Shown here piece after piece: positions 1 to 64,000 of a DNA stretch of 64,000 bases; within the stretch, counting starts at the first letter, position 1, and every line of letters starts with the position of its first letter. The notes below the pieces were generated by a model that did no database searches, was not told where the DNA came from, and saw only the letters and a program-made list of their open reading frames with translations. The position numbers and the translations under genes were made by a program. Origin of the DNA: an uncultured delta proteobacterium (GTDB lineage Bacteria > Desulfobacterota > RBG-13-43-22); assembly GCA_963711835.1 (NCBI GenBank), contig CAVQFQ010000013.1:21629-85628 (forward strand), read 5' to 3'.

Positions 1-1
1 G

Positions 2-3000
2 CCTCATTCCACCTTTATCCATCTGCATACCCATACCCAATACAGCCTGCTGGATGGAGAAATCCGTCTCAAAGCCCTGTGTGAAAAGGCCCAGGCCTTC
101 AAAATCCCGGCTATCGCCATCACCGATCACGGGAACCTTTTCGGAGTGGTGGATTTCTATAAACAGGCCCAAAAATACGGACTGAAACCGATTATCGGCT
201 GCGAAATTTATGTCGCCCCGGAAAGCCGCTTCCAAAAAGAATCGCTTCCACACCAGGAAAATGCCTTCCACCTGGTTCTGCTCTGTAAAAATGATAAAGG
301 GTATCGCAACCTGGTCAAGCTGGTAACCCTGGCCAACTTTGAAGGTTTTTACTACAAACCCAGAATAGACAAGGAGTTGTTGAGGGCCCATAACAAAGGG
401 CTGATCGCTATGTCGGCCTGCTTGCACGGGGAGGTACCCCATAGCCTGCTCAGGGGCCAGTTTGATCTGGCCCTCAAGACCGCCCAGGAACTGGCCGAGA
501 TCTTTGACCAGGACCGCTTCTACCTGGAACTTCAAAAAAATGATATCCCGGAACAGGAGATCGTCAACCGGGGTCTCCTTGAAATTCATCGTCAAACAGG
601 CCTGCCGATAGTCGCGACCAATGACTGCCATTACCTGACCCGGGAAGAAGCCAAGGCCCATGATGTCCTGCTCTGCATCCAGACCGGGAAAACCGTAGAA
701 GATACCAACCGGATGCGTTTTTCCACCGACCAGCTTTACTTCAAATCCCCGGAAGAGATGCAGGCCTTGTTTGCCGATTTGCCTGAGGCCCTGGAAAACA
801 CCTTGCGCATCGCCGAACGATGTAATCTGGAATTGACTTTTGGAAACTCGTTCCTTCCCAAATACCCCCTGCCGCCGGAAGAAACCATGGACGGGCGGTT
901 AAGGAAAAACGCCCGAAGCGGTTTGGAAGAGCGTCTGGCTCAAAAGGAAAAGACGGATCCCTCCTTCCCCCCCCATCGATTCAAGGAATACCGCGACCGG
1001 TTGGAGAAGGAACTCACCGTTATTACTTCCATGGGGTTTTCCGGCTATTTCCTGGTGGTGGCCGATTACGTCCGTTTTGCCAAGGAAAAAGGGATCCCGG
1101 TCGGACCGGGGCGGGGCTCCGGTGCCGGCAGCCTGGTGGCCTTTGCTCTGGGCATTACCGATATCGATCCCCTGACCTACGGTCTTCTGTTCGAACGCTT
1201 CCTGAACGTAGAACGAAAGGAACTTCCGGATATCGATGTGGATTTTTGCGTTGAGGGCCGGGATGACGTTTTAAAATATATTGTTGAAAAATACGGCCAG
1301 GATTATGTGGCTCAAATCATCACCTTCGGGAAAATGCAGGCCCGGGCCGTGATCCGCGATGTGGGGCGGGCCTTGAATATCCCTTACGGGGAGGTCGATC
1401 GGATTGCCAAATTGGTTCCCAATGTCTTGGACATCACCCTGAGTAAGGCCCTGGAGATGGAACCCCGGCTCAAAGAACTCAAGGAATCGGACCCGAATAT
1501 TCGTCAGCTATTGACCGTGGCCGAGGCCCTGGAAGGTCTGCCCCGCCATGCCTCCACCCATGCCGCCGGGGTGGTCATCTCCCCCCACCCTATCCCGGAT
1601 TCCGTTCCCCTCTACAAAGGACCCAAAGGCGAGGTGCTGACCCAGTATGACATGAAATGCGTTCAGGAAATGGGCTTGATCAAATTCGACCTTTTGGGGC
1701 TCAATAATTTAACCATTATTCAGTATGCCCTCAAAGTGATTGAACGCACCCATGGAGTGACCATCGAGCTCTCCCGGATCCCTTTGGACGATCCGGCCGC
1801 TTATGAATTACTGGACCGGGGAGATACCTCGGGGGTTTTCCAACTTGAGAGTTCGGGTATGAAAGAACTCCTGGTCAAGATCGGACCCCGGACCTTTGAG
1901 GACTTGATAGCCCTGATCGCCCTGTACCGGCCCGGTCCCCTGGAAAGCGGCATGGTCGCCGACTATATCAAGCGGAAACACGGTCAGGTGCCGGTCGAAT
2001 ACCCGCTGCCTCAATTGGAGGGGATCTTGAAGGAAACCTATGGCATCGTTGTCTATCAGGAACAGGTGATGCAAATCGCCGGTCTCCTGGCGGATTATTC
2101 CATGGGGGAAGGGGATATCCTCAGGCGGGCCATGGGGAAAAAGATTCCGGAAGTAATGGCCCAGCAGCGGACCCGTTTCCTGGAAGGAACCCGGAAGAAA
2201 AAGATTGATCAAAAGAAGGCCGATGCCATTTTTGATCTGATGGAAAAATTCGGCGGCTATGGTTTTAATAAGTCCCACAGTGCCGCCTACGCCATGATTA
2301 CCTATCAAACGGCCTATCTCAAGGCCCATTACCCGCTGGATTTCATGGTCGCCCTGCTGACCAGCAAGATGGGAAATTCCACGGAAGTGACCAAATATAT
2401 CGCCGAGTGCCGGGAGAAGGGCATGGTGGTTCTTCCTCCGGATGTCAACCAAAGCCAGATGGACTTTACGGTGGTCGAGGATAAGATCCGTTTTGGGCTG
2501 GCGGCTGTTAAGAACGTAGGGGCCGGGGCCATCGAGTTTATCCTGGAGGCCCGGGAAAAGGGGGGACCGTTCCATTCTCTGATTGATTTCTGCCGGAGGG
2601 TCGATTTGCGCCGCGTCAACCGGCGGGTAATGGAAAGCCTGATCAAATGCGGGGCCTTTGACTCCCTGGGGGCGGCTCGTTCCAGCTTGATGGCCTTTTT
2701 GCCTGATGCCTTGGAGATCGGCCAGAAGGTTCAACGGGAGCAGACCGAGGCCCAGTTTAGTCTTTTTGCCCTGACTGCGGAAGGAGGGCCGGCCTTTTCC
2801 ATGCCCGAGGTGGAACTCCCGGCTTTGGGAGAATGGCGGGAGAGTCAGAAATTGGCCTATGAAAAGGAGATCCTCGGTTTTTACATTACCGGGCATCCCC
2901 TGACCCGATATACCGAGGCTTTGCAGGCCATGAAGACGACGGATCTTCAATCCCTCCCGGACTTCGGGGACAAAGAAACCATCCGCATTGCCGGGATGGC

Positions 3001-3478
3001 CGCCGCTTTGAAGGAAATCAACAGCAAAAAAGGGGAGCGCATGGCCTTTGCGACGATTGAAGATCTGACCGGAACCTGCGAGGTGATTATCTTTGCCGAT
3101 ACCTTCAGGAAATGCTCTCCCGTATTGAAGGAGGAAAGTCCCCTGTGGATCAGCGGTCTGACCACCAAGGATGAGAAGGGAATTAAAATTATCGCCAATG
3201 AAGTGATGCTCCTGGCTGAGGCCGAAGAAAAATTAGCCCAGCAGGCGATTATTAAAATATCCCTGGACGACCTCAGCCGATCCCAGCTTCAGGATTTGTC
3301 TCATCTGCTTTTATCCCATAAGGGTCTCTGTCCGGTTCAAATCTGGGCCGCCCTGCCTGATGAGAGCCAGGTTCTCTTAAACCTTCCGGAGGCCTACAAG
3401 ATCCGGCCTTCCTCCCGATTACGAAAAGAACTTAACCATCTTCCCGGTCGTCTTGTCCTGGAAATCCAATATCCCTGA
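2..3478 (+). CDS. dnaE: DNA polymerase III alpha subunit (5' end lies just outside the window)
   Basis: Frame is open from position 2 (PHSTFIHLHTHTQYSLLDG, PHP domain). Motifs GPGRGSGAGS, PDIDVDF, GYGFNKSHS and a C-terminal OB fold are present. Confidence 0.97.
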   Translation, partial: PHSTFIHLHTHTQYSLLDGEIRLKALCEKAQAFKIPAIAITDHGNLFGVVDFYKQAQKYGLKPIIGCEIYVAPESRFQKESLPHQENAFHLVLLCKNDKGYRNLVKLVTLANFEGFYYKPRIDKELLRAHNKGLIAMSACLHGEVPHSLLRGQFDLALKTAQELAEIFDQDRFYLELQKNDIPEQEIVNRGLLEIHRQTGLPIVATNDCHYLTREEAKAHDVLLCIQTGKTVEDTNRMRFSTDQLYFKSPEEMQALFADLPEALENTLRIAERCNLELTFGNSFLPKYPLPPEETMDGRLRKNARSGLEERLAQKEKTDPSFPPHRFKEYRDRLEKELTVITSMGFSGYFLVVADYVRFAKEKGIPVGPGRGSGAGSLVAFALGITDIDPLTYGLLFERFLNVERKELPDIDVDFCVEGRDDVLKYIVEKYGQDYVAQIITFGKMQARAVIRDVGRALNIPYGEVDRIAKLVPNVLDITLSKALEMEPRLKELKESDPNIRQLLTVAEALEGLPRHASTHAAGVVISPHPIPDSVPLYKGPKGEVLTQYDMKCVQEMGLIKFDLLGLNNLTIIQYALKVIERTHGVTIELSRIPLDDPAAYELLDRGDTSGVFQLESSGMKELLVKIGPRTFEDLIALIALYRPGPLESGMVADYIKRKHGQVPVEYPLPQLEGILKETYGIVVYQEQVMQIAGLLADYSMGEGDILRRAMGKKIPEVMAQQRTRFLEGTRKKKIDQKKADAIFDLMEKFGGYGFNKSHSAAYAMITYQTAYLKAHYPLDFMVALLTSKMGNSTEVTKYIAECREKGMVVLPPDVNQSQMDFTVVEDKIRFGLAAVKNVGAGAIEFILEAREKGGPFHSLIDFCRRVDLRRVNRRVMESLIKCGAFDSLGAARSSLMAFLPDALEIGQKVQREQTEAQFSLFALTAEGGPAFSMPEVELPALGEWRESQKLAYEKEILGFYITGHPLTRYTEALQAMKTTDLQSLPDFGDKETIRIAGMAAALKEINSKKGERMAFATIEDLTGTCEVIIFADTFRKCSPVLKEESPLWISGLTTKDEKGIKIIANEVMLLAEAEEKLAQQAIIKISLDDLSRSQLQDLSHLLLSHKGLCPVQIWAALPDESQVLLNLPEAYKIRPSSRLRKELNHLPGRLVLEIQYP

Positions 3479-3566
3479 AGTCTTGCGGAAAACCGGCAAG
3501 CGGTTCGATTCACGGCCCGCCGGTCCCTGTTGGTCACTATTATTTTGAGACCCTTAATAGTTATCC

Positions 3567-4295
3567 ATGACTGTTTATCAAGAACGTTTTTATCGAAGCC
3601 GGCCCAGTTCAAAAGAGTGGATCTCCTTCACTATCCAGGTCAAGGAAAGCGATCTCTGGGTGCGGGCTAAAAGAGACCTTTCCGAAGAAGGGTATGAGCG
3701 GGTTTTTCAACACCGCCATACCGTCGAAACCTATATCCGGCAGAGGCCGGAATTTAAAGACGCCCTGGCGCCTCTTCCCTCTGATCCCCTGGCCCCGGCC
3801 ATTATTCGGGATATGCTGCTGGCCGGTCAAATCGCCGGGGTGGGACCGATGGCGGCTGTGGCCGGCGCCATAGCCCAATATGTAGGGCAGGATCTTCTGC
3901 CTCTGTCGTCCGACCTGATCATCGAAAATGGCGGGGATCTTTTTATCTCCAGCAGCGAACCCTTGACGGTAGGTATCTTTGCCGGCGATTCGGCTTTGAG
4001 CCAACGCCTGGGAATTGAAATGGAGCCCACCCTGACCCCGGTAGGGCTTTGCACTTCTTCAGGTACGGTGGGCCATTCCCTGAGTTTCGGCAAAGCCGAT
4101 GCCGTTACTATTCGCTCCTCTTCGGCCATCGTAGCCGATGCCCTGGCCACGGCCGTCGCCAATCGGGTCCGGACCAGGAAGGATATATCCGGCGCCTTGG
4201 CCTGGGCCCAGTCCATCCCGGAGGTGCAGGGGGTCTTGATCATCGTCGGAGATCAAATCGGCCTTTGGGGGGATTTGAAACTGGTTTCGGTTTGA
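3567..4295 (+). CDS. UPF0280/ApbE-superfamily protein
   Basis: Motifs VGPMAAVAGAIA, IIENGGD, CTSSGTVGHSLSFG and ADALATA. Confidence 0.88.
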   Translation: MTVYQERFYRSRPSSKEWISFTIQVKESDLWVRAKRDLSEEGYERVFQHRHTVETYIRQRPEFKDALAPLPSDPLAPAIIRDMLLAGQIAGVGPMAAVAGAIAQYVGQDLLPLSSDLIIENGGDLFISSSEPLTVGIFAGDSALSQRLGIEMEPTLTPVGLCTSSGTVGHSLSFGKADAVTIRSSSAIVADALATAVANRVRTRKDISGALAWAQSIPEVQGVLIIVGDQIGLWGDLKLVSV

Positions 4296-4442
4296 TTTTT
4301 AGCCACGGACACACACGGACGACTACGGACCATTTTTAGGCCAGACCCCGCTATGAGGGACCTGGCCTAACCACGTCATCGCTATCGCGAGCATAAGAGG
4401 GTCTGTGGTAAAATAAAGGTTTATGAGCAGGAGGATTGTTTA

Positions 4443-5315
4443 ATGAAATTTCCAAAGTCCATAGGGATCATACTACTGATTTGTGTTATAGGCTTCGGGG
4501 GCTGCGGAACCATCCCTGTCGCCAAAGAGCGCAAGGGACCGCCCAAGGTGGCCCTGGTCTTGGGAGGCGGGGCGGCCCGAGGATTCGCTCACGTGGGGGT
4601 TATCCGGGTCTTGGAGCAGGAGAAGATCCCGATACATATGATTGTCGGCACCAGCGTCGGAAGTCTGATCGGGGCCCTCTATGCCTCCGATCCCAACAGC
4701 TTCAATTTGGAATGGCTGGCCTTTACCATCGAGAAAGAGGATATCTTCGATTACTCTGTGCTGTATTCCAAAATGGGTCCGGTCTTAGGAGAGCGGCTGG
4801 AAAAATTCATCCAGACTAAAGTCAGAGCCAAGACCTTGGAACAGATGAAAATCCCCTTCTATGCCGTAGCTACGGATCTGAATAGCGGTGGTACCTGGGT
4901 CTTTGAAAAGGGTTCGGTAGCCAAAGCGGTGCGGGCCAGTTGTTCCATCCCGGGCATTTTTCAACCCCTTGAATTAGGCGGCCGGATGTATGTGGACGGC
5001 GGGGTAACGGACAATCTGCCGGTAGACGTCGCCCGGGCCAGAGGGGCCGATATCATTATCGCGGTCAATATCCAGACAAACATCCAGAACCCCCAGATCA
5101 ATTCCCTGGTCGATGTTATTTTGCAGTCCATCAACATCATGGGGCGTGAACTGGTGAGCTATAAGTGCCGGGACTATGATGTTCTCATCGAGCCCAACGT
5201 CGGCGATGTGGGCCTAACCGATTTTTCCCAGAAAAAGCGGCTGGTGGATGCCGGGATCCAGGCCGCTAAACAGGCCCTGCCCAAGATTCGAAAGTCCCTC
5301 GAAGAGAAGCCTTAA
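4443..5315 (+). CDS. Patatin-like phospholipase, probably a lipoprotein
   Basis: GGGAARG, GTSVG (G-x-S-x-G) and DGG motifs; N-terminal signal peptide with Cys. Confidence 0.9.
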   Translation: MKFPKSIGIILLICVIGFGGCGTIPVAKERKGPPKVALVLGGGAARGFAHVGVIRVLEQEKIPIHMIVGTSVGSLIGALYASDPNSFNLEWLAFTIEKEDIFDYSVLYSKMGPVLGERLEKFIQTKVRAKTLEQMKIPFYAVATDLNSGGTWVFEKGSVAKAVRASCSIPGIFQPLELGGRMYVDGGVTDNLPVDVARARGADIIIAVNIQTNIQNPQINSLVDVILQSINIMGRELVSYKCRDYDVLIEPNVGDVGLTDFSQKKRLVDAGIQAAKQALPKIRKSLEEKP

Positions 5316-5318
5316 ATT

Positions 5319-5690
5319 AGAGTTTGTCCCAACGTTATGTGATTCTCAAACCGAAGGGATTGTCTTAAAAAAATATTAAATCACCCCAAAGGGCTTCGGG
5401 GGTCTTGATTTCAAGGATTGTCCGCCAAAACGCCGGCAGCTTGAACCCGGGCAGGAAGTTTAAAATGGGGTTTAGAAACAGGCCAACACCAAAGTCCCGT
5501 CTTCGGCGGGATGAATGCCCGGCTTCCAACCAACTTAGAAATTTGGGCCGGGTTCTTCGCATCCAAAACAATGCCAGTCCCACTCCTGCGAGTGGATCAG
5601 TTGGGGCTATGGATTACCTTGCGGACAACCTTGAAATCAAGACCCCCGAAGCCCTCGACGAATGGAGTGCTTAACGTTGGGACAAACTCA
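5319..5690. mobile_element. MITE-like repeat, copy A (372 bp)
   Basis: Terminal IR GAGTTTGTCCCAACGTTA / TAACGTTGGGACAAACTC. Flanks are TAAATT/AAAATT (6-bp duplication, 1 mismatch). Has an internal ~34 bp IR and is homologous to the copies at 27421, 49533 and 56443. Confidence 0.88.
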
Positions 5691-5701
5691 AAAATTAATC
5701 G

Positions 5702-6646
5702 ATGAACGATGAGCGCCGGATGATAAAGGCAGCCCTAAAAAAAGGAGGGCATCTCTGGATCGGAATAAGCGCTCTGCTGTTTTTCCAGACCGCCCTTTTC
5801 CTGCAGATTGAGCCGATTGTCACCTATTTTTATTCCTTTATCTGGTGGGCCTATGTGGTCACCGTGGACGGATTGATTTACCGAATCCAAGGACATTCCC
5901 TGATCATCAACCGGACTCGGCAATTCTTTCAGTTGCTTCCCTGGTCGGTTTTTATCTGGCTCATTTTCGAAGGGTTCAACCTGATACTGAAAAATTGGTA
6001 TTACATCGGGGTCCCCAAATCCATTTTCCTGCGCTGGCCGGGCTATTTCGTGGCCTACGGGACCGTTCTTCCCGCCATCTTTGAAACCAAAGAACTACTG
6101 GCAGCCTTGGGCCTGTTCAAAAAAGGCCGTCTGCGGCCGGTTCAAATCCGTCCCACCTGGTTCCGGCCTCTCATAGTCATCGGGTCCCTCTGTCTGATTC
6201 TACCTTTGATGGTCCCGCCCTTTTTCTTTCCCCTGGTCTGGTTGGGCTTTATATTCCTTCTGGAACCGTTCAATTATCAAACCCACCGGCCTTCTCTTCT
6301 TAAAGACCTGGAACAGGGAAAATTGGAAAATCTCCTCCAACTTCCTTTGGCCGGTATGATCTGCGGTCTGCTCTGGGAGTTCTGGAATTACTGGGCCAGC
6401 GCCAAGTGGGTTTACACCGTTCCCTGGGTGGGGGAGTTAAAACTGTTTGAAATGCCCATCCTGGGATTTTTCGGATTTCCCCCCTTTGCCGTGGAGTGCT
6501 TTGTTATCGTCGCCTTCCTGGGATTTTTTGAAGGCCGGACGGAAAAACAGCGGCGGTCGCCTTGGGGGTTCTGGCCGGTATGGCTCTTTTTCTACCTGGT
6601 TATGTTTTCAGCCATCGATACCTATACGGTCCGGTCGTTTGGATGA
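5702..6646 (+). CDS. Multi-pass membrane protein of unknown function
   Basis: Many hydrophobic segments with internally repeated W(L/E)xxE..N...W.Y motifs; 314 aa. Confidence 0.8.
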   Translation: MNDERRMIKAALKKGGHLWIGISALLFFQTALFLQIEPIVTYFYSFIWWAYVVTVDGLIYRIQGHSLIINRTRQFFQLLPWSVFIWLIFEGFNLILKNWYYIGVPKSIFLRWPGYFVAYGTVLPAIFETKELLAALGLFKKGRLRPVQIRPTWFRPLIVIGSLCLILPLMVPPFFFPLVWLGFIFLLEPFNYQTHRPSLLKDLEQGKLENLLQLPLAGMICGLLWEFWNYWASAKWVYTVPWVGELKLFEMPILGFFGFPPFAVECFVIVAFLGFFEGRTEKQRRSPWGFWPVWLFFYLVMFSAIDTYTVRSFG

Positions 6647-6680
6647 CGAGGAATAACCGTAAGAGGCCTGAGGTTGGAGG

Positions 6681-8018
6681 ATGAAAAAGAAACTCTATTT
6701 CATCAGTCTGGGCTGCGCTAAAAATCAGGTGGACAGCGAGATCATGCTCCACGAATTGGAAAGCCGGGGCCTGGTCCTGACCCCGGACCCCGAAAAGGCC
6801 GAGGTCGTCATTGTCAATACCTGCAGTTTTATTGAATCGGCCACCCGGGAAAGCATCGATACCATTCTGGAGGCCGCCCGGTTGAAACAGGAAGGCCGAT
6901 GCCGGGTGTTGGCTGTAGCCGGTTGTTTCCCACAACGCTATCGGGAATCCTTAATAGCCCAATTGCCTGAAGTGGACCTTTTTTTGGGAACCGAATCGTT
7001 TGTAGGTATCGCCGATCAGGTCCTGGCTCTTTTGGCCGGGGATAAAAGCGAAACGATGATCCTGAGACCCGATCCCCGGCTCTGGGCAGGACCTCTCAGC
7101 CGCACCGTGACCACGGGCAAAGGGTCGGCCTATTTAAAAATCGCTGAAGGCTGCTCCAACTTTTGCGCCTACTGCACCATCCCGTCGATTCGGGGACCGT
7201 TCCGAAGCCGCGATCCAGGGATCCTGCTCCAGGAGGCAAACAACTTAGCCGGGCAAGGGGTCAGGGAACTGAACCTGGTGGCCCAGGATACGACGGCTTA
7301 TGGAACTGATTTGAGGCCCTCCTCTTCTCTGATGGCCTTACTGAAGGCCTTGATCCGGATCGAATCGCTCGCCTGGCTTCGGCTCCTCTATCTCCGGCCG
7401 GAGAGGATTACCCGGCCCTTGCTGGATTTGATGGCCGGGGAAGGGAAAATCTGCCCTTACCTGGATATCCCTGTCCAGCATATCAGTGATGCGGTTCTGA
7501 AGAGGATGAATCGGCCTTATCGGGGTAAAAAGCTACGGGGCCTGATTTCTCGAATCCGTCGCCTCCTGCCCCAGGCGGCCCTGCGGTCAACGGTCATGGT
7601 CGGTTTCCCCGGCGAAGGGGAAAGGGAATTTCAGGAGCTGTTCAATTTTATCACTGAAGTTGAATTCGATCACCTGGGCGTCTTCCCATTTTCTCCGGAG
7701 GAAGGCACGCCGGCCGCCCAGTATGCCGATCAAGTACCCCTGGAAATCAGTCAAAAAAGGGTTGATCTCTTAATGGAACGGCAAAAAGAAATATCATTTA
7801 AAAAAAATCAGGCTCGGATCGGGACCCTGGAGCCTGTTTTGGTCACCGGACTCAGCCCGGAAAGCGATTTGTTGATCCAGGGGCGGACCCGTTTTCAGGC
7901 CCCGGAGGCGGACGGGGTGATCTATCTTACCCGGGGCCAGCCCCGCTTCGGCGAAATCCAGATGGTTAAAATCACCGAAGCCCATCCTTACGATTTAGTG
8001 GGAGAAATTTGCGAATGA
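6681..8018 (+). CDS. rimO: Ribosomal protein S12 methylthiotransferase RimO
   Basis: SLGCAKNQVDSE, NTCSFI, radical-SAM motif EGCSNFCAYC, and TRAM domain with QAPEADG. Confidence 0.95.
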   Translation: MKKKLYFISLGCAKNQVDSEIMLHELESRGLVLTPDPEKAEVVIVNTCSFIESATRESIDTILEAARLKQEGRCRVLAVAGCFPQRYRESLIAQLPEVDLFLGTESFVGIADQVLALLAGDKSETMILRPDPRLWAGPLSRTVTTGKGSAYLKIAEGCSNFCAYCTIPSIRGPFRSRDPGILLQEANNLAGQGVRELNLVAQDTTAYGTDLRPSSSLMALLKALIRIESLAWLRLLYLRPERITRPLLDLMAGEGKICPYLDIPVQHISDAVLKRMNRPYRGKKLRGLISRIRRLLPQAALRSTVMVGFPGEGEREFQELFNFITEVEFDHLGVFPFSPEEGTPAAQYADQVPLEISQKRVDLLMERQKEISFKKNQARIGTLEPVLVTGLSPESDLLIQGRTRFQAPEADGVIYLTRGQPRFGEIQMVKITEAHPYDLVGEICE

Positions 8019-8212
8019 AAGAGAAAGCCTATCCCTTTTCCTGTCCCATCTGCGCCAAGGTAACCGACTACCCCTTGGAACTATTTATTGAGGGGGCGGT
8101 TCTCACCTGCCCCTTCTGCAAACTGTCCCTTCGCCTCCACGGGCACATGCTGGCCTATATCCAGAAAGAAATCGTGGAAATGAAAAAACCCGAAGAAGAG
8201 ACAGTCACGTAA
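8015..8212 (+). CDS. Small zinc-finger protein
   Basis: CPIC...CPFC; the ATG overlaps the rimO stop (ATGA). Confidence 0.65.
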   Translation: MKEKAYPFSCPICAKVTDYPLELFIEGAVLTCPFCKLSLRLHGHMLAYIQKEIVEMKKPEEETVT

Positions 8213-8252
8213 GTCCCAACCCCTGACCACCTGAGATTGCTTTTTTCTTCGC

Positions 8253-9332
8253 TTATTCTTTTAAGATTATAGGAAGATAGGTGGGGCAATAAAGTTGGGT
8301 CTGCCGTTCATAGGCTCCCAGGTCCACCTTTCCCCCAACGATTCGAGGATCCCCATTCTTATCTTCAGATACACCTGAGGAGGCCGCGTTGTCCCCGGCA
8401 TTGATGGCCGGGGAGGAACACCGGAGATGCAAATCGAAGAAGCTCACATATCGGGGATCGGCTGAAATAGACCCGATGCCTGGAGAGGCGCCGGAATAAT
8501 TCCCCCAGGCATTGGCCCAGACATCATTGGTGCTGTTAACCGGTGCACTGGTGGCATCGGCATGGATTCCATAGGTGCCGTTGGAAGTAATGACGTTGTT
8601 GGTTATCTGGGGATTGCTGGAATTGAAATTGGCGACTCCGCCTCCCCCGTAATTGAGAAAAATCGTGTTGTTCACAATGGACGGGCTGGCGCTGTCGTTA
8701 AAAATACCGCTGCCGTTGATGCCGGCAATGACGTTGTTGATGATGCTCGGATTCGAATAATAATTTTTAATCCCGGCGTCTGCCCCTCCGCTTCCTGAAA
8801 AGGTCACAAAATTACCGGAAATGGAAAACTGGGTAACGTTTTGAGTGAAAATCCCCGTGGAGGTGTTTTCGGTAATATTGCAGTTGTTAACATAACCTCT
8901 GATGGGGAAGAGGTTGGAAGACCCTATGAGATCTATCCCTTTTATCCCTTTTTTTACCGTTAAATTTTTTATAAAGACAAACTTATTTCCACCCCAAACC
9001 TCAATAACATTCTGGTTGCTGGAAGAGGCGTCAATGATGGCCACCTCCGAGGAAAAACCTTCCAGGTACAAAGCCTTATCCATGATCGTTATGGGAAAGG
9101 TTTCGCCGTTAGCCGCGGTGGAATAGGTTCCCGCCAGGACATAAACCCCATCATTTTCTCCGGCCTTATTAATGGCCGCCTGAATGGTTTTGCACGGATC
9201 TCCAGGAAGACAACTATTTGAATCGCTGCCAGTAGCTCCATCCACATAATACCAGGCCGCCTGGGCAACCGGATTCAGAATAGTCAACACACCAAAAGCG
9301 ACTAGCAACCCTCTTGCGACCCATCTTTTCAT
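8253..9332 (-). CDS. Secreted right-handed beta-helix protein (DUF1565 / choice-of-anchor Q type)
   Basis: Signal peptide ending AQA; YVDGATGSDSN..PCKTIQAAI; Asn-rich beta-helix repeats; SPAINAG..D.R..G.VDLGAYE. Confidence 0.8.
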   Translation of the reverse strand: MKRWVARGLLVAFGVLTILNPVAQAAWYYVDGATGSDSNSCLPGDPCKTIQAAINKAGENDGVYVLAGTYSTAANGETFPITIMDKALYLEGFSSEVAIIDASSSNQNVIEVWGGNKFVFIKNLTVKKGIKGIDLIGSSNLFPIRGYVNNCNITENTSTGIFTQNVTQFSISGNFVTFSGSGGADAGIKNYYSNPSIINNVIAGINGSGIFNDSASPSIVNNTIFLNYGGGGVANFNSSNPQITNNVITSNGTYGIHADATSAPVNSTNDVWANAWGNYSGASPGIGSISADPRYVSFFDLHLRCSSPAINAGDNAASSGVSEDKNGDPRIVGGKVDLGAYERQTQLYCPTYLPIILKE

Positions 9333-9421
9333 CGGCAACCTCCTTTTCTGTTAAACACTTCTAACTTACAAGAAGACACCCCTTTAATTCCATCTGATTT
9401 TACTTCCCGGCCAGGGGCTTT

Positions 9422-9808
9422 TTACCAAATCACCGCCACATCATAACGGGCGATCTGGTGATCAGCGGTCAGGATGGGCATTTCTTCCAACTGCGCCTGG
9501 GCTACTAACAGACGGTCAAAAGGATCCTTGTGATGGTCTGGGAGGGAAAAAATCTGCAAGGCATGCTTCATCCGGATGGCTAAACTTTGAAAAGCATTCA
9601 ATTGGATTTGTTCCCAAATAAAGTCTACCGGGTTCTCCGAAATTTTTAGACGGCCCAATTGCGTCTTAATCACCAATTCCCAACCCGAGGCGGCGCTCAC
9701 AAATACTTCGTTATCCATATTTTTTATTATCTCCCCGGCGCGTGGAGACAGCTTGGGATCATCGGTGATCCACCAGAGAAAGGCATGGGTATCCAGCAGG
9801 ACCCTCAT
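9422..9808 (-). CDS. vapC: VapC PIN-domain toxin
   Basis: LLDTHAFLWW, HKDPFDRLLVAQA and ILTAD motifs. Confidence 0.92.
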   Translation of the reverse strand: MRVLLDTHAFLWWITDDPKLSPRAGEIIKNMDNEVFVSAASGWELVIKTQLGRLKISENPVDFIWEQIQLNAFQSLAIRMKHALQIFSLPDHHKDPFDRLLVAQAQLEEMPILTADHQIARYDVAVIW

Positions 9809-10041
9809 GATCCAAAGGCCTTTAGGAGAGACTTGGGCAGAGGTTTTTCAAAATCCCTGGAAATGACTATTTTCCCCTTGGCCGTTCCCGCCACCCTCTT
9901 GGCAGGTCGATTAACAAAGCTCACCAATCGCGCCACCGGTTTTCCGGCATGGGCAATAACCACCTCATCCCCTTTGGCCACCTGACCCAGGAGCCGTGAC
10001 AGGTGGGTTTTGGCTTCATGAATATTTACTTTTTTTACCAT
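9805..10041 (-). CDS. Phd/YefM-family antitoxin
   Basis: VNIHEAKTHLSRLL..G.EVVIA.AGKPVARLV; overlaps the toxin start. Confidence 0.92.
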   Translation of the reverse strand: MVKKVNIHEAKTHLSRLLGQVAKGDEVVIAHAGKPVARLVSFVNRPAKRVAGTAKGKIVISRDFEKPLPKSLLKAFGS

Positions 10042-10286
10042 GGCTTCCTCCCTTACGAGATTATATAGACTAAGTCCTTGACTAAGTCAAACTCTTTCCT
10101 TAATGCCCGAGATTGCCCCAGCGGCCTTTCAGGTCGTTGTGGGGGATCTTAGGATCTTGATGAAAAAATTACTTTAACTTTTTTAAAAAATTTGGCATAA
10201 AATAAGTCTCATAAAACCAGAACGGGCTGGGGGGAAATGGGTACCGTTTTGTCAACGCCCCCAACCGGAATAAAGGAGGAGACTCG

Positions 10287-10388
10287 ATGGCAAAATCAAT
10301 GGACTCAAAGAAGGACGCAAAAAAGAAGCCCGCCAAGACGGCCAAAGAAAAGAAGAAAGCCAAACAGGAAAAGAAAAAGGGGAAATAG
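10287..10388 (+). CDS. 33-aa lysine-rich small protein (not in ORF track)
   Basis: Strong [12 protein letters not shown]; translation MAKSMDSKKDAKKKPAKTAKEKKKAKQEKKKGK*. Confidence 0.65.
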   Translation: MAKSMDSKKDAKKKPAKTAKEKKKAKQEKKKGK

Positions 10389-10411
10389 GCAGGCCAAAGC
10401 AATCGGGAGCC

Positions 10412-10684
10412 ATGGACGAGAGAAACTTTTACACGGAGGCCCCTGAGACGATAAAAACCGGCTATACCTGTCCGACGTGCCGCCAGACAGCCGAGTTCCC
10501 GGTCCGCTGGCTCAAGCGGACCAAAAAGACCAAACTGCCGCCCGGCGCCGACGAACGGGACCGGGCCAAGTTCGCCAAGGCTCGGGATTATCTGGTGCGG
10601 GTGGACGATTTCCTGACCTGCCCCAATCCGCGCTGCCGGCGCCGGTTTGAAATTCCCAATGATCAAACCGTGGTTTTGGTTTGA
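10412..10684 (+). CDS. Small zinc-ribbon protein
   Basis: CPTC and CPNPRC pairs; RBS GGGAG. Confidence 0.7.
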   Translation: MDERNFYTEAPETIKTGYTCPTCRQTAEFPVRWLKRTKKTKLPPGADERDRAKFAKARDYLVRVDDFLTCPNPRCRRRFEIPNDQTVVLV

Positions 10685-10707
10685 AAGATGCCGCGAATCG
10701 GTGGCCT

Positions 10708-10947
10708 TTATTTCAGGAATGGCCCCTGTGTTTGATCGAAGAGATCCCTGACAATCCCTTCGGCCTCCCCCAAGCGGGCTTCATCCACCATAACGGTCCC
10801 CCAACCCTTCTGGGTCACGAACAGCCCGTTATAGGCGGTATCCTTATATTCCCGGACCAGAAAGGGGATGGCCACCTTCCCCAGGGCGTCGGTCAGCAGA
10901 TCGGCCTGGAATTGATTGTCCAGGGTGATTAATTTTTTCCAGTTCAT
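10708..10947 (-). CDS. DUF2007-like putative signal-transducing protein
   Basis: W..LITLDN.FQADLL..AL....IPFLV..Y.D.AY.G...Q.GWG pattern. Confidence 0.75.
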   Translation of the reverse strand: MNWKKLITLDNQFQADLLTDALGKVAIPFLVREYKDTAYNGLFVTQKGWGTVMVDEARLGEAEGIVRDLFDQTQGPFLK

Positions 10948-10974
10948 TTCCGTGAAATAGGCCCGGTCAGGGAC

Positions 10975-11268
10975 CTACATATCCTTAATCCCGGACATCA
11001 ACCGGTCAAACTTCTCCACTTCGACCACCGGTGAAGTCACAAAGGAGATGCCGGTCAACTTATTTAAGGCCACCGAGGCGGCAAAGGCCTTTTCGGCATC
11101 CGGGAAATCCAGGGTAAAGACCAGATCGTGTTCCCCCATCACGGCAAACATGGAAATGACTGTGCCGCCGTTCTTCTTAATAATGGCAACCGCCTTTTTT
11201 GTCCTTTGGGAAGAAATTCCTTTTATCGACTCACTGGAATACTTTCCGAACATCATGAAGATCGGCAT
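10975..11268 (-). CDS. GYD-domain protein
   Basis: GEHDLV motif with typical GYD family length and pattern. Confidence 0.8.
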   Translation of the reverse strand: MPIFMMFGKYSSESIKGISSQRTKKAVAIIKKNGGTVISMFAVMGEHDLVFTLDFPDAEKAFAASVALNKLTGISFVTSPVVEVEKFDRLMSGIKDM

Positions 11269-11289
11269 ATTGAAATCCTCCTTTCGCTA

Positions 11290-11460
11290 TTAACAGGTTG
11301 CTGAAAAAGGCCCATCTATCCCGCGCTTCGCGGGATTGCCCTCATCCCTCGTCATTGCGACGTAGATCTAATCTACGCCTCATTCCGAGGAATTTAGGGC
11401 GCCTTGTATCTGAACCTTTTTGAGCAACCTGTAAAAAAGGGTTTTTCCGCATCCTGTTAA
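11290..11460. mobile_element. Short MITE with IS5-like ends
   Basis: TTAA at both ends; IR CAGGTTGCTGAAAAA / TTTTTCCGCATCCTG; internal hairpins. Confidence 0.6.
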
Positions 11461-11463
11461 TGA

Positions 11464-11865
11464 TTACTTTTTCAGATAAAAGTCATAGAGCGCCTTGCCT
11501 ACAAAAAAATCTCCCCAGGCGATGCCGATGTCCGGCAGGGTCGATTTCAAAATCCAAGTACTCGGAGGCGCGGCCTTGGCGATGATTTCCGCGATACTGA
11601 AATGGGCCATAAAGACCGTGCCGTAGATGACGATCAGCCCGTTCAAGAGATACCCGTAAACAGCAGTACGGCGAAAAGCAAAAAGGGCCGTCACTGCGAT
11701 GACGTCAAGGGCCGGGAAGATAAAAGCCAGAAAGCGGGTCCCGTTAAAAAGGAAAGACCCGGGATGAAGCTTGTCGGGGACCATAAAATAGTGGATTCGG
11801 TAATGGAGCATCAGTCCTGATATGGCCAGCAAAAATAGGGCCGCCAGAAGCGCTTTTCTATTCAT
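11464..11865 (-). CDS. Small His-containing membrane protein
   Basis: Start at MNRKALL with RBS AAGGGGAG; 3-4 TM segments; LHYRIH and MAHF motifs. Confidence 0.7.
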   Translation of the reverse strand: MNRKALLAALFLLAISGLMLHYRIHYFMVPDKLHPGSFLFNGTRFLAFIFPALDVIAVTALFAFRRTAVYGYLLNGLIVIYGTVFMAHFSIAEIIAKAAPPSTWILKSTLPDIGIAWGDFFVGKALYDFYLKK

Positions 11866-11950
11866 GATCCTGCTCCCCTTTCTTGATAGTCTTGACCCCG
11901 GCGCCTGCCCCGGGGTTCGCCGGGTGATCGCCGCCTGGGAAGTTTCCTTT

Positions 11951-11977
11951 GTCATTCCGGGCTTGACCCGGAATCCA
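11951..11977. repeat. REP-type palindrome
   Basis: GTCATTCCGGGCTTGACCCGGAATCCA hairpin. Confidence 0.65.
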
Positions 11978-12029
11978 GGAATGTATGTTTATTTCAGGCA
12001 CAGGTCTGCCGGCGCGGCTCGGATCCCTT

Positions 12030-12134
12030 TTAAAAATGGAACCGGACCAGATGCCCCAGATACAAGGTAAACCCGATTACAACTAAGTGGAGAATCCACC
12101 AGCCGGGCGTGAAGAGTAAAAAATATTTGATCAT
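12030..12134 (-). CDS. 34-aa single-TM peptide with TPGWWxxH motif
   Basis: MIKYFLLFTPGWWILHLVVIGFTLYLGHLVRFHF; RBS GGAGG; paralogous to the upstream peptide. Confidence 0.6.
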   Translation of the reverse strand: MIKYFLLFTPGWWILHLVVIGFTLYLGHLVRFHF

Positions 12135-12251
12135 GGCACCCTCCAGAGTAGATGACCGATGGTGTAAACGGCCGATATACCCAGGAGGTGGATGATCCAC
12201 CAGCCGGGAGTGAGAAAACTGATTTTCCTGAAGAAGCCGGTTCTGTTCCAT
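12131..12251 (-). pseudogene. Paralogous TPGWWxxH peptide with a +1 frameshift near its start
   Basis: RBS AAGGAGG, then ATG GAA CAG, one extra A, then TGFFRKISFLTPGWWIIHLLGISAVYTIGHLLWRVP*. Span is 121 nt. Confidence 0.55.
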
Positions 12252-12399
12252 GGTTGCCCTCCTTCTCAATTGACCCGATTATAACCCATTGGGACTATTT
12301 GTTCCAGCAATCCGTTAAATTCCGGGCCGCGCCCCCAATTTTCCCCCCTTCCAAGTCTTGTAATTTTTTAACTTTTTGTTTTCATTAATTAATGAAATT

Positions 12400-12415
12400 T
12401 GGCACCAATTTAGCT
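12400..12415 (+). promoter_or_regulatory. Candidate sigma54 promoter
   Basis: TGGCAC-N5-TAGCT (GG-N10-GC), upstream of RBS GGGAGG and the ATG at 12450. Confidence 0.4.
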
Positions 12416-12449
12416 ATATTAAACCGGCAAACAAGGCAATGGGAGGAAT

Positions 12450-12645
12450 CATGGCGGACTTATTTCATCACCTCTCGCTGGAAACGGAACTCCGCCTTCA
12501 TCTCCACTGGGTCACCGGCCGGGTTTCCCGGAACGGAAGCGCCCTCGGCCTCGGACTGGCCGACTCCCTCAAAGAATTCGGCCTTGTTATTAACGGTCTC
12601 ATAATTATATTTACCTGTTACGTGATGTATCATTTTTCTCTCGCC
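12450..12645 (+). pseudogene. Degenerate paralog of the 11464 membrane protein
   Basis: GLVINGLIIIFTCYVMYHFSLA resembles GYLLNGLIVIYGTVFMAHFSIA; the frame runs into a repeat. Confidence 0.4.
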
Positions 12646-12659
12646 CGCTCTCTTCGGTC

Positions 12660-12848
12660 GCTCGAGTTCACAGAGAGCACAGAGATAATTTTATTTGACT
12701 GCCGTTGAGAAGGACGGCAGCCAAAAACCGCCTCAGGCCTTCGGCCATAAGTGCGCGACAGCGCCAAGCCTGTTTTTCATTGGCGGCCTCTCACCGGCAA
12801 TGAAAAAATAGAACCTCTGCGACTCTGCGCGCTCTGTGAGAGATCGTC
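12660..12848. repeat. REP-like IR-bounded element (CACAGAGAGCACAGAG / CTCTGCGCGCTCTGTG)
   Basis: Inverted short-period repeats enclosing hairpins; similar motifs recur at 60515-60610. Confidence 0.55.
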
Positions 12849-12912
12849 TTTTTAGTCGATATTATTTTGAGATCGTTAATAATCATTCTATCTGGATAGA
12901 GGAGGAACTCAC

Positions 12913-13584
12913 ATGAAATTGCCATTCACCATCGACCAGTTTTTAAATGTTTTTCAAACCTACAACCTGTCCATCTGGCCGGCTCAAATCGTCGCTTATA
13001 TTCTCGGCGCCCTGGCCGTAATATTGGTTCTCAGAAGGACCGTCTCCGGCGACAGGATCATTGCCGGCATTCTCTCCCTGATGTGGTTGATGAACGGCGC
13101 GGTTTATCACCTTATCTTTTTCAGTCCCATCAACAAGGCGGCCTACCTCTTTGGCGCCATCTTCCTCATCCAGGGCCTCCTCTTTTTCCATGGCGGGGTA
13201 TTAAAAAACAAGATCACCTTTCGTTGGGAACTTTCTCTTTATTCCCTGTTTGGAGCCCTTTGCCTGCTTTATGCCATGCTCATTTATCCCTTATTGGGAG
13301 CCCTGGCCGGTCATGGCTATCCAAGGGGTCCCGTCTTTGGGGTGGCCCCCTGCCCGACCACTATTTTCACCTTTGGGTTGCTTCTCTGGACCCAAAAGCC
13401 TCTGCCCAAATACCTGGTCATTATCCCGTTGATCTGGTCTCTTATCGGGTTTGTGGCCGCCTTGCAACTGGGAATCAGGGAGGATATCGGGCTTCTCCTG
13501 GCCGGGGTAATCGGAACCTTTCTGATCGTCCTTAGGGACAGAAAAGGCCGGCCGGCTGAAGTCGCCGGCCGTTCAAGGACCTAA
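12913..13584 (+). CDS. DUF6064-like membrane protein
   Basis: MKLPFT..QFL.VF..YN.SIWP and FGVAPCPTTIFTFG motifs; RBS GAGGAGG. Confidence 0.8.
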   Translation: MKLPFTIDQFLNVFQTYNLSIWPAQIVAYILGALAVILVLRRTVSGDRIIAGILSLMWLMNGAVYHLIFFSPINKAAYLFGAIFLIQGLLFFHGGVLKNKITFRWELSLYSLFGALCLLYAMLIYPLLGALAGHGYPRGPVFGVAPCPTTIFTFGLLLWTQKPLPKYLVIIPLIWSLIGFVAALQLGIREDIGLLLAGVIGTFLIVLRDRKGRPAEVAGRSRT

Positions 13585-13648
13585 AGGGTTCAGGAGGAAA
13601 AAAGATGAGCAGGAAAGACTTGTAAAGGATTATCAATAAGAGGGAGGC

Positions 13649-14047
13649 CTACCTGAGGTGGTCCCCAAAAACTGGACAATGTGCTAAGCTCAGCCGTGCG
13701 AGGTACGAGCATCGGCTTGAGCGACTTGTTGGGCCTCCCTGCTCATCCCTGTCCTTTAGTCGCTTTCGCCAGTAGAAAGGTCGCCGTTTCTGATGAGCGC
13801 ACGCTACGATTCGAATTCGATCGGGATAAACAGCGTAGATCAGATTGTAGGGGAACCGCCACAAAGGCTTCCTCCGCACTCTCCTTCCGATTCGCTGGGA
13901 AGCCTCAGGGTTCGTCAAGATCTGGTCGAGTGCTCGTTCCACTTCTCCGATAAAGTCCGAACCAAGCCCAAGCTTACGCACCTCGTAGTACTGCGCCGCC
14001 TCAGTGACCTCCGCGTCGGCATCGGGATGGAAAGCGAGCAGTTTCAC
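13649..14047 (-). CDS. RelE/ParE-family toxin; C-terminus reads through the attC
   Basis: FHPDA..E..EA..YY....GLG..F, RFPY.LIY and I.IVA.AH.KRRP.YW motifs. Confidence 0.88.
   Translation of the reverse strand: MKLLAFHPDADAEVTEAAQYYEVRKLGLGSDFIGEVERALDQILTNPEASQRIGRRVRRKPLWRFPYNLIYAVYPDRIRIVACAHQKRRPFYWRKRLKDRDEQGGPTSRSSRCSYLARLSLAHCPVFGDHLR
13654..13678 (+). mobile_element. Isolated IS3-family-like terminal repeat
   Basis: TGAGGTGGTCCCCAAAAACTGGACA resembles IS3/IS150-type ends; no transposase adjacent. Confidence 0.45.
13683..13734 (-). other. Truncated attC site after the RelE/ParE gene
   Basis: Minus strand GCCCAAC AAGTC GCTCAAG..hairpin..GCTGAGC TTAGC; the R' box is missing. Confidence 0.6.
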
Positions 14048-14268
14048 GAGATGGCAGTCCGCGCTCGGCGAAGTACTTCCTTGGCCGGTATCTCAGTCAC
14101 CTGTCCTTGCTCCATCTCATCCAGGCGGCGTTCCGCCTCCTCAGCCCACAATGCCTCGATCTCCGCTTCGGACAGATCGTCGAGGCTCTCGACTATCCAC
14201 TTTGCAAGCGCTGCCCGTTCCTTTAAATCCAGCTTCTTGATCTTGGCTTCAATTTCCTTGAGGCTCAT
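14044..14268 (-). CDS. Addiction-module antitoxin component
   Basis: L...ERA.LA....SL....IE..W.EEAERR pattern; overlaps the toxin start. Confidence 0.85.
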   Translation of the reverse strand: MSLKEIEAKIKKLDLKERAALAKWIVESLDDLSEAEIEALWAEEAERRLDEMEQGQVTEIPAKEVLRRARTAIS

Positions 14269-14348
14269 ATGCCCCTCCTTCAGTGTTCAAAGTGATATTG
14301 TCATTCATTCCCGATCCAACAATTGGATCAGATAGTGAAAAGTGAAAA

Positions 14349-14749
14349 GGGGACGCTGGTAAGAAAGTAAGTATTTCAGTTGATTAACTTTAACTGATTT
14401 TCCTGGGCGATAGCCTCCCCTCTTTCAACCGCGTACCCGACCCCAGGAGCACTTATCCCCAATCGTTTGGCAGGAATATCTTGCGACGCTCTATCCCGCG
14501 GATCATGATGTGGTGCAAAACACCGGGCGCGTCAAGACGAGCTAATCTCGGCATGCACTCATTCATTCCACAAAAAACCGCCTACGTCAACTTACTTTCT
14601 GATTCCTGTGAAGTAACCCTGGTTTTCGAAATAATGATGATTCTCACAATAATTTTTTCTAGTATTTACCGGATATTGGAAACAGCATATTTTATTATTT
14701 TACTTCAAATCGAATTACTTCTCATGAATCCTTTCTTACCAGCGTCCCC
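14349..14749. mobile_element. IR-bounded element carrying an internally deleted RAYT-like transposase
   Basis: Perfect 19-bp IR GGGGACGCTGGTAAGAAAG at 14349-14367 and 14731-14749. Confidence 0.7.
14376..14554 (-). pseudogene. REP-associated tyrosine (Y1) transposase remnant
   Basis: N-terminus MPRLARLDAPGVLHHIMIRGIERRKIF is joined directly, out of frame, to C-terminal AKRLGISAPGVGYAVERGEAIAQENQLKLIN*. Confidence 0.75.
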
Positions 14750-14756
14750 ATTCCCA

Positions 14757-14920
14757 CGTTGATCTGGTCTCTTATTGGGTTTATGGCTGCCTTGCAACTG
14801 GGGATCAGGGAGGATATCGGGCTTCTCCTGGCCGGGGTGATCGGAACCTTTCTGATCGTCCTTCGGGACAAAAATGGCCGGCAGGGTGAAATCGCCGGCC
14901 GGTCAAAGGCATAGAGGGTT
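14757..14920 (+). pseudogene. Diverged duplicate of the 3' end of the 12913 gene
   Basis: Aligns with 13427-13590; the homology resumes at 15148-15207 versus 13591-13652. Confidence 0.85.
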
Positions 14921-14927
14921 TAATTAC

Positions 14928-15143
14928 TGTTAGGTAAACCCCCGGCTCTGCCGGGGGACCCCCAGAGTTTGACAATTCCCCCTCACTCCCCCTTTTCAAA
15001 GGGGGAGGTTTCTCCTCCCTTTGGAAAAGGGAGGTCGGGGGGGATTTAAAAAGCATCTTGTTTTTTGTTTGCGATCAGGCCCCTTCGAGGGGCCAACAAA
15101 CATCAAGCCTCCGGCTCTGCCGGAGATCAGGTGACTAGGTCAA
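14928..15143. mobile_element. IS200/IS605-type non-autonomous element with an internal REP
   Basis: Subterminal hairpins CCCCCGGCTCTGCCGGGGG and CTCCGGCTCTGCCGGAG; preceded by TTAC and ends in TCAA; interrupts the duplicated segment. Confidence 0.6.
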
Positions 15144-15397
15144 CTCACAGGAGGAAAGAAAGATCAGGAAAGACGGGTATAGGATTATCATTAAAAGGGA
15201 AGCTTACTGGCAGGCGAGAGAGGCAGAATATCTCTGGTTTAAATGGCCGGTATTAGGCCTCGGACTGAGTATCATTTTCCACGGACTTGGCTATGAGCGT
15301 TATTATAGGTTTCCAGGGATTTCTTGGCCTTCACAACTACTTTGTCACCTCCTTGTGGAAATTGAGGAACTGCGATCCGGTGGAGAGTAATCTGAGA

Positions 15398-15820
15398 TTA
15401 GGACTTTTCTTCTATTTTATTATGTTTCGTCAACTCTATCATTTTATTTTGCCATTCTTCCAAATTCTTTTTATGGCCAGTAAAAACTTCTTTGTCAAAA
15501 ACTTCGTCGTTACCAATTTCCAGCGACTTCATAAGACCAACCAAACTTTCCATCAAAGACTCATAGTCGGAAGTTACCATTTGCACATAAAGCATATGCT
15601 CCTCTAAGGAAACCTTACGATCAATCTTTCTTAAATTAGCATCAGCAAGAAAGCCAAAGTTTGCATTGTGATATTTAAATTTTGCATATATTGCTTTTAA
15701 CATACCTTGTAATGCCATATACAAAGGTTTCTTGGAATTCCTTCTTTTTTCGATAATAAATAGAGTGGTGGAAATGATCGTTAAAGCCCAAGCAATCAGC
15801 TGATCAATAGGTATTTTCAT
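15398..15820 (-). CDS. Cassette protein with N-terminal TM helix, unknown function
   Basis: MKIPIDQLIAWALTIISTTLFII; AT-rich; starts just after the attC R' box GTTGGGA. Confidence 0.7.
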   Translation of the reverse strand: MKIPIDQLIAWALTIISTTLFIIEKRRNSKKPLYMALQGMLKAIYAKFKYHNANFGFLADANLRKIDRKVSLEEHMLYVQMVTSDYESLMESLVGLMKSLEIGNDEVFDKEVFTGHKKNLEEWQNKMIELTKHNKIEEKS

Positions 15821-15839
15821 TTTGATCCCTTTCAATAAA

Positions 15840-15936
15840 TCCCAACGTTCGGGGTAACCGGGCACCGGTCGTGCGAAGCGCGACGGGAACCCAACGGCGA
15901 CGCCGTTGGGCGTTTCTATTGATGCCGGGGTTAGGC
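15840..15936 (-). other. attC site
   Basis: R'' GCCTAAC contains the stop of the 235-aa gene; imperfect palindrome; R' GTTGGGA. Confidence 0.75.
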
Positions 15937-16638
15937 ACGTTTCATCGCATCACCCAGTTCTTTCCAGAAATCAATCAACGCATCTCGGTACTGCTGTACG
16001 TCCGTTATTGCGACATACAAATCCTCGCCAACAAGCGGAAGGAACACACGCGGTACAATCTTGCCGAAGGAAAGACCGAGCCCGATTGTTTTGGGGTGCT
16101 CAAACAGATCTGGCCTCAGTTGATGAAGTTCTTTCGCAGATTTCCCCTCGGCATGCTTCACCGTGTTCGAAACGAGTCGTAGCTCGTCGACTCTTGCCCA
16201 TGAGGAAAACATTTTGATATCAATCGCCAACGCCTTCAGGCGCTTCTGAAACTCACTTATCTGAAAAAGCTTGGGGTTATTCTCGTCATGTAAATCCAAA
16301 ACCTGCTTGCGGAGGAACAACATGACTTGCTGCTCGAATATGTGGTAAAGGGCGGCGGCGAAGAGATTAATCATGCCCTGGCGAATGCCGTCTATCAACA
16401 TATAGTGGGAAATCCCAGCTTCCTCGGCGGCCTCAGCAAAGTCGGAAGGATCCTCGTCCCCAGTTCCAGGCGCAGACATGAACGCTTCCCAGGTCTCCTC
16501 AGAAATGGCCCGGGCCTCTTCCTCAATCCCAGCAAACGCTGGCAGCATTCGTTTCTCCAGCGCCTCAACAATCGCGCGAAGCTGTGGCACAAACTTATGC
16601 CGGAATACCCGGGTCCAGAAGTGATGATTCAAGACCAT
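15931..16638 (-). CDS. Cassette protein, HEPN-like
   Basis: All-helical; ALYHIFEQ and ELRLVSNTVKH (R..N.x3.H-like); bounded by attC sites. Confidence 0.7.
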   Translation of the reverse strand: MVLNHHFWTRVFRHKFVPQLRAIVEALEKRMLPAFAGIEEEARAISEETWEAFMSAPGTGDEDPSDFAEAAEEAGISHYMLIDGIRQGMINLFAAALYHIFEQQVMLFLRKQVLDLHDENNPKLFQISEFQKRLKALAIDIKMFSSWARVDELRLVSNTVKHAEGKSAKELHQLRPDLFEHPKTIGLGLSFGKIVPRVFLPLVGEDLYVAITDVQQYRDALIDFWKELGDAMKRA

Positions 16639-16657
16639 AGTGTGCTCAACATAACTT

Positions 16658-16732
16658 TTCTAATGCCGCGGTTAAGTGGGCGGTAAAGGAGCGTAGCGGA
16701 TTTGCCGATCCATCTTCAACCGCTTGTTAACC
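16658..16732 (-). other. attC site with mutated R' (ATTAGAA)
   Basis: GGTTAAC AAGCG GTTGAAG ... CTTAAC CGCGGC ATTAGAA, with canonical box spacing. Confidence 0.75.
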
Positions 16733-16748
16733 CTTTGCCTTATCTTCA

Positions 16749-17474
16749 CTAGATTTCATGCCCAGGCTGAAATGCAAGCATTTCTATATGATACGGTCGC
16801 CATTGGAAACCGTCATTGTCATTACTGGTAAGGCGCTCGGCAATAGCCTTGCAGAGCCAGGACCCATAGATAAACCCTAGCCTTTTCTGATTAGGTGCTG
16901 TGTCCGCCGCTCTTGGAAAACCAGTCATTGGAGAACCTACTCTCCCCGGTGGCCACGGCAATTTCAATAGACTCTCATTCTGGCTGTAACCCAGTGAGTT
17001 CCAAATCCCGCTGATTAGCCATTGCAGTCCTCTTGCGCAATAAGAGTCGTAGATGACCCAATTATCAAGGTCCCACATTTCATAAACTTTTGTAATTGAT
17101 GCAAGTCTTTCCACGCACAGTTGCCGAAGATCGATAGCCTCCTCGCCAGAGAGCAGATTCAAAGACGAAAGACTGGGCTCAAGTTCTTGTCTCATATGAC
17201 TCGTTAGAGGGGCCATGCCTCCCCAATCCAATATTTTGTTGGCCACATCAAATAATTCATCTTTTCCTGGACAGGAGGAAAGGGCCTTGTTGAATTTAAG
17301 CCTGGTTCTTTCACCGAACTGATAATCATGCCCCCGAAAAGAATGTCTCCTTAATGTATTCCGCCAGAAGTCAGGATCGCCTTTCTTGAAGTGATTGATG
17401 ATAGCAAGAATTGATTCCCCAGCCTTAGCGTTGAATGCTGAATAAGTAAACGGGACTATGGTTCTGAGGGCCAT
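16749..17474 (-). CDS. Cassette protein, putative HhH/OGG-fold DNA glycosylase-like
   Basis: ILDWGG, ASITKVY and VIYDS motifs; the cassette starts with GTTAACC and ends with the complementary GGTTAAC. Confidence 0.6.
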   Translation of the reverse strand: MALRTIVPFTYSAFNAKAGESILAIINHFKKGDPDFWRNTLRRHSFRGHDYQFGERTRLKFNKALSSCPGKDELFDVANKILDWGGMAPLTSHMRQELEPSLSSLNLLSGEEAIDLRQLCVERLASITKVYEMWDLDNWVIYDSYCARGLQWLISGIWNSLGYSQNESLLKLPWPPGRVGSPMTGFPRAADTAPNQKRLGFIYGSWLCKAIAERLTSNDNDGFQWRPYHIEMLAFQPGHEI

Positions 17475-17498
17475 GTTTTTATTTTCTCACCTATACTG

Positions 17499-17531
17499 GG
17501 TTAACAAATTATTCTATAGTTTCCGTATAAC
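17499..17531 (-). other. attI-like site or first cassette crossover point
   Basis: Minus strand GTTATAC-N19-GTTAACC; the core is complementary to the R'' of the following attC and there is no palindrome. Confidence 0.5.
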
Positions 17532-17835
17532 TTCACAACTCAAAGGGTTCCCTTCATGGATCTATGCAATACCAATTCTTATTGCCTATTCACCTCATGA
17601 TCTTTATCAATTAACTCCTTAAAATAACACAATATCTCTTGACAGTTTTCTTAACAACTCATTTTAGGCTATCTGCATATCATGACATTTTTGAGATTGT
17701 ACAGAAATAGGGGAATTCATCATGCTGGCTATCTCTCCGGATTACGGAGAGAATTTGAACCTTTTGGAATTTCCATTTCATATTGGACTCCATAAGGTTA
17801 GAGGTTTTCTTGGGAGGTTAATAAGGTCTTGGTTT

Positions 17836-17856
17836 GCGTCCCCAACGGGATTTGAA
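17836..17856 (-). other. tRNA-Glu 3' fragment (att-site remnant)
   Basis: TTCAAATCCCGTTGGGGACGC corresponds to T-loop, T-stem, acceptor 3' strand and discriminator G. Confidence 0.6.
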
Positions 17857-17858
17857 TA

Positions 17859-19205
17859 TTACTTGGGGCCAAAGAACGGCAAAAATTCCATCTGATCCAG
17901 TTGGTCTATTTTCCCCGGCCTTGGCTTAGCCGGAGGGGCCGATTTCTTCAGCGCCGTTTCGGTGGCCCTTGGTTTAGACTGGGCTTCTAAAGCCATTCTT
18001 GATTTCAGGGCTTCCACCTGTTTGGCGGTTTCGAGATTGGCCGGGTCGATAGCCAGGGCTTTCTGATAATCGGCTAAGGCTCCCGCCGAGTCCCCCCGAC
18101 CTTCCTTCGCCTCACCCCGGCCCAGGTAGGCCACCCGGTTTTGGGGATCCAGGCCCAAGGCCTGGTTGAAATCGGCGATGGCTCCCTCCAGATTTCCTTT
18201 TTCTTTCTGGATCAACCCACGGTTTTTATAGGCCATGGAGGACTTGGGGTCCATGGCAATGGCCCGGTCGACGTCCTGCAGGGCCCCGGGGTAATCCTTT
18301 TGCAACAGTTTAAGATAGCCCCGATTATTGTAGGCCACCGGATTCGTGGGATCCAGGTTGATTGCCTGATTCAGGTCGGCGACGGCCCCGCCAAGATCCC
18401 CTTGTTCCTTTTTAACGGCCGCCCGGTGGATAAACCCGGGACTGATCTTCGGGTCGATTTCAATGGCTTTATTCAAGTCGGCCAGGGCCCCGCCGAGGTC
18501 TTTCTGTTTGGTCTTCAGCATCCCCCGGGAGATGTAGGCCCGGATGTTGGTGGAGGGATTCAGCGCCAGGGATTGGTTGTAATCGGCCATGGCACCGTTA
18601 AGATCGCCCTGTTTTTCTTTGATGATCCCCCGGTGGCAGAAAGCATATTCGTTTCTGGGATTCAATTCGATGGCCTTGAGCTGGTCGGCCATCGCCCCGT
18701 TCAAATCTCCCTTAACGATTTTTATATAACCCCGCTGGGAATAGGCGAGACTCATAGGCACTGTATCTCCCTTCGGGATCAGTTCAATGGCCTTTTCATA
18801 ATCGGCCAGAGCCCCGTCCAAATCCCGCCGCCACTCCTTGAGTGTCCCCCGATTGTAATAAGCGAAGCCATACTGCGGATTAAGTTCGATGGCCCGCAAC
18901 ACATCGGCCAGGGCCCCGTCATAGTCCTTGTTTCTCCTTTTGGCCAATCCCCGCCAGTTGTAAGCCGGGGCCAACCTGGGATTCAGGTCCAGGGCCTTGG
19001 TCAAAACGGCAATGGCCTCCGGATATCTGCCCTGTTCAACGAAGGTCCTCCCCTTTTCAAGGAAGGTCCTTGCATTGGGGTCATAAAAAGTTTTGCTATT
19101 CTGGCTGTCGGAGATATCCGGGAGGGTCAGACTGAAAAGAAGGCCGATTACAACCAGGAAGAACCGGGGGGTTTGAAGCGGTTTTTTTGGGGAGACCCAT
19201 TTCAT
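17859..19205 (-). CDS. Secreted tetratricopeptide-repeat protein
   Basis: Signal peptide followed by about ten 34-aa AY.NRG......GD..GA.AD...AI.L.P repeats. Confidence 0.9.
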   Translation of the reverse strand: MKWVSPKKPLQTPRFFLVVIGLLFSLTLPDISDSQNSKTFYDPNARTFLEKGRTFVEQGRYPEAIAVLTKALDLNPRLAPAYNWRGLAKRRNKDYDGALADVLRAIELNPQYGFAYYNRGTLKEWRRDLDGALADYEKAIELIPKGDTVPMSLAYSQRGYIKIVKGDLNGAMADQLKAIELNPRNEYAFCHRGIIKEKQGDLNGAMADYNQSLALNPSTNIRAYISRGMLKTKQKDLGGALADLNKAIEIDPKISPGFIHRAAVKKEQGDLGGAVADLNQAINLDPTNPVAYNNRGYLKLLQKDYPGALQDVDRAIAMDPKSSMAYKNRGLIQKEKGNLEGAIADFNQALGLDPQNRVAYLGRGEAKEGRGDSAGALADYQKALAIDPANLETAKQVEALKSRMALEAQSKPRATETALKKSAPPAKPRPGKIDQLDQMEFLPFFGPK

Positions 19206-19538
19206 AGACTGGCTCCTTTCCTGGGTGATGGGTGGGAAGACGGATTAGTGGGACAGAGGAGGAAATGTCGTTCAAGGGTAGTACATTGGTCCCTCGCCCA
19301 AAAAATTAGTCCATAAGATCTTTAACCGGTTAAAAATTTGAGAAAAATTCCTTCGGGATGGAAAGAAGTATAAAATAAGCTAAATAAGAGATCAAGGAGA
19401 AAAAAGAAGAAAGAACAGGGATGGCTAAGGAGGTTAATGGGCATATTATCTCTAAAGCCATACCTTGTCCATTATACGGGAGGGGTTCCCCTCATTTTTT
19501 TATGGATTTTATTTTTAAAGACGCTAAAATTTTTAGAA

Positions 19539-19630
19539 GTGAAATCACCGGAGCCTATCCAAAAGATCCTTAAAATATTGCAGAGCCAGGGTGATCCAAA
19601 ACGGGCGCAGGTTCTGCAAAGGTTTTTCTG
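19539..19630 (+). pseudogene. Possible N-terminal fragment of a DNA alkylation repair (AlkD-like) protein
   Basis: IQKILKILQSQGDPKRAQVLQRFF resembles that family's start; the frame then degenerates. Confidence 0.35.
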
Positions 19631-19747
19631 GGACCGCCGGATCGATATTGTGGCCCCCTCGAATAATAAGTTCTTTTCTACGTCCGGTGAGCCAAAAATA
19701 GCTGTCCTTGTCCTGCCTTCCAAGGGCGCCGGAAAATTTTTCACCCT

Positions 19748-21370
19748 TTAGGGAAGTTTGTAGTCTTTGAAATCGTCCCGAAGCTTGGTCTTGAGGAGTT
19801 TGCCCGTGGCCGTATGGGGAAGCTGGTCCACAAAAACCACGTCATCCGGCACCTGCCATTTGGCCACCTTTTTTCGCATATAGTCGAGGATCTCCTCTTT
19901 AGTGACCGCCACCCCTTTCTTCTTAATCACGATCAGCAAGGGACGCTCATCCCACTTGGGGTGGATCACTCCGATGACCGCGGCCTCGGCCACAGCCGGG
20001 TGTCCCAGGGCGTCATTTTCCAGGTCGATGGAGCTGATCCATTCTCCACCCGACTTAATCACATCCTTGGATCGATCGGTAATCTGCATGTATCCGTCCG
20101 GATCCAGGGTAGCCACATCTCCTGTGTCGAACCACCCCTCGTTGTCCAAGATTTGGCCGCCTTCGCCCTTCAAATAGCCGTTGGCGATCCATGGTCCCCG
20201 GACCATGAGATGTCCGAAGGCCTTGCCGTCCCGAGGCAGTTCTTGACCCTGACCGTCGACGATTTTGAGGTCAACCCCGTAGATAGCCCGTCCCTGTTTA
20301 GCCTTAATGGAAAGTTTCTCTTCATAGGGCAGGATAGCATGTCTGGGCTTCAAGTTGCCGGTCGTGCCCAGAGGACTGGTCTCGGTCATGCCCCAAGCGT
20401 GGATGACTTGGACGTTATAGTCTTGCTCAAAGACTTCGATCATGGTCTTTGGGGCCGCTGAGCCGCCGATCACGACCCGATTCAAATAGGGCAGTTTCTT
20501 GCCGGCGGTCTGGAGGTATTGCAGGAGCATCAACCATACGGTGGGAACGCCTAAGGTCAGGGTCACCTTTTCAGCATCGAGAAGCTCATAGATGGCTTCT
20601 CCATCCACCCTGGCCCCGGGGAAAACTATTTTGGCCCCGCACATGGCCGCGGCATAGGGTACGCCCCAGGCATTGGCATGGAACATGGGCACCACGGGCA
20701 AGACCACTTCTCCGCTGGAAAGGCCCAAGGCGTCTACGGTGCAGACACAGAAGCTATGAAGGACCATGGACCGATGCGAACAGAGGACTCCTTTGGGATT
20801 GCCCGTTGTTCCTGAGGTGTAGCACAGAATGGAGGCCGTGTTTTCGTCGAACCTGGGCCAATTATACTCATCGCTTTGTTTCCCGATTAAAGTTTCGTAA
20901 CACAAGCAATTAGGGAGGGTGGTCTTGGGCATATGGGGCTCGTCGGTCATGATGACCAATCCCTTGATGGCCGTAAGCCGGTCGGCAATAGATTCAAGAA
21001 GAGGGACAAAAGGTAAATCTACAAAGATATATCGATCCTCGGCGTGATTGACGATATAAGCGATCTGTTCAGGAAAGAGTCTCGGGTTTATGGTGTGCAG
21101 GACAGCACCCATGCCGGGGACCCCGAAGTAGAGCTCCAAATGGCGGTATCCATTCCAGGCCAGGGTGCCAATCCGGTCCCCGGGTTTGACTTCCAGAGAA
21201 AGTAGGGCCTTGGCTAACTGTTTGGATCGCTTATGGCTCTCCTGGTAATTATAGCGGTGCAGCGGACCTTCGATGGTCCGTGATACCAGCTCCACGTCGC
21301 CGTGATACAGGTCGGCGAAGGAAACCAGTGAAGAGATTAAAAGGGGATAATCCTGCATCAATCCGTTCAT
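19748..21370 (-). CDS. Medium/long-chain acyl-CoA ligase (AlkK/DmdB-like)
   Basis: [38 protein letters not shown] and ATGKLLK motifs. Confidence 0.92.
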
Positions 21371-21454
21371 TGTTGTTCCTCCTTTTATGGGAGCAACCCT
21401 GGGGGCCACGCGGATTTATTAAGAGGGTCGGCCTATTCGGTGATGTCTCCAAAA

Positions 21455-21544
21455 TCAGAAAGGGATAGCCGCCTTTCCCAGGGCATCGGTCAGGAGATCA
21501 GCCTGGAATTGATTGTCCAGAGTGATTAATTTTTTCCAGTTCAC
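21455..21544 (-). pseudogene. Truncated copy of the DUF2007-like gene 5' end
   Basis: VNWKKLITLDNQFQADLLTDALGKAAIPF* is nearly identical to 10858-10947. Confidence 0.85.
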
Positions 21545-21615
21545 TTTTTCTTCGGTGGCGAAATTTTGGTGACTGCCGACAAAGTTGGGGGAAGAGCTAA
21601 ATTTTGTTTGATTTG

Positions 21616-21709
<94 letters not shown>

Positions 21710-21735
21710 GTTTTTTGAAAGTCAAATGCCCTTTG

Positions 21736-21773
21736 CCCCTCACCCCAACCCTCTCCCCCAAGGGGCGAGGGAG
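21736..21773. repeat. REP-like palindrome
   Basis: CCCCTCACCCCAACCCTCTCCCCCAAGGGGCGAGGGAG. Confidence 0.55.
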
Positions 21774-21826
21774 AAAAAAAGGCGGGGATTTGAAACCCGC
21801 GGGACATGGGTGTTATTCATGAAGCA

Positions 21827-22303
21827 TTATAGATTATTGTCGCGTTGTAATTTAAAAAATTTTTGCATCAGGTCCCGGCATTCTTTCTCAAGGACCCCGG
21901 AGACCACCTCAAAACGATGGTTCAAACGCTGATCCTGTGAGACATCATACAGAGACCCCAGGGCCCCGGCCTTGGGATCAAAAGCCCCGAAAACCACTTT
22001 CTTCACCCGGGCCTGGATAATGGCCCCGGCGCACATCAGGCAGGGTTCGATAGTGACAAACAGCGTGGTTCCCGGCAACCGGTAATTCTTCAGGACCTGG
22101 GCGGCCTGTTTTAAGACCAGGATCTCGGCGTGGGCCGTAGGGTCGTTCATCCTTCGAGGCTGGTTAAAAGCCGAAGCTATTTTTTCACCCGCATCGGAGA
22201 TCAGAACCGCCCCGACCGGTACCTCCTCTTCCTGAAAGGCCCTTTCGGCCTCTTCGAGGGCCAGGGCCATAAACGTTTCGGACCTTTCGATCCAACCCGC
22301 CAT
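21827..22303 (-). CDS. tadA: tRNA adenosine(34) deaminase
   Basis: EVPVGAV, DPTAHAE, TIEPCLMC and DPKAGA motifs. Confidence 0.95.
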   Translation of the reverse strand: MAGWIERSETFMALALEEAERAFQEEEVPVGAVLISDAGEKIASAFNQPRRMNDPTAHAEILVLKQAAQVLKNYRLPGTTLFVTIEPCLMCAGAIIQARVKKVVFGAFDPKAGALGSLYDVSQDQRLNHRFEVVSGVLEKECRDLMQKFFKLQRDNNL

Positions 22304-22304
22304 A

Positions 22305-23663
22305 TCAGTCCGTCAAATCCTTTTTGACCCGATCCAGCACCCCTTCGATCAGTCCCTGAATTTCCTCCAACCTCTCCGGGGAGTAGGCCTCGAAGCGGAG
22401 CACCAAAACAGGCTGGGTATTGGAGGCACGGATCAACCCCCAGCCGTCTTCGAATTGGATCCGGACCCCATCCACGTCAATGATCTGAAAGCGGCCGGCG
22501 AGTTCCGCCTTAACGGCTTCCACTATCATGAATTTCTTCTCCTCCGGGCAGACCACTCGGATTTCCGGGGTGGAAAAGGTCTTCGGCAATCCTTCCAACA
22601 ATTCAGGGATGCGCTTTTCGGTCTTGGACAGGATTTCAAGCAGCCGCAGGGAGGCATAGACCGCATCATCAAAGCCGAAGTAACGATCGGCGAAAAAGAG
22701 GTGGCCGCTCATTTCGCCCGCCAAAACGGCCTTAACCTCTTTCATTTTTTGCTTGATCAGGGAATGGCCGGTCCGCCACATAACAGCCCGGCCCCCCCGG
22801 CGGGGGATGTCCTCATAAAAATTCTGGGAACATTTGACCTCTCCCAGAAAAGTAGCCCCGGGATTATGCCTTAAAATATCGCGGGCAAAAAGGATCATCA
22901 ACTGATCCCCCCAGATGATTTCCCCGGTATGGTCGATTACCCCCAGGCGGTCGCCGTCCCCGTCAAAGGCCAGCCCTACATCCAGCTTTTTGCCGACCAC
23001 CAACTCTATTAACTCCTTTACATTCTCCGGGACCGTCGGATCAGGCTCGTGGTTGGGAAAGGAGCCGTCGATGTCGCAATACAAATCGAACACCTGACAG
23101 CCCATCTGCTTCAGGATGGGCAGGGCCAGCCAGCCCCCGGTCCCGTTGCCGCCGTCGATGCCGACCCGCAGGGGCCGGGCTATCTGAATGTCCCGGCGCA
23201 TAAACTCCTGATAGGCCGGAACCACGTCGGCAAAAGACAGGGAGCCTTCCCCGGTAAGGAAATCCCCTCTCTCGGCGATGGCCCGCAGGCTTTGAATCTC
23301 TTCCCCGAAGATGGTATCCGGTCCGCTGCAAATCTTGAAACCGTTATATTCGGGGGGATTATGGCTGGCCGTGATCATAATCCCGCCGTCGGTCTGGAGA
23401 TGGCGGATGGAAAAATACATAAGCGGAGTGGGGCCGACGCCGATATCAATAACTTGGCAACCGCTGGACAACAGCCCTTTCAGCAGATGTTCCCGGAAAG
23501 GGGCGGAGCTGTTTCGCCCGTCCCGGGCCAGGGAAATCTTTTGCTGTCCCTTCCGGCCCAGGTAGGTTCCCATGGCCTTCCCGAGGACGGTCACCTCTTC
23601 CAGGGTCAACTCCTTACCGACCACGGCCCGGATATCGTATTCTCTGAAGATCTGTGGATTCAT
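22305..23663 (-). CDS. Phosphomannomutase/phosphoglucomutase
   Basis: IFREYDIR, ITASHNP, DGDGDR, GEMSGH and RASNT motifs. Confidence 0.95.
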   Translation of the reverse strand: MNPQIFREYDIRAVVGKELTLEEVTVLGKAMGTYLGRKGQQKISLARDGRNSSAPFREHLLKGLLSSGCQVIDIGVGPTPLMYFSIRHLQTDGGIMITASHNPPEYNGFKICSGPDTIFGEEIQSLRAIAERGDFLTGEGSLSFADVVPAYQEFMRRDIQIARPLRVGIDGGNGTGGWLALPILKQMGCQVFDLYCDIDGSFPNHEPDPTVPENVKELIELVVGKKLDVGLAFDGDGDRLGVIDHTGEIIWGDQLMILFARDILRHNPGATFLGEVKCSQNFYEDIPRRGGRAVMWRTGHSLIKQKMKEVKAVLAGEMSGHLFFADRYFGFDDAVYASLRLLEILSKTEKRIPELLEGLPKTFSTPEIRVVCPEEKKFMIVEAVKAELAGRFQIIDVDGVRIQFEDGWGLIRASNTQPVLVLRFEAYSPERLEEIQGLIEGVLDRVKKDLTD

Positions 23664-23665
23664 CC

Positions 23666-24748
23666 TTACAACAAATCCTCCCGGCCCTCTTTCTCCAGGA
23701 GTTCAACGACCTTCTTGACCTCCTGAGAACGCTCCCGGGGACAGATCAGAATGGCATCCCCGGTGTGCACCACGACCAGATCCTGCACCCCCACCAGGGC
23801 CACGATTTTATCCGGGCTATGGACCAGGCAGCCCCGGCTGTCGATGGTATAAACCGTCCCTTTGAAACAGTTCTGCTGGGCGTCCTTGGCCTCTAACTGA
23901 TAGACCGCCTCCCAACTGCCCACATCGTTCCAGCCGAAATCGCCCTCCAGCATAACCACATTATCGGCCCGCTCCATCAGGGCATAATCAATCGAGATAT
24001 TTTCCATCCTCTCATAAGCCGCCCGCAGGGCCCGGTCCCAGACGGGCCGGTTGAAGGCCTTTTCCAGGTCGGCTAACTCCCGGTATAAATCCGGGGTAAA
24101 CTGGGCCATTTTTTTCAGGACCGAGGCAACGGACCAGATGAACATGCCGCTGTTCCAAAAAAAGGTGCCGGCCTTCAGCATGGCCGAGGCTTTCTCCCGG
24201 TTGGGCTTCTCATGAAAGGCCTTGACCTGCCGCACCTCCCGGCCCTGGAGTTTCCTGATTTTTTTCCCCTGTTCCAGATAACCGTAACCCGTCTCCGGGG
24301 CCGTAGGTTTGATCCCTAAAGTAATCAGATAATCCCCCTCCCGCGAGACCTGCAGGGCCGCCTTCAGGGTCTTCAGGAATTCTTCCGGTCGGGAAATGTA
24401 ATGGTCGGCCGGCAGGACGGCCATCGAGGCCGTGGGATCCCATTTGGAAAGGATCATGGCCGCCAGGCCGATGCAGGGGGCGGTGTTTTTCCCTAAGGGC
24501 TCGACCAGCAGATGACGGTCTCTCAAATCGGGCAAAAGTTTTCTGATGGCTTCAGCCTGGGATATTTCCGTCACCACCAGGATATGGTCCCAGTCGGTCA
24601 GGGGCAGGACCCGGTCGATGGTCTGCTCCAGGATGGTCTTGGGACCGATGATATCCAGAAGCTGCTTGGGCCGCCTAGTCCGGCTCCTGGGCCAGAAGCG
24701 AGTCCCCCGGCCCCCGGCCATGATAACGGTATAAACGGGAAAGGTCAT
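23666..24748 (-). CDS. manC: Mannose-1-phosphate guanylyltransferase
   Basis: AGGRGTRFWPRS..PKQ, EP.GKNTAP, PADH, FHEKP and WNDVGSW motifs. Confidence 0.93.
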   Translation of the reverse strand: MTFPVYTVIMAGGRGTRFWPRSRTRRPKQLLDIIGPKTILEQTIDRVLPLTDWDHILVVTEISQAEAIRKLLPDLRDRHLLVEPLGKNTAPCIGLAAMILSKWDPTASMAVLPADHYISRPEEFLKTLKAALQVSREGDYLITLGIKPTAPETGYGYLEQGKKIRKLQGREVRQVKAFHEKPNREKASAMLKAGTFFWNSGMFIWSVASVLKKMAQFTPDLYRELADLEKAFNRPVWDRALRAAYERMENISIDYALMERADNVVMLEGDFGWNDVGSWEAVYQLEAKDAQQNCFKGTVYTIDSRGCLVHSPDKIVALVGVQDLVVVHTGDAILICPRERSQEVKKVVELLEKEGREDLL

Positions 24749-24815
24749 GAGTGCCCCACTCTCACGTGTCGCGAGGTAATCTTTTCACCTGAACGGAAAC
24801 CGGCCTCCGTCTTCC

Positions 24816-26003
24816 TCATTGGCAGGCCCCGGCCGCCCGGCTCTTTCCTTCTTTCCAAAAGGGCGAAATGGCCCTCAAGCGTTCAATAATCGGGGGAAGA
24901 TACTCCAGGACGTATTGGATTTCCTCCTCCGTATTATAGATGCTCAGGCTGAAACGGATCGACCCGTGGGCGGCCGTGAAGGGGACGCCCATGGCCCGAA
25001 GGACATGGGAGGGCTCCAGAGACCCGGAGGTGCAGGCCGAACCGGAGGAGGCACAGATTCCCAGGTTGCTCAAGAGAAGCAGGATCGATTCCCCTTCAAC
25101 ATATTCAAAGCTGATACTCAAGGTGTTGGGAAGCCGCTCTTTCCGATGGCCGTTAATAATGGAATTGGGGATCTTTTCCAACAGCCCCTGTTCCAAGGTA
25201 TCCCGGAGGTTCCGGATCCTCTCATTCTCCTCCTTGAGGTTCTTCAGGGCCAGCCCGCAGGCCTGCCCCAACCCGACCATATAGGGGACGTTTTCGGTCC
25301 CTCCGCGGCGCCCTCTTTCCTGGTGACCGCCAATGATGAAAGGGGTGAAACGGGTCCCTTTCCGGATGTAGAGCACGCCGATGCCTTTTGGGGCATGCAG
25401 TTTGTGCCCCGAGATGGAAAGAAGATCGATGGGAACCTGGGAAAGATCGATCGGGATCTTACCCGCAGCCTGGACCGCATCGGTGTGAAAAACCACCCCT
25501 TTCGATTTAACCAGCCGGGCTATGGCCTCAATGGGGAAAATAACCCCGGTCTCGTTGTTGGCCCACATGATGCTGACCAGGGCCGTGTCGTCCGTTATAG
25601 CCGCCTCCACCTGTTCCGGATCCAGCCGTCCTTCCCGGTCTACCGGCAGGACCGTCACCTTATAGCCCCTTTTGGAAAGATAGGTGGCCAGGTTCCCCAC
25701 GGCCGGATGTTCCACCCGGCTGGTGATGATATGCTTTTTCTGGGGATAGGAATTCAAGGTCCCCCAGATGGCCGCATTATCGCTCTCGGTCCCGCAACTG
25801 GTAAAAACGCATTCCTGCGGATCGGCCCCGATCAGGGCGGCCGTTTCTTCCCGGGCCTTCTGGATATCCTTGGCTACCTGTCCGCCGAAAGTATGCATAC
25901 TGGAGGGGTTTCCATAAAAAGTGCCGAAGTAAGGCAGCATGGCCTCCACGACCTCGGGAGCGGTTTGGGTGGTGGCGTTATTATCCAGGTAAACGACTTT
26001 CAT
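24816..26003 (-). CDS. nifS: Cysteine desulfurase NifS
   Basis: YLDNNATT, SGHKLH and SSGSACTS motifs; coupled to nifU. Confidence 0.95.
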   Translation of the reverse strand: MKVVYLDNNATTQTAPEVVEAMLPYFGTFYGNPSSMHTFGGQVAKDIQKAREETAALIGADPQECVFTSCGTESDNAAIWGTLNSYPQKKHIITSRVEHPAVGNLATYLSKRGYKVTVLPVDREGRLDPEQVEAAITDDTALVSIMWANNETGVIFPIEAIARLVKSKGVVFHTDAVQAAGKIPIDLSQVPIDLLSISGHKLHAPKGIGVLYIRKGTRFTPFIIGGHQERGRRGGTENVPYMVGLGQACGLALKNLKEENERIRNLRDTLEQGLLEKIPNSIINGHRKERLPNTLSISFEYVEGESILLLLSNLGICASSGSACTSGSLEPSHVLRAMGVPFTAAHGSIRFSLSIYNTEEEIQYVLEYLPPIIERLRAISPFWKEGKSRAAGACQ

Positions 26004-26848
26004 GACTTGACCTCCTCCACCGTAATCTCCGGATGAACGAATTCCTTGAACTTGGATTCCACGTAGTCCTTCAGGGTCACTTCGGCGGCCCGGCAGGAGG
26101 AACAGGCCCCGCGCAGGGCCACCAGGACTTTGTTGCCTTCGATATCGATCAAATCGATATCGCCGCCGTCGGCCTTGAGGGCCGGCCGGATTTCCCGCTC
26201 CAAGGTTTCCTCGATCAGCTTCATTTTCTGGATATTGGTCAGGCGGACCGCCGCCTTTCCGGCCGAGGCTTCCCGGAGGGGTTTTTCTTCTTTCAAAATG
26301 CGCTGCAGGATGACCTCGATCTTATCGTGACAGGTTTCGCACCCGCCTCCGGCCTTGGTATAATCGGTTACTTCCTCCCGGGTCCGGAGATTGTTTTGCC
26401 GGATAACCCGCTCGATCTCTTTATCGGTGACGCCGAAACATTCGCAAACAATCTCCCCCTCTTCCTCCTTGGGTTTGGCCAGCCCGCGATAATTGGCTAT
26501 GGCTGCAGACAGGGCCTGCTCGCCCAGGACCGAGCAATGCATCTTTTCCTTGGGCAGTCCTCCCAGGAAGGCCGCAATATCCTTATTGGTGATCTTCTCG
26601 GCCTCTGCGAGGGTCTTCCCGATAATCAGTTCGGTCAGGGCCGAGGAGGAGGCGATGGCGCTGGCGCAGCCGAAGGTCTGGAATTTGGCCTCCTTTATCC
26701 GCTTATCCGGGTCCAATTTAAAGGTCAAACGGAGGGCATCGCCGCAGGCCAGGGAACCCACCTCACCGACCCCATCCGGGTTTTCGACTTCCCCGATATT
26801 CTTGGGGCTTTCAAAATATTCCTTAACCTTTTCCGTATAATCCCACAT
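26000..26848 (-). CDS. nifU: Fe-S cluster scaffold NifU
   Basis: MWDYT start, CGD, TFGC, KMHC, BFD-like CECFG..CETC, and Nfu-domain CSSC. Confidence 0.95.
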   Translation of the reverse strand: MWDYTEKVKEYFESPKNIGEVENPDGVGEVGSLACGDALRLTFKLDPDKRIKEAKFQTFGCASAIASSSALTELIIGKTLAEAEKITNKDIAAFLGGLPKEKMHCSVLGEQALSAAIANYRGLAKPKEEEGEIVCECFGVTDKEIERVIRQNNLRTREEVTDYTKAGGGCETCHDKIEVILQRILKEEKPLREASAGKAAVRLTNIQKMKLIEETLEREIRPALKADGGDIDLIDIEGNKVLVALRGACSSCRAAEVTLKDYVESKFKEFVHPEITVEEVKS

Positions 26849-26911
26849 ACCCGATCCTCCGAACACCGAAGTTAACCTTGGAAGGGCGTTCCATGTAATT
26901 CCTAAGCATTC

Positions 26912-26948
26912 TCCTTGAATCCTTGAACCCTTGAATCCTCGAATCCTT
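26912..26948. repeat. 8-nt tandem repeat (CTTGAATC)n
   Basis: CCTTGAATCCTTGAACCCTTGAATCCTCGAATCC. Confidence 0.6.
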
Positions 26949-26986
26949 CTATCATCGCCAACTTTTTTGGAGATGACCCTTTATTT

Positions 26987-27388
26987 TTAATGCGAATACT
27001 GAACCAATTCGATCAGTATCCCAAAAGTCCCCTTGGGGTGCAGGAAAGCGATCTTGGCTTGATGGGCACCGGGCCGCGCTTGTTGATCCACCAGGGGAAC
27101 CCCCTTGGCCTTTAATTCTTCCAGAGCCTGGTCAATATCGTCCACCTCGAAAGCAATATGATGAATCCCCTCCCCTTTTTTATCGATAAACTTATTCATG
27201 ACCCCTTCCGGATCGGTGGATTGGACCAACTCCACATTGGTCTGCCCGATGGGCACGAAGGCGACCTTCAGTTCGCCCAGCATTTCTTCGTGAGAAACCG
27301 GCAAAGAAAGCAAGTCCTGGTATAAGGTTTTAGCCTGATCGGTGTCCTTTACGGCCACGCCGATATGGGCGATCCTCTTGATCTTCAT
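26987..27388 (-). CDS. mce: Methylmalonyl-CoA epimerase
   Basis: HIGVAV, GEGIHHIAFEV and IAFLHPK.T.GILIELV motifs. Confidence 0.9.
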   Translation of the reverse strand: MKIKRIAHIGVAVKDTDQAKTLYQDLLSLPVSHEEMLGELKVAFVPIGQTNVELVQSTDPEGVMNKFIDKKGEGIHHIAFEVDDIDQALEELKAKGVPLVDQQARPGAHQAKIAFLHPKGTFGILIELVQYSH

Positions 27389-27420
27389 TTTTCGCGACCT
27401 CCTGATTATTTTACATCTTT

Positions 27421-27754
27421 TGGGATAGTCCCAAAGTTACGTAATTCTCAAACCGAAGGGGGTGTCTCTTAAAATATTAAATCACCCCAAAGGGCTTCGG
27501 GGGTCTTGATTTCAAGGTTGTCCGAAAGGGTATCCGTAGCCCCAACCCGGCCCGAATTTCTAAGTTGGTTGGGAGCCGGGCATTCACCTAAGACGATAAA
27601 TCGCTTTGGTGTTGGCCTGTTTCTAAATCCCATTATAAACTTCCTGCCCGGGTTCAGGCTGCCGGCGTTTTGGCGGACAATCCTTGAAATCAAGACCCCC
27701 GAAGCCCTCTATGAATGTAGTGGCTAAAAATCACGTAACTTTGGGACAAACTTT
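27421..27754. mobile_element. MITE-like repeat, copy B (334 bp; core inverted)
   Basis: Perfect 6-bp duplication ATCTTT. The outer arms have the same orientation as copy A, but the core is reverse-complemented. Confidence 0.9.
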
Positions 27755-27826
27755 ATCTTTTATATTCAATTTAGCCCAATAGTTCAAGTTAAAAGCCTTA
27801 AGGGCCCCCGGCCGGGAGAGCCCCTC

Positions 27827-27855
27827 TTGACAAAGGATATTGTTTTCATTAATTT
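27827..27855 (+). promoter_or_regulatory. Sigma70-type promoter
   Basis: TTGACA-17 nt-TAATTT upstream of 27892. Confidence 0.55.
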
Positions 27856-27891
27856 AATCTATAAGAAAATTTAACCTGAAGGGCACTGACC

Positions 27892-28143
27892 ATGAACCAG
27901 AAAAAAATTAATCCTGCCTTCCGGGCCCCGGTGCGACGGAAGAAAGCCCCGGCCCAATACGACCAATTCGAAGCCACTGAACTTTACTGTCCTCGATGCC
28001 GTCAAGCCATGCCGGTTCGGAAACGGTTGCTTCTGGTCTTACCGGAAGGAGACAAGTACGAATACCTCTGCGCCGCCTGTTGGACCTCGGTGGGGGACAA
28101 AATCGAAAAAAATACCGAGGGCATTAAACTCGTCCTCGGTTGA
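27892..28143 (+). CDS. Small zinc-finger cytoplasmic protein
   Basis: LYCPRC..PVRKRLLLVLP.G..YEYLCAAC. Confidence 0.75.
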   Translation: MNQKKINPAFRAPVRRKKAPAQYDQFEATELYCPRCRQAMPVRKRLLLVLPEGDKYEYLCAACWTSVGDKIEKNTEGIKLVLG

Positions 28144-28161
28144 TCCCCTGAAAGCCCTTCA

Positions 28162-31161
28162 GTGGCCGCCTGTCCTCTCTTTTCTTTCCTCCGGAAGGCT
28201 TTCTTCTCGGCCGCCTTCTTGGTGTTTCTCACCTTAACCTCCTGCAGCTCTTCCTGGGTAACCGAAACCGTAACGGATTATCTTAAAAAAAAGACCGGGC
28301 TGGAGGTCAAGGTGAAAGAGGTCTCTTTTACCCTGAAAGACTTGGCTTTCGAGATGAAAGGTCTTTCCCTTAACTATAAAAAGGGGCCTTCGACCTGGGA
28401 GATAACCGCAGCCCAGGCCAAAGTCGATTTGGATTGGTATTTTGCCGAAGAAAATCTTCCCTGGCCTTCAATAAAAATAAAAACCATCGCCGTCTGGCAG
28501 CCGGTCATTTCCGCCAGGCTGCCTGAAACCAAACAAAAATGGGATTGGGTGGCGCATTTAAAAAAATTACCGGACCTGGAACAGGTGGAACTATCCGACC
28601 TTCAAGGCCGGATCCTTCTGGGAAGCACCACGGTTCACCTTTCCCCGGGGACCGTCATTCTGATTTCTTTTTCCCCTGACCAGGGCGGTAAACTCCAGTA
28701 TCAGGTAAAAGAAATAAAAGCGGACCTTCCCTTAAAAAAAATCCATTTCAGGGGGCGGTCCAGGGGAACCATTGAGCTCCTGGATTTTCCCGATCAGCCA
28801 CGATGGAACGGGTCGTTAAAGATCTCGGACTTTCACCTTGCCGAAAAAGGGTTGACCCTGACCGGCTCATCTGGAACCCTGAACTTCAAGAAGGAAGGAG
28901 CCTCCCTTCAAACCACCGGCTCCCAGGTCCTTCTAAACAGGTTCCATTGGTCCGGTCCTAAAGGGTCCTTTCGGGCCTCGGGAAAGGTCGCTCTTTCCGG
29001 TTCCTTTCAGGGAATCGAAACCGACCCCTCCAAAGGAAACCTTATGGGCGGCCGGCTCGATTGGGACGGCCTCGATTTTGAGATGCTCTGGGGTGATAGA
29101 AAAATAGCCGGTCTGGCCCAAGGCTGGATGACCCTGGACGGACCCTTGAAAAGGCCCCGGGTAGCCGGGCGGATCCGGACCGTTCAGACCAGATTGGATC
29201 TCCTTCCTATTTCGACTCCCGGATTGGAGGCCGATCTCCCTTTCCAGGGCTCCTTTCCCGATCTCTCCTTTTCCCGGGTGCAAGCCCGGTCGGATCAATG
29301 TCAATGGCGCTTCCCAACCGTTTCCCTGATGGTCCTCAACCCGGAAACGCGATTCAACGCCCAAATCCTGGACAAGGGCCGGCAAATTAGAATCGAAGCC
29401 ATCTCCTTAAAAACCAAAAATTGGGGGACATTCAGCGGTCATTTGCTTTTTGAGCCCCTCAAGGGGCCGGCCCCCCAGGGCTGGGCCTATTCCAGGGATT
29501 TTCCGATCCGACAGGCTTCCGGCTTCTTTTCACCCGGCCTGGCCCGGATCTTTCCCGATGAAATACCGGGACAGGGGGACTTGACCTGGTATTGGGACCG
29601 GACCGCGGCGGCGGTGCAATTTCAACTCGCTTTAAAACCCCCTTCCTTGCAGGCCGGCGGCCAGGACCGGATGTGGGAAGCGGAAAATCTTCAGACCGAG
29701 GTGTCTCTTTCAGGCCAATGGTTTCCGAGGGAAAGACGCTGGGAAATAACCGGGACCCAGCAGATCAGGGCCGGATCCCTGGCCCTGGCCCCCTGGATCT
29801 TCCCTTTCAACCGGGATCCCCTTCAAGCCGAATTCAGGGGAAGGATTGAACAAATCCCGGGAAGCTCCCCAGCTTCCCGCTTGGAAGGCTCCCTGGACCT
29901 GCACTATGCCCCTATCGGTAAGCTCCAGGCCTCAGGCCTCATTTCCTTCCTCTTCCCGAATTGGACCTATGCCGGATCATTGGAACTCAATGAGCTGCCT
30001 ACGGAAACGGCCTACCCCCTGCTGGTGGCCGGTCCCCTGGCCCTGGAACATCCTTTCCTGGAAAAGGTCTTTCTCCAGGGATCGCTCCGGGCTCGGCTCC
30101 AGGTGGGCAAGACCGATAAAAATAACAGCCTGCAGGGACGGATTTCCAGCCCCGGTCTGAAAATAACAACCCGGGAGCCTTCTTTTTATCTGGAGGATCT
30201 GGCCTTCGATCTGCCTTTTCAGTTTTCTTCCGACCGGTCTGAAAAAAGCCCTCTTCCACCGGAAACCGGATTCCTCCGGATTGGAGACCTCCAGGGACCG
30301 GGACTATCGGCCCGGGGGCTTACCCTTCCGGTCTGGTCCGAATCCGATCGCCTTGAGATCCCGGGTGATATAACCCTTTCGTTATGGGCAGGGGAGGCGA
30401 CCCTAAAGGATCTCCGGGTGGACCATCTCTTGACCAAACCCACCCTTCTCACGGCCCTGTTCTTAAAGGACGCGGAACTGGATCGCCTTTTCCCTAATAA
30501 GAGAGTCTCGGCCAAATTAAACGGAACCTTTGACTCGGTGGTGGTCTCAGCGGAAAAGGCCTCTTTCGAGGGGGTGTTAAGGGCTGAGCTTTTCGACGGG
30601 CAGGTGGAAGGAACCCATTGGGCCATAAGTCAGCCCTTTTCAAGGGACCGCCGGATACAGGCCGACCTTTCCTTCAGCCACCTCAACCTGGAACCGATCA
30701 CCCGTCTTTTTTCCTTCGGCCAGGTAACCGGCTATATTCAGGGTACGGTGAACGATCTTTCCGTGTACGACAACCAACTGGAGGGCTTTGATCTTACCTT
30801 GCGGACCGAAGAGGTTAAGGCGGTCCCTAAAAAAATCACTCTGAAGGCCGTTGAAAATATCAGTCTCTTAGGAACCGGATCCGGAGAATTGGATGTCTTG
30901 AGCAGGGGGATCAATCGTTGGATCCGGGAATACGAATACGGATCCATCGGCATTTCCTGCAGGCTCCGGGGAGATCGCCTGCAGCTTCGAGGAACCATTA
31001 TTGAAGAGGGAGTGGAATATCTGGTCCGTAAATCCGGCTGGTCCGGGATCGATGTGATTAATAAAAATCCCGACAATGAAATCGAATTTTCTGATATATT
31101 GGAACGCATAAAACGGCTGGAAAGAAATCATCCGCCGGGAGGAAATCATGAGAATCGCTAA
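28162..31161 (+). CDS. YdbH/AsmA-like intermembrane transport protein (start uncertain)
   Basis: ~1000 aa, beta-rich, N-terminal hydrophobic anchor; precedes a YnbE/YdbL-like gene. Confidence 0.7.
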   Translation: MAACPLFSFLRKAFFSAAFLVFLTLTSCSSSWVTETVTDYLKKKTGLEVKVKEVSFTLKDLAFEMKGLSLNYKKGPSTWEITAAQAKVDLDWYFAEENLPWPSIKIKTIAVWQPVISARLPETKQKWDWVAHLKKLPDLEQVELSDLQGRILLGSTTVHLSPGTVILISFSPDQGGKLQYQVKEIKADLPLKKIHFRGRSRGTIELLDFPDQPRWNGSLKISDFHLAEKGLTLTGSSGTLNFKKEGASLQTTGSQVLLNRFHWSGPKGSFRASGKVALSGSFQGIETDPSKGNLMGGRLDWDGLDFEMLWGDRKIAGLAQGWMTLDGPLKRPRVAGRIRTVQTRLDLLPISTPGLEADLPFQGSFPDLSFSRVQARSDQCQWRFPTVSLMVLNPETRFNAQILDKGRQIRIEAISLKTKNWGTFSGHLLFEPLKGPAPQGWAYSRDFPIRQASGFFSPGLARIFPDEIPGQGDLTWYWDRTAAAVQFQLALKPPSLQAGGQDRMWEAENLQTEVSLSGQWFPRERRWEITGTQQIRAGSLALAPWIFPFNRDPLQAEFRGRIEQIPGSSPASRLEGSLDLHYAPIGKLQASGLISFLFPNWTYAGSLELNELPTETAYPLLVAGPLALEHPFLEKVFLQGSLRARLQVGKTDKNNSLQGRISSPGLKITTREPSFYLEDLAFDLPFQFSSDRSEKSPLPPETGFLRIGDLQGPGLSARGLTLPVWSESDRLEIPGDITLSLWAGEATLKDLRVDHLLTKPTLLTALFLKDAELDRLFPNKRVSAKLNGTFDSVVVSAEKASFEGVLRAELFDGQVEGTHWAISQPFSRDRRIQADLSFSHLNLEPITRLFSFGQVTGYIQGTVNDLSVYDNQLEGFDLTLRTEEVKAVPKKITLKAVENISLLGTGSGELDVLSRGINRWIREYEYGSIGISCRLRGDRLQLRGTIIEEGVEYLVRKSGWSGIDVINKNPDNEIEFSDILERIKRLERNHPPGGNHENR

Positions 31162-31735
31162 AATAAAAATCCTGTTCCCTTTTTGGACCTTAACCCTCAT
31201 GATGGCTTGTGTCACGGTGAATGTTTATTTTCCGGCCAGGGAAGTGGAAAAGAAGGCCGGGGAAATCGTGGATGAGATCCGGAAAAAGGATCAAACCGCT
31301 CCGACCAATCCTTCAGGACCTCAGAGTAAATGGGAGGTCCTGGCCGCCCTTGTTGCGCACCGGGGCCTGGCCTATGCCCAAAGGGAAGCCGAGGCTTCGA
31401 CCCCGGCCATCCAGAATCTTAAGAGTCAAATAAAAGACCGGTTTCCGCGGCTGGCGCCATTTTTCCAGAAAGGAGCCATTGGGGAAGGGCGGCGAGGCCT
31501 GCTGGAGGTCAGAGAAACCAAGGGACTCTCCCCAACGGAAAGGACGGAGCTTAAGTCTCTGGTGGAGGCGGAAAATCGGGACCGCCGGACCCTCTATCAG
31601 GAAGTGGCTAAGTCCATGAATATTTCTGCCGACCAAATCACCAAGGTCCAGCGCATTTTTGCCGATAAGTGGCAGCAGGCCGCCGCTCCGGGCTGGTGGA
31701 TCCAGAAAGAAGACGGGGCCTGGGTCCAGAAGTAG
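31148..31735 (+). CDS. YnbE/YdbL (DUF1318)-like lipoprotein
   Basis: ACVTVNVYFPA lipobox region; GE...GL..EN.DR..LY..A..GWWIQ...G.W..K. Confidence 0.82.
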   Translation: MRIAKIKILFPFWTLTLMMACVTVNVYFPAREVEKKAGEIVDEIRKKDQTAPTNPSGPQSKWEVLAALVAHRGLAYAQREAEASTPAIQNLKSQIKDRFPRLAPFFQKGAIGEGRRGLLEVRETKGLSPTERTELKSLVEAENRDRRTLYQEVAKSMNISADQITKVQRIFADKWQQAAAPGWWIQKEDGAWVQK

Positions 31736-31775
31736 GGTCGGACAGGACTTTAGAAAAAAATTTAAAGATCTTTGT

Positions 31776-32108
31776 TTAGGTGGTTAATTGCAGATCCCGG
31801 ATCAGGGAATGGGCGAATTCGAGCAGAAAGGCCTCTTGGGGGGCTGTGGCATATTGGATGCAGTCGCAGCGGAATTTTTCTTGAGACCGAACCAGGCATT
31901 CGAATTTTATAAATCCCTTTCCGATCTCGATCGCCAGATAATGGGGTCCGCAGGCCTTATGCTCCCGTTGCAGCGGGGAGAGCAGATTCTCGGGAAGCTC
32001 CAGCCAAAAAATTTCGTCTAAAGTGGAGGAAAGGGTCCTTTCCTTAAGATAGGCCTTGATGGCCGTCATTGGCCCGGCAGGGATTTCATCAAGCAGATAC
32101 TGGCGCAT
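31776..32108 (-). CDS. Conserved hypothetical protein
   Basis: Start MRQYLLDEI with RBS GGAGGG; H..CGP and RCDCI motifs. Confidence 0.7.
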   Translation of the reverse strand: MRQYLLDEIPAGPMTAIKAYLKERTLSSTLDEIFWLELPENLLSPLQREHKACGPHYLAIEIGKGFIKFECLVRSQEKFRCDCIQYATAPQEAFLLEFAHSLIRDLQLTT

Positions 32109-32118
32109 CAGGACCCTC

Positions 32119-32454
32119 CTAACTCTTTTTTCTGGCCACGGTGTAGGCATCCCATATCGAGTAGGCCCAGACCAGTCCCAACAACAGCAGCACCAGGTAA
32201 AGTCCCGGATGGGACTGTCTGGAAAGGGTTTCGGCAATAAAAGAAAAAGAAGGCGGGGTTTTTTCAAAAACATCCCCGGGCAGAGTCAGGATAACCCGGT
32301 TTAAGTCGATGACGATCATAACAAACAAGGCCAGAAACAATAGGGAGACTCCGGCGATCAACAATCCTCCCTTGCGATAGTCCTTATTGACGATCTGACC
32401 CATTCCGGGAAGGATGAAGGCGGATAGAAGAGGGGCTAAGAGAGTCTTCTTCAT
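32119..32454 (-). CDS. Small membrane protein
   Basis: LLSAFILPGMGQ and WAYSIWDAY motifs. Confidence 0.75.
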   Translation of the reverse strand: MKKTLLAPLLSAFILPGMGQIVNKDYRKGGLLIAGVSLLFLALFVMIVIDLNRVILTLPGDVFEKTPPSFSFIAETLSRQSHPGLYLVLLLLGLVWAYSIWDAYTVARKKS

Positions 32455-32507
32455 AGATTCCTGAACACGTCCTTCTGCGAATTTTTCTCTAACCTTTCCA
32501 TATCAGG

Positions 32508-32724
32508 GGTGGTGGTGGGTCACATTTTTTTGTTGTCCAAAAGGAGATCAAGAACCCCCAATCCGGCCCGAATAGCTAAGTTCATTTGAGGGCAGGGCAT
32601 TCACACCAGCCTATTCCCAGCTTGGGTGTAGGCCTTCTGCCGAAACACTTTTCGCATTTTGGCCCGACAAAGAAGCTTATGGCTTTAGGGTGGACAACTT
32701 AAAAAAATGTGACCCACCACCACC
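32508..32724. repeat. IR-bounded ~217 bp element
   Basis: GGTGGTGGTGGGTCACATTTTTTTGTTGTCCA / TGGACAACTTAAAAAAATGTGACCCACCACCACC. Confidence 0.7.
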
Positions 32725-32854
32725 ATTTCTTCGAGAATTGAAAAATAAATTTCAACACTCTTTGATTAGCTCTTTTTATAGCGGGCTCACCGCCTTCTGT
32801 CAACGGTCATGATTTCGATTTTTCCCTGGCTTCTTCTCTGAAGCTGTGATACCA

Positions 32855-32930
32855 CAACCTTGAAATCAAGACCCCCGTAGCCCTTTGAGAATAGAGTGCT
32901 TAAAAATCACGTAACGTTGGGATAAACTCA
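32855..32930. mobile_element. MITE-like repeat, fragment C (right arm only)
   Basis: CAACCTTGAAATCAAGACCCCC...AATCACGTAACGTTGGGATAAACTCA. Confidence 0.8.
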
Positions 32931-32951
32931 AATAAGGGGATCAGGTTATCT

Positions 32952-33737
32952 ATGGAAAATCCGTTCCGCGATGTCCACGTCAGTGTCCCTTTTTTCCTGT
33001 TGAGGGATCAATACCTGCCGTTAATCCTAAGTAATCAGCTCCGGGTTGAAATCGGTCTCAGCGCCGACGTCCTGGAGGTCAACCCAATTGAAGACTTTAA
33101 GGATTTGGCCGGCCGACTATCCGGGGCCGGTTTGGCCTGCTCCTTTCATGCCCCCTTCCTGGATCTTTCCTTAGGGGCCATCGATCCCAAAATACGAGAG
33201 GTCTCTCTGATGAGGATGGAACAGGTCATCGAACTGGTTTCCATTTTCCGGCCTCGCTGGATCGTCTGTCACGCCGCTTATGAATCCCGCCACTACGAAG
33301 ATGAGCAAAAGCACTGGCTGGAAAACAGCCTCTGTTCTTTCAAGCACCTCCTTTCCCGTTTGGAAAATAGCCTGACCCCCTTGATGGTGGAAAATGTTTA
33401 TGAAAAAGATCCCAGCCTCCTGGAGGCCATTTTCCGGGGGCTGAACTCTCCCTTATGCCGTTTTTGCCTGGACGCAGGCCACCATCGAATCTATAGCCGG
33501 ACGGATCTGAAAGACTGGCTCGATCGGTTGGGACCTTTCCTGGGCATGCTCCACCTCCACGATAACCATGGACGCACCGATGATCACCTGGCCCTGGGCC
33601 AGGGATCTATCGATTTCCTCTATTTTTTTAGCCTCTTAAAAGAAAAAAAGCTCCGTCCCTATATCACCCTGGAAGCCCATCAGGAGGATTGGGTCAGAAA
33701 GAGTCTGGATTTCTTGGCCCTCCACTGGCCGGCCTGA
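32952..33737 (+). CDS. Sugar phosphate isomerase/epimerase (AP endonuclease 2 TIM barrel)
   Basis: HAPF.DL, VEN, CLDAGH, HLHDN.G..D.H and TLE motifs. Confidence 0.88.
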   Translation: MENPFRDVHVSVPFFLLRDQYLPLILSNQLRVEIGLSADVLEVNPIEDFKDLAGRLSGAGLACSFHAPFLDLSLGAIDPKIREVSLMRMEQVIELVSIFRPRWIVCHAAYESRHYEDEQKHWLENSLCSFKHLLSRLENSLTPLMVENVYEKDPSLLEAIFRGLNSPLCRFCLDAGHHRIYSRTDLKDWLDRLGPFLGMLHLHDNHGRTDDHLALGQGSIDFLYFFSLLKEKKLRPYITLEAHQEDWVRKSLDFLALHWPA

Positions 33738-33774
33738 ATCGCCTCTGCCTGTTCATTTCCTTTCAGCTTAGATC

Positions 33775-33821
33775 TTGACATTTGAGACGGAAGCATTAAT
33801 AAATAATAATGGTTCTTATTT
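33775..33821 (+). promoter_or_regulatory. Promoter with overlapping Fur/PerR-type box
   Basis: TTGACA at 33775; AT-rich palindrome AAATAATAAT-G-GTTCTTATTT at 33801-33821. Confidence 0.6.
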
Positions 33822-33849
33822 ATAAATTTTGAGGCGGACCCCCTACCCC

Positions 33850-34347
33850 ATGAATGAACCAGACAAATTGCGAGATACCAAGGCCCGCCGGGTGATGGTG
33901 GATGAAATCTGCAAGAGTTGCTCTCATCCTACGGCAGATGAGGTCTATGACCTGGTGCGGAAACGTTTACCCAGGATAAGTCTTGGAACTATTTACCGAA
34001 ACCTGGAACTTCTATCGGAAAAGGGGCTCATCCAAAAGCTGGATTTAGCCGGCACCCAACGGCGTTATGATGGAAATACGGAGAATCATTATCACCTCCG
34101 CTGCCTGGCTTGCAGTTTGGTTAAGGATATTATAATCCACCCGTTTAAAGAATGGGAAATAGTTCTGCCCCAGGATCCCGAGTATGAAATACTCGGCCAT
34201 CGCCTGGAGTTCTTTGGAATCTGTCCATCCTGCAAATTGGAAAAAAAGAACGGTCCGGTCGATCCTGCCGGACTTGAACGCGGCCTCTTAAAGATAAAGA
34301 AAAAAGAAAGGAGAATTAACCATGGAATTAAAAGGCTCAAGAACTGA
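33850..34347 (+). CDS. Fur-family regulator, PerR-like
   Basis: [25 protein letters not shown] and G.C..C motifs; directly upstream of rubrerythrin. Confidence 0.9.
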
Positions 34348-34894
34348 AAAAAACATTCTGACCGCCTTCAGCGGGGAATCGCAGGCCAGAAATCGTTATT
34401 CTTATTTTGCCAGCCAGGCTAAAAAAGAAGGTTATGTTCAGATGTCCTTGATTTTTGAGGAAACCTCGAACCAGGAGAAAGAGCATGCCAAACGCATTTT
34501 TAAATTACTTCCGGGAGGAATGGTCGAAATCCAGGCTTCGTTCCCAGCCGGGGTAATCGGGCTTACCGCTGAAAATTTAAAGGAAGCCGCCGGCGGGGAG
34601 CATTATGAGTGGACCGATATGTATCCCACCTTCGCTAAAATCGCCCGGGAAGAAGGTTTTCAGGATATGGCCCATATTTTTGAATCGATCGCCGTGGCTG
34701 AGAAGCAGCATGAAAAACGGTATCTTGGACTCTTGGCCAACATAAAAACAGGAAAGGTCTTTAAAAAGGATAAACCCGTAGTCTGGCGCTGCCTTAACTG
34801 CGGCTATCTGCACGAAGGTTCGGAAGCCCCCGATGAATGTCCGGCCTGCGACCATCCACGGGACTATTATGAACTCTTAGGAGAAAATTGGTAA
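34322..34894 (+). CDS. rbr: Rubrerythrin
   Basis: GESQARNRY, two ExxH motifs, and C-terminal CLNC..CPAC. Confidence 0.96.
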
Positions 34895-34987
34895 AACCAT
34901 AAAACCGGGAAAGCCCGGTTTCAAGCTGATAGCTCATAGCGGATAGCCGATAGAAAAAAAACCACCTTAAGCAAAGGAGAAACGAAC

Positions 34988-35362
34988 ATGACGGAAAAAT
35001 TACAGATTTACAAATGTGGAGTTTGCGGTAATATCGTCGAGATGCTTCATGAAGGCAAGGGGGAGCTGGTTTGTTGCGGCCAGCCGATGAAACTTTTTGT
35101 GGAAAATACCGTGGATGCCGCCAGAGAAAAACATCTTCCGGTGGTTGAAAAAACCCCAACCGGTTTCAAGGTCAAAGTGGGTAGCGTGGCCCATCCTATG
35201 GAAGAAAAACATTATATCGAATGGATTGAAGTACTGGCCGATGAGAAAGCCTACCGGGCCTTTCTGAAGCCCGGAGGGACCCCTGAAGCCGTTTTTGATT
35301 TTTCGGCCGATACGATAACGGCCCGCGAGTATTGTAATCTTCATGGATTATGGAAGGCTTAA
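34988..35362 (+). CDS. dfx: Desulfoferrodoxin (superoxide reductase)
   Basis: CGVCGN..CCG, EKH, HPM..HYI and CNLHG motifs. Confidence 0.96.
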
Positions 35363-35366
35363 GAAA

Positions 35367-35900
35367 ATGACTGATCCCCTTCAATGTTCCCTGGACATGC
35401 TGGCTGCGGCCCTGGAAATGGAGGAGAAGGGCCAGGCCTTTTACGAGAAGGCCTTCAAAGCCTGCCGGAACCCTCAGTGCCGGGAAATCTTCCGCTCCTT
35501 GTCCGAAGAAGAGGTGGTCCATGGGCAACGAATCAGGCAGATCCACGACACCCTTTCCTCAGGCCAATGCTGGACCAGGAACTGGGAAGGGCTAAAGGGG
35601 CCCTCAAAAACCCTGGGCGACTTATTCCGAAATCTGGCCGCGCAGGAAAAGAAAAAAATCAAGGCCGAAACCAGTGATCTGGAGGCCATAGATATCGCCC
35701 TCGATTTTGAATCGGCCGGGGTAAAATTTTATGAGGACCATCTGCTTAAAGCCGTTGACCCGATGGAAAAGGCCTTTCTTTACAAAATGATCCAGGAAGA
35801 GAAGGAGCATTTTCGGGCTTTGAAGGATACCCGGTACTATCTCACGGATCCCGAAGGATGGTTTATTGAAAAAGAACGCGCCGGTCTGGACGGGTCATAA
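35367..35900 (+). CDS. Ferritin-like/rubrerythrin-family protein
   Basis: Two E..G..FY / EE..H helical pairs. Confidence 0.85.
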   Translation: MTDPLQCSLDMLAAALEMEEKGQAFYEKAFKACRNPQCREIFRSLSEEEVVHGQRIRQIHDTLSSGQCWTRNWEGLKGPSKTLGDLFRNLAAQEKKKIKAETSDLEAIDIALDFESAGVKFYEDHLLKAVDPMEKAFLYKMIQEEKEHFRALKDTRYYLTDPEGWFIEKERAGLDGS

Positions 35901-35973
35901 GCAGGCCGGCCTTTTTTCAATAAATTATTAACAATAAAGACAGCGCATTCAGTACAGGGGCACTATCGGCGGC

Positions 35974-37707
35974 ATGGCGGATCATTCCCTTCATATCGTT
36001 ATCGGAGGTGAAGCCGGACAGGGGCTGGTAACGCTCGGCCAGTTGCTGGCCAAGAGTCTGGTCCGCCAGGGTTACTTTATACTGGTGACCCAGGATTACC
36101 AATCCCGCATTCGGGGAGGTCATAACACCTTTCGGATCCGAACCGGGATTAAGGAAATCCTGGCCCCTGATGAAACGATCGATCTTCTGATCGCCCTGGA
36201 TTCCCAAACCACTTCCCTTCATCGACAGGAAATGGGGCCTGGTGGGCTCATCGTTTTGGACAGCGATTTTAAGGGTGAGGGTCCGGCCGGTTTGAAGGTC
36301 CCCTTTAAGGAATTGGGATCCGGCCGGGTGGCCAATGTCCTGGCTTTGGGGGTGGCCGGGGCCCTGCTGGGGCTGAGTCAAGAAAGCTTGTCCCAGGCGC
36401 TGGATGATACTTTTGGCCATAAAAAGGCCGAGCTGGCCGAAGAAAACCGGCAGGCCTTGCAGAAGGCCTACCAGTGGACGGAGAAGCAGGATGTTTTCTT
36501 TCCGAGGCTGGCTCCTGCCGAACTCCCTTCCCCGGCCCGGTTGATGATGAATGGGAATGAAGCGATTGCCCTGGGCGCCCTCTCGGCGGGATTGAAATTC
36601 CTATCCTTTTACCCCATGACCCCCTCCACCTCCATCGCCCTGGCCGTCACCGCCCAAGCCCTTAAACTGGGGATCATTGTCGAACAGGCCGAAGATGAAA
36701 TCGCCGCTGTTAATATGGCTATTGGGGCCTCTTATGCCGGGGCCCCCAGCATGGTCTGTACTTCGGGCGGAGGGTTTGCCTTGATGGTGGAAGGGGTCAG
36801 CCTGGCCGGCATGACCGAAACGCCGGTCGTCATTTGCGTCGGACAACGACCCGCCCCGGCCACGGGATTGCCTACCCGGACCGAACAGGCCGATCTGGAA
36901 TTTGTTTTGCACTCCGGTCATGGCGAGTTTCCCAGGGCCGTCTTCACCCCGGGTACCATTGAAGAATGTTTCCACTTGACTCGCCAGGCCTTTGAACTGG
37001 CTGAGGCCTTTCAAACGCCGATCTTCCTGCTGACCGATCAATTTCTGGCCGACTCCTACCGCGCGCTGGAGCCTTTTGAACTGGGGAATCTCCCCTCCTT
37101 CGGTCCCCGAACCGATACCGCTCCTCTTTCCCTCCCCTACCAACGTTACGCTATCACCCCTACCGGAGTTTCACCCCGCCTCCTGCCGGGGCAGAGCCCC
37201 CACCTGGTGGTGGCCGACAGTGATGAACACACCGAGGACGGTCATATTACCGAAGATCTTTCCGTCAGGAAGCAGATGGTGGAAAAGAGACTGAGGAAGC
37301 TGGAAGGGATCCGCCGGGAGGTCAGGCCTCCCGGGTTTTGGGGGGATGAAAATCCGGAGATCCTTCTGGTAACCTGGGGGTCCAGCAGGGGAGCGGTCCT
37401 GGAAGCGGCTTCGATTTTGAGAAGCCAGGGAGAAAAGGTCGGGGCTCTTTATTTTTCACAGATCTGGCCCTTGGTCCCGGACCATTTCTCAGGCCTCCTG
37501 GAAAAGGCAGCCCGGGTCATAGCCGTGGAAGGGAATGCCTTCGGCCAGTTGGCCCGGCTGATTCGCCGGGAAAGCGGCTATGCCATAGACCAAAAGATTC
37601 TTCGTTATGACGGGCTGCCCATCACGGCAAACTATATTTTAGACCGCCTACAAACCCTTAAGGTGGAGGGACTGCCTCTAACCTCAAACGAAACGATCCA
37701 TTATTGA
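35974..37707 (+). CDS. 2-oxoacid:acceptor oxidoreductase alpha subunit
   Basis: GGEAGQG, SRIRGGHN, YPMTP, QAEDE and TSGGG motifs. Confidence 0.93.
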   Translation: MADHSLHIVIGGEAGQGLVTLGQLLAKSLVRQGYFILVTQDYQSRIRGGHNTFRIRTGIKEILAPDETIDLLIALDSQTTSLHRQEMGPGGLIVLDSDFKGEGPAGLKVPFKELGSGRVANVLALGVAGALLGLSQESLSQALDDTFGHKKAELAEENRQALQKAYQWTEKQDVFFPRLAPAELPSPARLMMNGNEAIALGALSAGLKFLSFYPMTPSTSIALAVTAQALKLGIIVEQAEDEIAAVNMAIGASYAGAPSMVCTSGGGFALMVEGVSLAGMTETPVVICVGQRPAPATGLPTRTEQADLEFVLHSGHGEFPRAVFTPGTIEECFHLTRQAFELAEAFQTPIFLLTDQFLADSYRALEPFELGNLPSFGPRTDTAPLSLPYQRYAITPTGVSPRLLPGQSPHLVVADSDEHTEDGHITEDLSVRKQMVEKRLRKLEGIRREVRPPGFWGDENPEILLVTWGSSRGAVLEAASILRSQGEKVGALYFSQIWPLVPDHFSGLLEKAARVIAVEGNAFGQLARLIRRESGYAIDQKILRYDGLPITANYILDRLQTLKVEGLPLTSNETIHY

Positions 37708-37729
37708 AGATAACCAAAAGGACTGAATT

Positions 37730-38581
37730 ATGGTCACCCTGGATGATTACGGAACCTTTGAAACAGCCTGGTGTCCGGGATGCGGCAACCCTTTCATCTT
37801 GCAAGCCGTCAAGCAGGCCCTGGTAGCCTTGGGATTGCAACCCCATGAGGTCCTCTTTGTTTCAGGCATCGGCCAGGCCGCCAAGGCCCCCCACTATTTA
37901 CGGGCCAATCTTTTCAATGGCCTTCACGGCCGATCCCTGCCGGTGGCGACCGGCGCCAAATCAGCCAATCCCAATCTGGTCGTCCTGGTTGAAAGCGGCG
38001 ACGGTTGCACTTACGGTGAAGGGGGAAACCATTTTCTGGCCGCCATCCGGCGAAATTGTGATCTGACCCTGCTGGTTCATAACAACCAGATCTACGGTCT
38101 GACCAAGGGGCAGGCCAGCCCGACCAGCGACGAAGGGATGGTAACCAAGGCCCAGCCCCAGGGAGCGCCCTCGGAGGCCTTTAATCCAATAGCCGTGGCC
38201 GTGGCCATGCAGGCCGGCTTTGTGGCCCGGGGCTTCTCGGGCCTGGCCGATCACTTAGCCCGGCTGATACAGGAGGCCGTGGCCCATCGGGGTTTTTCCC
38301 TGATCGATATACTCCAGCCCTGCGTTTCTTTCAATAAGGTGAATACCTTTGGCTGGTATAAGAAACGCTGCTATGAGTTGCCGCCGGACTACGACCCCAT
38401 CGACTGGGCCGGGGCCATGAAAACTTCTTTGGAATGGGGGGACCGTATCCCTCTGGGGGTCATCTTCCGGAAAGAAAAACCGACCTTCGAAGATCATTTT
38501 CCGCAATTACAGGCCGGCCCCCTGGTGGGTCGAAAAGGTGATGGAAAACTCCTCCAGGAGATTATGGAGAGCTATCAATAA
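37730..38581 (+). CDS. 2-oxoacid:ferredoxin oxidoreductase beta subunit
   Basis: WCPGCG, LHGR, GDG..(N)N TPP motif, YGLTKGQ.SPT. Confidence 0.93.
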   Translation: MVTLDDYGTFETAWCPGCGNPFILQAVKQALVALGLQPHEVLFVSGIGQAAKAPHYLRANLFNGLHGRSLPVATGAKSANPNLVVLVESGDGCTYGEGGNHFLAAIRRNCDLTLLVHNNQIYGLTKGQASPTSDEGMVTKAQPQGAPSEAFNPIAVAVAMQAGFVARGFSGLADHLARLIQEAVAHRGFSLIDILQPCVSFNKVNTFGWYKKRCYELPPDYDPIDWAGAMKTSLEWGDRIPLGVIFRKEKPTFEDHFPQLQAGPLVGRKGDGKLLQEIMESYQ

Positions 38582-38674
38582 GGATGGTTGTCAAACAGGC
38601 TGCCCTTCCCCGCCTTGGCTGGGGAGACGATTTGGGGGGCTCTTCAGGAGGTCAGCCTCAATAAGGAGAAAATC

Positions 38675-40177
38675 ATGAAAAAAGCGGCCGTCGGACTCTT
38701 TCTAATTTCCATCTTGATCGGGGTTTCCGTTTTTGCCAATTCCTCCAAAAAACCGGATCTTATCAGCGAAGATACCAAGGCCTGCCTGGAATGCCATGTC
38801 ACGGCCACCCCGGGGATCACCCTGGACTGGAAGAAGAGTCTCCATTCTCAGGTCCTTCCCAGGGAAGGAATAAAAAAAGGCCGGCTCGAAAGAAAAGTCT
38901 CCAGTGAGAAGGTCCCCGAGAAATACGCCTCTTCCGTGGTAGGTTGTGCGGAATGCCATACTCAGAACGCCGACCGGCATAAGGATTCCTTTGAGCATAA
39001 TGGGTTTAGGGTTTATGTGGTCGTTACCCCGAACGATTGTTCCACCTGTCATGCCCTGGAGGCCAAACAATACAGTCAAAATATTATGTCCCGGGCTTAC
39101 GGCAATCTGGCTCACAACCCGGTTTATCGGGGATTGGCTGATTTAGTCAATGGCCCCAAGACCTATAAAGACGGGAAGATCACCCACAGCCCCCCGGATT
39201 TGGAAACCAGCTATGATTCCTGCTACCACTGCCACGGAACGATTGTAACGGTTAAAGGTCTAAAAAAGAAAGAGACCCCCCAGGGAGAAATGGAATTTCC
39301 CGTTTTAAGCGGCTGGCCCAATCAGGGTGTGGGAAGGGTCAATCCGGATAGCTCCCTGGGCTCCTGCACGGCTTGCCATACCCGCCATGCCTTTTCCATC
39401 GAGATGGCTCGAAAGCCCTATACCTGTTCGCAGTGCCACACAGGACCGGATGTCCCGGCCTACAAAGTTTATTCGGTCAGCAAACACGGCAATATCTTCT
39501 CCTCCCTGGGAAAGGATTGGAATTTTAAAGGAGTCCCCTGGAAGATCGGGAAAGACCTTACCGGCCCCACCTGCGCCACCTGCCATGTCAGCCTGACGAC
39601 AGACCCTGAAGGCCAGGTAGTGGCCGAAAGGACCCACCAGATGAATGACCGCCTGCCCTGGAGGCTTTTTGGTTTGATCTATGCCCATGCCCATCCTAAG
39701 TCGCCCGATACCTCGATAATAAAAAATAAAGCCGGCTTGCCCCTGCCTACGGAACTGACCGGGGAATCAGCCGCTTCCTTTCTGATTGACGCCAAGGAGC
39801 AGGGTAGGAGACGGCAAACCATGACCAAGGTCTGTCTCTCCTGCCACAGCCAGGGCTGGGTCGAAGGACACTTCCGTCGTCTGGAGAATACCATCAAGAC
39901 CACCAACCAGTTGACCTTAACCGCCACCCGGATCATGATTTCGGCCTGGGACCAGGGTTTGGCCAAAGGGTTGGCGCAAAAGGACAGCCTTTTCAATGAA
40001 GCCCTGGAAAGAAAATGGGCCGAACAATGGCTCTTTTATGCCAATTCCACCCGCTACGCCTCGGCCATGATGGGGGCCGACTACGGGGCCTTTGCCGACG
40101 GCCGGTGGTACCTCAGCAAGACCATCCAGGAGCTGGCTGAAATGGTTGAAACCAAAAGCAGTCAAAAAAGGCGATGA
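38675..40177 (+). CDS. Octaheme cytochrome c, hydroxylamine oxidoreductase-like
   Basis: Signal peptide and eight CxxCH motifs (CLECH, CAECH, CSTCH, CYHCH, CTACH, CSQCH, CATCH, CLSCH); C.ACHTRH.FS..ARKP. Confidence 0.88.
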
Positions 40178-40191
40178 GAAAGGACCGAGAA

Positions 40192-40353
40192 ATGAAAAAG
40201 TATGTTTGTGATGTCTGCGGTTATGTATATGACCCGGCGGAAGGCGACCCGGACAATGGGATCGCCCCGGGTACGGCCTTTGAAGATCTTCCCGATGACT
40301 GGCTGTGCCCGTTGTGCGGGGTAGGGAAGGATCAGTTTAGTCCCGAAGAATAA
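40192..40353 (+). CDS. Rubredoxin (not in ORF track)
   Basis: [53 protein letters not shown]. Confidence 0.97.
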
Positions 40354-40468
40354 AAAACCCGATAACGGATGCCGGAGACCCGAGGCCCGATTAATACAAA
40401 CCCTTTTGAGATCAATTGTTATTTGGATTAAATCAGGTATTCGGCATCGGGCATCACAGGAGGTGCAA

Positions 40469-41041
40469 ATGAAAAAACAGATCTTTTTTTTGTTGGTGTT
40501 CATAACTATTCTGGGAATCGCCTCTCCCATCCCGGCGGCCGGTACCCCGCCTGCCAAAGGCGATCCTATGCCGGCCCTGACCTTGCCGGTTCCCAAAAGT
40601 CCTGATGAAAAAGCCTACCTGGGACTCACCGGGGACGGGACCTTCAAGCTTTCCCAAATCAAGGCCCAGGTGGTCATTATTGAGATTTTCAGTATGTACT
40701 GTCCCTTTTGTCAGGTGGAGGCTCCCACCGTCAATGAGTTATACCGGCTTATCGAGGAGAACCCGGAGCTGAAAGGCAAAATCAAGCTGCTCGGCTTAGG
40801 CGCCGGCAATTCCATTTTCGAGGTAAATATCTTCAAAAATAAATACCAGATCCCCTTCCCCCTCCTTCCGGACCAGGATTTTACATTTCATAATGCCTTA
40901 GGGGAAGTCAGGACCCCTTACTTTATCGCCCTGAAATTTAAAAAGGACCGGAGCCCTCAGGTCATTTTTTCGGAACTGGGATCCATACATGGAGCCAGGC
41001 CCTTTCTGGAAAAGATAATCTCCCTGGCGGAATTGAAATAG
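40469..41041 (+). CDS. Exported TlpA/redoxin-family protein
   Basis: Signal peptide; MYCPFC and TP motifs. Confidence 0.85.
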   Translation: MKKQIFFLLVFITILGIASPIPAAGTPPAKGDPMPALTLPVPKSPDEKAYLGLTGDGTFKLSQIKAQVVIIEIFSMYCPFCQVEAPTVNELYRLIEENPELKGKIKLLGLGAGNSIFEVNIFKNKYQIPFPLLPDQDFTFHNALGEVRTPYFIALKFKKDRSPQVIFSELGSIHGARPFLEKIISLAELK

Positions 41042-41052
41042 GAGGTAGTCCC

Positions 41053-41658
41053 ATGAAAAAAAATCGAACCAAGACCTTGTTTATTATCCTGCTGGTCTCG
41101 GGTCTGGCCTGCCCCTCCTGGGCGCAAACCCTTTCCGAGGCCTACAAAGGCAATATTTATAATGTCGGGCACCTAAAGCCCATTGACAGCCGACTAAAAG
41201 TCAAGGTGGGAGATCCGGCCCCGGATTTCAGCCTTCCGGCCGTTTCAGGGGGGAAAATTACCTTGAGTCAGTACCGGGGAAAGAAAAATGTGGTCCTCTC
41301 TTTTGTACCGGCGGCCTGGACCCCGGTCTGTTCCGATCAATGGCCCGGCTATAATATCGTTCAGGGTCTTTTTGAACAAAAAGAGGCCATCCTGCTGGGC
41401 ATCACCGTAGATAACATTCCTACCCTCTTTGCCTGGACCAACCAGATGGGCAAACTCTGGTTTCCGGTCCTTTCGGATTTCTGGCCCCACGGGGCCGTAG
41501 CCGATCGTTATGGGATCTTGCGCACCGACGGGACTTCCGAGAGGGCCGTTTTTCTGATCGATAAAAAGGGGCTGATCCGCTATATCAACGTCAACGACAT
41601 CAACAAACGTCCCCGCCTCGAAGACCTGGCGGCCGAATTGGAAAAGCTGGATAAATAG
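41053..41658 (+). CDS. Exported peroxiredoxin (AhpE-like)
   Basis: FVPAAWTPVCS, LSDFWPHG and SERA motifs. Confidence 0.88.
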   Translation: MKKNRTKTLFIILLVSGLACPSWAQTLSEAYKGNIYNVGHLKPIDSRLKVKVGDPAPDFSLPAVSGGKITLSQYRGKKNVVLSFVPAAWTPVCSDQWPGYNIVQGLFEQKEAILLGITVDNIPTLFAWTNQMGKLWFPVLSDFWPHGAVADRYGILRTDGTSERAVFLIDKKGLIRYINVNDINKRPRLEDLAAELEKLDK

Positions 41659-41671
41659 TCAAAGCCGGATT

Positions 41672-42394
41672 ATGAATTTTATCAGCGCCATCAGGACCTT
41701 GCTGGCCCGGGAAGATTACCAGGCCCTGGCCTTGATGGCCCGGGAGCACGGGGGAAGGACAGCCGCCGGGTTGATCGGCCTGGTCACGGATCTGGATGAG
41801 ACCATCAAGTGGCGAGCCGTTTCGGCCTTAGGCCGGACCGTGGCCGGTTTATATTCCCAGGACCCGGAACGGGCCAGAAAGGTTCTCAGGCAACTTCTCT
41901 GGAATCTTAACGAAGAATCAGGAGGCATCGGTTGGGGTATGCCGGAGGCCTTCGGAGAAATTATTGCCCTTACGCCTCCCCTGAGAAGGGAATACGGTTA
42001 TTTGCTGGTGGCTTATCTCTCCGAAAAATGCTGCTTCCTTGAAAACGACCAATTGCTCCTGGGGGTGGTTTGGGCCTTGGGCCGCATCGGGGATCTGGAA
42101 CCGGATTTAAAACAACAAGCCCTTCCCTTCCTTTTGGAGGCCCTTAACCATACCAACCCAACCATGCAGGGCACGGCCGCCTGGACCCTGGGACAGCTTA
42201 AGGCCGGGGAGGCCTTTCCCTTTCTAAAAGCCTTGCGCACCGGACCGGGGATGATTAAAATATTTGAACAAGGCTTATTAAAAGAAAAACCCATTCAAGA
42301 ATGGATAACGGAAGCTATCGAAAAAATAGGACCAGGAGGTGAGAGTGATGAACGAGAACGACTGGAAATGCAGCAAATGCGGCTACACCCTTAA
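41672..42394 (+). CDS. HEAT-repeat protein (DVU0298-like)
   Basis: [22 protein letters not shown] motif. Confidence 0.78.
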
Positions 42395-42509
42395 GGCCCA
42401 GGCCCCCCCGGAAAAATGCCCTTCCTGCAATGAGAAATGCGAGTTCGTGAATGTAACCTGCTATATCCCGGAATGCGGATTTAGCGGATCCGATGAGCGC
42501 CTGAAATAA
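42348..42509 (+). CDS. Small rubredoxin-like protein (not in ORF track)
   Basis: RBS GGAGGT; [53 protein letters not shown]. Confidence 0.85.
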
Positions 42510-42531
42510 AAAAAGAAGGGAGGAAACGCGG

Positions 42532-42720
42532 ATGTCCAAAAAAAAATATACGGTCCGGGCGGAATGCCCGGCCTGCGCTTGTGGTGATGTTAGTTTTTTA
42601 GGACCGGAAAAACTCCGGGAAAAATTCATCGGCGACGAAAAGGAGATTGAGATCCTTTGTCCCATGTGCGGAACCAAGCACAGAGGTCAGGTAGTAGCTG
42701 AAGAGGAAGCCCCGGAATGA
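42532..42720 (+). CDS. Small Cys-rich protein
   Basis: CPACACG and CPMC; RBS GGGAGG. Confidence 0.75.
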   Translation: MSKKKYTVRAECPACACGDVSFLGPEKLREKFIGDEKEIEILCPMCGTKHRGQVVAEEEAPE

Positions 42721-43304
42721 TGGTCTTGGGCATTTACGGCAGTCCCAGGAAGGCGGGCAACAGCGATCTCCTCCTGGACAAGGTCTTGAACGGAGCTCAA
42801 TCCGCCGGGGCGCGGATCGAAAAGGTTTATATCCGTGACCTGGAGGTTTCCGGCTGCCGGGAATGCGGCGGCTGTGATGAAACAGGGAAGTGCGTTATTC
42901 TGGATGCGATGGAAAAAGTGTATCCCCTGCTCTGGGAGGCCGATATTGTTTTTTTATCCTCTCCTATCTTCTTTTATGGAATACCCGCACAGGCCAAGGC
43001 TCTGGTGGACCGCTCTCAAGCCATGTGGTCTAAAAGGATGTTGGAGAAAACCCCGGAGCAGAGAAAAAGATACGACCATGGCCGGGGCTATCTCATCGCC
43101 CTGGGAGCCACCAAAGGGAAATCGCTCTTCGACGGGGTTCAGCTGACGGCCAAGTATTTTTTTGACGCGCTTGACAAGAGCTATGAGGGAGGTATTTTTA
43201 TAAGGGGGGTGGAGGGAAAAGGAAAAATTGCCGAGGATCCTTCCGCCCTTAAAGAGGCCTTTGACTTGGGAGTAAAGGCTGTTAAGGAAAGCAGCACTAA
43301 TTAA
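42717..43304 (+). CDS. Iron-sulfur flavoprotein / flavodoxin-family protein
   Basis: GSPRK.GNS, CRECGGC....C and SPIFF motifs. Confidence 0.9.
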   Translation: MMVLGIYGSPRKAGNSDLLLDKVLNGAQSAGARIEKVYIRDLEVSGCRECGGCDETGKCVILDAMEKVYPLLWEADIVFLSSPIFFYGIPAQAKALVDRSQAMWSKRMLEKTPEQRKRYDHGRGYLIALGATKGKSLFDGVQLTAKYFFDALDKSYEGGIFIRGVEGKGKIAEDPSALKEAFDLGVKAVKESSTN

Positions 43305-43375
43305 CCTTAAAATAATCACCCCCGTTTTTCCCTTTCCAACTTCTAAGGGGAAGGTGGGGGAATAGGGAGGCATTA

Positions 43376-43576
43376 ATGACCACACCCCAACATTGTCCCG
43401 GTTATCAGCAATTCAAAAATCTCAAATCGTTTAGCTGCAAATGCCCCAACTGCGGCAGAGAAACTGAAATTTTTTCGGATGAATTCAACAAAAAACACAC
43501 CTGCAAGGGCTGCCAGCAGGAAATCGATTTTACCCAGTGCACACTGGAGGCCAGTGCGGGAAGTATCACCCCTTAA
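43376..43576 (+). CDS. Small zinc-ribbon protein
   Basis: HCPG, CKCPNC, EIFSDE and CKGC; RBS GGGAGG. Confidence 0.75.
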   Translation: MTTPQHCPGYQQFKNLKSFSCKCPNCGRETEIFSDEFNKKHTCKGCQQEIDFTQCTLEASAGSITP

Positions 43577-43740
43577 TCAGGGCCTAATATAGCCCCTTTC
43601 ATATGTCCGTTCTCTAAATAAAAACGGCCTTCCTTAAGCCGCTGGGGCTGTTTTCTCCGGAGTCCCGGTCCCCCGGCGGGCTGATTTTTAGCGGGCGAGA
43701 ATGGGGAGGGGCGAAGGGGTAAGCCATCAGGACCAGGACC

Positions 43741-45802
43741 ATGTCCAACCATCTGATTAACGAGAAAAGCCCTTATCTACTCCAACACGCCGAAAATCCC
43801 GTGGACTGGTATCCCTGGGCGGAGGAGGCCTTTCAAAAGGCCCGGCAGGAAGACAAGCCCATTTTTCTCTCCATCGGTTATGCTACCTGCCACTGGTGCC
43901 ATGTCATGGCCCATGAATCCTTTGAGAACCAGGAGGTGGCCGAACTCCTCAACCAGGCCTATGTGGCCATCAAAGTGGATCGCGAGGAACGGCCCGATAT
44001 CGACCAGGTCTATATGACCGTCTGCCAGGCCCTGACCGGCCGGGGAGGCTGGCCCCTCTCGATTTTTATGACACCGGAGGGCCAACCTTTTTTCGCCGGC
44101 ACCTATTTCCCCCGGACCAGCCGCCTGGGGATGTCGGGTTTTAGCGAACTTTTGAAACAGATTGCCGCCCTCTGGGAAAAGGACCGGTCCCGGGTGCTGC
44201 AAGCCGGGCAGGAAGTCACCCGGTCGATTCAATCCCGGGTGGAAGCGGCGGGCAGCGCTGCCCTCCCGGGCTTGGATACCCTGGAAGCGGGATACGGGCA
44301 GTTACTGAAGTCTTTCGACACCCGCTTGGGTGGATTCGGTCAGGCCCCCAAATTCCCAACCCCGCACCATCTCCTTTTCCTGATCCGCTGGGACCGGCGA
44401 CATCCTGAATCCCGGGCCCGGGAGATGGTTGAAAAAACCTTGCAAGCCATGCGCACCGGCGGGCTCTTTGACCAGGTGGGACTGGGATTTCACCGCTATT
44501 CCACGGATGAGAAATGGCTGGTCCCTCATTTCGAGAAGATGCTCTACGACCAGGCCCTGCTGGCCATGGCCTATACTGGAGGCCTTTCAGTCCTGGCAGG
44601 CTCCCTTTCAGGCCCAGGTTGCCCGGGAGATCTTTACCTATGTGCTCCGGGACATGACCGCACCCGAAGGCGGTTTCTATTCGGCGGAAGATGCCGACAG
44701 TGAAGGGCAGGAAGGGTTGTTCTATGTCTGGACCCTGGAGGAAATCAAAAAAATCCTGGGAGAAGAAACCGGGGGCCTTTTCTGCCGCTGTTATGACATT
44801 CAGGAAGGGGGCAACTTTGAGGGGAAAAGCATCCCCAACCTTCCGCTTTCCTTAACCGAATGCGCCCGTCGAGAGCGAATGGAACAGGCCGATCTGGAGA
44901 GGCGATTGGAACAGGCCCGCCGGACCCTATTTGAATTCCGGGAAGGCCGTGTCCATCCCCTGAAGGATGACAAGATCCTGACCGCCTGGAACGGGCTGAT
45001 GATCGCCGCCCTGGCCAAGGGAGCCCAGGCCCTGAACGAGCCGGCCCTGGCCGAAGCAGCCGCCCGGTCGGCCCGATTTATTTTGGAACACATGCGGGAC
45101 CCCGAAGGGAGGCTTTACCGGCGCTACCGGGACGGCCATCTGGCCCAATCCGGATTTCTGGACGATTACGCTTTCCTGATCTGGGGATTGTTGGACCTCT
45201 ACGAAGCCGCCTTTGATCTTTCTTTCCTGGAGGAGGCCATTAAACTCAACCGGATCATGCTCGATCTCTTCTGGGACGATAAAGAAGGGGGCTGCTTCTT
45301 TACCCCCAAAGACGGCGAGGTCCTGATTGCCAGGGAAAAAGACATCTCAGACGGGGCTGTCCCTTCCGGAAATTCGGTCGTCTTCCTGAATCTGTTGCGC
45401 CTGGCCCGAATCACCGGAAACCCCCATTTGGAAGAAAAGGCCGGTCAAATGCCGGGCTGTTTTTCTTCCCATGTGGCCCCTCTTCCCATGGCCTATACCC
45501 AGTTCCTGTGCGCCCTGGACTTCGCCCTGGGTCCGGCTCAAGAGATCGTGGTGGCCGGGGATCTTCAGGAAGCCGCCACCCAAGAGATCATTCGAATCAT
45601 CCGGCAGGTCTTTCTGCCGAACAAAGTCCTGTTGCTGAAAACAGACGGTCCGGAAAGCCAACCTCTCTCCGCCATCGCCCCCTTTGTTGAAAGCATGCAG
45701 GCCGAAACGGGCCGGCCCAGGGTTTTTCTCTGCCGTCAATACGCCTGCCGGCAGCCGATTACCGATGTGGAAGAACTGAAGAAAACACTTGCCCTGCCCT
45801 GA
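43741..45802 (+). pseudogene. YyaL/SSP411-like thioredoxin-domain protein with a +1 frameshift near 44575
   Basis: [17 protein letters not shown] and [11 protein letters not shown] in one frame continue as [24 protein letters not shown] in another. Confidence 0.88.
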
Positions 45803-45812
45803 GGATTTTGGT

Positions 45813-46611
45813 GATGCCCGCAATGAATACCTTCGAATTCTGGAGGCTGGTCATTTTTTGGGGGGCTCTGTTCCTTTTCCTGATCCTGGAACTGCTCCTC
45901 CCCTACCGCCTCCCTTCGGTGTCCAAGTTCAAACGCTGGACTACCAACCTGGCCCTGACCCTCTTTAACAGCCTGGCCCTGCAGGTTCTGTTTACCGCCT
46001 CCATCCTGGGCATGGTCGCTTACGTCACCCGGAATAAATTGGGGATTCTTTACCTGTTGCAATGGCCTTATTGGGCCCGGGTTCCGGCCACCATCGTTTT
46101 CATGGATTTCATGCTCTACATCTGGCACCTCCTGAACCATGAAGTCCCCTTTTTCTGGCGCTTCCATCGCGTCCATCACAGCGACCTGAACATCGATGTC
46201 TCCACGGCCACCCGCTTTCATCTGGGAGAACTGGCCCAGTCAGCCATTATTCGGATCGGATTGATTTATCTCCTGGGAGCCGAACTCCTGGGAATTTTTC
46301 TCTATGATTCCCTGGTTGTCCTGGCGGCCCAGTTCCATCACAGCAGCCTCAGGGTCCCAGTCGGGTTTGAGAGGCTGTTCTGGATCTTTTTTGTGCCGCC
46401 TTCCATGCACCGCATCCACCATTCCGTGGTCATCAAGGAACGCAATGCCAATTACGGAACCATTTTCTCCCTCTGGGACCGTTTTCTCGGGACGCTGGTC
46501 CGGGATTGTGATCAGGAAAATATTCGGATCGGTATGGGGGCCTATTCAAAGATCGAGAAATTGAAACTCCTTCCCCTCCTGGTCATGCCCTTTACCCGTC
46601 CAGTTCGATAA
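45813..46611 (+). CDS. Sterol desaturase / fatty-acid hydroxylase family protein (start uncertain)
   Basis: His boxes HLLNH, HRVHH, FHH and HRIHH; WDRFLGT. Confidence 0.88.
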
Positions 46612-46776
46612 ATTTCGCACAGCCAATTGCACTTTCCCCTTCAACCATCCAAATAGACTCTCCTGAGCCATCGTCCTTTTCCTTTTTATTGTTGACTTCC
46701 ATAAAAAATTTGGACTATGGTGAACCGCTCAATAAGACTTTAGGAAGTATAGGGTGGTTTAAATATAATCTTATGA

Positions 46777-48402
46777 ATGAAGGAGGAGAAAAAAGAACCG
46801 ATGCAACGGGTCAATAAACTATTCTACATTGGGCTGGTTATAATGGTTATAGTTGGAGGCTACGCGTTTGAAGTAAAAGCTCAAGGCTTGGGATATATCC
46901 AAGGCACCGTTAGAGATACCGGAACCGGAGATCCAATTCCCGGGATTTACGTGGACGCTTTTGAGGTAAATTTTGGATACGTTTCTACTGGGTCAGTCAA
47001 TACCACAGATTCCAATGGGCAATATTCCTTAATGGTTTTTACTGATGGCATATATAAGGTTTTCTTCAGAGGACTCAGTAACAACTATGTAGGTCAATGG
47101 TGGAACAGCGCCTCTTCTTTTTCGGGAGCGAACCCCGTTACTGGTGCCGGTGGGAATACGGTTACCGATTTTGTGGGGGGGACCCCCGTTACTGTTATCA
47201 GCGGGAATACGGTTACCGATATTAACGCCACGATGACAACAACCGGGGGAGGGCAAATATCAGGGCGAGTGACCGGGCCAAATGACGCCGGAGTTCCATT
47301 CGTTTCCGTCTCTGTTTATGACTATGGTCAAAAAATTGATGGGAAGCGCGGGATTGCTAGCGCAAGTCCGGATAGTAATGGAGACTATATCATCTCTAAT
47401 CTTCCCCCTGGTACTTACAAATTATTATTTCGGGATGCCAGCAGCGTGAGTAATAATCTGAACGAGTGGTGGGATAACCATACCGGTTTTTCAACGGCTG
47501 ACCCGGTACCGGTCACCGCCGGAACCGCTACCAGCGCCAATTGCATGCTATCCGAAGGTGGGATTATCAGCGGGACCGTAAGAGACGAATCCAATAATCC
47601 GATTAATGGGGCTATCATTTCAGCCTACGACCAGAATCAAAAACAAGTTTCTTCGGCTGCAACGGATGCCGGCGGAATCTATTCTTTGAAGCGTTTGCCT
47701 TCCGGAAACTACAAGCTACTTTTCAAAGGACCCTCGGGGTCCAACCTGGCCTACCAATGGTATGGCAATCAGTCCACTTTTAACCAGGCCGATTGGGTTC
47801 CAGTGACTGCCGGCATTACCCAAGCCGATATGAACGCCCAACTTATCCCGGGTGGAACCATTACCGGCACAACCACCCCCGGATCAACCAGTGTTATAGT
47901 GTTCGATGAATACCAAAATATCGTAGCCAACGCGTTTTCAGCTACGGATGGTGCATTTTCGGTGGCGGGGATTCCTTCGGGAAGGTACAAGATTTCGTTT
48001 TCCAAATATAATTACGGAAGAACCTGGTTTAATGACCGCCGGACTTTTGAAAGCGCCGACTGGATCTGGGTAAATGCCCCAAATTCCACACCTGGTGTAA
48101 ATTGCCAATTGATCTCTTCAGCGATTATCTCCGGAAAGATAACCGATGCTACGGGAACCGGGATACCCCGGGTAAAGGTCCAGGTCTATGACGACGCCAC
48201 CTTAGAAGCATTATATGGCTCTGCCACTACAAATAGCCTGGGCAATTATTCGCTGAGCTCTGTTCCCCCTGGAAGCGGCAGGCTTTTTTTTGATTCTCGG
48301 GGGACTGGATACTTTCCGGAATGGTGGGATGATAAAAAAACAATAAGTGATGCGACACCCATCAATCTCATTTCCGGTGAAACCTATCCAGGAAGATCTT
48401 TG
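46777..48402 (+). CDS. Secreted carboxypeptidase-regulatory-like repeat protein, truncated and in frame with the downstream rhodanese gene
   Basis: Signal peptide; repeated ISG.V....G.YKL.F..W.....A..V.V modules; no stop before 48403. Confidence 0.7.
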
Positions 48403-49251
48403 ATGCGCTGGAAACAACTTTTTACACCGACCGCTTCCCTGGAACCCGATGAGGCCAAATCCTTTATCGCCGCACATGCGGAGGGCTCCTATACCCTGTT
48501 GGACGTCCGGCAACCCGGTGAATACGAAAAAGAACACCTGCCCGGGGCCATTCTGATCCCGCTTCCGGATTTGGCGGACGCCTTCTCCCGGCTGGATCCC
48601 TCGAAGCCCATCATAATCTACTGAGCCGTGGGAGGCCGGAGCCGCGTGGCGGCTCAATTCCTTTCCGGACAAGGCTTCCAGGAAGTCTATAACCTCAAAG
48701 GCGGCATCCAGGCCTGGCAGGGTCTGAAAGCCAAGGGACCGGTTGAATTGAATCTGGATCTGATCCGGGGTGATGAAAGTCAGGAAGAGATGGTTGTCAT
48801 TGCTTACGGATTGGAGAAAACCCTAAAGGAATTCTACCAGGATTCAGCCCGGGAAGAGCTGGAAGAGGCCCTGCTGAACCTCTTCCGAACCTTGGCCGCT
48901 GCCGAGGGAAAACATCAGCGCCTGTTAATGGACCTGTTACCAGGGTTGGCAAGCCGGTCCGAGGCTGAGCCAAAGGAAGAAAGACCCGCCTCCCTTATGG
49001 AAGGGGGGTTCAGGAGCGAGGAGTTCCGCAGGGAAAACCGGTCCTTTCTTTCGACCCCTTCCGGGGTCCTGGATCTGGCGATGATGATTGAAACTCAGGC
49101 CCTCGATCTCTATCTGCGCTTCGCTCAAAAAAGTGACGCAGAAGCTGTCAGGGCCGTTCTTTACCGGTTAGCTGATGAAGAAAAGGCCCACTTAAAGACC
49201 TTGGGCCACTACCGGGATCAATGGCAGAAAACTGCCCCAGAGACCCCATAG
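48403..49251 (+). CDS. Selenocysteine rhodanese-ferritin-like fusion protein (Sec at 48622)
   Basis: DVRQ..EY...HLPGA..IIIY-UGA-AVGGRS puts the UGA at the rhodanese catalytic Cys position. Hairpin GAGCCGC-GTG-GCGGCTC at 48639-48655. C-terminal E..H helical pairs. Confidence 0.88.
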
Positions 49252-49261
49252 GAGAGAAACG

Positions 49262-49487
49262 ATGACTTCTTTCGAATACCAAATCACTGTCCATCCAGCC
49301 GAATCCTTTCTCCAACTGGTCTATTTTTGCTCGGAGCAGGGAGAATGCACATGTGGACCAGGTCCCCCGGGACCAGATCGGCCTATTAACCGACCTGTTG
49401 AACCGTAAAGGTCGGGAAGGCTGGGAACTGGTCCAGATCTCCTTCGGCCGGGACGGCCTCATGGCCTTCTGGAAAAAACCGGTCTAA
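49262..49487 (+). pseudogene. DUF4177-like small protein with a +1 frameshift
   Basis: MTSFEYQITVHPAESFLQLVYFCSEQGECT, then shifted DQVPRDQ..LNRKGREGWELVQISFG..FWKKPV*. Span is 226 nt. Confidence 0.65.
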
Positions 49488-49532
49488 CAACAGTCCCCAA
49501 AAAAATTATTTCCACCCATCCAATCAAAACTT

Positions 49533-49885
49533 AGGGATAGTCCCAAAGTTACGTGATTCTCAAACCGAAGGGCTTCAGGGGTCTTGATTCCAAGGATTGT
49601 CCGCCAAAACGCCGGCAGCCTGCCCCCGGGCAGGAAGTTTATAATGGTGTTTAGAAACAGGCCAACACCAAAGTCCCGCGTTCCGCGGGATGAATGCCCG
49701 GCTCCTAACCAACCGAGAAATTCGGGCCGGGTTCTTCGCATCCAAAGCAATGCTCAGTCCCACTCCTGCGGAGTGGATCCCAGTTTGGGGCTATGGATAC
49801 CCTTTCGGACAACCTTGAAATCAAGACCCCTGAAGCCCTCGAAGAATGGATGGCTTAAAAATCACGTAATTTTGGGACGAACTCA
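49533..49885. mobile_element. MITE-like repeat, copy D (353 bp)
   Basis: Perfect 6-bp duplication AAACTT; terminal and internal IRs present. Confidence 0.9.
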
Positions 49886-49992
49886 AAACTTGACTTTTTT
49901 TAATAAATGTATTAATAAGTGTTTATATATTGATATTGTTAAATCACCCCTTTATCAAATCAAGTTTTGTAAAAAGTCTGACTCATAACCTG

Positions 49993-50319
49993 ATGAAAAA
50001 CAAAGGATCTCCCTTGGGAACAGAACGTCTGGACAGCCTGGCCTTTCTATTGAAATGCCTTTCCGATGAAAACCGCCTGCGCATCCTTTTCTGCCTCAAC
50101 CAGGGGAAAAAATCGGTTTCCCGTATCGTCGAGGAACTGGATCTCTCTCAACCCCTGGTTTCCCATCACCTGAAGGAATTGAAAAGGGCCCTTCTGGTCC
50201 AGGTGGAGCGGAACGGCCCTTTTATTTATTATGAGATTACCAATCCGGAAGTGATCGGACTCCTTAGGTCTCTGGAAAAACTGGCCACCGGGTTGATAAC
50301 AGCCAGAACAACTTTTTAA
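49993..50319 (+). CDS. ArsR/SmtB-family transcriptional regulator
   Basis: LSDENRLRIL, SQPLVSHHLKEL and ERNG..IYY motifs. Confidence 0.92.
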   Translation: MKNKGSPLGTERLDSLAFLLKCLSDENRLRILFCLNQGKKSVSRIVEELDLSQPLVSHHLKELKRALLVQVERNGPFIYYEITNPEVIGLLRSLEKLATGLITARTTF

Positions 50320-50338
50320 CCCTATAAGAGCGGAACCC

Positions 50339-50788
50339 ATGACAACCATTCAAGAAATCTTCCAAACCCTGGAGCCCCTGGAGGCCCTGGAGGCAATCGC
50401 TCCCCTGCTAAAGGAAGTCTTCGGACAAGTGGGGGAAGAGGTTCGCCTGCAATTTTTAATGGGCCTGGTGGATGAGAGCAATTCCGACAAGGTAGCCAGT
50501 CTGGTCCATCTCTGACTGGCCGAATGCATGGACGAAGGTGTCGATCCAACCCATATGTGCCAGAGCCTGGTGGAGAAAGTGGCCCATTCCAAACAACTGA
50601 AAGCCGTAGCCGACCCCGAGATCCTGGTTTTGTTCGAAGACTGGTTGGAGGAGCTGGAGGACGAGGTCATCGAGCAGGTTCGGAAAACCGGTACCCAGGA
50701 TCCTACCGTTTTGGCCCCGGCTCTGGGATTATCTCATTCGGGAATAACCTTTTTAATTACCAAGCTTAAACGGGAAGGAAGAATATAA
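50339..50788 (+). CDS. Selenoprotein with L-U-L-A-E-C motif (TsoA-like; Sec at 50513)
   Basis: The ATG at 50339 is in frame with the 50528 ORF across a single UGA. Hairpin TGGACGA-AGGTG-TCG(A)TCCA starts 13 nt downstream. C-terminal wHTH-like segment. Confidence 0.78.
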
Positions 50789-50822
50789 AAAAAGCAGCCG
50801 GTTGGTAAAAAGGGAATTAACC

Positions 50823-52556
50823 ATGAATAACAAAAAGATTACCATCATAGCCTTGGTACTGGTGGCTCTGGTAATAGGCGCTCTCTGGTTTACCAACCGG
50901 GCCGTGACCCCGAAAGAAGCCACCTGGGAGGATGTGCTTGGAGAAGCCAGGCTGGGCGGGTACGCGATTATCCGGACCGACGCCTTATGGGATCGCTATC
51001 AAAAAGAGCCCGGGGGGATCCTTTTAATCGATACCCGCCAGGAATGGGAATTTCGCACCGGCCATCTCAAGGGGGCTCTGAATTTTCCCATGGAGCCTAC
51101 GGCCTGGTCCAGGTGGCGAAAGCAGAAGCCCCTGGAAACCTTCCTGGGAAGGGATAAGACCCGTTTCATTGTCTTTTACTGAGCCGGTTTGACCTGAGTC
51201 CGCAGCGACTCAGCAGCCCGGGTGGCTGTGCAACTGGGATATTCGAATGTTTTTCGGGATCCTTACGGATACCCTGAATGGCAGGCAAAAGGGCTCCCCA
51301 TCGAAAGCCAGCCCGCGGGCCTTAGCGAAGGAACCTCCCCTCCCAAAACCCCCGGTCCCCTATACGGCTGGGCCATGGTCTGGACCTTATTGGGCATCTT
51401 CGCCGGAGGCATAGCCCTCAACCTGACGCCCTGCGTTTATCCCCTCATCCCCATTACCGTCTCCTATTTCGGCGGCCGGAGCGGACAGGGACAAGGGCGG
51501 CTCCTTCTGCATGGGTCTTTGTATATCGTGGGCTTGTCTATAACAAATTCCATCCTGGGAGTCGTAGCGGCCTTAACCGGCGGTCTTATGGGGGCCATGC
51601 TCCAGAACCCGGTGGTCCTGATCGTCGTGGCCGTCATTCTGGTCTTTTTCGCCACCAGCCTTTTGGGCTTCTGGGAACTGCGTCTGCCTGAGGGCCTGAA
51701 CCGGATGGCTTCGAAGTCTTATACCGGTTATTTCGGGACCCTGTTCATGGGCTTGACCCTTGGTGTGGTCGCCGCCCCCTGTATCGGTCCTTTTGTCTTA
51801 GGATTGCTGACCTGGGTGGCCGGTATGGGCTCTCCCTGGCTGGGATTTATCATCTTTTTCACCCTCAGTCTGGGCTTGGGACTGCCCCTTTTTCTCTTGG
51901 CCATTTTTTCAGGTAGGATCGAGAAACTTCCTCGTTCCGGAGAGTGGATGCTCTGGGTCCGCAAGCTCATGGGCTGGGTCCTGGTGGGCATGGCCGCTTA
52001 TTTTATCAGGCCTCTCTTACCTGAGACCGGGGGGATAATCCTGCTGGCCGGGGTAGCTTTCGTGGCCGGTTTGCATCTGGGATGGTTGGACAAGACCAAG
52101 GCGACCTTCAAGGCCTTTACCTGGTTCAAGGCCGTAGCGGGGCTGGCCGGCATGGTCATAGCCACTTTCTTGATCGGGTCTTGGGTCCTGCGCGGCCCTG
52201 GAGTGTCCTGGCAGACCTATTCAGATAAGCTTCTCATGGAGGCCCGGCAAGCCCAAAAACCGGTCATTATCGATTTTTATGCCACCTGGTGCACCCCCTG
52301 CCGGGAATTGGAAGGGATCACCTTTCATGATCCTGCGCTAGTGAAAGAAGCCGCCAAGAAATTCATGATGATCAAGGTGGACCTGACCCAGGGGGGAAAC
52401 CCTCTCTATGAGCGTTTGTTAAAACAGTATGAAGTTAAGGGAGTCCCCACTATCGTATTTTTAAGCCCGCAGGGGGAGGAACAGCGCCGACTCCGGCTGG
52501 TGGATTATCTACCCCCGGACCGGTTTTTAAAACATATGGCCGAGGCCGGAAAATAA
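50823..52556 (+). CDS. Rhodanese-DsbD fusion selenoprotein with two Sec (TsoB-like; UGA at 51180 and 51195)
   Basis: DTRQ.WEF..GHLKGA..IVFY-U-AGLT-U-VRS..LGYSNV..GYPEW continues in frame into DsbD (LTPCVYP, AAPCIGP, WCTPC). Two hairpins follow the UGAs. Confidence 0.88.
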
Positions 52557-52579
52557 TTTTCCTGATAAAGGAGAAAAAC

Positions 52580-52897
52580 ATGGTAAAAGTCCGCTGCTTT
52601 ATGAATGAACCTAATGGCAAGCCTTGAAAGCACTTTCAGGCCATGATGCCCAGGTTGGGCCAAAAATATGAACTTGAGACCGAGGTTATTTCCAAACCAA
52701 GGGCCGAATACCAGACCGACGAATACTTTGAACTGGATCTGCCGACGGCTCCGGCGGTGATGGTGGACGATGAAATCGTTGTCGAAGGATCCGATGTGGC
52801 CGAGGATAAGCTTGAGAATGTCATCCGGAAACACCTCGGGCTTCCGGAACTGGTACCTGAAAAGAAAGGGGTCTTGGGACGGCTTTTTGGCCGTTAG
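52580..52897 (+). CDS. Thioredoxin-like selenoprotein with NEPxGxxU motif (TsoC-like; Sec at 52625)
   Basis: RBS AAGGAG; MVKVRCFMNEPNGKP-U-KHFQAMMP is in frame with the 52643 ORF; APAVMVDD cis-Pro region; hairpin GCCCA-GGT-TGGGC. Confidence 0.82.
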
Positions 52898-53071
52898 ATC
52901 TAAGAATGCTTGTTCCTGAGAAGGACCTTCCATCTGATCGGACTTTCTGATAAAGATGGATTCATGAGGCAATCCTTCAAACCTCATTTCGCCCTTTAGC
53001 GGAAATTGAAGAGCTGAACCAATAAAAAGGGAATGTGGCCAAGGCCTTTTTTGGGCCTTAAGGGCAAACCG

Positions 53072-53767
53072 ATGAAAGAAGGAAAGGAAACGTCCGGCAA
53101 ACGATCCAGGGGCGCGGTCATCAAGGCGGCTGTTTTTGTCCTTTTCATCCTGGCCGCTGTTTATGTGGTTCGTTATACCCCCGTCAAGGAATTCCTGACG
53201 GTGGGAAAAATGAAACAGTTTTTGGATACCTCGGGCATTTGGGCACCGGTGATTTTTATTCTCATCTACACCCTGGCCATCTGTCTTTTTGTACCCGGTA
53301 CTCTAATAACCGCCGTAGGGGCGGCCATATTTGGGGCCTATTGGGGATTCGTCTATGTTTTGGCCGGGGCCATCCTGGGGGCCACAGTCACCTTTTTCAT
53401 CGGCCGATATTTGGGCAGAGATTTTGCCGCTTCCGTTATCGGGGATAGACTCAAAAAATATGACGAGGCCATCGAACGAAATGGTTTTGCCACCGTTCTC
53501 TATTTACGGCTGATTTACTTTCCCTTTACAGCCATGGATTTTGGTATGGGCCTGACCCGGGTCCGTTTTTGGGATTATTTTTGGGGTACCTTACTGGGTA
53601 TCCTCGTCGGCACCTTTGTCTTTACTTTTTTTGTTGGAACCATAAAAGAGGTTTGGGCCAGTGGGGATTGGGGGCAACTCCTGTCGGGAAAGGTTTTTCT
53701 TTCGGTGGCCTTGTTTGTTTTTTCCTTATTCATTCCAAAAATTATCAAGAAATTTAAAAAAGAATAA
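53072..53767 (+). CDS. TVP38/TMEM64 (DedA/VTT) membrane protein
   Basis: PGT....G..FG...G, F.IGRY.G and LRL..FPF...G.T motifs. Confidence 0.88.
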   Translation: MKEGKETSGKRSRGAVIKAAVFVLFILAAVYVVRYTPVKEFLTVGKMKQFLDTSGIWAPVIFILIYTLAICLFVPGTLITAVGAAIFGAYWGFVYVLAGAILGATVTFFIGRYLGRDFAASVIGDRLKKYDEAIERNGFATVLYLRLIYFPFTAMDFGMGLTRVRFWDYFWGTLLGILVGTFVFTFFVGTIKEVWASGDWGQLLSGKVFLSVALFVFSLFIPKIIKKFKKE

Positions 53768-53778
53768 AGGAGGTACTT

Positions 53779-54108
53779 ATGCCTGCGTTCGAGTATGAAG
53801 GAATAAAGATCACGGTTGATGAGGAAGGATACCTGGTAAATTTCGATGACTGGACCGAAAAAGTGGCCTGTGCTTTAGCTGAAAGAGAAGGGGTCGGAAA
53901 AACCTGTCCGATGAACAAGGAGCAGTTGGAAATATTACAATTTATTCGTGACTATTATAAAAGGTTCAATTCGGTTCCCATAGTCCGGGCCGTTTGCACC
54001 AATGTCCATCAGCCCAAGGCCTGTGAATATATCCAGTTTCCGGATCCTATCACCACCTGTAAGATTGCCGGGATACCCAAACTGGACACCGGCTATGACC
54101 TGATGTAA
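53779..54108 (+). CDS. TusE/DsrC-family protein lacking the C-terminal Cys
   Basis: VDEEGYL.N..DW...VA..LA and CKIAGIPK motifs; ends DTGYDLM. Confidence 0.85.
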   Translation: MPAFEYEGIKITVDEEGYLVNFDDWTEKVACALAEREGVGKTCPMNKEQLEILQFIRDYYKRFNSVPIVRAVCTNVHQPKACEYIQFPDPITTCKIAGIPKLDTGYDLM

Positions 54109-54395
54109 GGGACCGATAAAAACGAGCAATTCCCCTGCATACCGAGGGCATGTCAAATTGTTTTTTGTCTGCCAGGGGTTATGATTGGACTCGGCAGGAC
54201 CGATTAGTTTTCTGCTGAAAAAAAATTCCGGAAATTTGGGCTAATTAAGGACAACCGCCCGTTTTTCCATAAAATTAGGCTTCTTGAAATAATTTACTTC
54301 CCTTGCCTTCTCAAATAGGGTAGGAAAACCTTTTAAAGGACCTACCCCTTTCAAATTTATTCCACTGATTTTTTAAAAAGTTGGAGGATGCCCTT

Positions 54396-56444
54396 ATGGG
54401 TGAAGCCACTCTACCCAAACCTTTGGGGCCGGCAACCGAACTGGAAACCCGTTGTATCAACACCATCCGCATGCTGGCCGTCGATGCCGTACAAAAGGCC
54501 AGCTCCGGGCACCCGGGAATGCCCATGGGGACGGCCCCCCTGGCCTTCGTTCTCTGGACCCGCTTTCTGAAGCATAATCCTCAAAACCCGAACTGGCCCG
54601 ACCGGGACCGCTTTGTTTTGTCCGCCGGGCACGGCTCCATGCTTTTGTACAGCCTGCTTTTTCTGACCGGATATGACCTGACCCTGGAAGACCTCAAAAA
54701 CTTTCGCCAGTGGGGCAGCAAAACTCCCGGGCATCCTGAATACCGCCATGCCCCGGGTGTGGAAACCACCACCGGCCCTCTGGGACAGGGTTTTGCCAAT
54801 GCCGTAGGGATGGCCATGGCCGAACAATTCCTGGCCGCCCATTTCAACCGGCCCGGGTTCCTTCCGGTGGATCACTTCACCTATGTGTTGGCCAGCGACG
54901 GCGATCTCATGGAAGGGGTTTCTCATGAAGCCGCCTCCTTGGCCGGGCATCTCAAGCTGGGTAAATTGATCTGTCTTTATGACGACAACCACATTTCCAT
55001 TGAGGGCAGCACGGACCTGTCCTTTACCGAAGACCGTTTGGCCCGTTTCAAGGCCTACGGCTGGCATATCCAGCAGGTAAAGGACGGCGAAGATTTAGTC
55101 GCCATTACCAAGGCCATTAAAAAGGCCCAGCGCCTATCAGACCGGCCTTCCCTGATTGCCGTCCGCACCTGCATCGGCTGCGGCAGTCCCAACAAGCAGG
55201 ACAAGTCCTCGGCTCATGGGGAGCCTTTGGGGGAAGAGGAAGTCCGCCTCACCAAGCTGAATCTTAATTGGCCGCTGGAACCGGCCTTTTATGTGCCCGA
55301 TGACGTCTTGGCTTGTTTCCGCCAGGCCCTCAAGAAGGGAAAAATGAGGGAACGGAGATGGGGAAGGCTTATGAAAGCCTATGAAAAAGAATTCCCGGAT
55401 CCGGCCCGCCAATGGCGCCAGTGGATAAGCGGCGAATTGCCTGCCGGCTGGGATAAGGATCTCCCTGGTTTTCCTGCCGATCCCAAAGGGATGGCCACCC
55501 GGGTAGCCTCCGGAACAGTGCTCAACGCCCTGGCCCCCCGCCTGACCAATTTAATCGGCGGTTCCGCTGATCTGGAACCTTCCAACAAAACCTTTATCAA
55601 GGGTTCGAAGAACTTCGGGGTGGATGGCTTCGAACAGCGCAACCTGCGCTTCGGGGTCCGGGAACATGGCATGGGCTCGATCATGAACGGCCTGGCCTTG
55701 CACGGGGGAATCATTCCTTACGGCGGGACCTTTTTGATTTTTTCCGATTATATGCGTCCCCCCATCCGGCTGGCCTCCATGATGGGCCTTAAGGTCATTT
55801 ATATCTTCACCCATGACAGTATCGGCCTGGGCGAAGACGGCCCTACCCATCAACCCATCGAACAACTGGCCGGCCTCCGGGCGGTCCCCAACCTGTTGGT
55901 CATCCGGCCGGCCGACGCCAACGAGACCGCCGAGGCCTGGCGGGTGGCCCTGGCGCATAAAAACGGACCGGTGGCCCTGATCCTGACCCGGCAGAACTTG
56001 CCCACCCTGGACCGAACCCAGATGGCCCCAGCCTCCGGTTTAGCCAAGGGGGGCTACGTGCTCCGGAAAAGCGGGGAAGGCCTACCCGAATTGATCCTTA
56101 TCTCCAGCGGATCCGAAATCCCGCTGGCCCTGGAGGCAGCAGACCGGTTGCAGGAGAAGGGAATTCAAACCTGGGTGGTCAACCTGCCCAGTTGGAGGTT
56201 GTTTGAAGAGCAGTCCGAGGACTACCGCCGGCAGGTTCTGCCTCCCGGGATAAAAGCCCGACTGGCCATCGAAGCCGGAAGCACCCAGGGCTGGCATCGT
56301 TATGTCGGAACGGAAGGAGCTGTCCTCGGTCTGGATCACTTCGGCGCCTCGGCCCCTTATAAAACCCTGTACGAGAAATTCGGACTCACGGTCGATAGCC
56401 TGGTGAAAAAAGCCTTGGAGATTTTGGAAAAGCTGAAAAATTAG
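54396..56444 (+). CDS. tkt: Transketolase
   Basis: [30 protein letters not shown] and GEDGPTHQP motifs. Confidence 0.97.
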
Positions 56445-56767
56445 AGTTTGTCCCAAGGTTACGTGATTCTCAAACCGAAGGGATAGTCTTAAAAAAATAT
56501 TAAATCACCCCAAAGGGCTTCAGGGGTCTTGATTTCAAGGATTGTCCGCCAAAACGCCGGCAGCCTGAATCCGGGCAGGAAGTTTATAGGGGGGTTTAGA
56601 AACAGGCCAACACCAAAGTCCCGCGTTCCGCGGGATGAATGCCCGGCTCCCAACCAAGTTAGAAATTCGGGCCGGGTTGGGGCTATGGATACCCTTTCGG
56701 ACAATCCTTGAAATCAAGACCCCTGAAACCCTCGACGAATGGATGGCTTAACTTTGGGACTATCTCA
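56443..56767. mobile_element. MITE-like repeat, copy E (325 bp)
   Basis: Perfect 6-bp duplication AAAATT; sits between two convergent stop codons. Confidence 0.9.
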
Positions 56768-56771
56768 AAAA

Positions 56772-57224
56772 TTAAATTCTGCCGGGATCAAGGAGTTTGA
56801 ATCCCAGGTCCGGCTCCAGCTTGCGCAAGGCGGAAGTATCCAGGAGTTCAAAGAGGATCACCTCGATTACCTGCCAGGTCTTAACACCTGTTCGGACACA
56901 GCCGGTTACCGTAGCCTCCTCCCGGCCGGCGGCGACGTGCATATGCAGGATGGGAATTCCGGCCTCGTCCGGGAAGAGAGTTCCCGCGCCCACGATTTCA
57001 TGGACATCGGCCAGCTCATGAACCATGGGTATTATGGGTCTGGCGCGCCCGTCTCGGGGACCCACCACCAAACGGCTGCCGCTATCCGCCCCGCCTAAAA
57101 CAATCAAGGTCGCCGCCCGGATTTTCTTTGCTTCGGCAAACGCTTCAATCGTCTCATGCAGAATTTCCCCGTCTTCCAACCGGATTATAAAGACCCTGCC
57201 CTGCCTGGCTTCCGAAAATTTCAT
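56772..57224 (-). CDS. PPC-domain (DUF296) protein
   Basis: RLEDGE, LHMH and EVIL.E motifs. Confidence 0.85.
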   Translation of the reverse strand: MKFSEARQGRVFIIRLEDGEILHETIEAFAEAKKIRAATLIVLGGADSGSRLVVGPRDGRARPIIPMVHELADVHEIVGAGTLFPDEAGIPILHMHVAAGREEATVTGCVRTGVKTWQVIEVILFELLDTSALRKLEPDLGFKLLDPGRI

Positions 57225-57655
57225 GACAATTCTTGAACCTGAATAAACGCGCCATAAAGGCTTAAGAACTTTTTGATATCGTGCAATCTTTCTTGGATGA
57301 TTCTAAAAATCTCCGAATCATCTAAGTCCCAGTAAATATGGACCAGCCGGTTTCTAAACCTTGCCATTTGAGTGAGTTCGAGAGCAAAGGTCTCATCTAT
57401 AGCTCCAATTTCTTCCATGACCTTAAAGGTATCTGCATAATCCTCGGGAGTACGGAAGCCGTTTTTTGCAATGAGATGGTGACATAAATCAACAACCCCT
57501 TCGATAGCAACGATCAGGTTATACTTGGCACTGCCAACTTTGTGGGGGTCGGCGCAAAAATTGGGTTCCGGAAGTTCCTTCAATTCCTCGAGGCGATGCA
57601 GGGCATTCCTAATTTCGGAAGTAAGTTTTCTTACTTTGTCAAGATCGTATTGCAT
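57221..57655 (-). CDS. HepT-like HEPN toxin (DUF86)
   Basis: FRNRLVHIY (Rx4HxY) motif. Confidence 0.88.
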   Translation of the reverse strand: MQYDLDKVRKLTSEIRNALHRLEELKELPEPNFCADPHKVGSAKYNLIVAIEGVVDLCHHLIAKNGFRTPEDYADTFKVMEEIGAIDETFALELTQMARFRNRLVHIYWDLDDSEIFRIIQERLHDIKKFLSLYGAFIQVQELS

Positions 57656-58073
57656 GGGCCAAGGCCTCTTTTAGATACCTGTGATGGAATGGGGCAAAAT
57701 CGAGATAGTCATTTATTGTTTTTTCAATGAAATTGCTTTTTACCTCATCCTTCTTTGAAAACAACAACTCCCCCTGCTTTATCACGGCATACCTAAAGGC
57801 AAGCGGGGCTTGATTAAGAAGGCGAATTTCTGAGGGAATATTTTTCACCAATCGGGTCATCTGCGCCTCGATTTCAAGTTCATACCTCAGGGATGAGACG
57901 GAAATGGGTTCGAGGAAGAGCGCTATATCGATGTCCCTAAATCTACGATCGGTAAGGAAAGACCCATGAATAAAGGCAAATAGAATCTCCGGCCTCTTCT
58001 GAAGATTGGCGGCTATCTGGTGTTTAATGGCTTCTCTTTCCTGTTTTGGTATTTGATAAGTATGGTTTTCCAT
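57639..58073 (-). CDS. MntA-like minimal nucleotidyltransferase antitoxin
   Basis: HGSF......DIDIA motif; overlaps the HEPN gene. Confidence 0.88.
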   Translation of the reverse strand: MENHTYQIPKQEREAIKHQIAANLQKRPEILFAFIHGSFLTDRRFRDIDIALFLEPISVSSLRYELEIEAQMTRLVKNIPSEIRLLNQAPLAFRYAVIKQGELLFSKKDEVKSNFIEKTINDYLDFAPFHHRYLKEALAHAIRS

Positions 58074-58191
58074 GGGCACCATAGTACTAAAACCTTTCGC
58101 AAATATCAAGCCGGGACCCATTTTTTAAGCTTGACAGGCTTTAGGGGTAAAGGGAAGATAATGAAGCCAATTTTCCGAAGAAGGGACTTTC

Positions 58192-60108
58192 ATGAAACAA
58201 ATTATCCTCGGCACCGCCGGACATATTGATCACGGCAAAACCAGTCTGGTTAAGGCCTTGACCGGGATCGATACCGACCGTCTCAAAGAGGAAAAAGAAC
58301 GGGGCATCACCATCGAATTGGGTTTCGCCTATCTGGATCTGCCCAGCGGCCAGCGTTTGGGCATCATTGATGTGCCGGGACACGAGCGGTTTATTAAGAA
58401 TATGGTCGCCGGGGCCAGCACCATTGACCTGGTGGCCCTGATCATTGCCGCCGATGAAGGGATTATGCCCCAGACCCGCGAGCATCTGGATATCTGCACG
58501 CTGTTGGGGATTAAGAAGGGCCTGGTGGCCTTGACCAAAATCGATATGGTCGAAGAGGACTGGTTGGATCTGGTCCAGGAAGATATTAAGGAGTTCCTAA
58601 AAGGCACGTTTCTGGAAGGAGTCCCCCTGGTACCGGTTTCTTCGACCACCGGTCAGGGGATACCGGAACTGATCGGCATACTGGAGAAATTAGCCGCCGA
58701 GATCGAGGAGCGCTCTTCAGCAGGGATTTTCAGGCTTCCCGTGGATCGGGTGTTTACCATGCGGGGTTTTGGAACGGTTATCACCGGGACGGCTATTTCA
58801 GGCAGCCTTTCCGTGGGCGATCAGGTCACCATCTATCCCCAGGAGATTCAGGCCAAGGTCCGCGGCATCCAGGTCCATAATCAGGATACGGAGCAGGTCC
58901 GGGCCGGCTTGCGGACGGCCGTCAATTTTCAGGGCATTGAGAAAGCGACCGTCAATAGAGGCGATATCGTCTCCAGCCCTCTGGGATTATTTCCTTCCTC
59001 CTTTTTGGACATCCGCATCACTATGCTCAAGTCCGCTGAAAGGCCCCTGAAAAATCGGGCCCAGGTCCGTTTCCACAGCGGCACCAGCGAGATCATGGGC
59101 CGGGTGGTTCTGCTGGAAGGGGAAGAAATTAAGCCCGGCGAATCCCAGTTCTGCCAGCTTCGACTGACCGAGTTGGTGGCCCTCTTGCCCGGGGATCTGG
59201 CTGTTATCCGAAGTTATTCCCCGGTCCGGACTATCGGCGGAGCCCAGGTCTTGAATGTGATTCCGGGAAAGCATAAGCGCCTGCAAGCCGAGGTGGCCAG
59301 CCAGCTCCGGGTCCTGGAATCGGGTTCGGACTCCGAAAAGACCGCCCTCCAGGTATTGCTGGCCGGGGCCATGGGGATGTCCCGGCAGAAGCTGGGCCGG
59401 GTCCTGGCCGTTCCCCCTAAAAAGCTGGATGAAATATTGAAAGACCTCCTTTCCCATCGGGTGTTGATTCAGTGGGATAAGGAAAATCGTTTTATGGTTC
59501 ATCAGGAGGAATTTTCCAAACTCCTGAAGGCCATTGAAGAATTGTTGAGGGAATACCATAAGACCAATCCTTTGAAACCCGGATTGCAGAAGGAGGAACT
59601 GAAATCCCGCCTGCCCCAGATCAAAGAAGCCAAGCTGTTTAATTTCATCCTCAACCACCTCTCCGACCAAGGGATCCTGGTCCAGGAAAAGGAGCTGGTC
59701 CGGCTTAAAAGCCACACGGTGCAACTGAAGGAAGACCAGCAGGCCGCCCGGGATGCCATTGAAAATATCTATCTCAAAAGCGGCCTGGAGCCTCCCTACT
59801 TTAAAGATTTGGTGGAAAAGTACCCTAAGGGGAATCCCAAGGAAGTCCTTGATTTGATGGTCAAGGAAGGCAAGCTGATCAAGGTCAAGGAGGACCTATA
59901 TTTCCACAGTCAGGCCATCGAAGGATTAAAGAAAAAACTGGTCCAGTGGCTGAGAGAGAAAAAAGAAATCACCACCCCGGAATTCAAGGAAATGACCCGG
60001 ACCTCCCGCAAATACACTATTCCCTTGCTGGAATATTTCGACGCCATCCAAATGACCATGCGGGTCGAGGACAAACGCCTGCTCAGAGAAAGCAAGGAAA
60101 CCGCCTAA
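58192..60108 (+). CDS. selB: Selenocysteine-specific elongation factor
   Basis: [30 protein letters not shown], and C-terminal winged helix [13 protein letters not shown]. Confidence 0.96.
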
Positions 60109-60409
60109 GATAACCACCCTTCTCACTTCAAAGATCTCCTTCTCCAAATTCCGAAGTTTTTTGCCCATAAGGGCTGGCAAGCTTTTGCTCGGCGAAACCT
60201 GCCCCGGTAATATGTAACCCGGGGATCCGCTGGGCAAAAATCTTATCGTCCGCCTTTGTCCGTGCCTGCCCCGCTTGCCCTATGGAATGAAGTCGCAGTA
60301 CGGTTGAGTTATGAAAGGGATTGGCCATGTTGCCAATCCCTTGCCTTCCGGCCTCCGGCGGGCTGGATGATTTTCCCCCTGCGCTCCTTCCGCAGGGGGA
60401 AAATAAAGC

Positions 60410-60710
60410 ATCAGTGGAATCCGTGAAATCCGTGCCAAAAAAGTCTTTCACCCCCGAAGCGGCAGGCCTCTTTTTCTTTTTCGGCACCTCCCGAAAAAAG
60501 AAAAAAAGGAATTCCTCTGCGTCCTCTGTGGTGAATTCGTCCTCCCTTTCAGCTTTCAGCTACGAGCTATGAGCTCTTATTGCCCTCCGCGCACTCTGTG
60601 AGAAATCGTCTTCGTCTTTCCTTTGAGCTATCAGCTTTCCGCTATGAGCTTCAATAGTACCGCAGCACTGCAGCACCTCGGCACTAATGCCTCTTTCCTA
60701 TGAGCTATTC
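60410..60710. repeat. Cluster of short-period REP-like repeats
   Basis: ATCCGTGAAATCCGTG, CTCTGCGTCCTCTGTG, (TCAGCTT/TGAGCTA)n and GCAGCACT runs. Confidence 0.55.
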
Positions 60711-60755
60711 CCGCTTCACTCCTCAGGGCATAATATATGAGGGCGTCCCTCCAGT

Positions 60756-62104
60756 TTAATCATAATTAAATGTTACTGAAAGGATAGCAGAAGAGGGATC
60801 GTTTACTCATAATTAATGTTACCGGAGCGAGGGGACTTAAGCTGTTCATTCCGGAACTGGGTCTGGAAGATTTTTTTAAGTTTAGTTTCAATAGCTGCTC
60901 TCAGATGGAAAGGGTTCAAGGTTTTCAATTGGGCGATTAATTGCTTTTTAATAGCCGGCGGTACCAGCGGGGATTCCATAATCCGTTGGTAAGGCGTTTT
61001 AGGGCGATCATACCTCCGGATGGTTTTGAGGCAATTCTTTCTTTGGCCAGCAGTTTTACTGAGGGCAGGAAGAAGTTATGAAACAGACGCCATTCCTGGG
61101 TATAGAGGTTGTTCAGGAGAGGGACGACCTGGGGGTTGTCCAGGCGATCATAGCCTAACCACTGGCGGACATGGGTCCAATTTTTTTGTTCTATATGGGC
61201 ATTGTCGTCTTTATGATAGGCGCGGCTACGGGTAAATTGGATGGGCTTTTTTCTTTCGGTGAAGTGTCTCAGGAGATGATGGTTTAAAAATTCGGAGCCA
61301 TTATCGCAATCGAAGCCGAGCAAGGGGAAGGGCAAGGACTGTTCGATCTTACGGATTTGATCCAGGACCCCGGTTTCGCCTTTTCCCCAGACCGCCCGTT
61401 GTTCGGTCCATCCTGTAGCGATATCGACGCAGGTCAGTCCAAGGTATAGGTGAACATTCCGGCTACGGTGTCTCCACAATGGGCCACGGTATCAGCTTCC
61501 AAAAACCCCGGCCGGGTTTCATCCCACTGGTTGGTTTTTAGGGGAATTTGTTTTCGCAAGAGGGTGCCGGGTTTGGTGGTGGCGCGCCCTCGTTTTTTAT
61601 ACTGGACGCGGATGAATTTCAAGCGCCGATCGATGGTGGCGGTCGAGATCGTATCCAAGGCCCGTCGGACCGGGACCGGCAGTTCCCCGAAGGTTGAGCC
61701 GTAGCTGGGAAGCCATAAAGGTAACGAGGCCTTAAGCCGGGTGGAGCAGGGCTGATTGGCAGCCAGCCAGATCTTTTTTAAAGCTTTTAAGAGTTCAGGA
61801 GAGTCATAGACAGGCTTCCGGCCTCTCGGTTTAGGTTGAGGCTTGGTAAAACGTTTAAAGCCTCTGAGCAAGCGATTAGCGTGTTTTCGATGGTACTTGG
61901 TAGCGGCACAGAATTCATCCAAAATAATTTGCTTTTGGGCTTTGGTGGCATCTTTATACCGTTTAGAAATAGCCTCCAGGTATTCATTTTTCGATCGGGG
62001 ACTCATAATTTTTACCTCCTACCGAGATCTTTCCCTCGGTAACATTAATTATGAGTCAACGATCCCTTTGTTTTAACCCCCTTGGTAACATTTAATATGA
62101 TTCA
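60756..62104 (-). mobile_element. ISNCY/IS481-like insertion sequence with doubled terminal repeats
   Basis: IR GGTAACATTAATTATGAGT(C/A)AACGATCCCT plus a second outer GTAACATTTAA(T)TATGATT copy at each end. Confidence 0.72.
60803..62006 (-). pseudogene. DDE/rve transposase with two frameshifts
   Basis: MSPRSKNEYLEAI..PGFLEADTVAHCG, then DCDNGSEF..SRAYHKDDNAHIEQKN in another frame; breaks near 61437 and 61020. Confidence 0.85.
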
Positions 62105-62124
62105 ATTCGCCCTATTTTTTAAAC

Positions 62125-62153
62125 TTGACAGGCCATGGTCATTCGTGTACGTT
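62125..62153 (+). promoter_or_regulatory. Sigma70-type promoter
   Basis: TTGACA-17 nt-TACGTT upstream of the ATG at 62186. Confidence 0.5.
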
Positions 62154-62185
62154 TGTATTAAATTGAATACATTCCCTTGCTGCCC

Positions 62186-62260
62186 ATGAAACGAGTTATA
62201 GCTGACAGCAGTTCCATCATTCTTCTGGCTAAGTGCAGTTTACTGGAGGACATCCTATAT
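62186..62260 (+). pseudogene. PIN-domain (DUF3368-like) gene 5' end interrupted by IS110
   Basis: MKRVIADSSSIILLAKCSLLEDILY matches a PIN N-terminus (hhhDxSxhIxLxK). Confidence 0.6.
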
Positions 62261-63999
62261 TCTTCCTGTCAAGAGGAAATATTTCATTTTGAGAAAAATA
62301 ACGATTTTAACGAGTTGCGATTTTAGTCTTTTTTAGGTCGCACTTCTCCTTCACAACTAAGCGACAGGCTTGCTGTTTCTGGTTTCCCCAGTGCTCACCA
62401 ATAGCGAACTTTAAATCTCAGCGTTATCAGTATCCGGCATCCCGCCCGAGGCGGGCGCCCAGCATCCCTTATCCAGGTTTTAAAGTTTAGTGAGCGGCCC
62501 TGATTGTCCCCCTCGAGGTCCGTAATCGGCCTCTGCGTTGGTGCCCGGGCTCGCCTGAAGGGAATTATAAGTTTTCTCGTTACGCCGGATTTAAATAGCG
62601 AGGATGGTAAGGCTCCTTTTTCTTCATGATCGTCCAAGCGATGATCAAGAACTTAGCCGACAGCTTGACCCACCGTTTGGTTTTGATCCCGGGTTCTTTT
62701 TCTCGCCCCTGCAATTGATCGGTGTAATATTCGATCCAGGGTCGATGGTGGGTAGAGGCGATCAGAGCCGCCTGGTATAAGGCATAGCGCAGATTGGCTT
62801 TACCCTTTTTGGAAATGACCGAGGTCGCCGTATCCGAGGTTTTCCCGCTCCGGTCGGCGTTGAGATCCAAGCCGGCCATCTTGAGCACCTGCTTCCGGTT
62901 CTGAAAACGGAAGGGATTGCCGAGCGCGCCGATCACCTGGGCCGAAACGTCCGGACCAAAGCCGGGGATGGTCAGGAGATATCCATATTCCGGAAACTGC
63001 CGGCAAGTCTCCCGGATTTGTTTGTCGGTCGTCTTAATGGTTCCCCTGAGTTGACGCAGTCCGTCTACCATCACCTGGGCCTCAAAGTGGGCCCCTTCCC
63101 CCATCTCGCAACCGATGGAGTCGATAGCCAGTTGCTGGATGGTCTGCAAGCGCTGGTGCTGGGCCAGGGTCTTACGCCCGGGCACTACCCGTTGGACGAA
63201 TTGATCGAACTCCAAACCGGCCAGTTCGGAAGTGTCCAGGCACCAACGGACAATCGCTTCCACCTCCGGTCGCCCACTAAAACGGTCCAATTCTGGGAAA
63301 TACTGGGCTAAAAGGTGGTTTCGAATACGTACCCGATAGCTGTGCTCCTGCTTCTTCAGTCTCTTTTTCAGCGACAAAAGAGTGCGCAGATCCCGGAGCC
63401 CCATTTCCGGGTAGTCGTAGTACAGGCATTTTCCCTGGGAGATCAGGTCGGCGATATTGGCCGCATCTTTGGTGTCGTGTTTGTCCCAGCGCCCGTCCAA
63501 AAGCTCCCGGTTGCGCTTGACCGCTACCCCGGAAACCAGGACCACCATCCGGCCGCATTTAATCAAATACTCTCCCAAGGGCTTGTGATAGTTGGCCGTG
63601 GGTTCCAAGCCAAAGACCACCTTCGGCAAACTTTGGGCCACTTGGATGGCCCTGACCTGGGTCAGCAGCTTCCTAAATCCCTCAATAGTATTGTCAAAGA
63701 TCAATCGCCTTAAAAGCGTCTTCCCGGTGGCCGTACCGAAAAAGGCATGGTGCTTCTCCTTGGCCACGTCGATCCCGACGATCAGATACTCCCTCGATCC
63801 CCGGATCTCTTCCCGAAGTTGACGAAACCCCTCCAATCTGCTATGCTCATTTTCGTTCATTGGACACCTCCTGTTTAAGAGTTTGAGTTTGGTGAGACTT
63901 ACTTTTTCTCTTAACAGGAGGTTTTGCTTTTTGGTAGATTATGTTATTTTATTTCCTGGCGCAGGCTCGGGAGCCTACTCTCAGATTTAAGACCTATAT
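62254..63999 (-). mobile_element. IS110-family element
   Basis: Direct 7-mer CCTATAT at 62254 and 63993; ~320 nt non-coding 3' region. Confidence 0.7.
62580..63860 (-). CDS. IS110-family transposase (DEDD recombinase)
   Basis: VGIDVAK, LEPT, KHDTKDA, TIPGFG and RSGK..ISKKG..LR.AL motifs. Confidence 0.95.
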   Translation of the reverse strand: MNENEHSRLEGFRQLREEIRGSREYLIVGIDVAKEKHHAFFGTATGKTLLRRLIFDNTIEGFRKLLTQVRAIQVAQSLPKVVFGLEPTANYHKPLGEYLIKCGRMVVLVSGVAVKRNRELLDGRWDKHDTKDAANIADLISQGKCLYYDYPEMGLRDLRTLLSLKKRLKKQEHSYRVRIRNHLLAQYFPELDRFSGRPEVEAIVRWCLDTSELAGLEFDQFVQRVVPGRKTLAQHQRLQTIQQLAIDSIGCEMGEGAHFEAQVMVDGLRQLRGTIKTTDKQIRETCRQFPEYGYLLTIPGFGPDVSAQVIGALGNPFRFQNRKQVLKMAGLDLNADRSGKTSDTATSVISKKGKANLRYALYQAALIASTHHRPWIEYYTDQLQGREKEPGIKTKRWVKLSAKFLIIAWTIMKKKEPYHPRYLNPA

Positions 64000-64000
64000 A

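What the first reader, a model, noticed from the sequence alone, without database searches (positions are those of the whole stretch)
48403..54108. Hidden selenoprotein cluster: five Sec codons in four genes, with ArsR, DedA and TusE partners, near selB
Seen: in-frame UGAs at 48622, 50513, 51180, 51195 and 52625 each split one coherent protein and are followed 11-20 nt later by a short hairpin with a G-containing loop (GTG, AGGTG, CGCAGC, CGGGT, GGT). selB lies at 58192. Knowledge: bacterial SECIS hairpins lie immediately 3' of the UGA. From memory, the three central genes match the NCBIfam names TsoA/TsoB/TsoC; this is unverified and I know of no characterised function. Inference: an ArsR-controlled system coupling transmembrane electron transfer (DsbD) to sulfur/selenium or metal(loid) handling by Sec-rhodaneses and a TusE-like carrier.
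Basis: partly seen in the sequence, partly recalled or inferred. Interest (0 to 1): 0.88.

Follow-up and report, generated by a model that had tools for sequence, protein, structure and literature searches.

The report
Known Tso selenoprotein operon, Sec-sensor candidate
Five apparent stop codons here behave as selenocysteine codons, and the core is a copy of an operon named in 2025 whose function is untested; it likely clears reactive sulfur, and one of its selenoproteins, which ends in a helix-turn-helix, may be the sensor that switches it on.

Summary
All five UGAs are in frame, and each is followed by a hairpin that fits the bacterial SECIS geometry. They are TGA in 47/47, 47/47, 87/87, 71/72 and 10/10 homologs. 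The genome has selA, selB, selC and selD.

The core is the known tso operon: TsoR, TsoA, TsoB and TsoC pass NCBIfam cut-offs. This scan has met it in at least 22 other genomes.

Corrections:
- The Sec-rhodanese/ferritin gene lies upstream of the tso operator and ends a different cluster.
- The 'TusE' lacks the carrier cysteine.
- Closeness to selB looks incidental.

Added here:
- A conserved palindromic operator over the tsoR promoter (75 of 79 loci).
- TsoR has no conserved Cys.
- TsoA ends in a helix-turn-helix, pairs with TsoR in 34 of 36 genomes, and has Met-rich non-Sec homologs.

Best model, inferred: a TsoC-to-TsoB-to-periplasmic-diselenol-rhodanese reducing chain against sulfane sulfur, likely switched on through TsoA. 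The founding paper was not readable.

The parts
46777..48402 (+). Secreted-type Ig/CarboxypepD-repeat ORF that has lost its own stop and runs in frame into the rhodanese gene; not part of tso
   Evidence: the G007 homolog ends about 15 codons further on with its own stop; a close relative's contig joins 46598 to 48390
48403..49251 (+). Sec-rhodanese (YUAVGGRS, U74 at 48622) fused to a rubrerythrin/ferritin-like domain with two ExxH motifs; own AGGA ribosome site at 48390; tail of the upstream cluster
48639..48655 (+). SECIS-like hairpin for U74 (7 bp, GUG loop)
   Evidence: all 7 pairs kept in 9 of 9 homologs
49262..49487 (+). Small DUF4177/Sp36-like gene, frameshifted in this assembly
   Evidence: (both hits below cut-off)
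49526..49888 (.). Palindromic dispersed repeat (MITE/REP-like), 78 places in the genome, inserted just before the tsoR promoter
   Evidence: absent in a relative's contig that joins 49509 to 49885
49890..49931 (+). Predicted tsoR promoter: -35-like TTGACT (49890-49895) and palindromic operator (49906-49931; consensus AacATATAAA-n6-TTTATATgtT)
   Evidence: the generic promoter scan did not flag it
49993..50319 (+). tsoR, ArsR/SmtB-family repressor without conserved Cys; start codon uncertain
   Evidence: (NF045707 153.6 > 115)
50339..50788 (+). tsoA, LULAxC selenoprotein (U59 at 50513, C63, C74), all-alpha, with a C-terminal helix-turn-helix
   Evidence: (NF045695 218.8 > 170)
50529..50548 (+). 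SECIS-like hairpin of tsoA (AGGUG loop)
50823..52556 (+). tsoB: N-terminal hydrophobic anchor, rhodanese with U120-x4-U125, DsbD membrane domain (C204, C320), thioredoxin domain (C490-x2-C493)
   Evidence: (NF045694 1013 > 805)
51195..51229 (+). Two adjacent SECIS-like hairpins; the first (51195-51212) carries the second UGA in its 5' strand, the second is 51213-51229
52580..52897 (+). tsoC, thioredoxin-fold GxxU selenoprotein (U16 at 52625; hairpin 52648-52660), no signal peptide, basic-hydrophobic C-terminal tail
   Evidence: (NF045708 152 > 45)
53072..53767 (+). DedA/VTT-domain membrane protein, accessory
   Evidence: same strand near tsoA in 14 of 79 loci
53779..54108 (+). DsrC-fold protein lacking the C-terminal carrier Cys, with four near-invariant internal Cys; accessory
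   Evidence: in 5 of 79 loci
58192..60108 (+). selB, needed for recoding but not linked to tso in relatives

Best explanation
This is a complete tso operon (tsoR-tsoA-tsoB-tsoC, then dedA and a DsrC-fold gene) that likely forms an inducible reducing chain: thioredoxin-fold TsoC would feed electrons to TsoB's membrane cysteines, these would pass them to a predicted periplasmic two-selenocysteine rhodanese that likely strips sulfane sulfur (polysulfide or its selenium analogues), and TsoR likely represses the operon until TsoA, the inferred sensor, reacts. Shown: family membership, invariant UGAs, conserved hairpins, Sec machinery, domain order, conserved operator, HTH in TsoA, gene linkage. Inferred: topology, direction of electron flow, substrate, TsoR binding to the palindrome, and TsoA's sensor role. 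The Sec-rhodanese/ferritin gene is a real selenoprotein gene of the neighbouring cluster.
For: Identity. Chain: TsoB keeps C204 and C320 in 47 of 47 and CxxC in 45 of 47 (2 gaps), with the rhodanese where DsbD has its N-terminal acceptor domain (DsbD layout recalled). TsoC folds as a thioredoxin (pLDDT 91.6; Foldseek probability 1.0 to thioredoxins, best E 1.5e-3). Substrate: SQR-like, TauE or DsrE-family genes lie on the same strand near tsoA in 24 of 79 loci, against ArsM-like, ArsC or ChrA in 11 of 79 (my union of the lists; labels). SQR, sulfurtransferases and TauE are the usual targets of persulfide sensors (PMC13467558, passages). Operator-like sites also precede SQR-like/MMPL/LolA cassettes in L024 and L092. 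The host has dsrA. Regulation: palindrome in 47 of 71 upstream regions against 2.6 in shuffles, and in 75 of 79 loci by profile. TsoR has no conserved Cys. In the same 401 genomes Sec-TsoA is in 36 and TsoR in 36, with 34 shared, while two-UGA TsoB is in 24 of the 36 TsoA genomes. One TsoA-less tsoB sits behind an ArsR-rhodanese fusion that carries its own Cys (L171).
Against: No biochemical or expression data exist in my calls. The SQR label is a hit far below cut-off (92 against 525), and none of SQR, TauE or DsrE is in this window. tsoB follows an Acr3-like transporter gene in L170 and L173 (the Acr3 name is recalled). G324 has an operator and an intact TsoR with no tsoA, and G249 has TsoR without tsoA. 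Exposed positions of TsoA's recognition helix vary while TsoR's are invariant, and typical TsoA lacks a wing, so sequence-specific DNA binding by TsoA is doubtful. HTH fold matches are middling (Z 7.7 at best, none at 8 or above), and the TsoA model has pTM 0.40. My hydropathy scan found 1 + 7 segments, so the periplasmic position rests on DsbD homology. TsoC occurs in many loci without tsoB, so it is not a dedicated donor. No Cys-for-Sec homolog was seen at TsoA U59 or TsoC U16.
Confidence: 0.45

Rival explanations
1. A soft-metal or metalloid (As, Hg, Cu, Cr) response: TsoA's U59/C63/C74 would bind the ion, and TsoB and TsoC would keep binding or reducing enzymes reduced.
For: ArsM-like methyltransferase near tsoA in 7 of 79 loci, ChrA in 3, ArsC in 1. 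tsoB behind an Acr3-like gene in L170 and L173. Non-Sec TsoA homologs are 14% Met (that Met-rich segments bind Cu(I)/Ag(I) is recalled). TsoR's closest solved relatives include CzrA and SmtB.
Against: Sulfur-type neighbours outnumber metal-type ones 24 to 11 of 79. No metal exporter was among families found in 4 or more loci except ChrA and RND/ABC parts. HlyU and other ArsR proteins score as closely as CzrA.
Confidence: 0.25
2. A selenium-trafficking module: the operon would capture and relay selenium towards selenophosphate synthesis or export excess, with read-through of the tsoA UGA acting as a selenium gauge.
For: Every Sec site is fixed as UGA. TsoA's UGA is the first in the transcript. 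An earlier AI note reports SelD inside one such operon (e1-6658467, unchecked). The host needs selenium.
Against: selD, selA and selB were not among the families I found in 4 or more of the 79 loci. An uptake system built of selenoproteins would fail when selenium is scarce (inference). Non-Sec homologs of TsoA sit behind ArsR genes too.
Confidence: 0.15
3. General envelope oxidative-stress repair: TsoB would act like any DsbD/ScsB-type transporter that reduces oxidised periplasmic cysteines or peroxiredoxins, with selenium only speeding it up.
For: DsbD architecture. In this family the region adjoins peroxiredoxin, flavodoxin and rhodanese-ferritin genes. HCP and TrxR genes appear in 6 and 5 of 79 loci.
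Against: Those genes are mostly on the other strand or outside the operator's reach (1 and 2 on the same strand). It does not explain the SQR-like, TauE and DsrE cargo.
Confidence: 0.12
4. The UGAs are true stops or the genes are pseudogenes.
For: This assembly has frameshifts nearby (YyaL, DUF4177). About a third of ordinary TGA stops pass my hairpin scan.
Against: UGA and never TAA or TAG across homologs, compensatory hairpin changes, complete Sec machinery, and family models that span the codons.
Confidence: 0.02

Closest known systems
Tso 'three selenoprotein operon': TsoR NF045707, TsoA NF045695, TsoB NF045694, TsoC NF045708 (Haft & Tolstoy 2025, mSystems 10:e0141724; seen only as cited in PMC13188914)
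   Same: All four genes pass their cut-offs, in this order, with the listed motifs (LULAxC, UxxxxU, GxxU).
   Different: No TsoX or GcvH-related gene was recognised among the window's ORFs. Ends with dedA and a Cys-rich DsrC-fold gene. A repeat element abuts the promoter.
Persulfide-sensor regulons SqrR/BigR/CstR (PMC13467558, passages)
   Same: ArsR-type repressor; relatives carry SQR-like, TauE, DsrE and rhodanese genes.
   Different: TsoR lacks the conserved Cys pair; no persulfide dioxygenase was among common neighbours; DsbD-rhodanese and Sec chemistry are not described for them in the passages I read.
DsbD/ScsB transmembrane electron transporters (layout recalled)
   Same: Membrane domain with two Cys followed by a CxxC thioredoxin domain.
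   Different: N-terminal Ig-like acceptor replaced by a two-Sec rhodanese; scores below the DsbD cut-off (246 against 330).
DsrC/TusE/RspA family (PMC8477390, PMC9371685, passages)
   Same: DsrC fold, TIGR03342 65.7 > 53.5; CysB position kept in 88 of 120.
   Different: No CysA, so RspA-like rather than a TusE carrier; four extra near-invariant Cys.
Sec rhodanese-like proteins with UxxG motif (table in PMC13188914)
   Same: Active-site U in a PF00581 domain, UAVG.
   Different: Fused to a ferritin-like domain; no NCBIfam model for the fusion passes cut-off; 'rubrerythrin' and 'ferritin' do not occur in that review.

Membership tests
Tso operon | TsoA, TsoB, TsoC above curated cut-offs | tested here: met
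   218.8/170, 1013.2/805, 152/45
Tso operon | TsoR regulator directly upstream; adjacent genes on one strand | tested here: met
   153.6/115; gaps of 19, 34 and 23 nt
Tso operon | Co-transcription | not testable with these tools
   only contigs of related organisms were available
Bacterial selenoprotein | In-frame UGA conserved as UGA or Cys in homologs | tested here: met
   TGC/TGC in distant rhodaneses in L071 and L075; no Cys form seen for TsoA or TsoC
Bacterial selenoprotein | bSECIS hairpin 16-37 nt downstream with G in the loop | tested here: met
   5 of 5 and 250 of 254 homolog sites, background 32-39%; looser energy cut-off than the published model
Bacterial selenoprotein | selA, selB, selC, selD in the genome | tested here: met
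Bacterial selenoprotein | Selenium in the protein | not testable with these tools
   needs MS or 75Se
TusE / DsrC sulfur carrier | C-terminal CysA (CysB-X10-CysA for DsrC) | tested here: not met
   ends TGYDLM; 0 of 120 homologs have Cys in the last 4 residues
SqrR/BigR-type persulfide sensor (TsoR) | Conserved Cys pair in the repressor | tested here: not met
   the only Cys column has C in 27 of 78; BigR model 48.5 against 155
HTH transcription regulator (TsoA) | Tri-helical HTH module | tested here: met
   HTH_24 in 38 of 72 members at E <= 0.05; rmsd 1.1-2.2 over 47-52 residues in most top rows, Z 7.0-7.7
HTH transcription regulator (TsoA) | Conserved DNA-reading face and DNA binding | tested here: inconclusive
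   exposed positions vary; binding untested
Canonical DsbD | Full-length model with the N-terminal Ig-like domain | tested here: not met
   match starts at residue 185; 246 against 330
Thioredoxin fold (TsoC) | Trx fold with redox residue at the start of helix 1 | tested here: met
   GxxU in place of CxxC

The most novel reading that the evidence does not exclude
TsoA is a selenocysteine-based transcriptional sensor: it reacts through U59/C63/C74 and controls the Cys-less repressor TsoR on a conserved palindrome. TsoR-TsoA would be a portable two-protein switch whose Met-rich ancestors sensed without selenium, placed in front of changing sulfur and metalloid cargo.
Probability: 0.3. Interest if true: 0.78.

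Novelty: new member of a known kind. Interest (0 to 1): 0.42.

Why it matters
The operon is catalogued and its function is open, so another copy is ordinary. The value lies in making it testable: a defined operator for reporter and gel-shift assays, a clear division between the TsoR-TsoA module and its cargo, and a topology-based electron path. If TsoA proves to be a sensor it would be a selenoprotein acting in gene regulation. The review's text has no mention of 'helix-turn-helix' or 'DNA-binding', and one literature search showed no such case in its three listings, but the founding paper and its supplements were not readable and may already note the HTH or the operator.

Tried and rejected
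- Haft & Tolstoy 2025 was not held; searches for it found only the review.
- Foldseek on the TsoA and TsoC models gave no match at E <= 0.001. The N-terminal 90 residues of TsoA remain untested for fold.
- A PDB sequence search with TsoA gave only protein-A repeat noise and weak HTH hits.
- Rfam found nothing in 38000-64000.
- The generic promoter/terminator scan was at chance level and missed the tsoR promoter.
- A second enriched 'upstream motif' was TsoR coding sequence.
- The only other operator-like site in the genome (C9:9421, 20.8 bits, before what looks like a vapBC pair) is below all training scores and is probably chance.
- 'SelB' hits in 4 loci cover only residues 10-118 at 34% identity, a shared GTPase domain.
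- A true Ig-rhodanese fusion protein family was rejected: the Ig gene was found in 1 of 20 family genomes and has its own stop there.
- Sequencing runs held at most 0.21 of the words; only contigs of relatives were laid, so there is no expression evidence and no check of this strain's junction.
- The Met-rich alignment was too diverged for a locus scan, so its context rests on 4 genomes.
Full report
Observation. The five TGA codons are at the stated places. With TGA read as Sec they give a 282-aa rhodanese/ferritin-like protein, TsoA (149 aa), TsoB (577 aa, two U) and TsoC (105 aa). A scan of genome contigs confirmed 216 TsoA-like stretches and returned 79 loci, titled mostly as Desulfobacterota/Deltaproteobacteria. 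Using these plus 14 regions from G-handle genomes, the codon is TGA in 87 of 87 TsoA, 71 of 72 TsoC and 10 of 10 rhodanese-ferritin genes, and at both sites in 47 of 47 TsoB. All five window sites pass my scan for the bSECIS geometry described in PMC13188914 (section 5 read whole), though with a looser energy cut-off. So do 32% of 629 long-ORF TGA stops, so the hairpins count through their conservation: 250 of 254 homolog sites pass, with two-sided changes in tsoA and in the second tsoB hairpin. The first tsoB hairpin carries the second UGA in its stem. selA, selD, tRNA-Sec and selB are present.

Identity. TsoR, TsoA, TsoB and TsoC all exceed their NCBIfam cut-offs. PMC13188914 (abstract, sections 5 and 9, table passages) lists the three selenoproteins and the 'three selenoprotein operon', citing Haft & Tolstoy 2025, which was not held. 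The scan's index has 34 findings with these words in at least 22 genomes (AI notes). In 401 genomes of the phylum, 41 have a TsoA-like match, 36 of them with one TGA.

Boundaries. A palindrome, AacATATAAA-n6-TTTATATgtT, lies just behind a TTGACA-like hexamer in 47 of 71 regions upstream of tsoR, against a mean of 2.6 in 100 shuffles. A profile of it scores above 18 bits in 75 of 79 loci; of the four misses, two are cut by contig ends. The window's site is 49906-49931 (28.3 bits), the best of two in the genome. The Sec-rhodanese/ferritin gene lies upstream of it and beyond a palindromic repeat that occurs at 78 places in the genome. That gene is near tsoA in 2 of 79 loci. It was found in 13 of 20 family genomes, and in all 10 family loci examined it follows a fatty-acid-hydroxylase-like gene, which where the contig reaches closes a multiheme-cytochrome/peroxiredoxin/HEAT/flavodoxin/YyaL cluster. 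It is therefore a real selenoprotein gene of a neighbouring unit. The upstream Ig-repeat ORF runs into it without a stop. The G007 homolog has its own stop and is followed by a 647-aa gene, and a close relative's contig joins 46598 to 48390, so the read-through is a local deletion or assembly error and the AGGA at 48390 belongs to the rhodanese gene. No full-length selB lies in the 79 loci.

The 'TusE'. It passes the TusE/DsrC/DsvC model but ends in TGYDLM. None of the 120 best homologs (of 194 found) has Cys in the last four residues; C31, C43, C73 and C82 are kept in 119-120 of 120 and C94 in 88. DsrC-like proteins lacking CysA are called regulatory sulfur-related proteins in PMC9371685 (passages). 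The canonical DsrC, ending GACKMAGLPKPTGCV, is on C21 near dsrA.

The redox chain (inferred). TsoB has a hydrophobic segment at 6-24, a rhodanese with U120-x4-U125, a DsbD membrane domain with invariant C204 and C320, and a CxxC thioredoxin domain. By homology with DsbD (recalled) the rhodanese and thioredoxin domains would both face the periplasm; my hydropathy scan found seven further segments, so this is not shown. TsoC is modelled as a thioredoxin fold (pLDDT 91.6, pTM 0.80; best Foldseek rows are thioredoxins at E about 2e-3), has no signal peptide, and 44 of 72 copies match my pattern for a basic-hydrophobic tail. It is a plausible cytoplasmic donor, but it also occurs without tsoB.

Substrate (inferred from neighbours). 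Same-strand neighbours of tsoA in 79 loci: TsoC 60, TsoB 48, GcvH-related 15, DedA 14, SQR-like 12, TsoX 11, hydroxylase-like 11, ArsM-like 7, two DsrE types 7 and 6, MMPL 7, TauE 1 and 4, DsrC-fold 5, ChrA 3, ArsC 1 (many loci are cut by contig ends, 49 have 8 kb downstream). SQR-like, TauE or DsrE occur in 24 loci, metal(loid) genes in 11. SQR, sulfurtransferases and TauE are the usual targets of persulfide sensors (PMC13467558, passages). Against this: the SQR label is far below cut-off, none of these genes is in this window, and tsoB follows an Acr3-like gene in two loci.

Regulation (inferred). tsoR precedes tsoA in 79 of 79 loci. TsoR has an invariant recognition helix but no conserved Cys. 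In the same 401 genomes TsoR (E <= 1e-25) is in 36; 34 are shared with the 36 Sec-TsoA genomes, and the two remaining TsoA genomes have a more distant ArsR next to it. Two-UGA TsoB is in 24 of the 36, counting one frameshifted copy. TsoA is predicted all-helical (pLDDT 77.9, pTM 0.40). Its last 45-50 residues match HTH modules by Pfam (38 of 72 members) and by structure (Z 7.0-7.7, a middling score). A profile search found 457 representatives at E <= 0.001, among them Met-rich proteins without Sec that align over 151 columns (probability 99.8) and keep the C74 position in 25 of 29. Three of four TsoA-like genes of this distant type in the phylum sample lie downstream of an ArsR gene. One TsoA-less tsoB lies behind an ArsR-rhodanese fusion. 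This suggests TsoA supplies the reactive residues that TsoR lacks. Against it: two genomes have TsoR without tsoA, one with an intact operator, and TsoA's recognition helix is variable, so it may act through protein contact or not in regulation at all. A word search of the scan's notes for this idea returned nothing.

Verdict. A real, correctly read cluster whose core is a new member of a known, functionally untested operon. Identity is near certain; the sulfane-sulfur mechanism is about 0.45 and the Sec-sensor reading about 0.3. Interest 0.42.

Noticed in passing
window 49526-49888; also about 56450-56780; 78 places on 20 contigs: Palindromic repeat of about 360 bp with nested inverted arms (27 nt, 96% complementary), 48 copies of 200 nt or more; no Rfam match; absent at this site in a relative.
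   Followed up: partly
window 46777-48624: Ig-repeat gene without its own stop, in frame with the rhodanese gene; relatives show a separate stop or lack the Ig gene.
   Followed up: partly
window 38588-46611 and 48403-49251: Family-conserved cluster: multiheme cytochrome, two peroxiredoxin-like genes, HEAT protein, small Cys proteins, flavodoxin, YyaL-like, hydroxylase-like, Sec-rhodanese/ferritin.
   Followed up: partly
window 43741-45802 and 49262-49487: Frameshifts in the YyaL-like and DUF4177-like genes; continuous in relatives, so assembly error or recent decay.
   Followed up: partly
window 53779-54108; P0165-P0284: DsrC-fold subfamily of at least 194 clusters with four near-invariant internal Cys and no C-terminal Cys; possible metal or Fe-S site.
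   Followed up: partly
P0011-P0133; L140:7862-8236; L141 about 7750-8079: Large unnamed family of Met-rich wHTH proteins homologous to TsoA; the L141 member has an in-frame UGA (U-x3-C) and precedes an ArsM-like gene.
   Followed up: partly
L024:3526, L092:1504, L070:13141, L021:6503: Extra operator-like sites, two in front of SQR-like/MMPL/LolA-like/DUF1302 cassettes, suggesting a wider TsoR regulon.
   Followed up: partly
window 57221-58121 (-): MNT-HEPN-type gene pair (Polbeta nucleotidyltransferase and HepT-like RNase) between the operon and selB.
   Followed up: no
window 60937-63860 (-): Two insertion-sequence-like ORF sets downstream of selB, one apparently frameshifted (judged from translations only).
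   Followed up: no
G070 (L149, L150), L029, L144: Several tsoR-tsoA copies per genome, most with their own operator-like site and different cargo.
   Followed up: no
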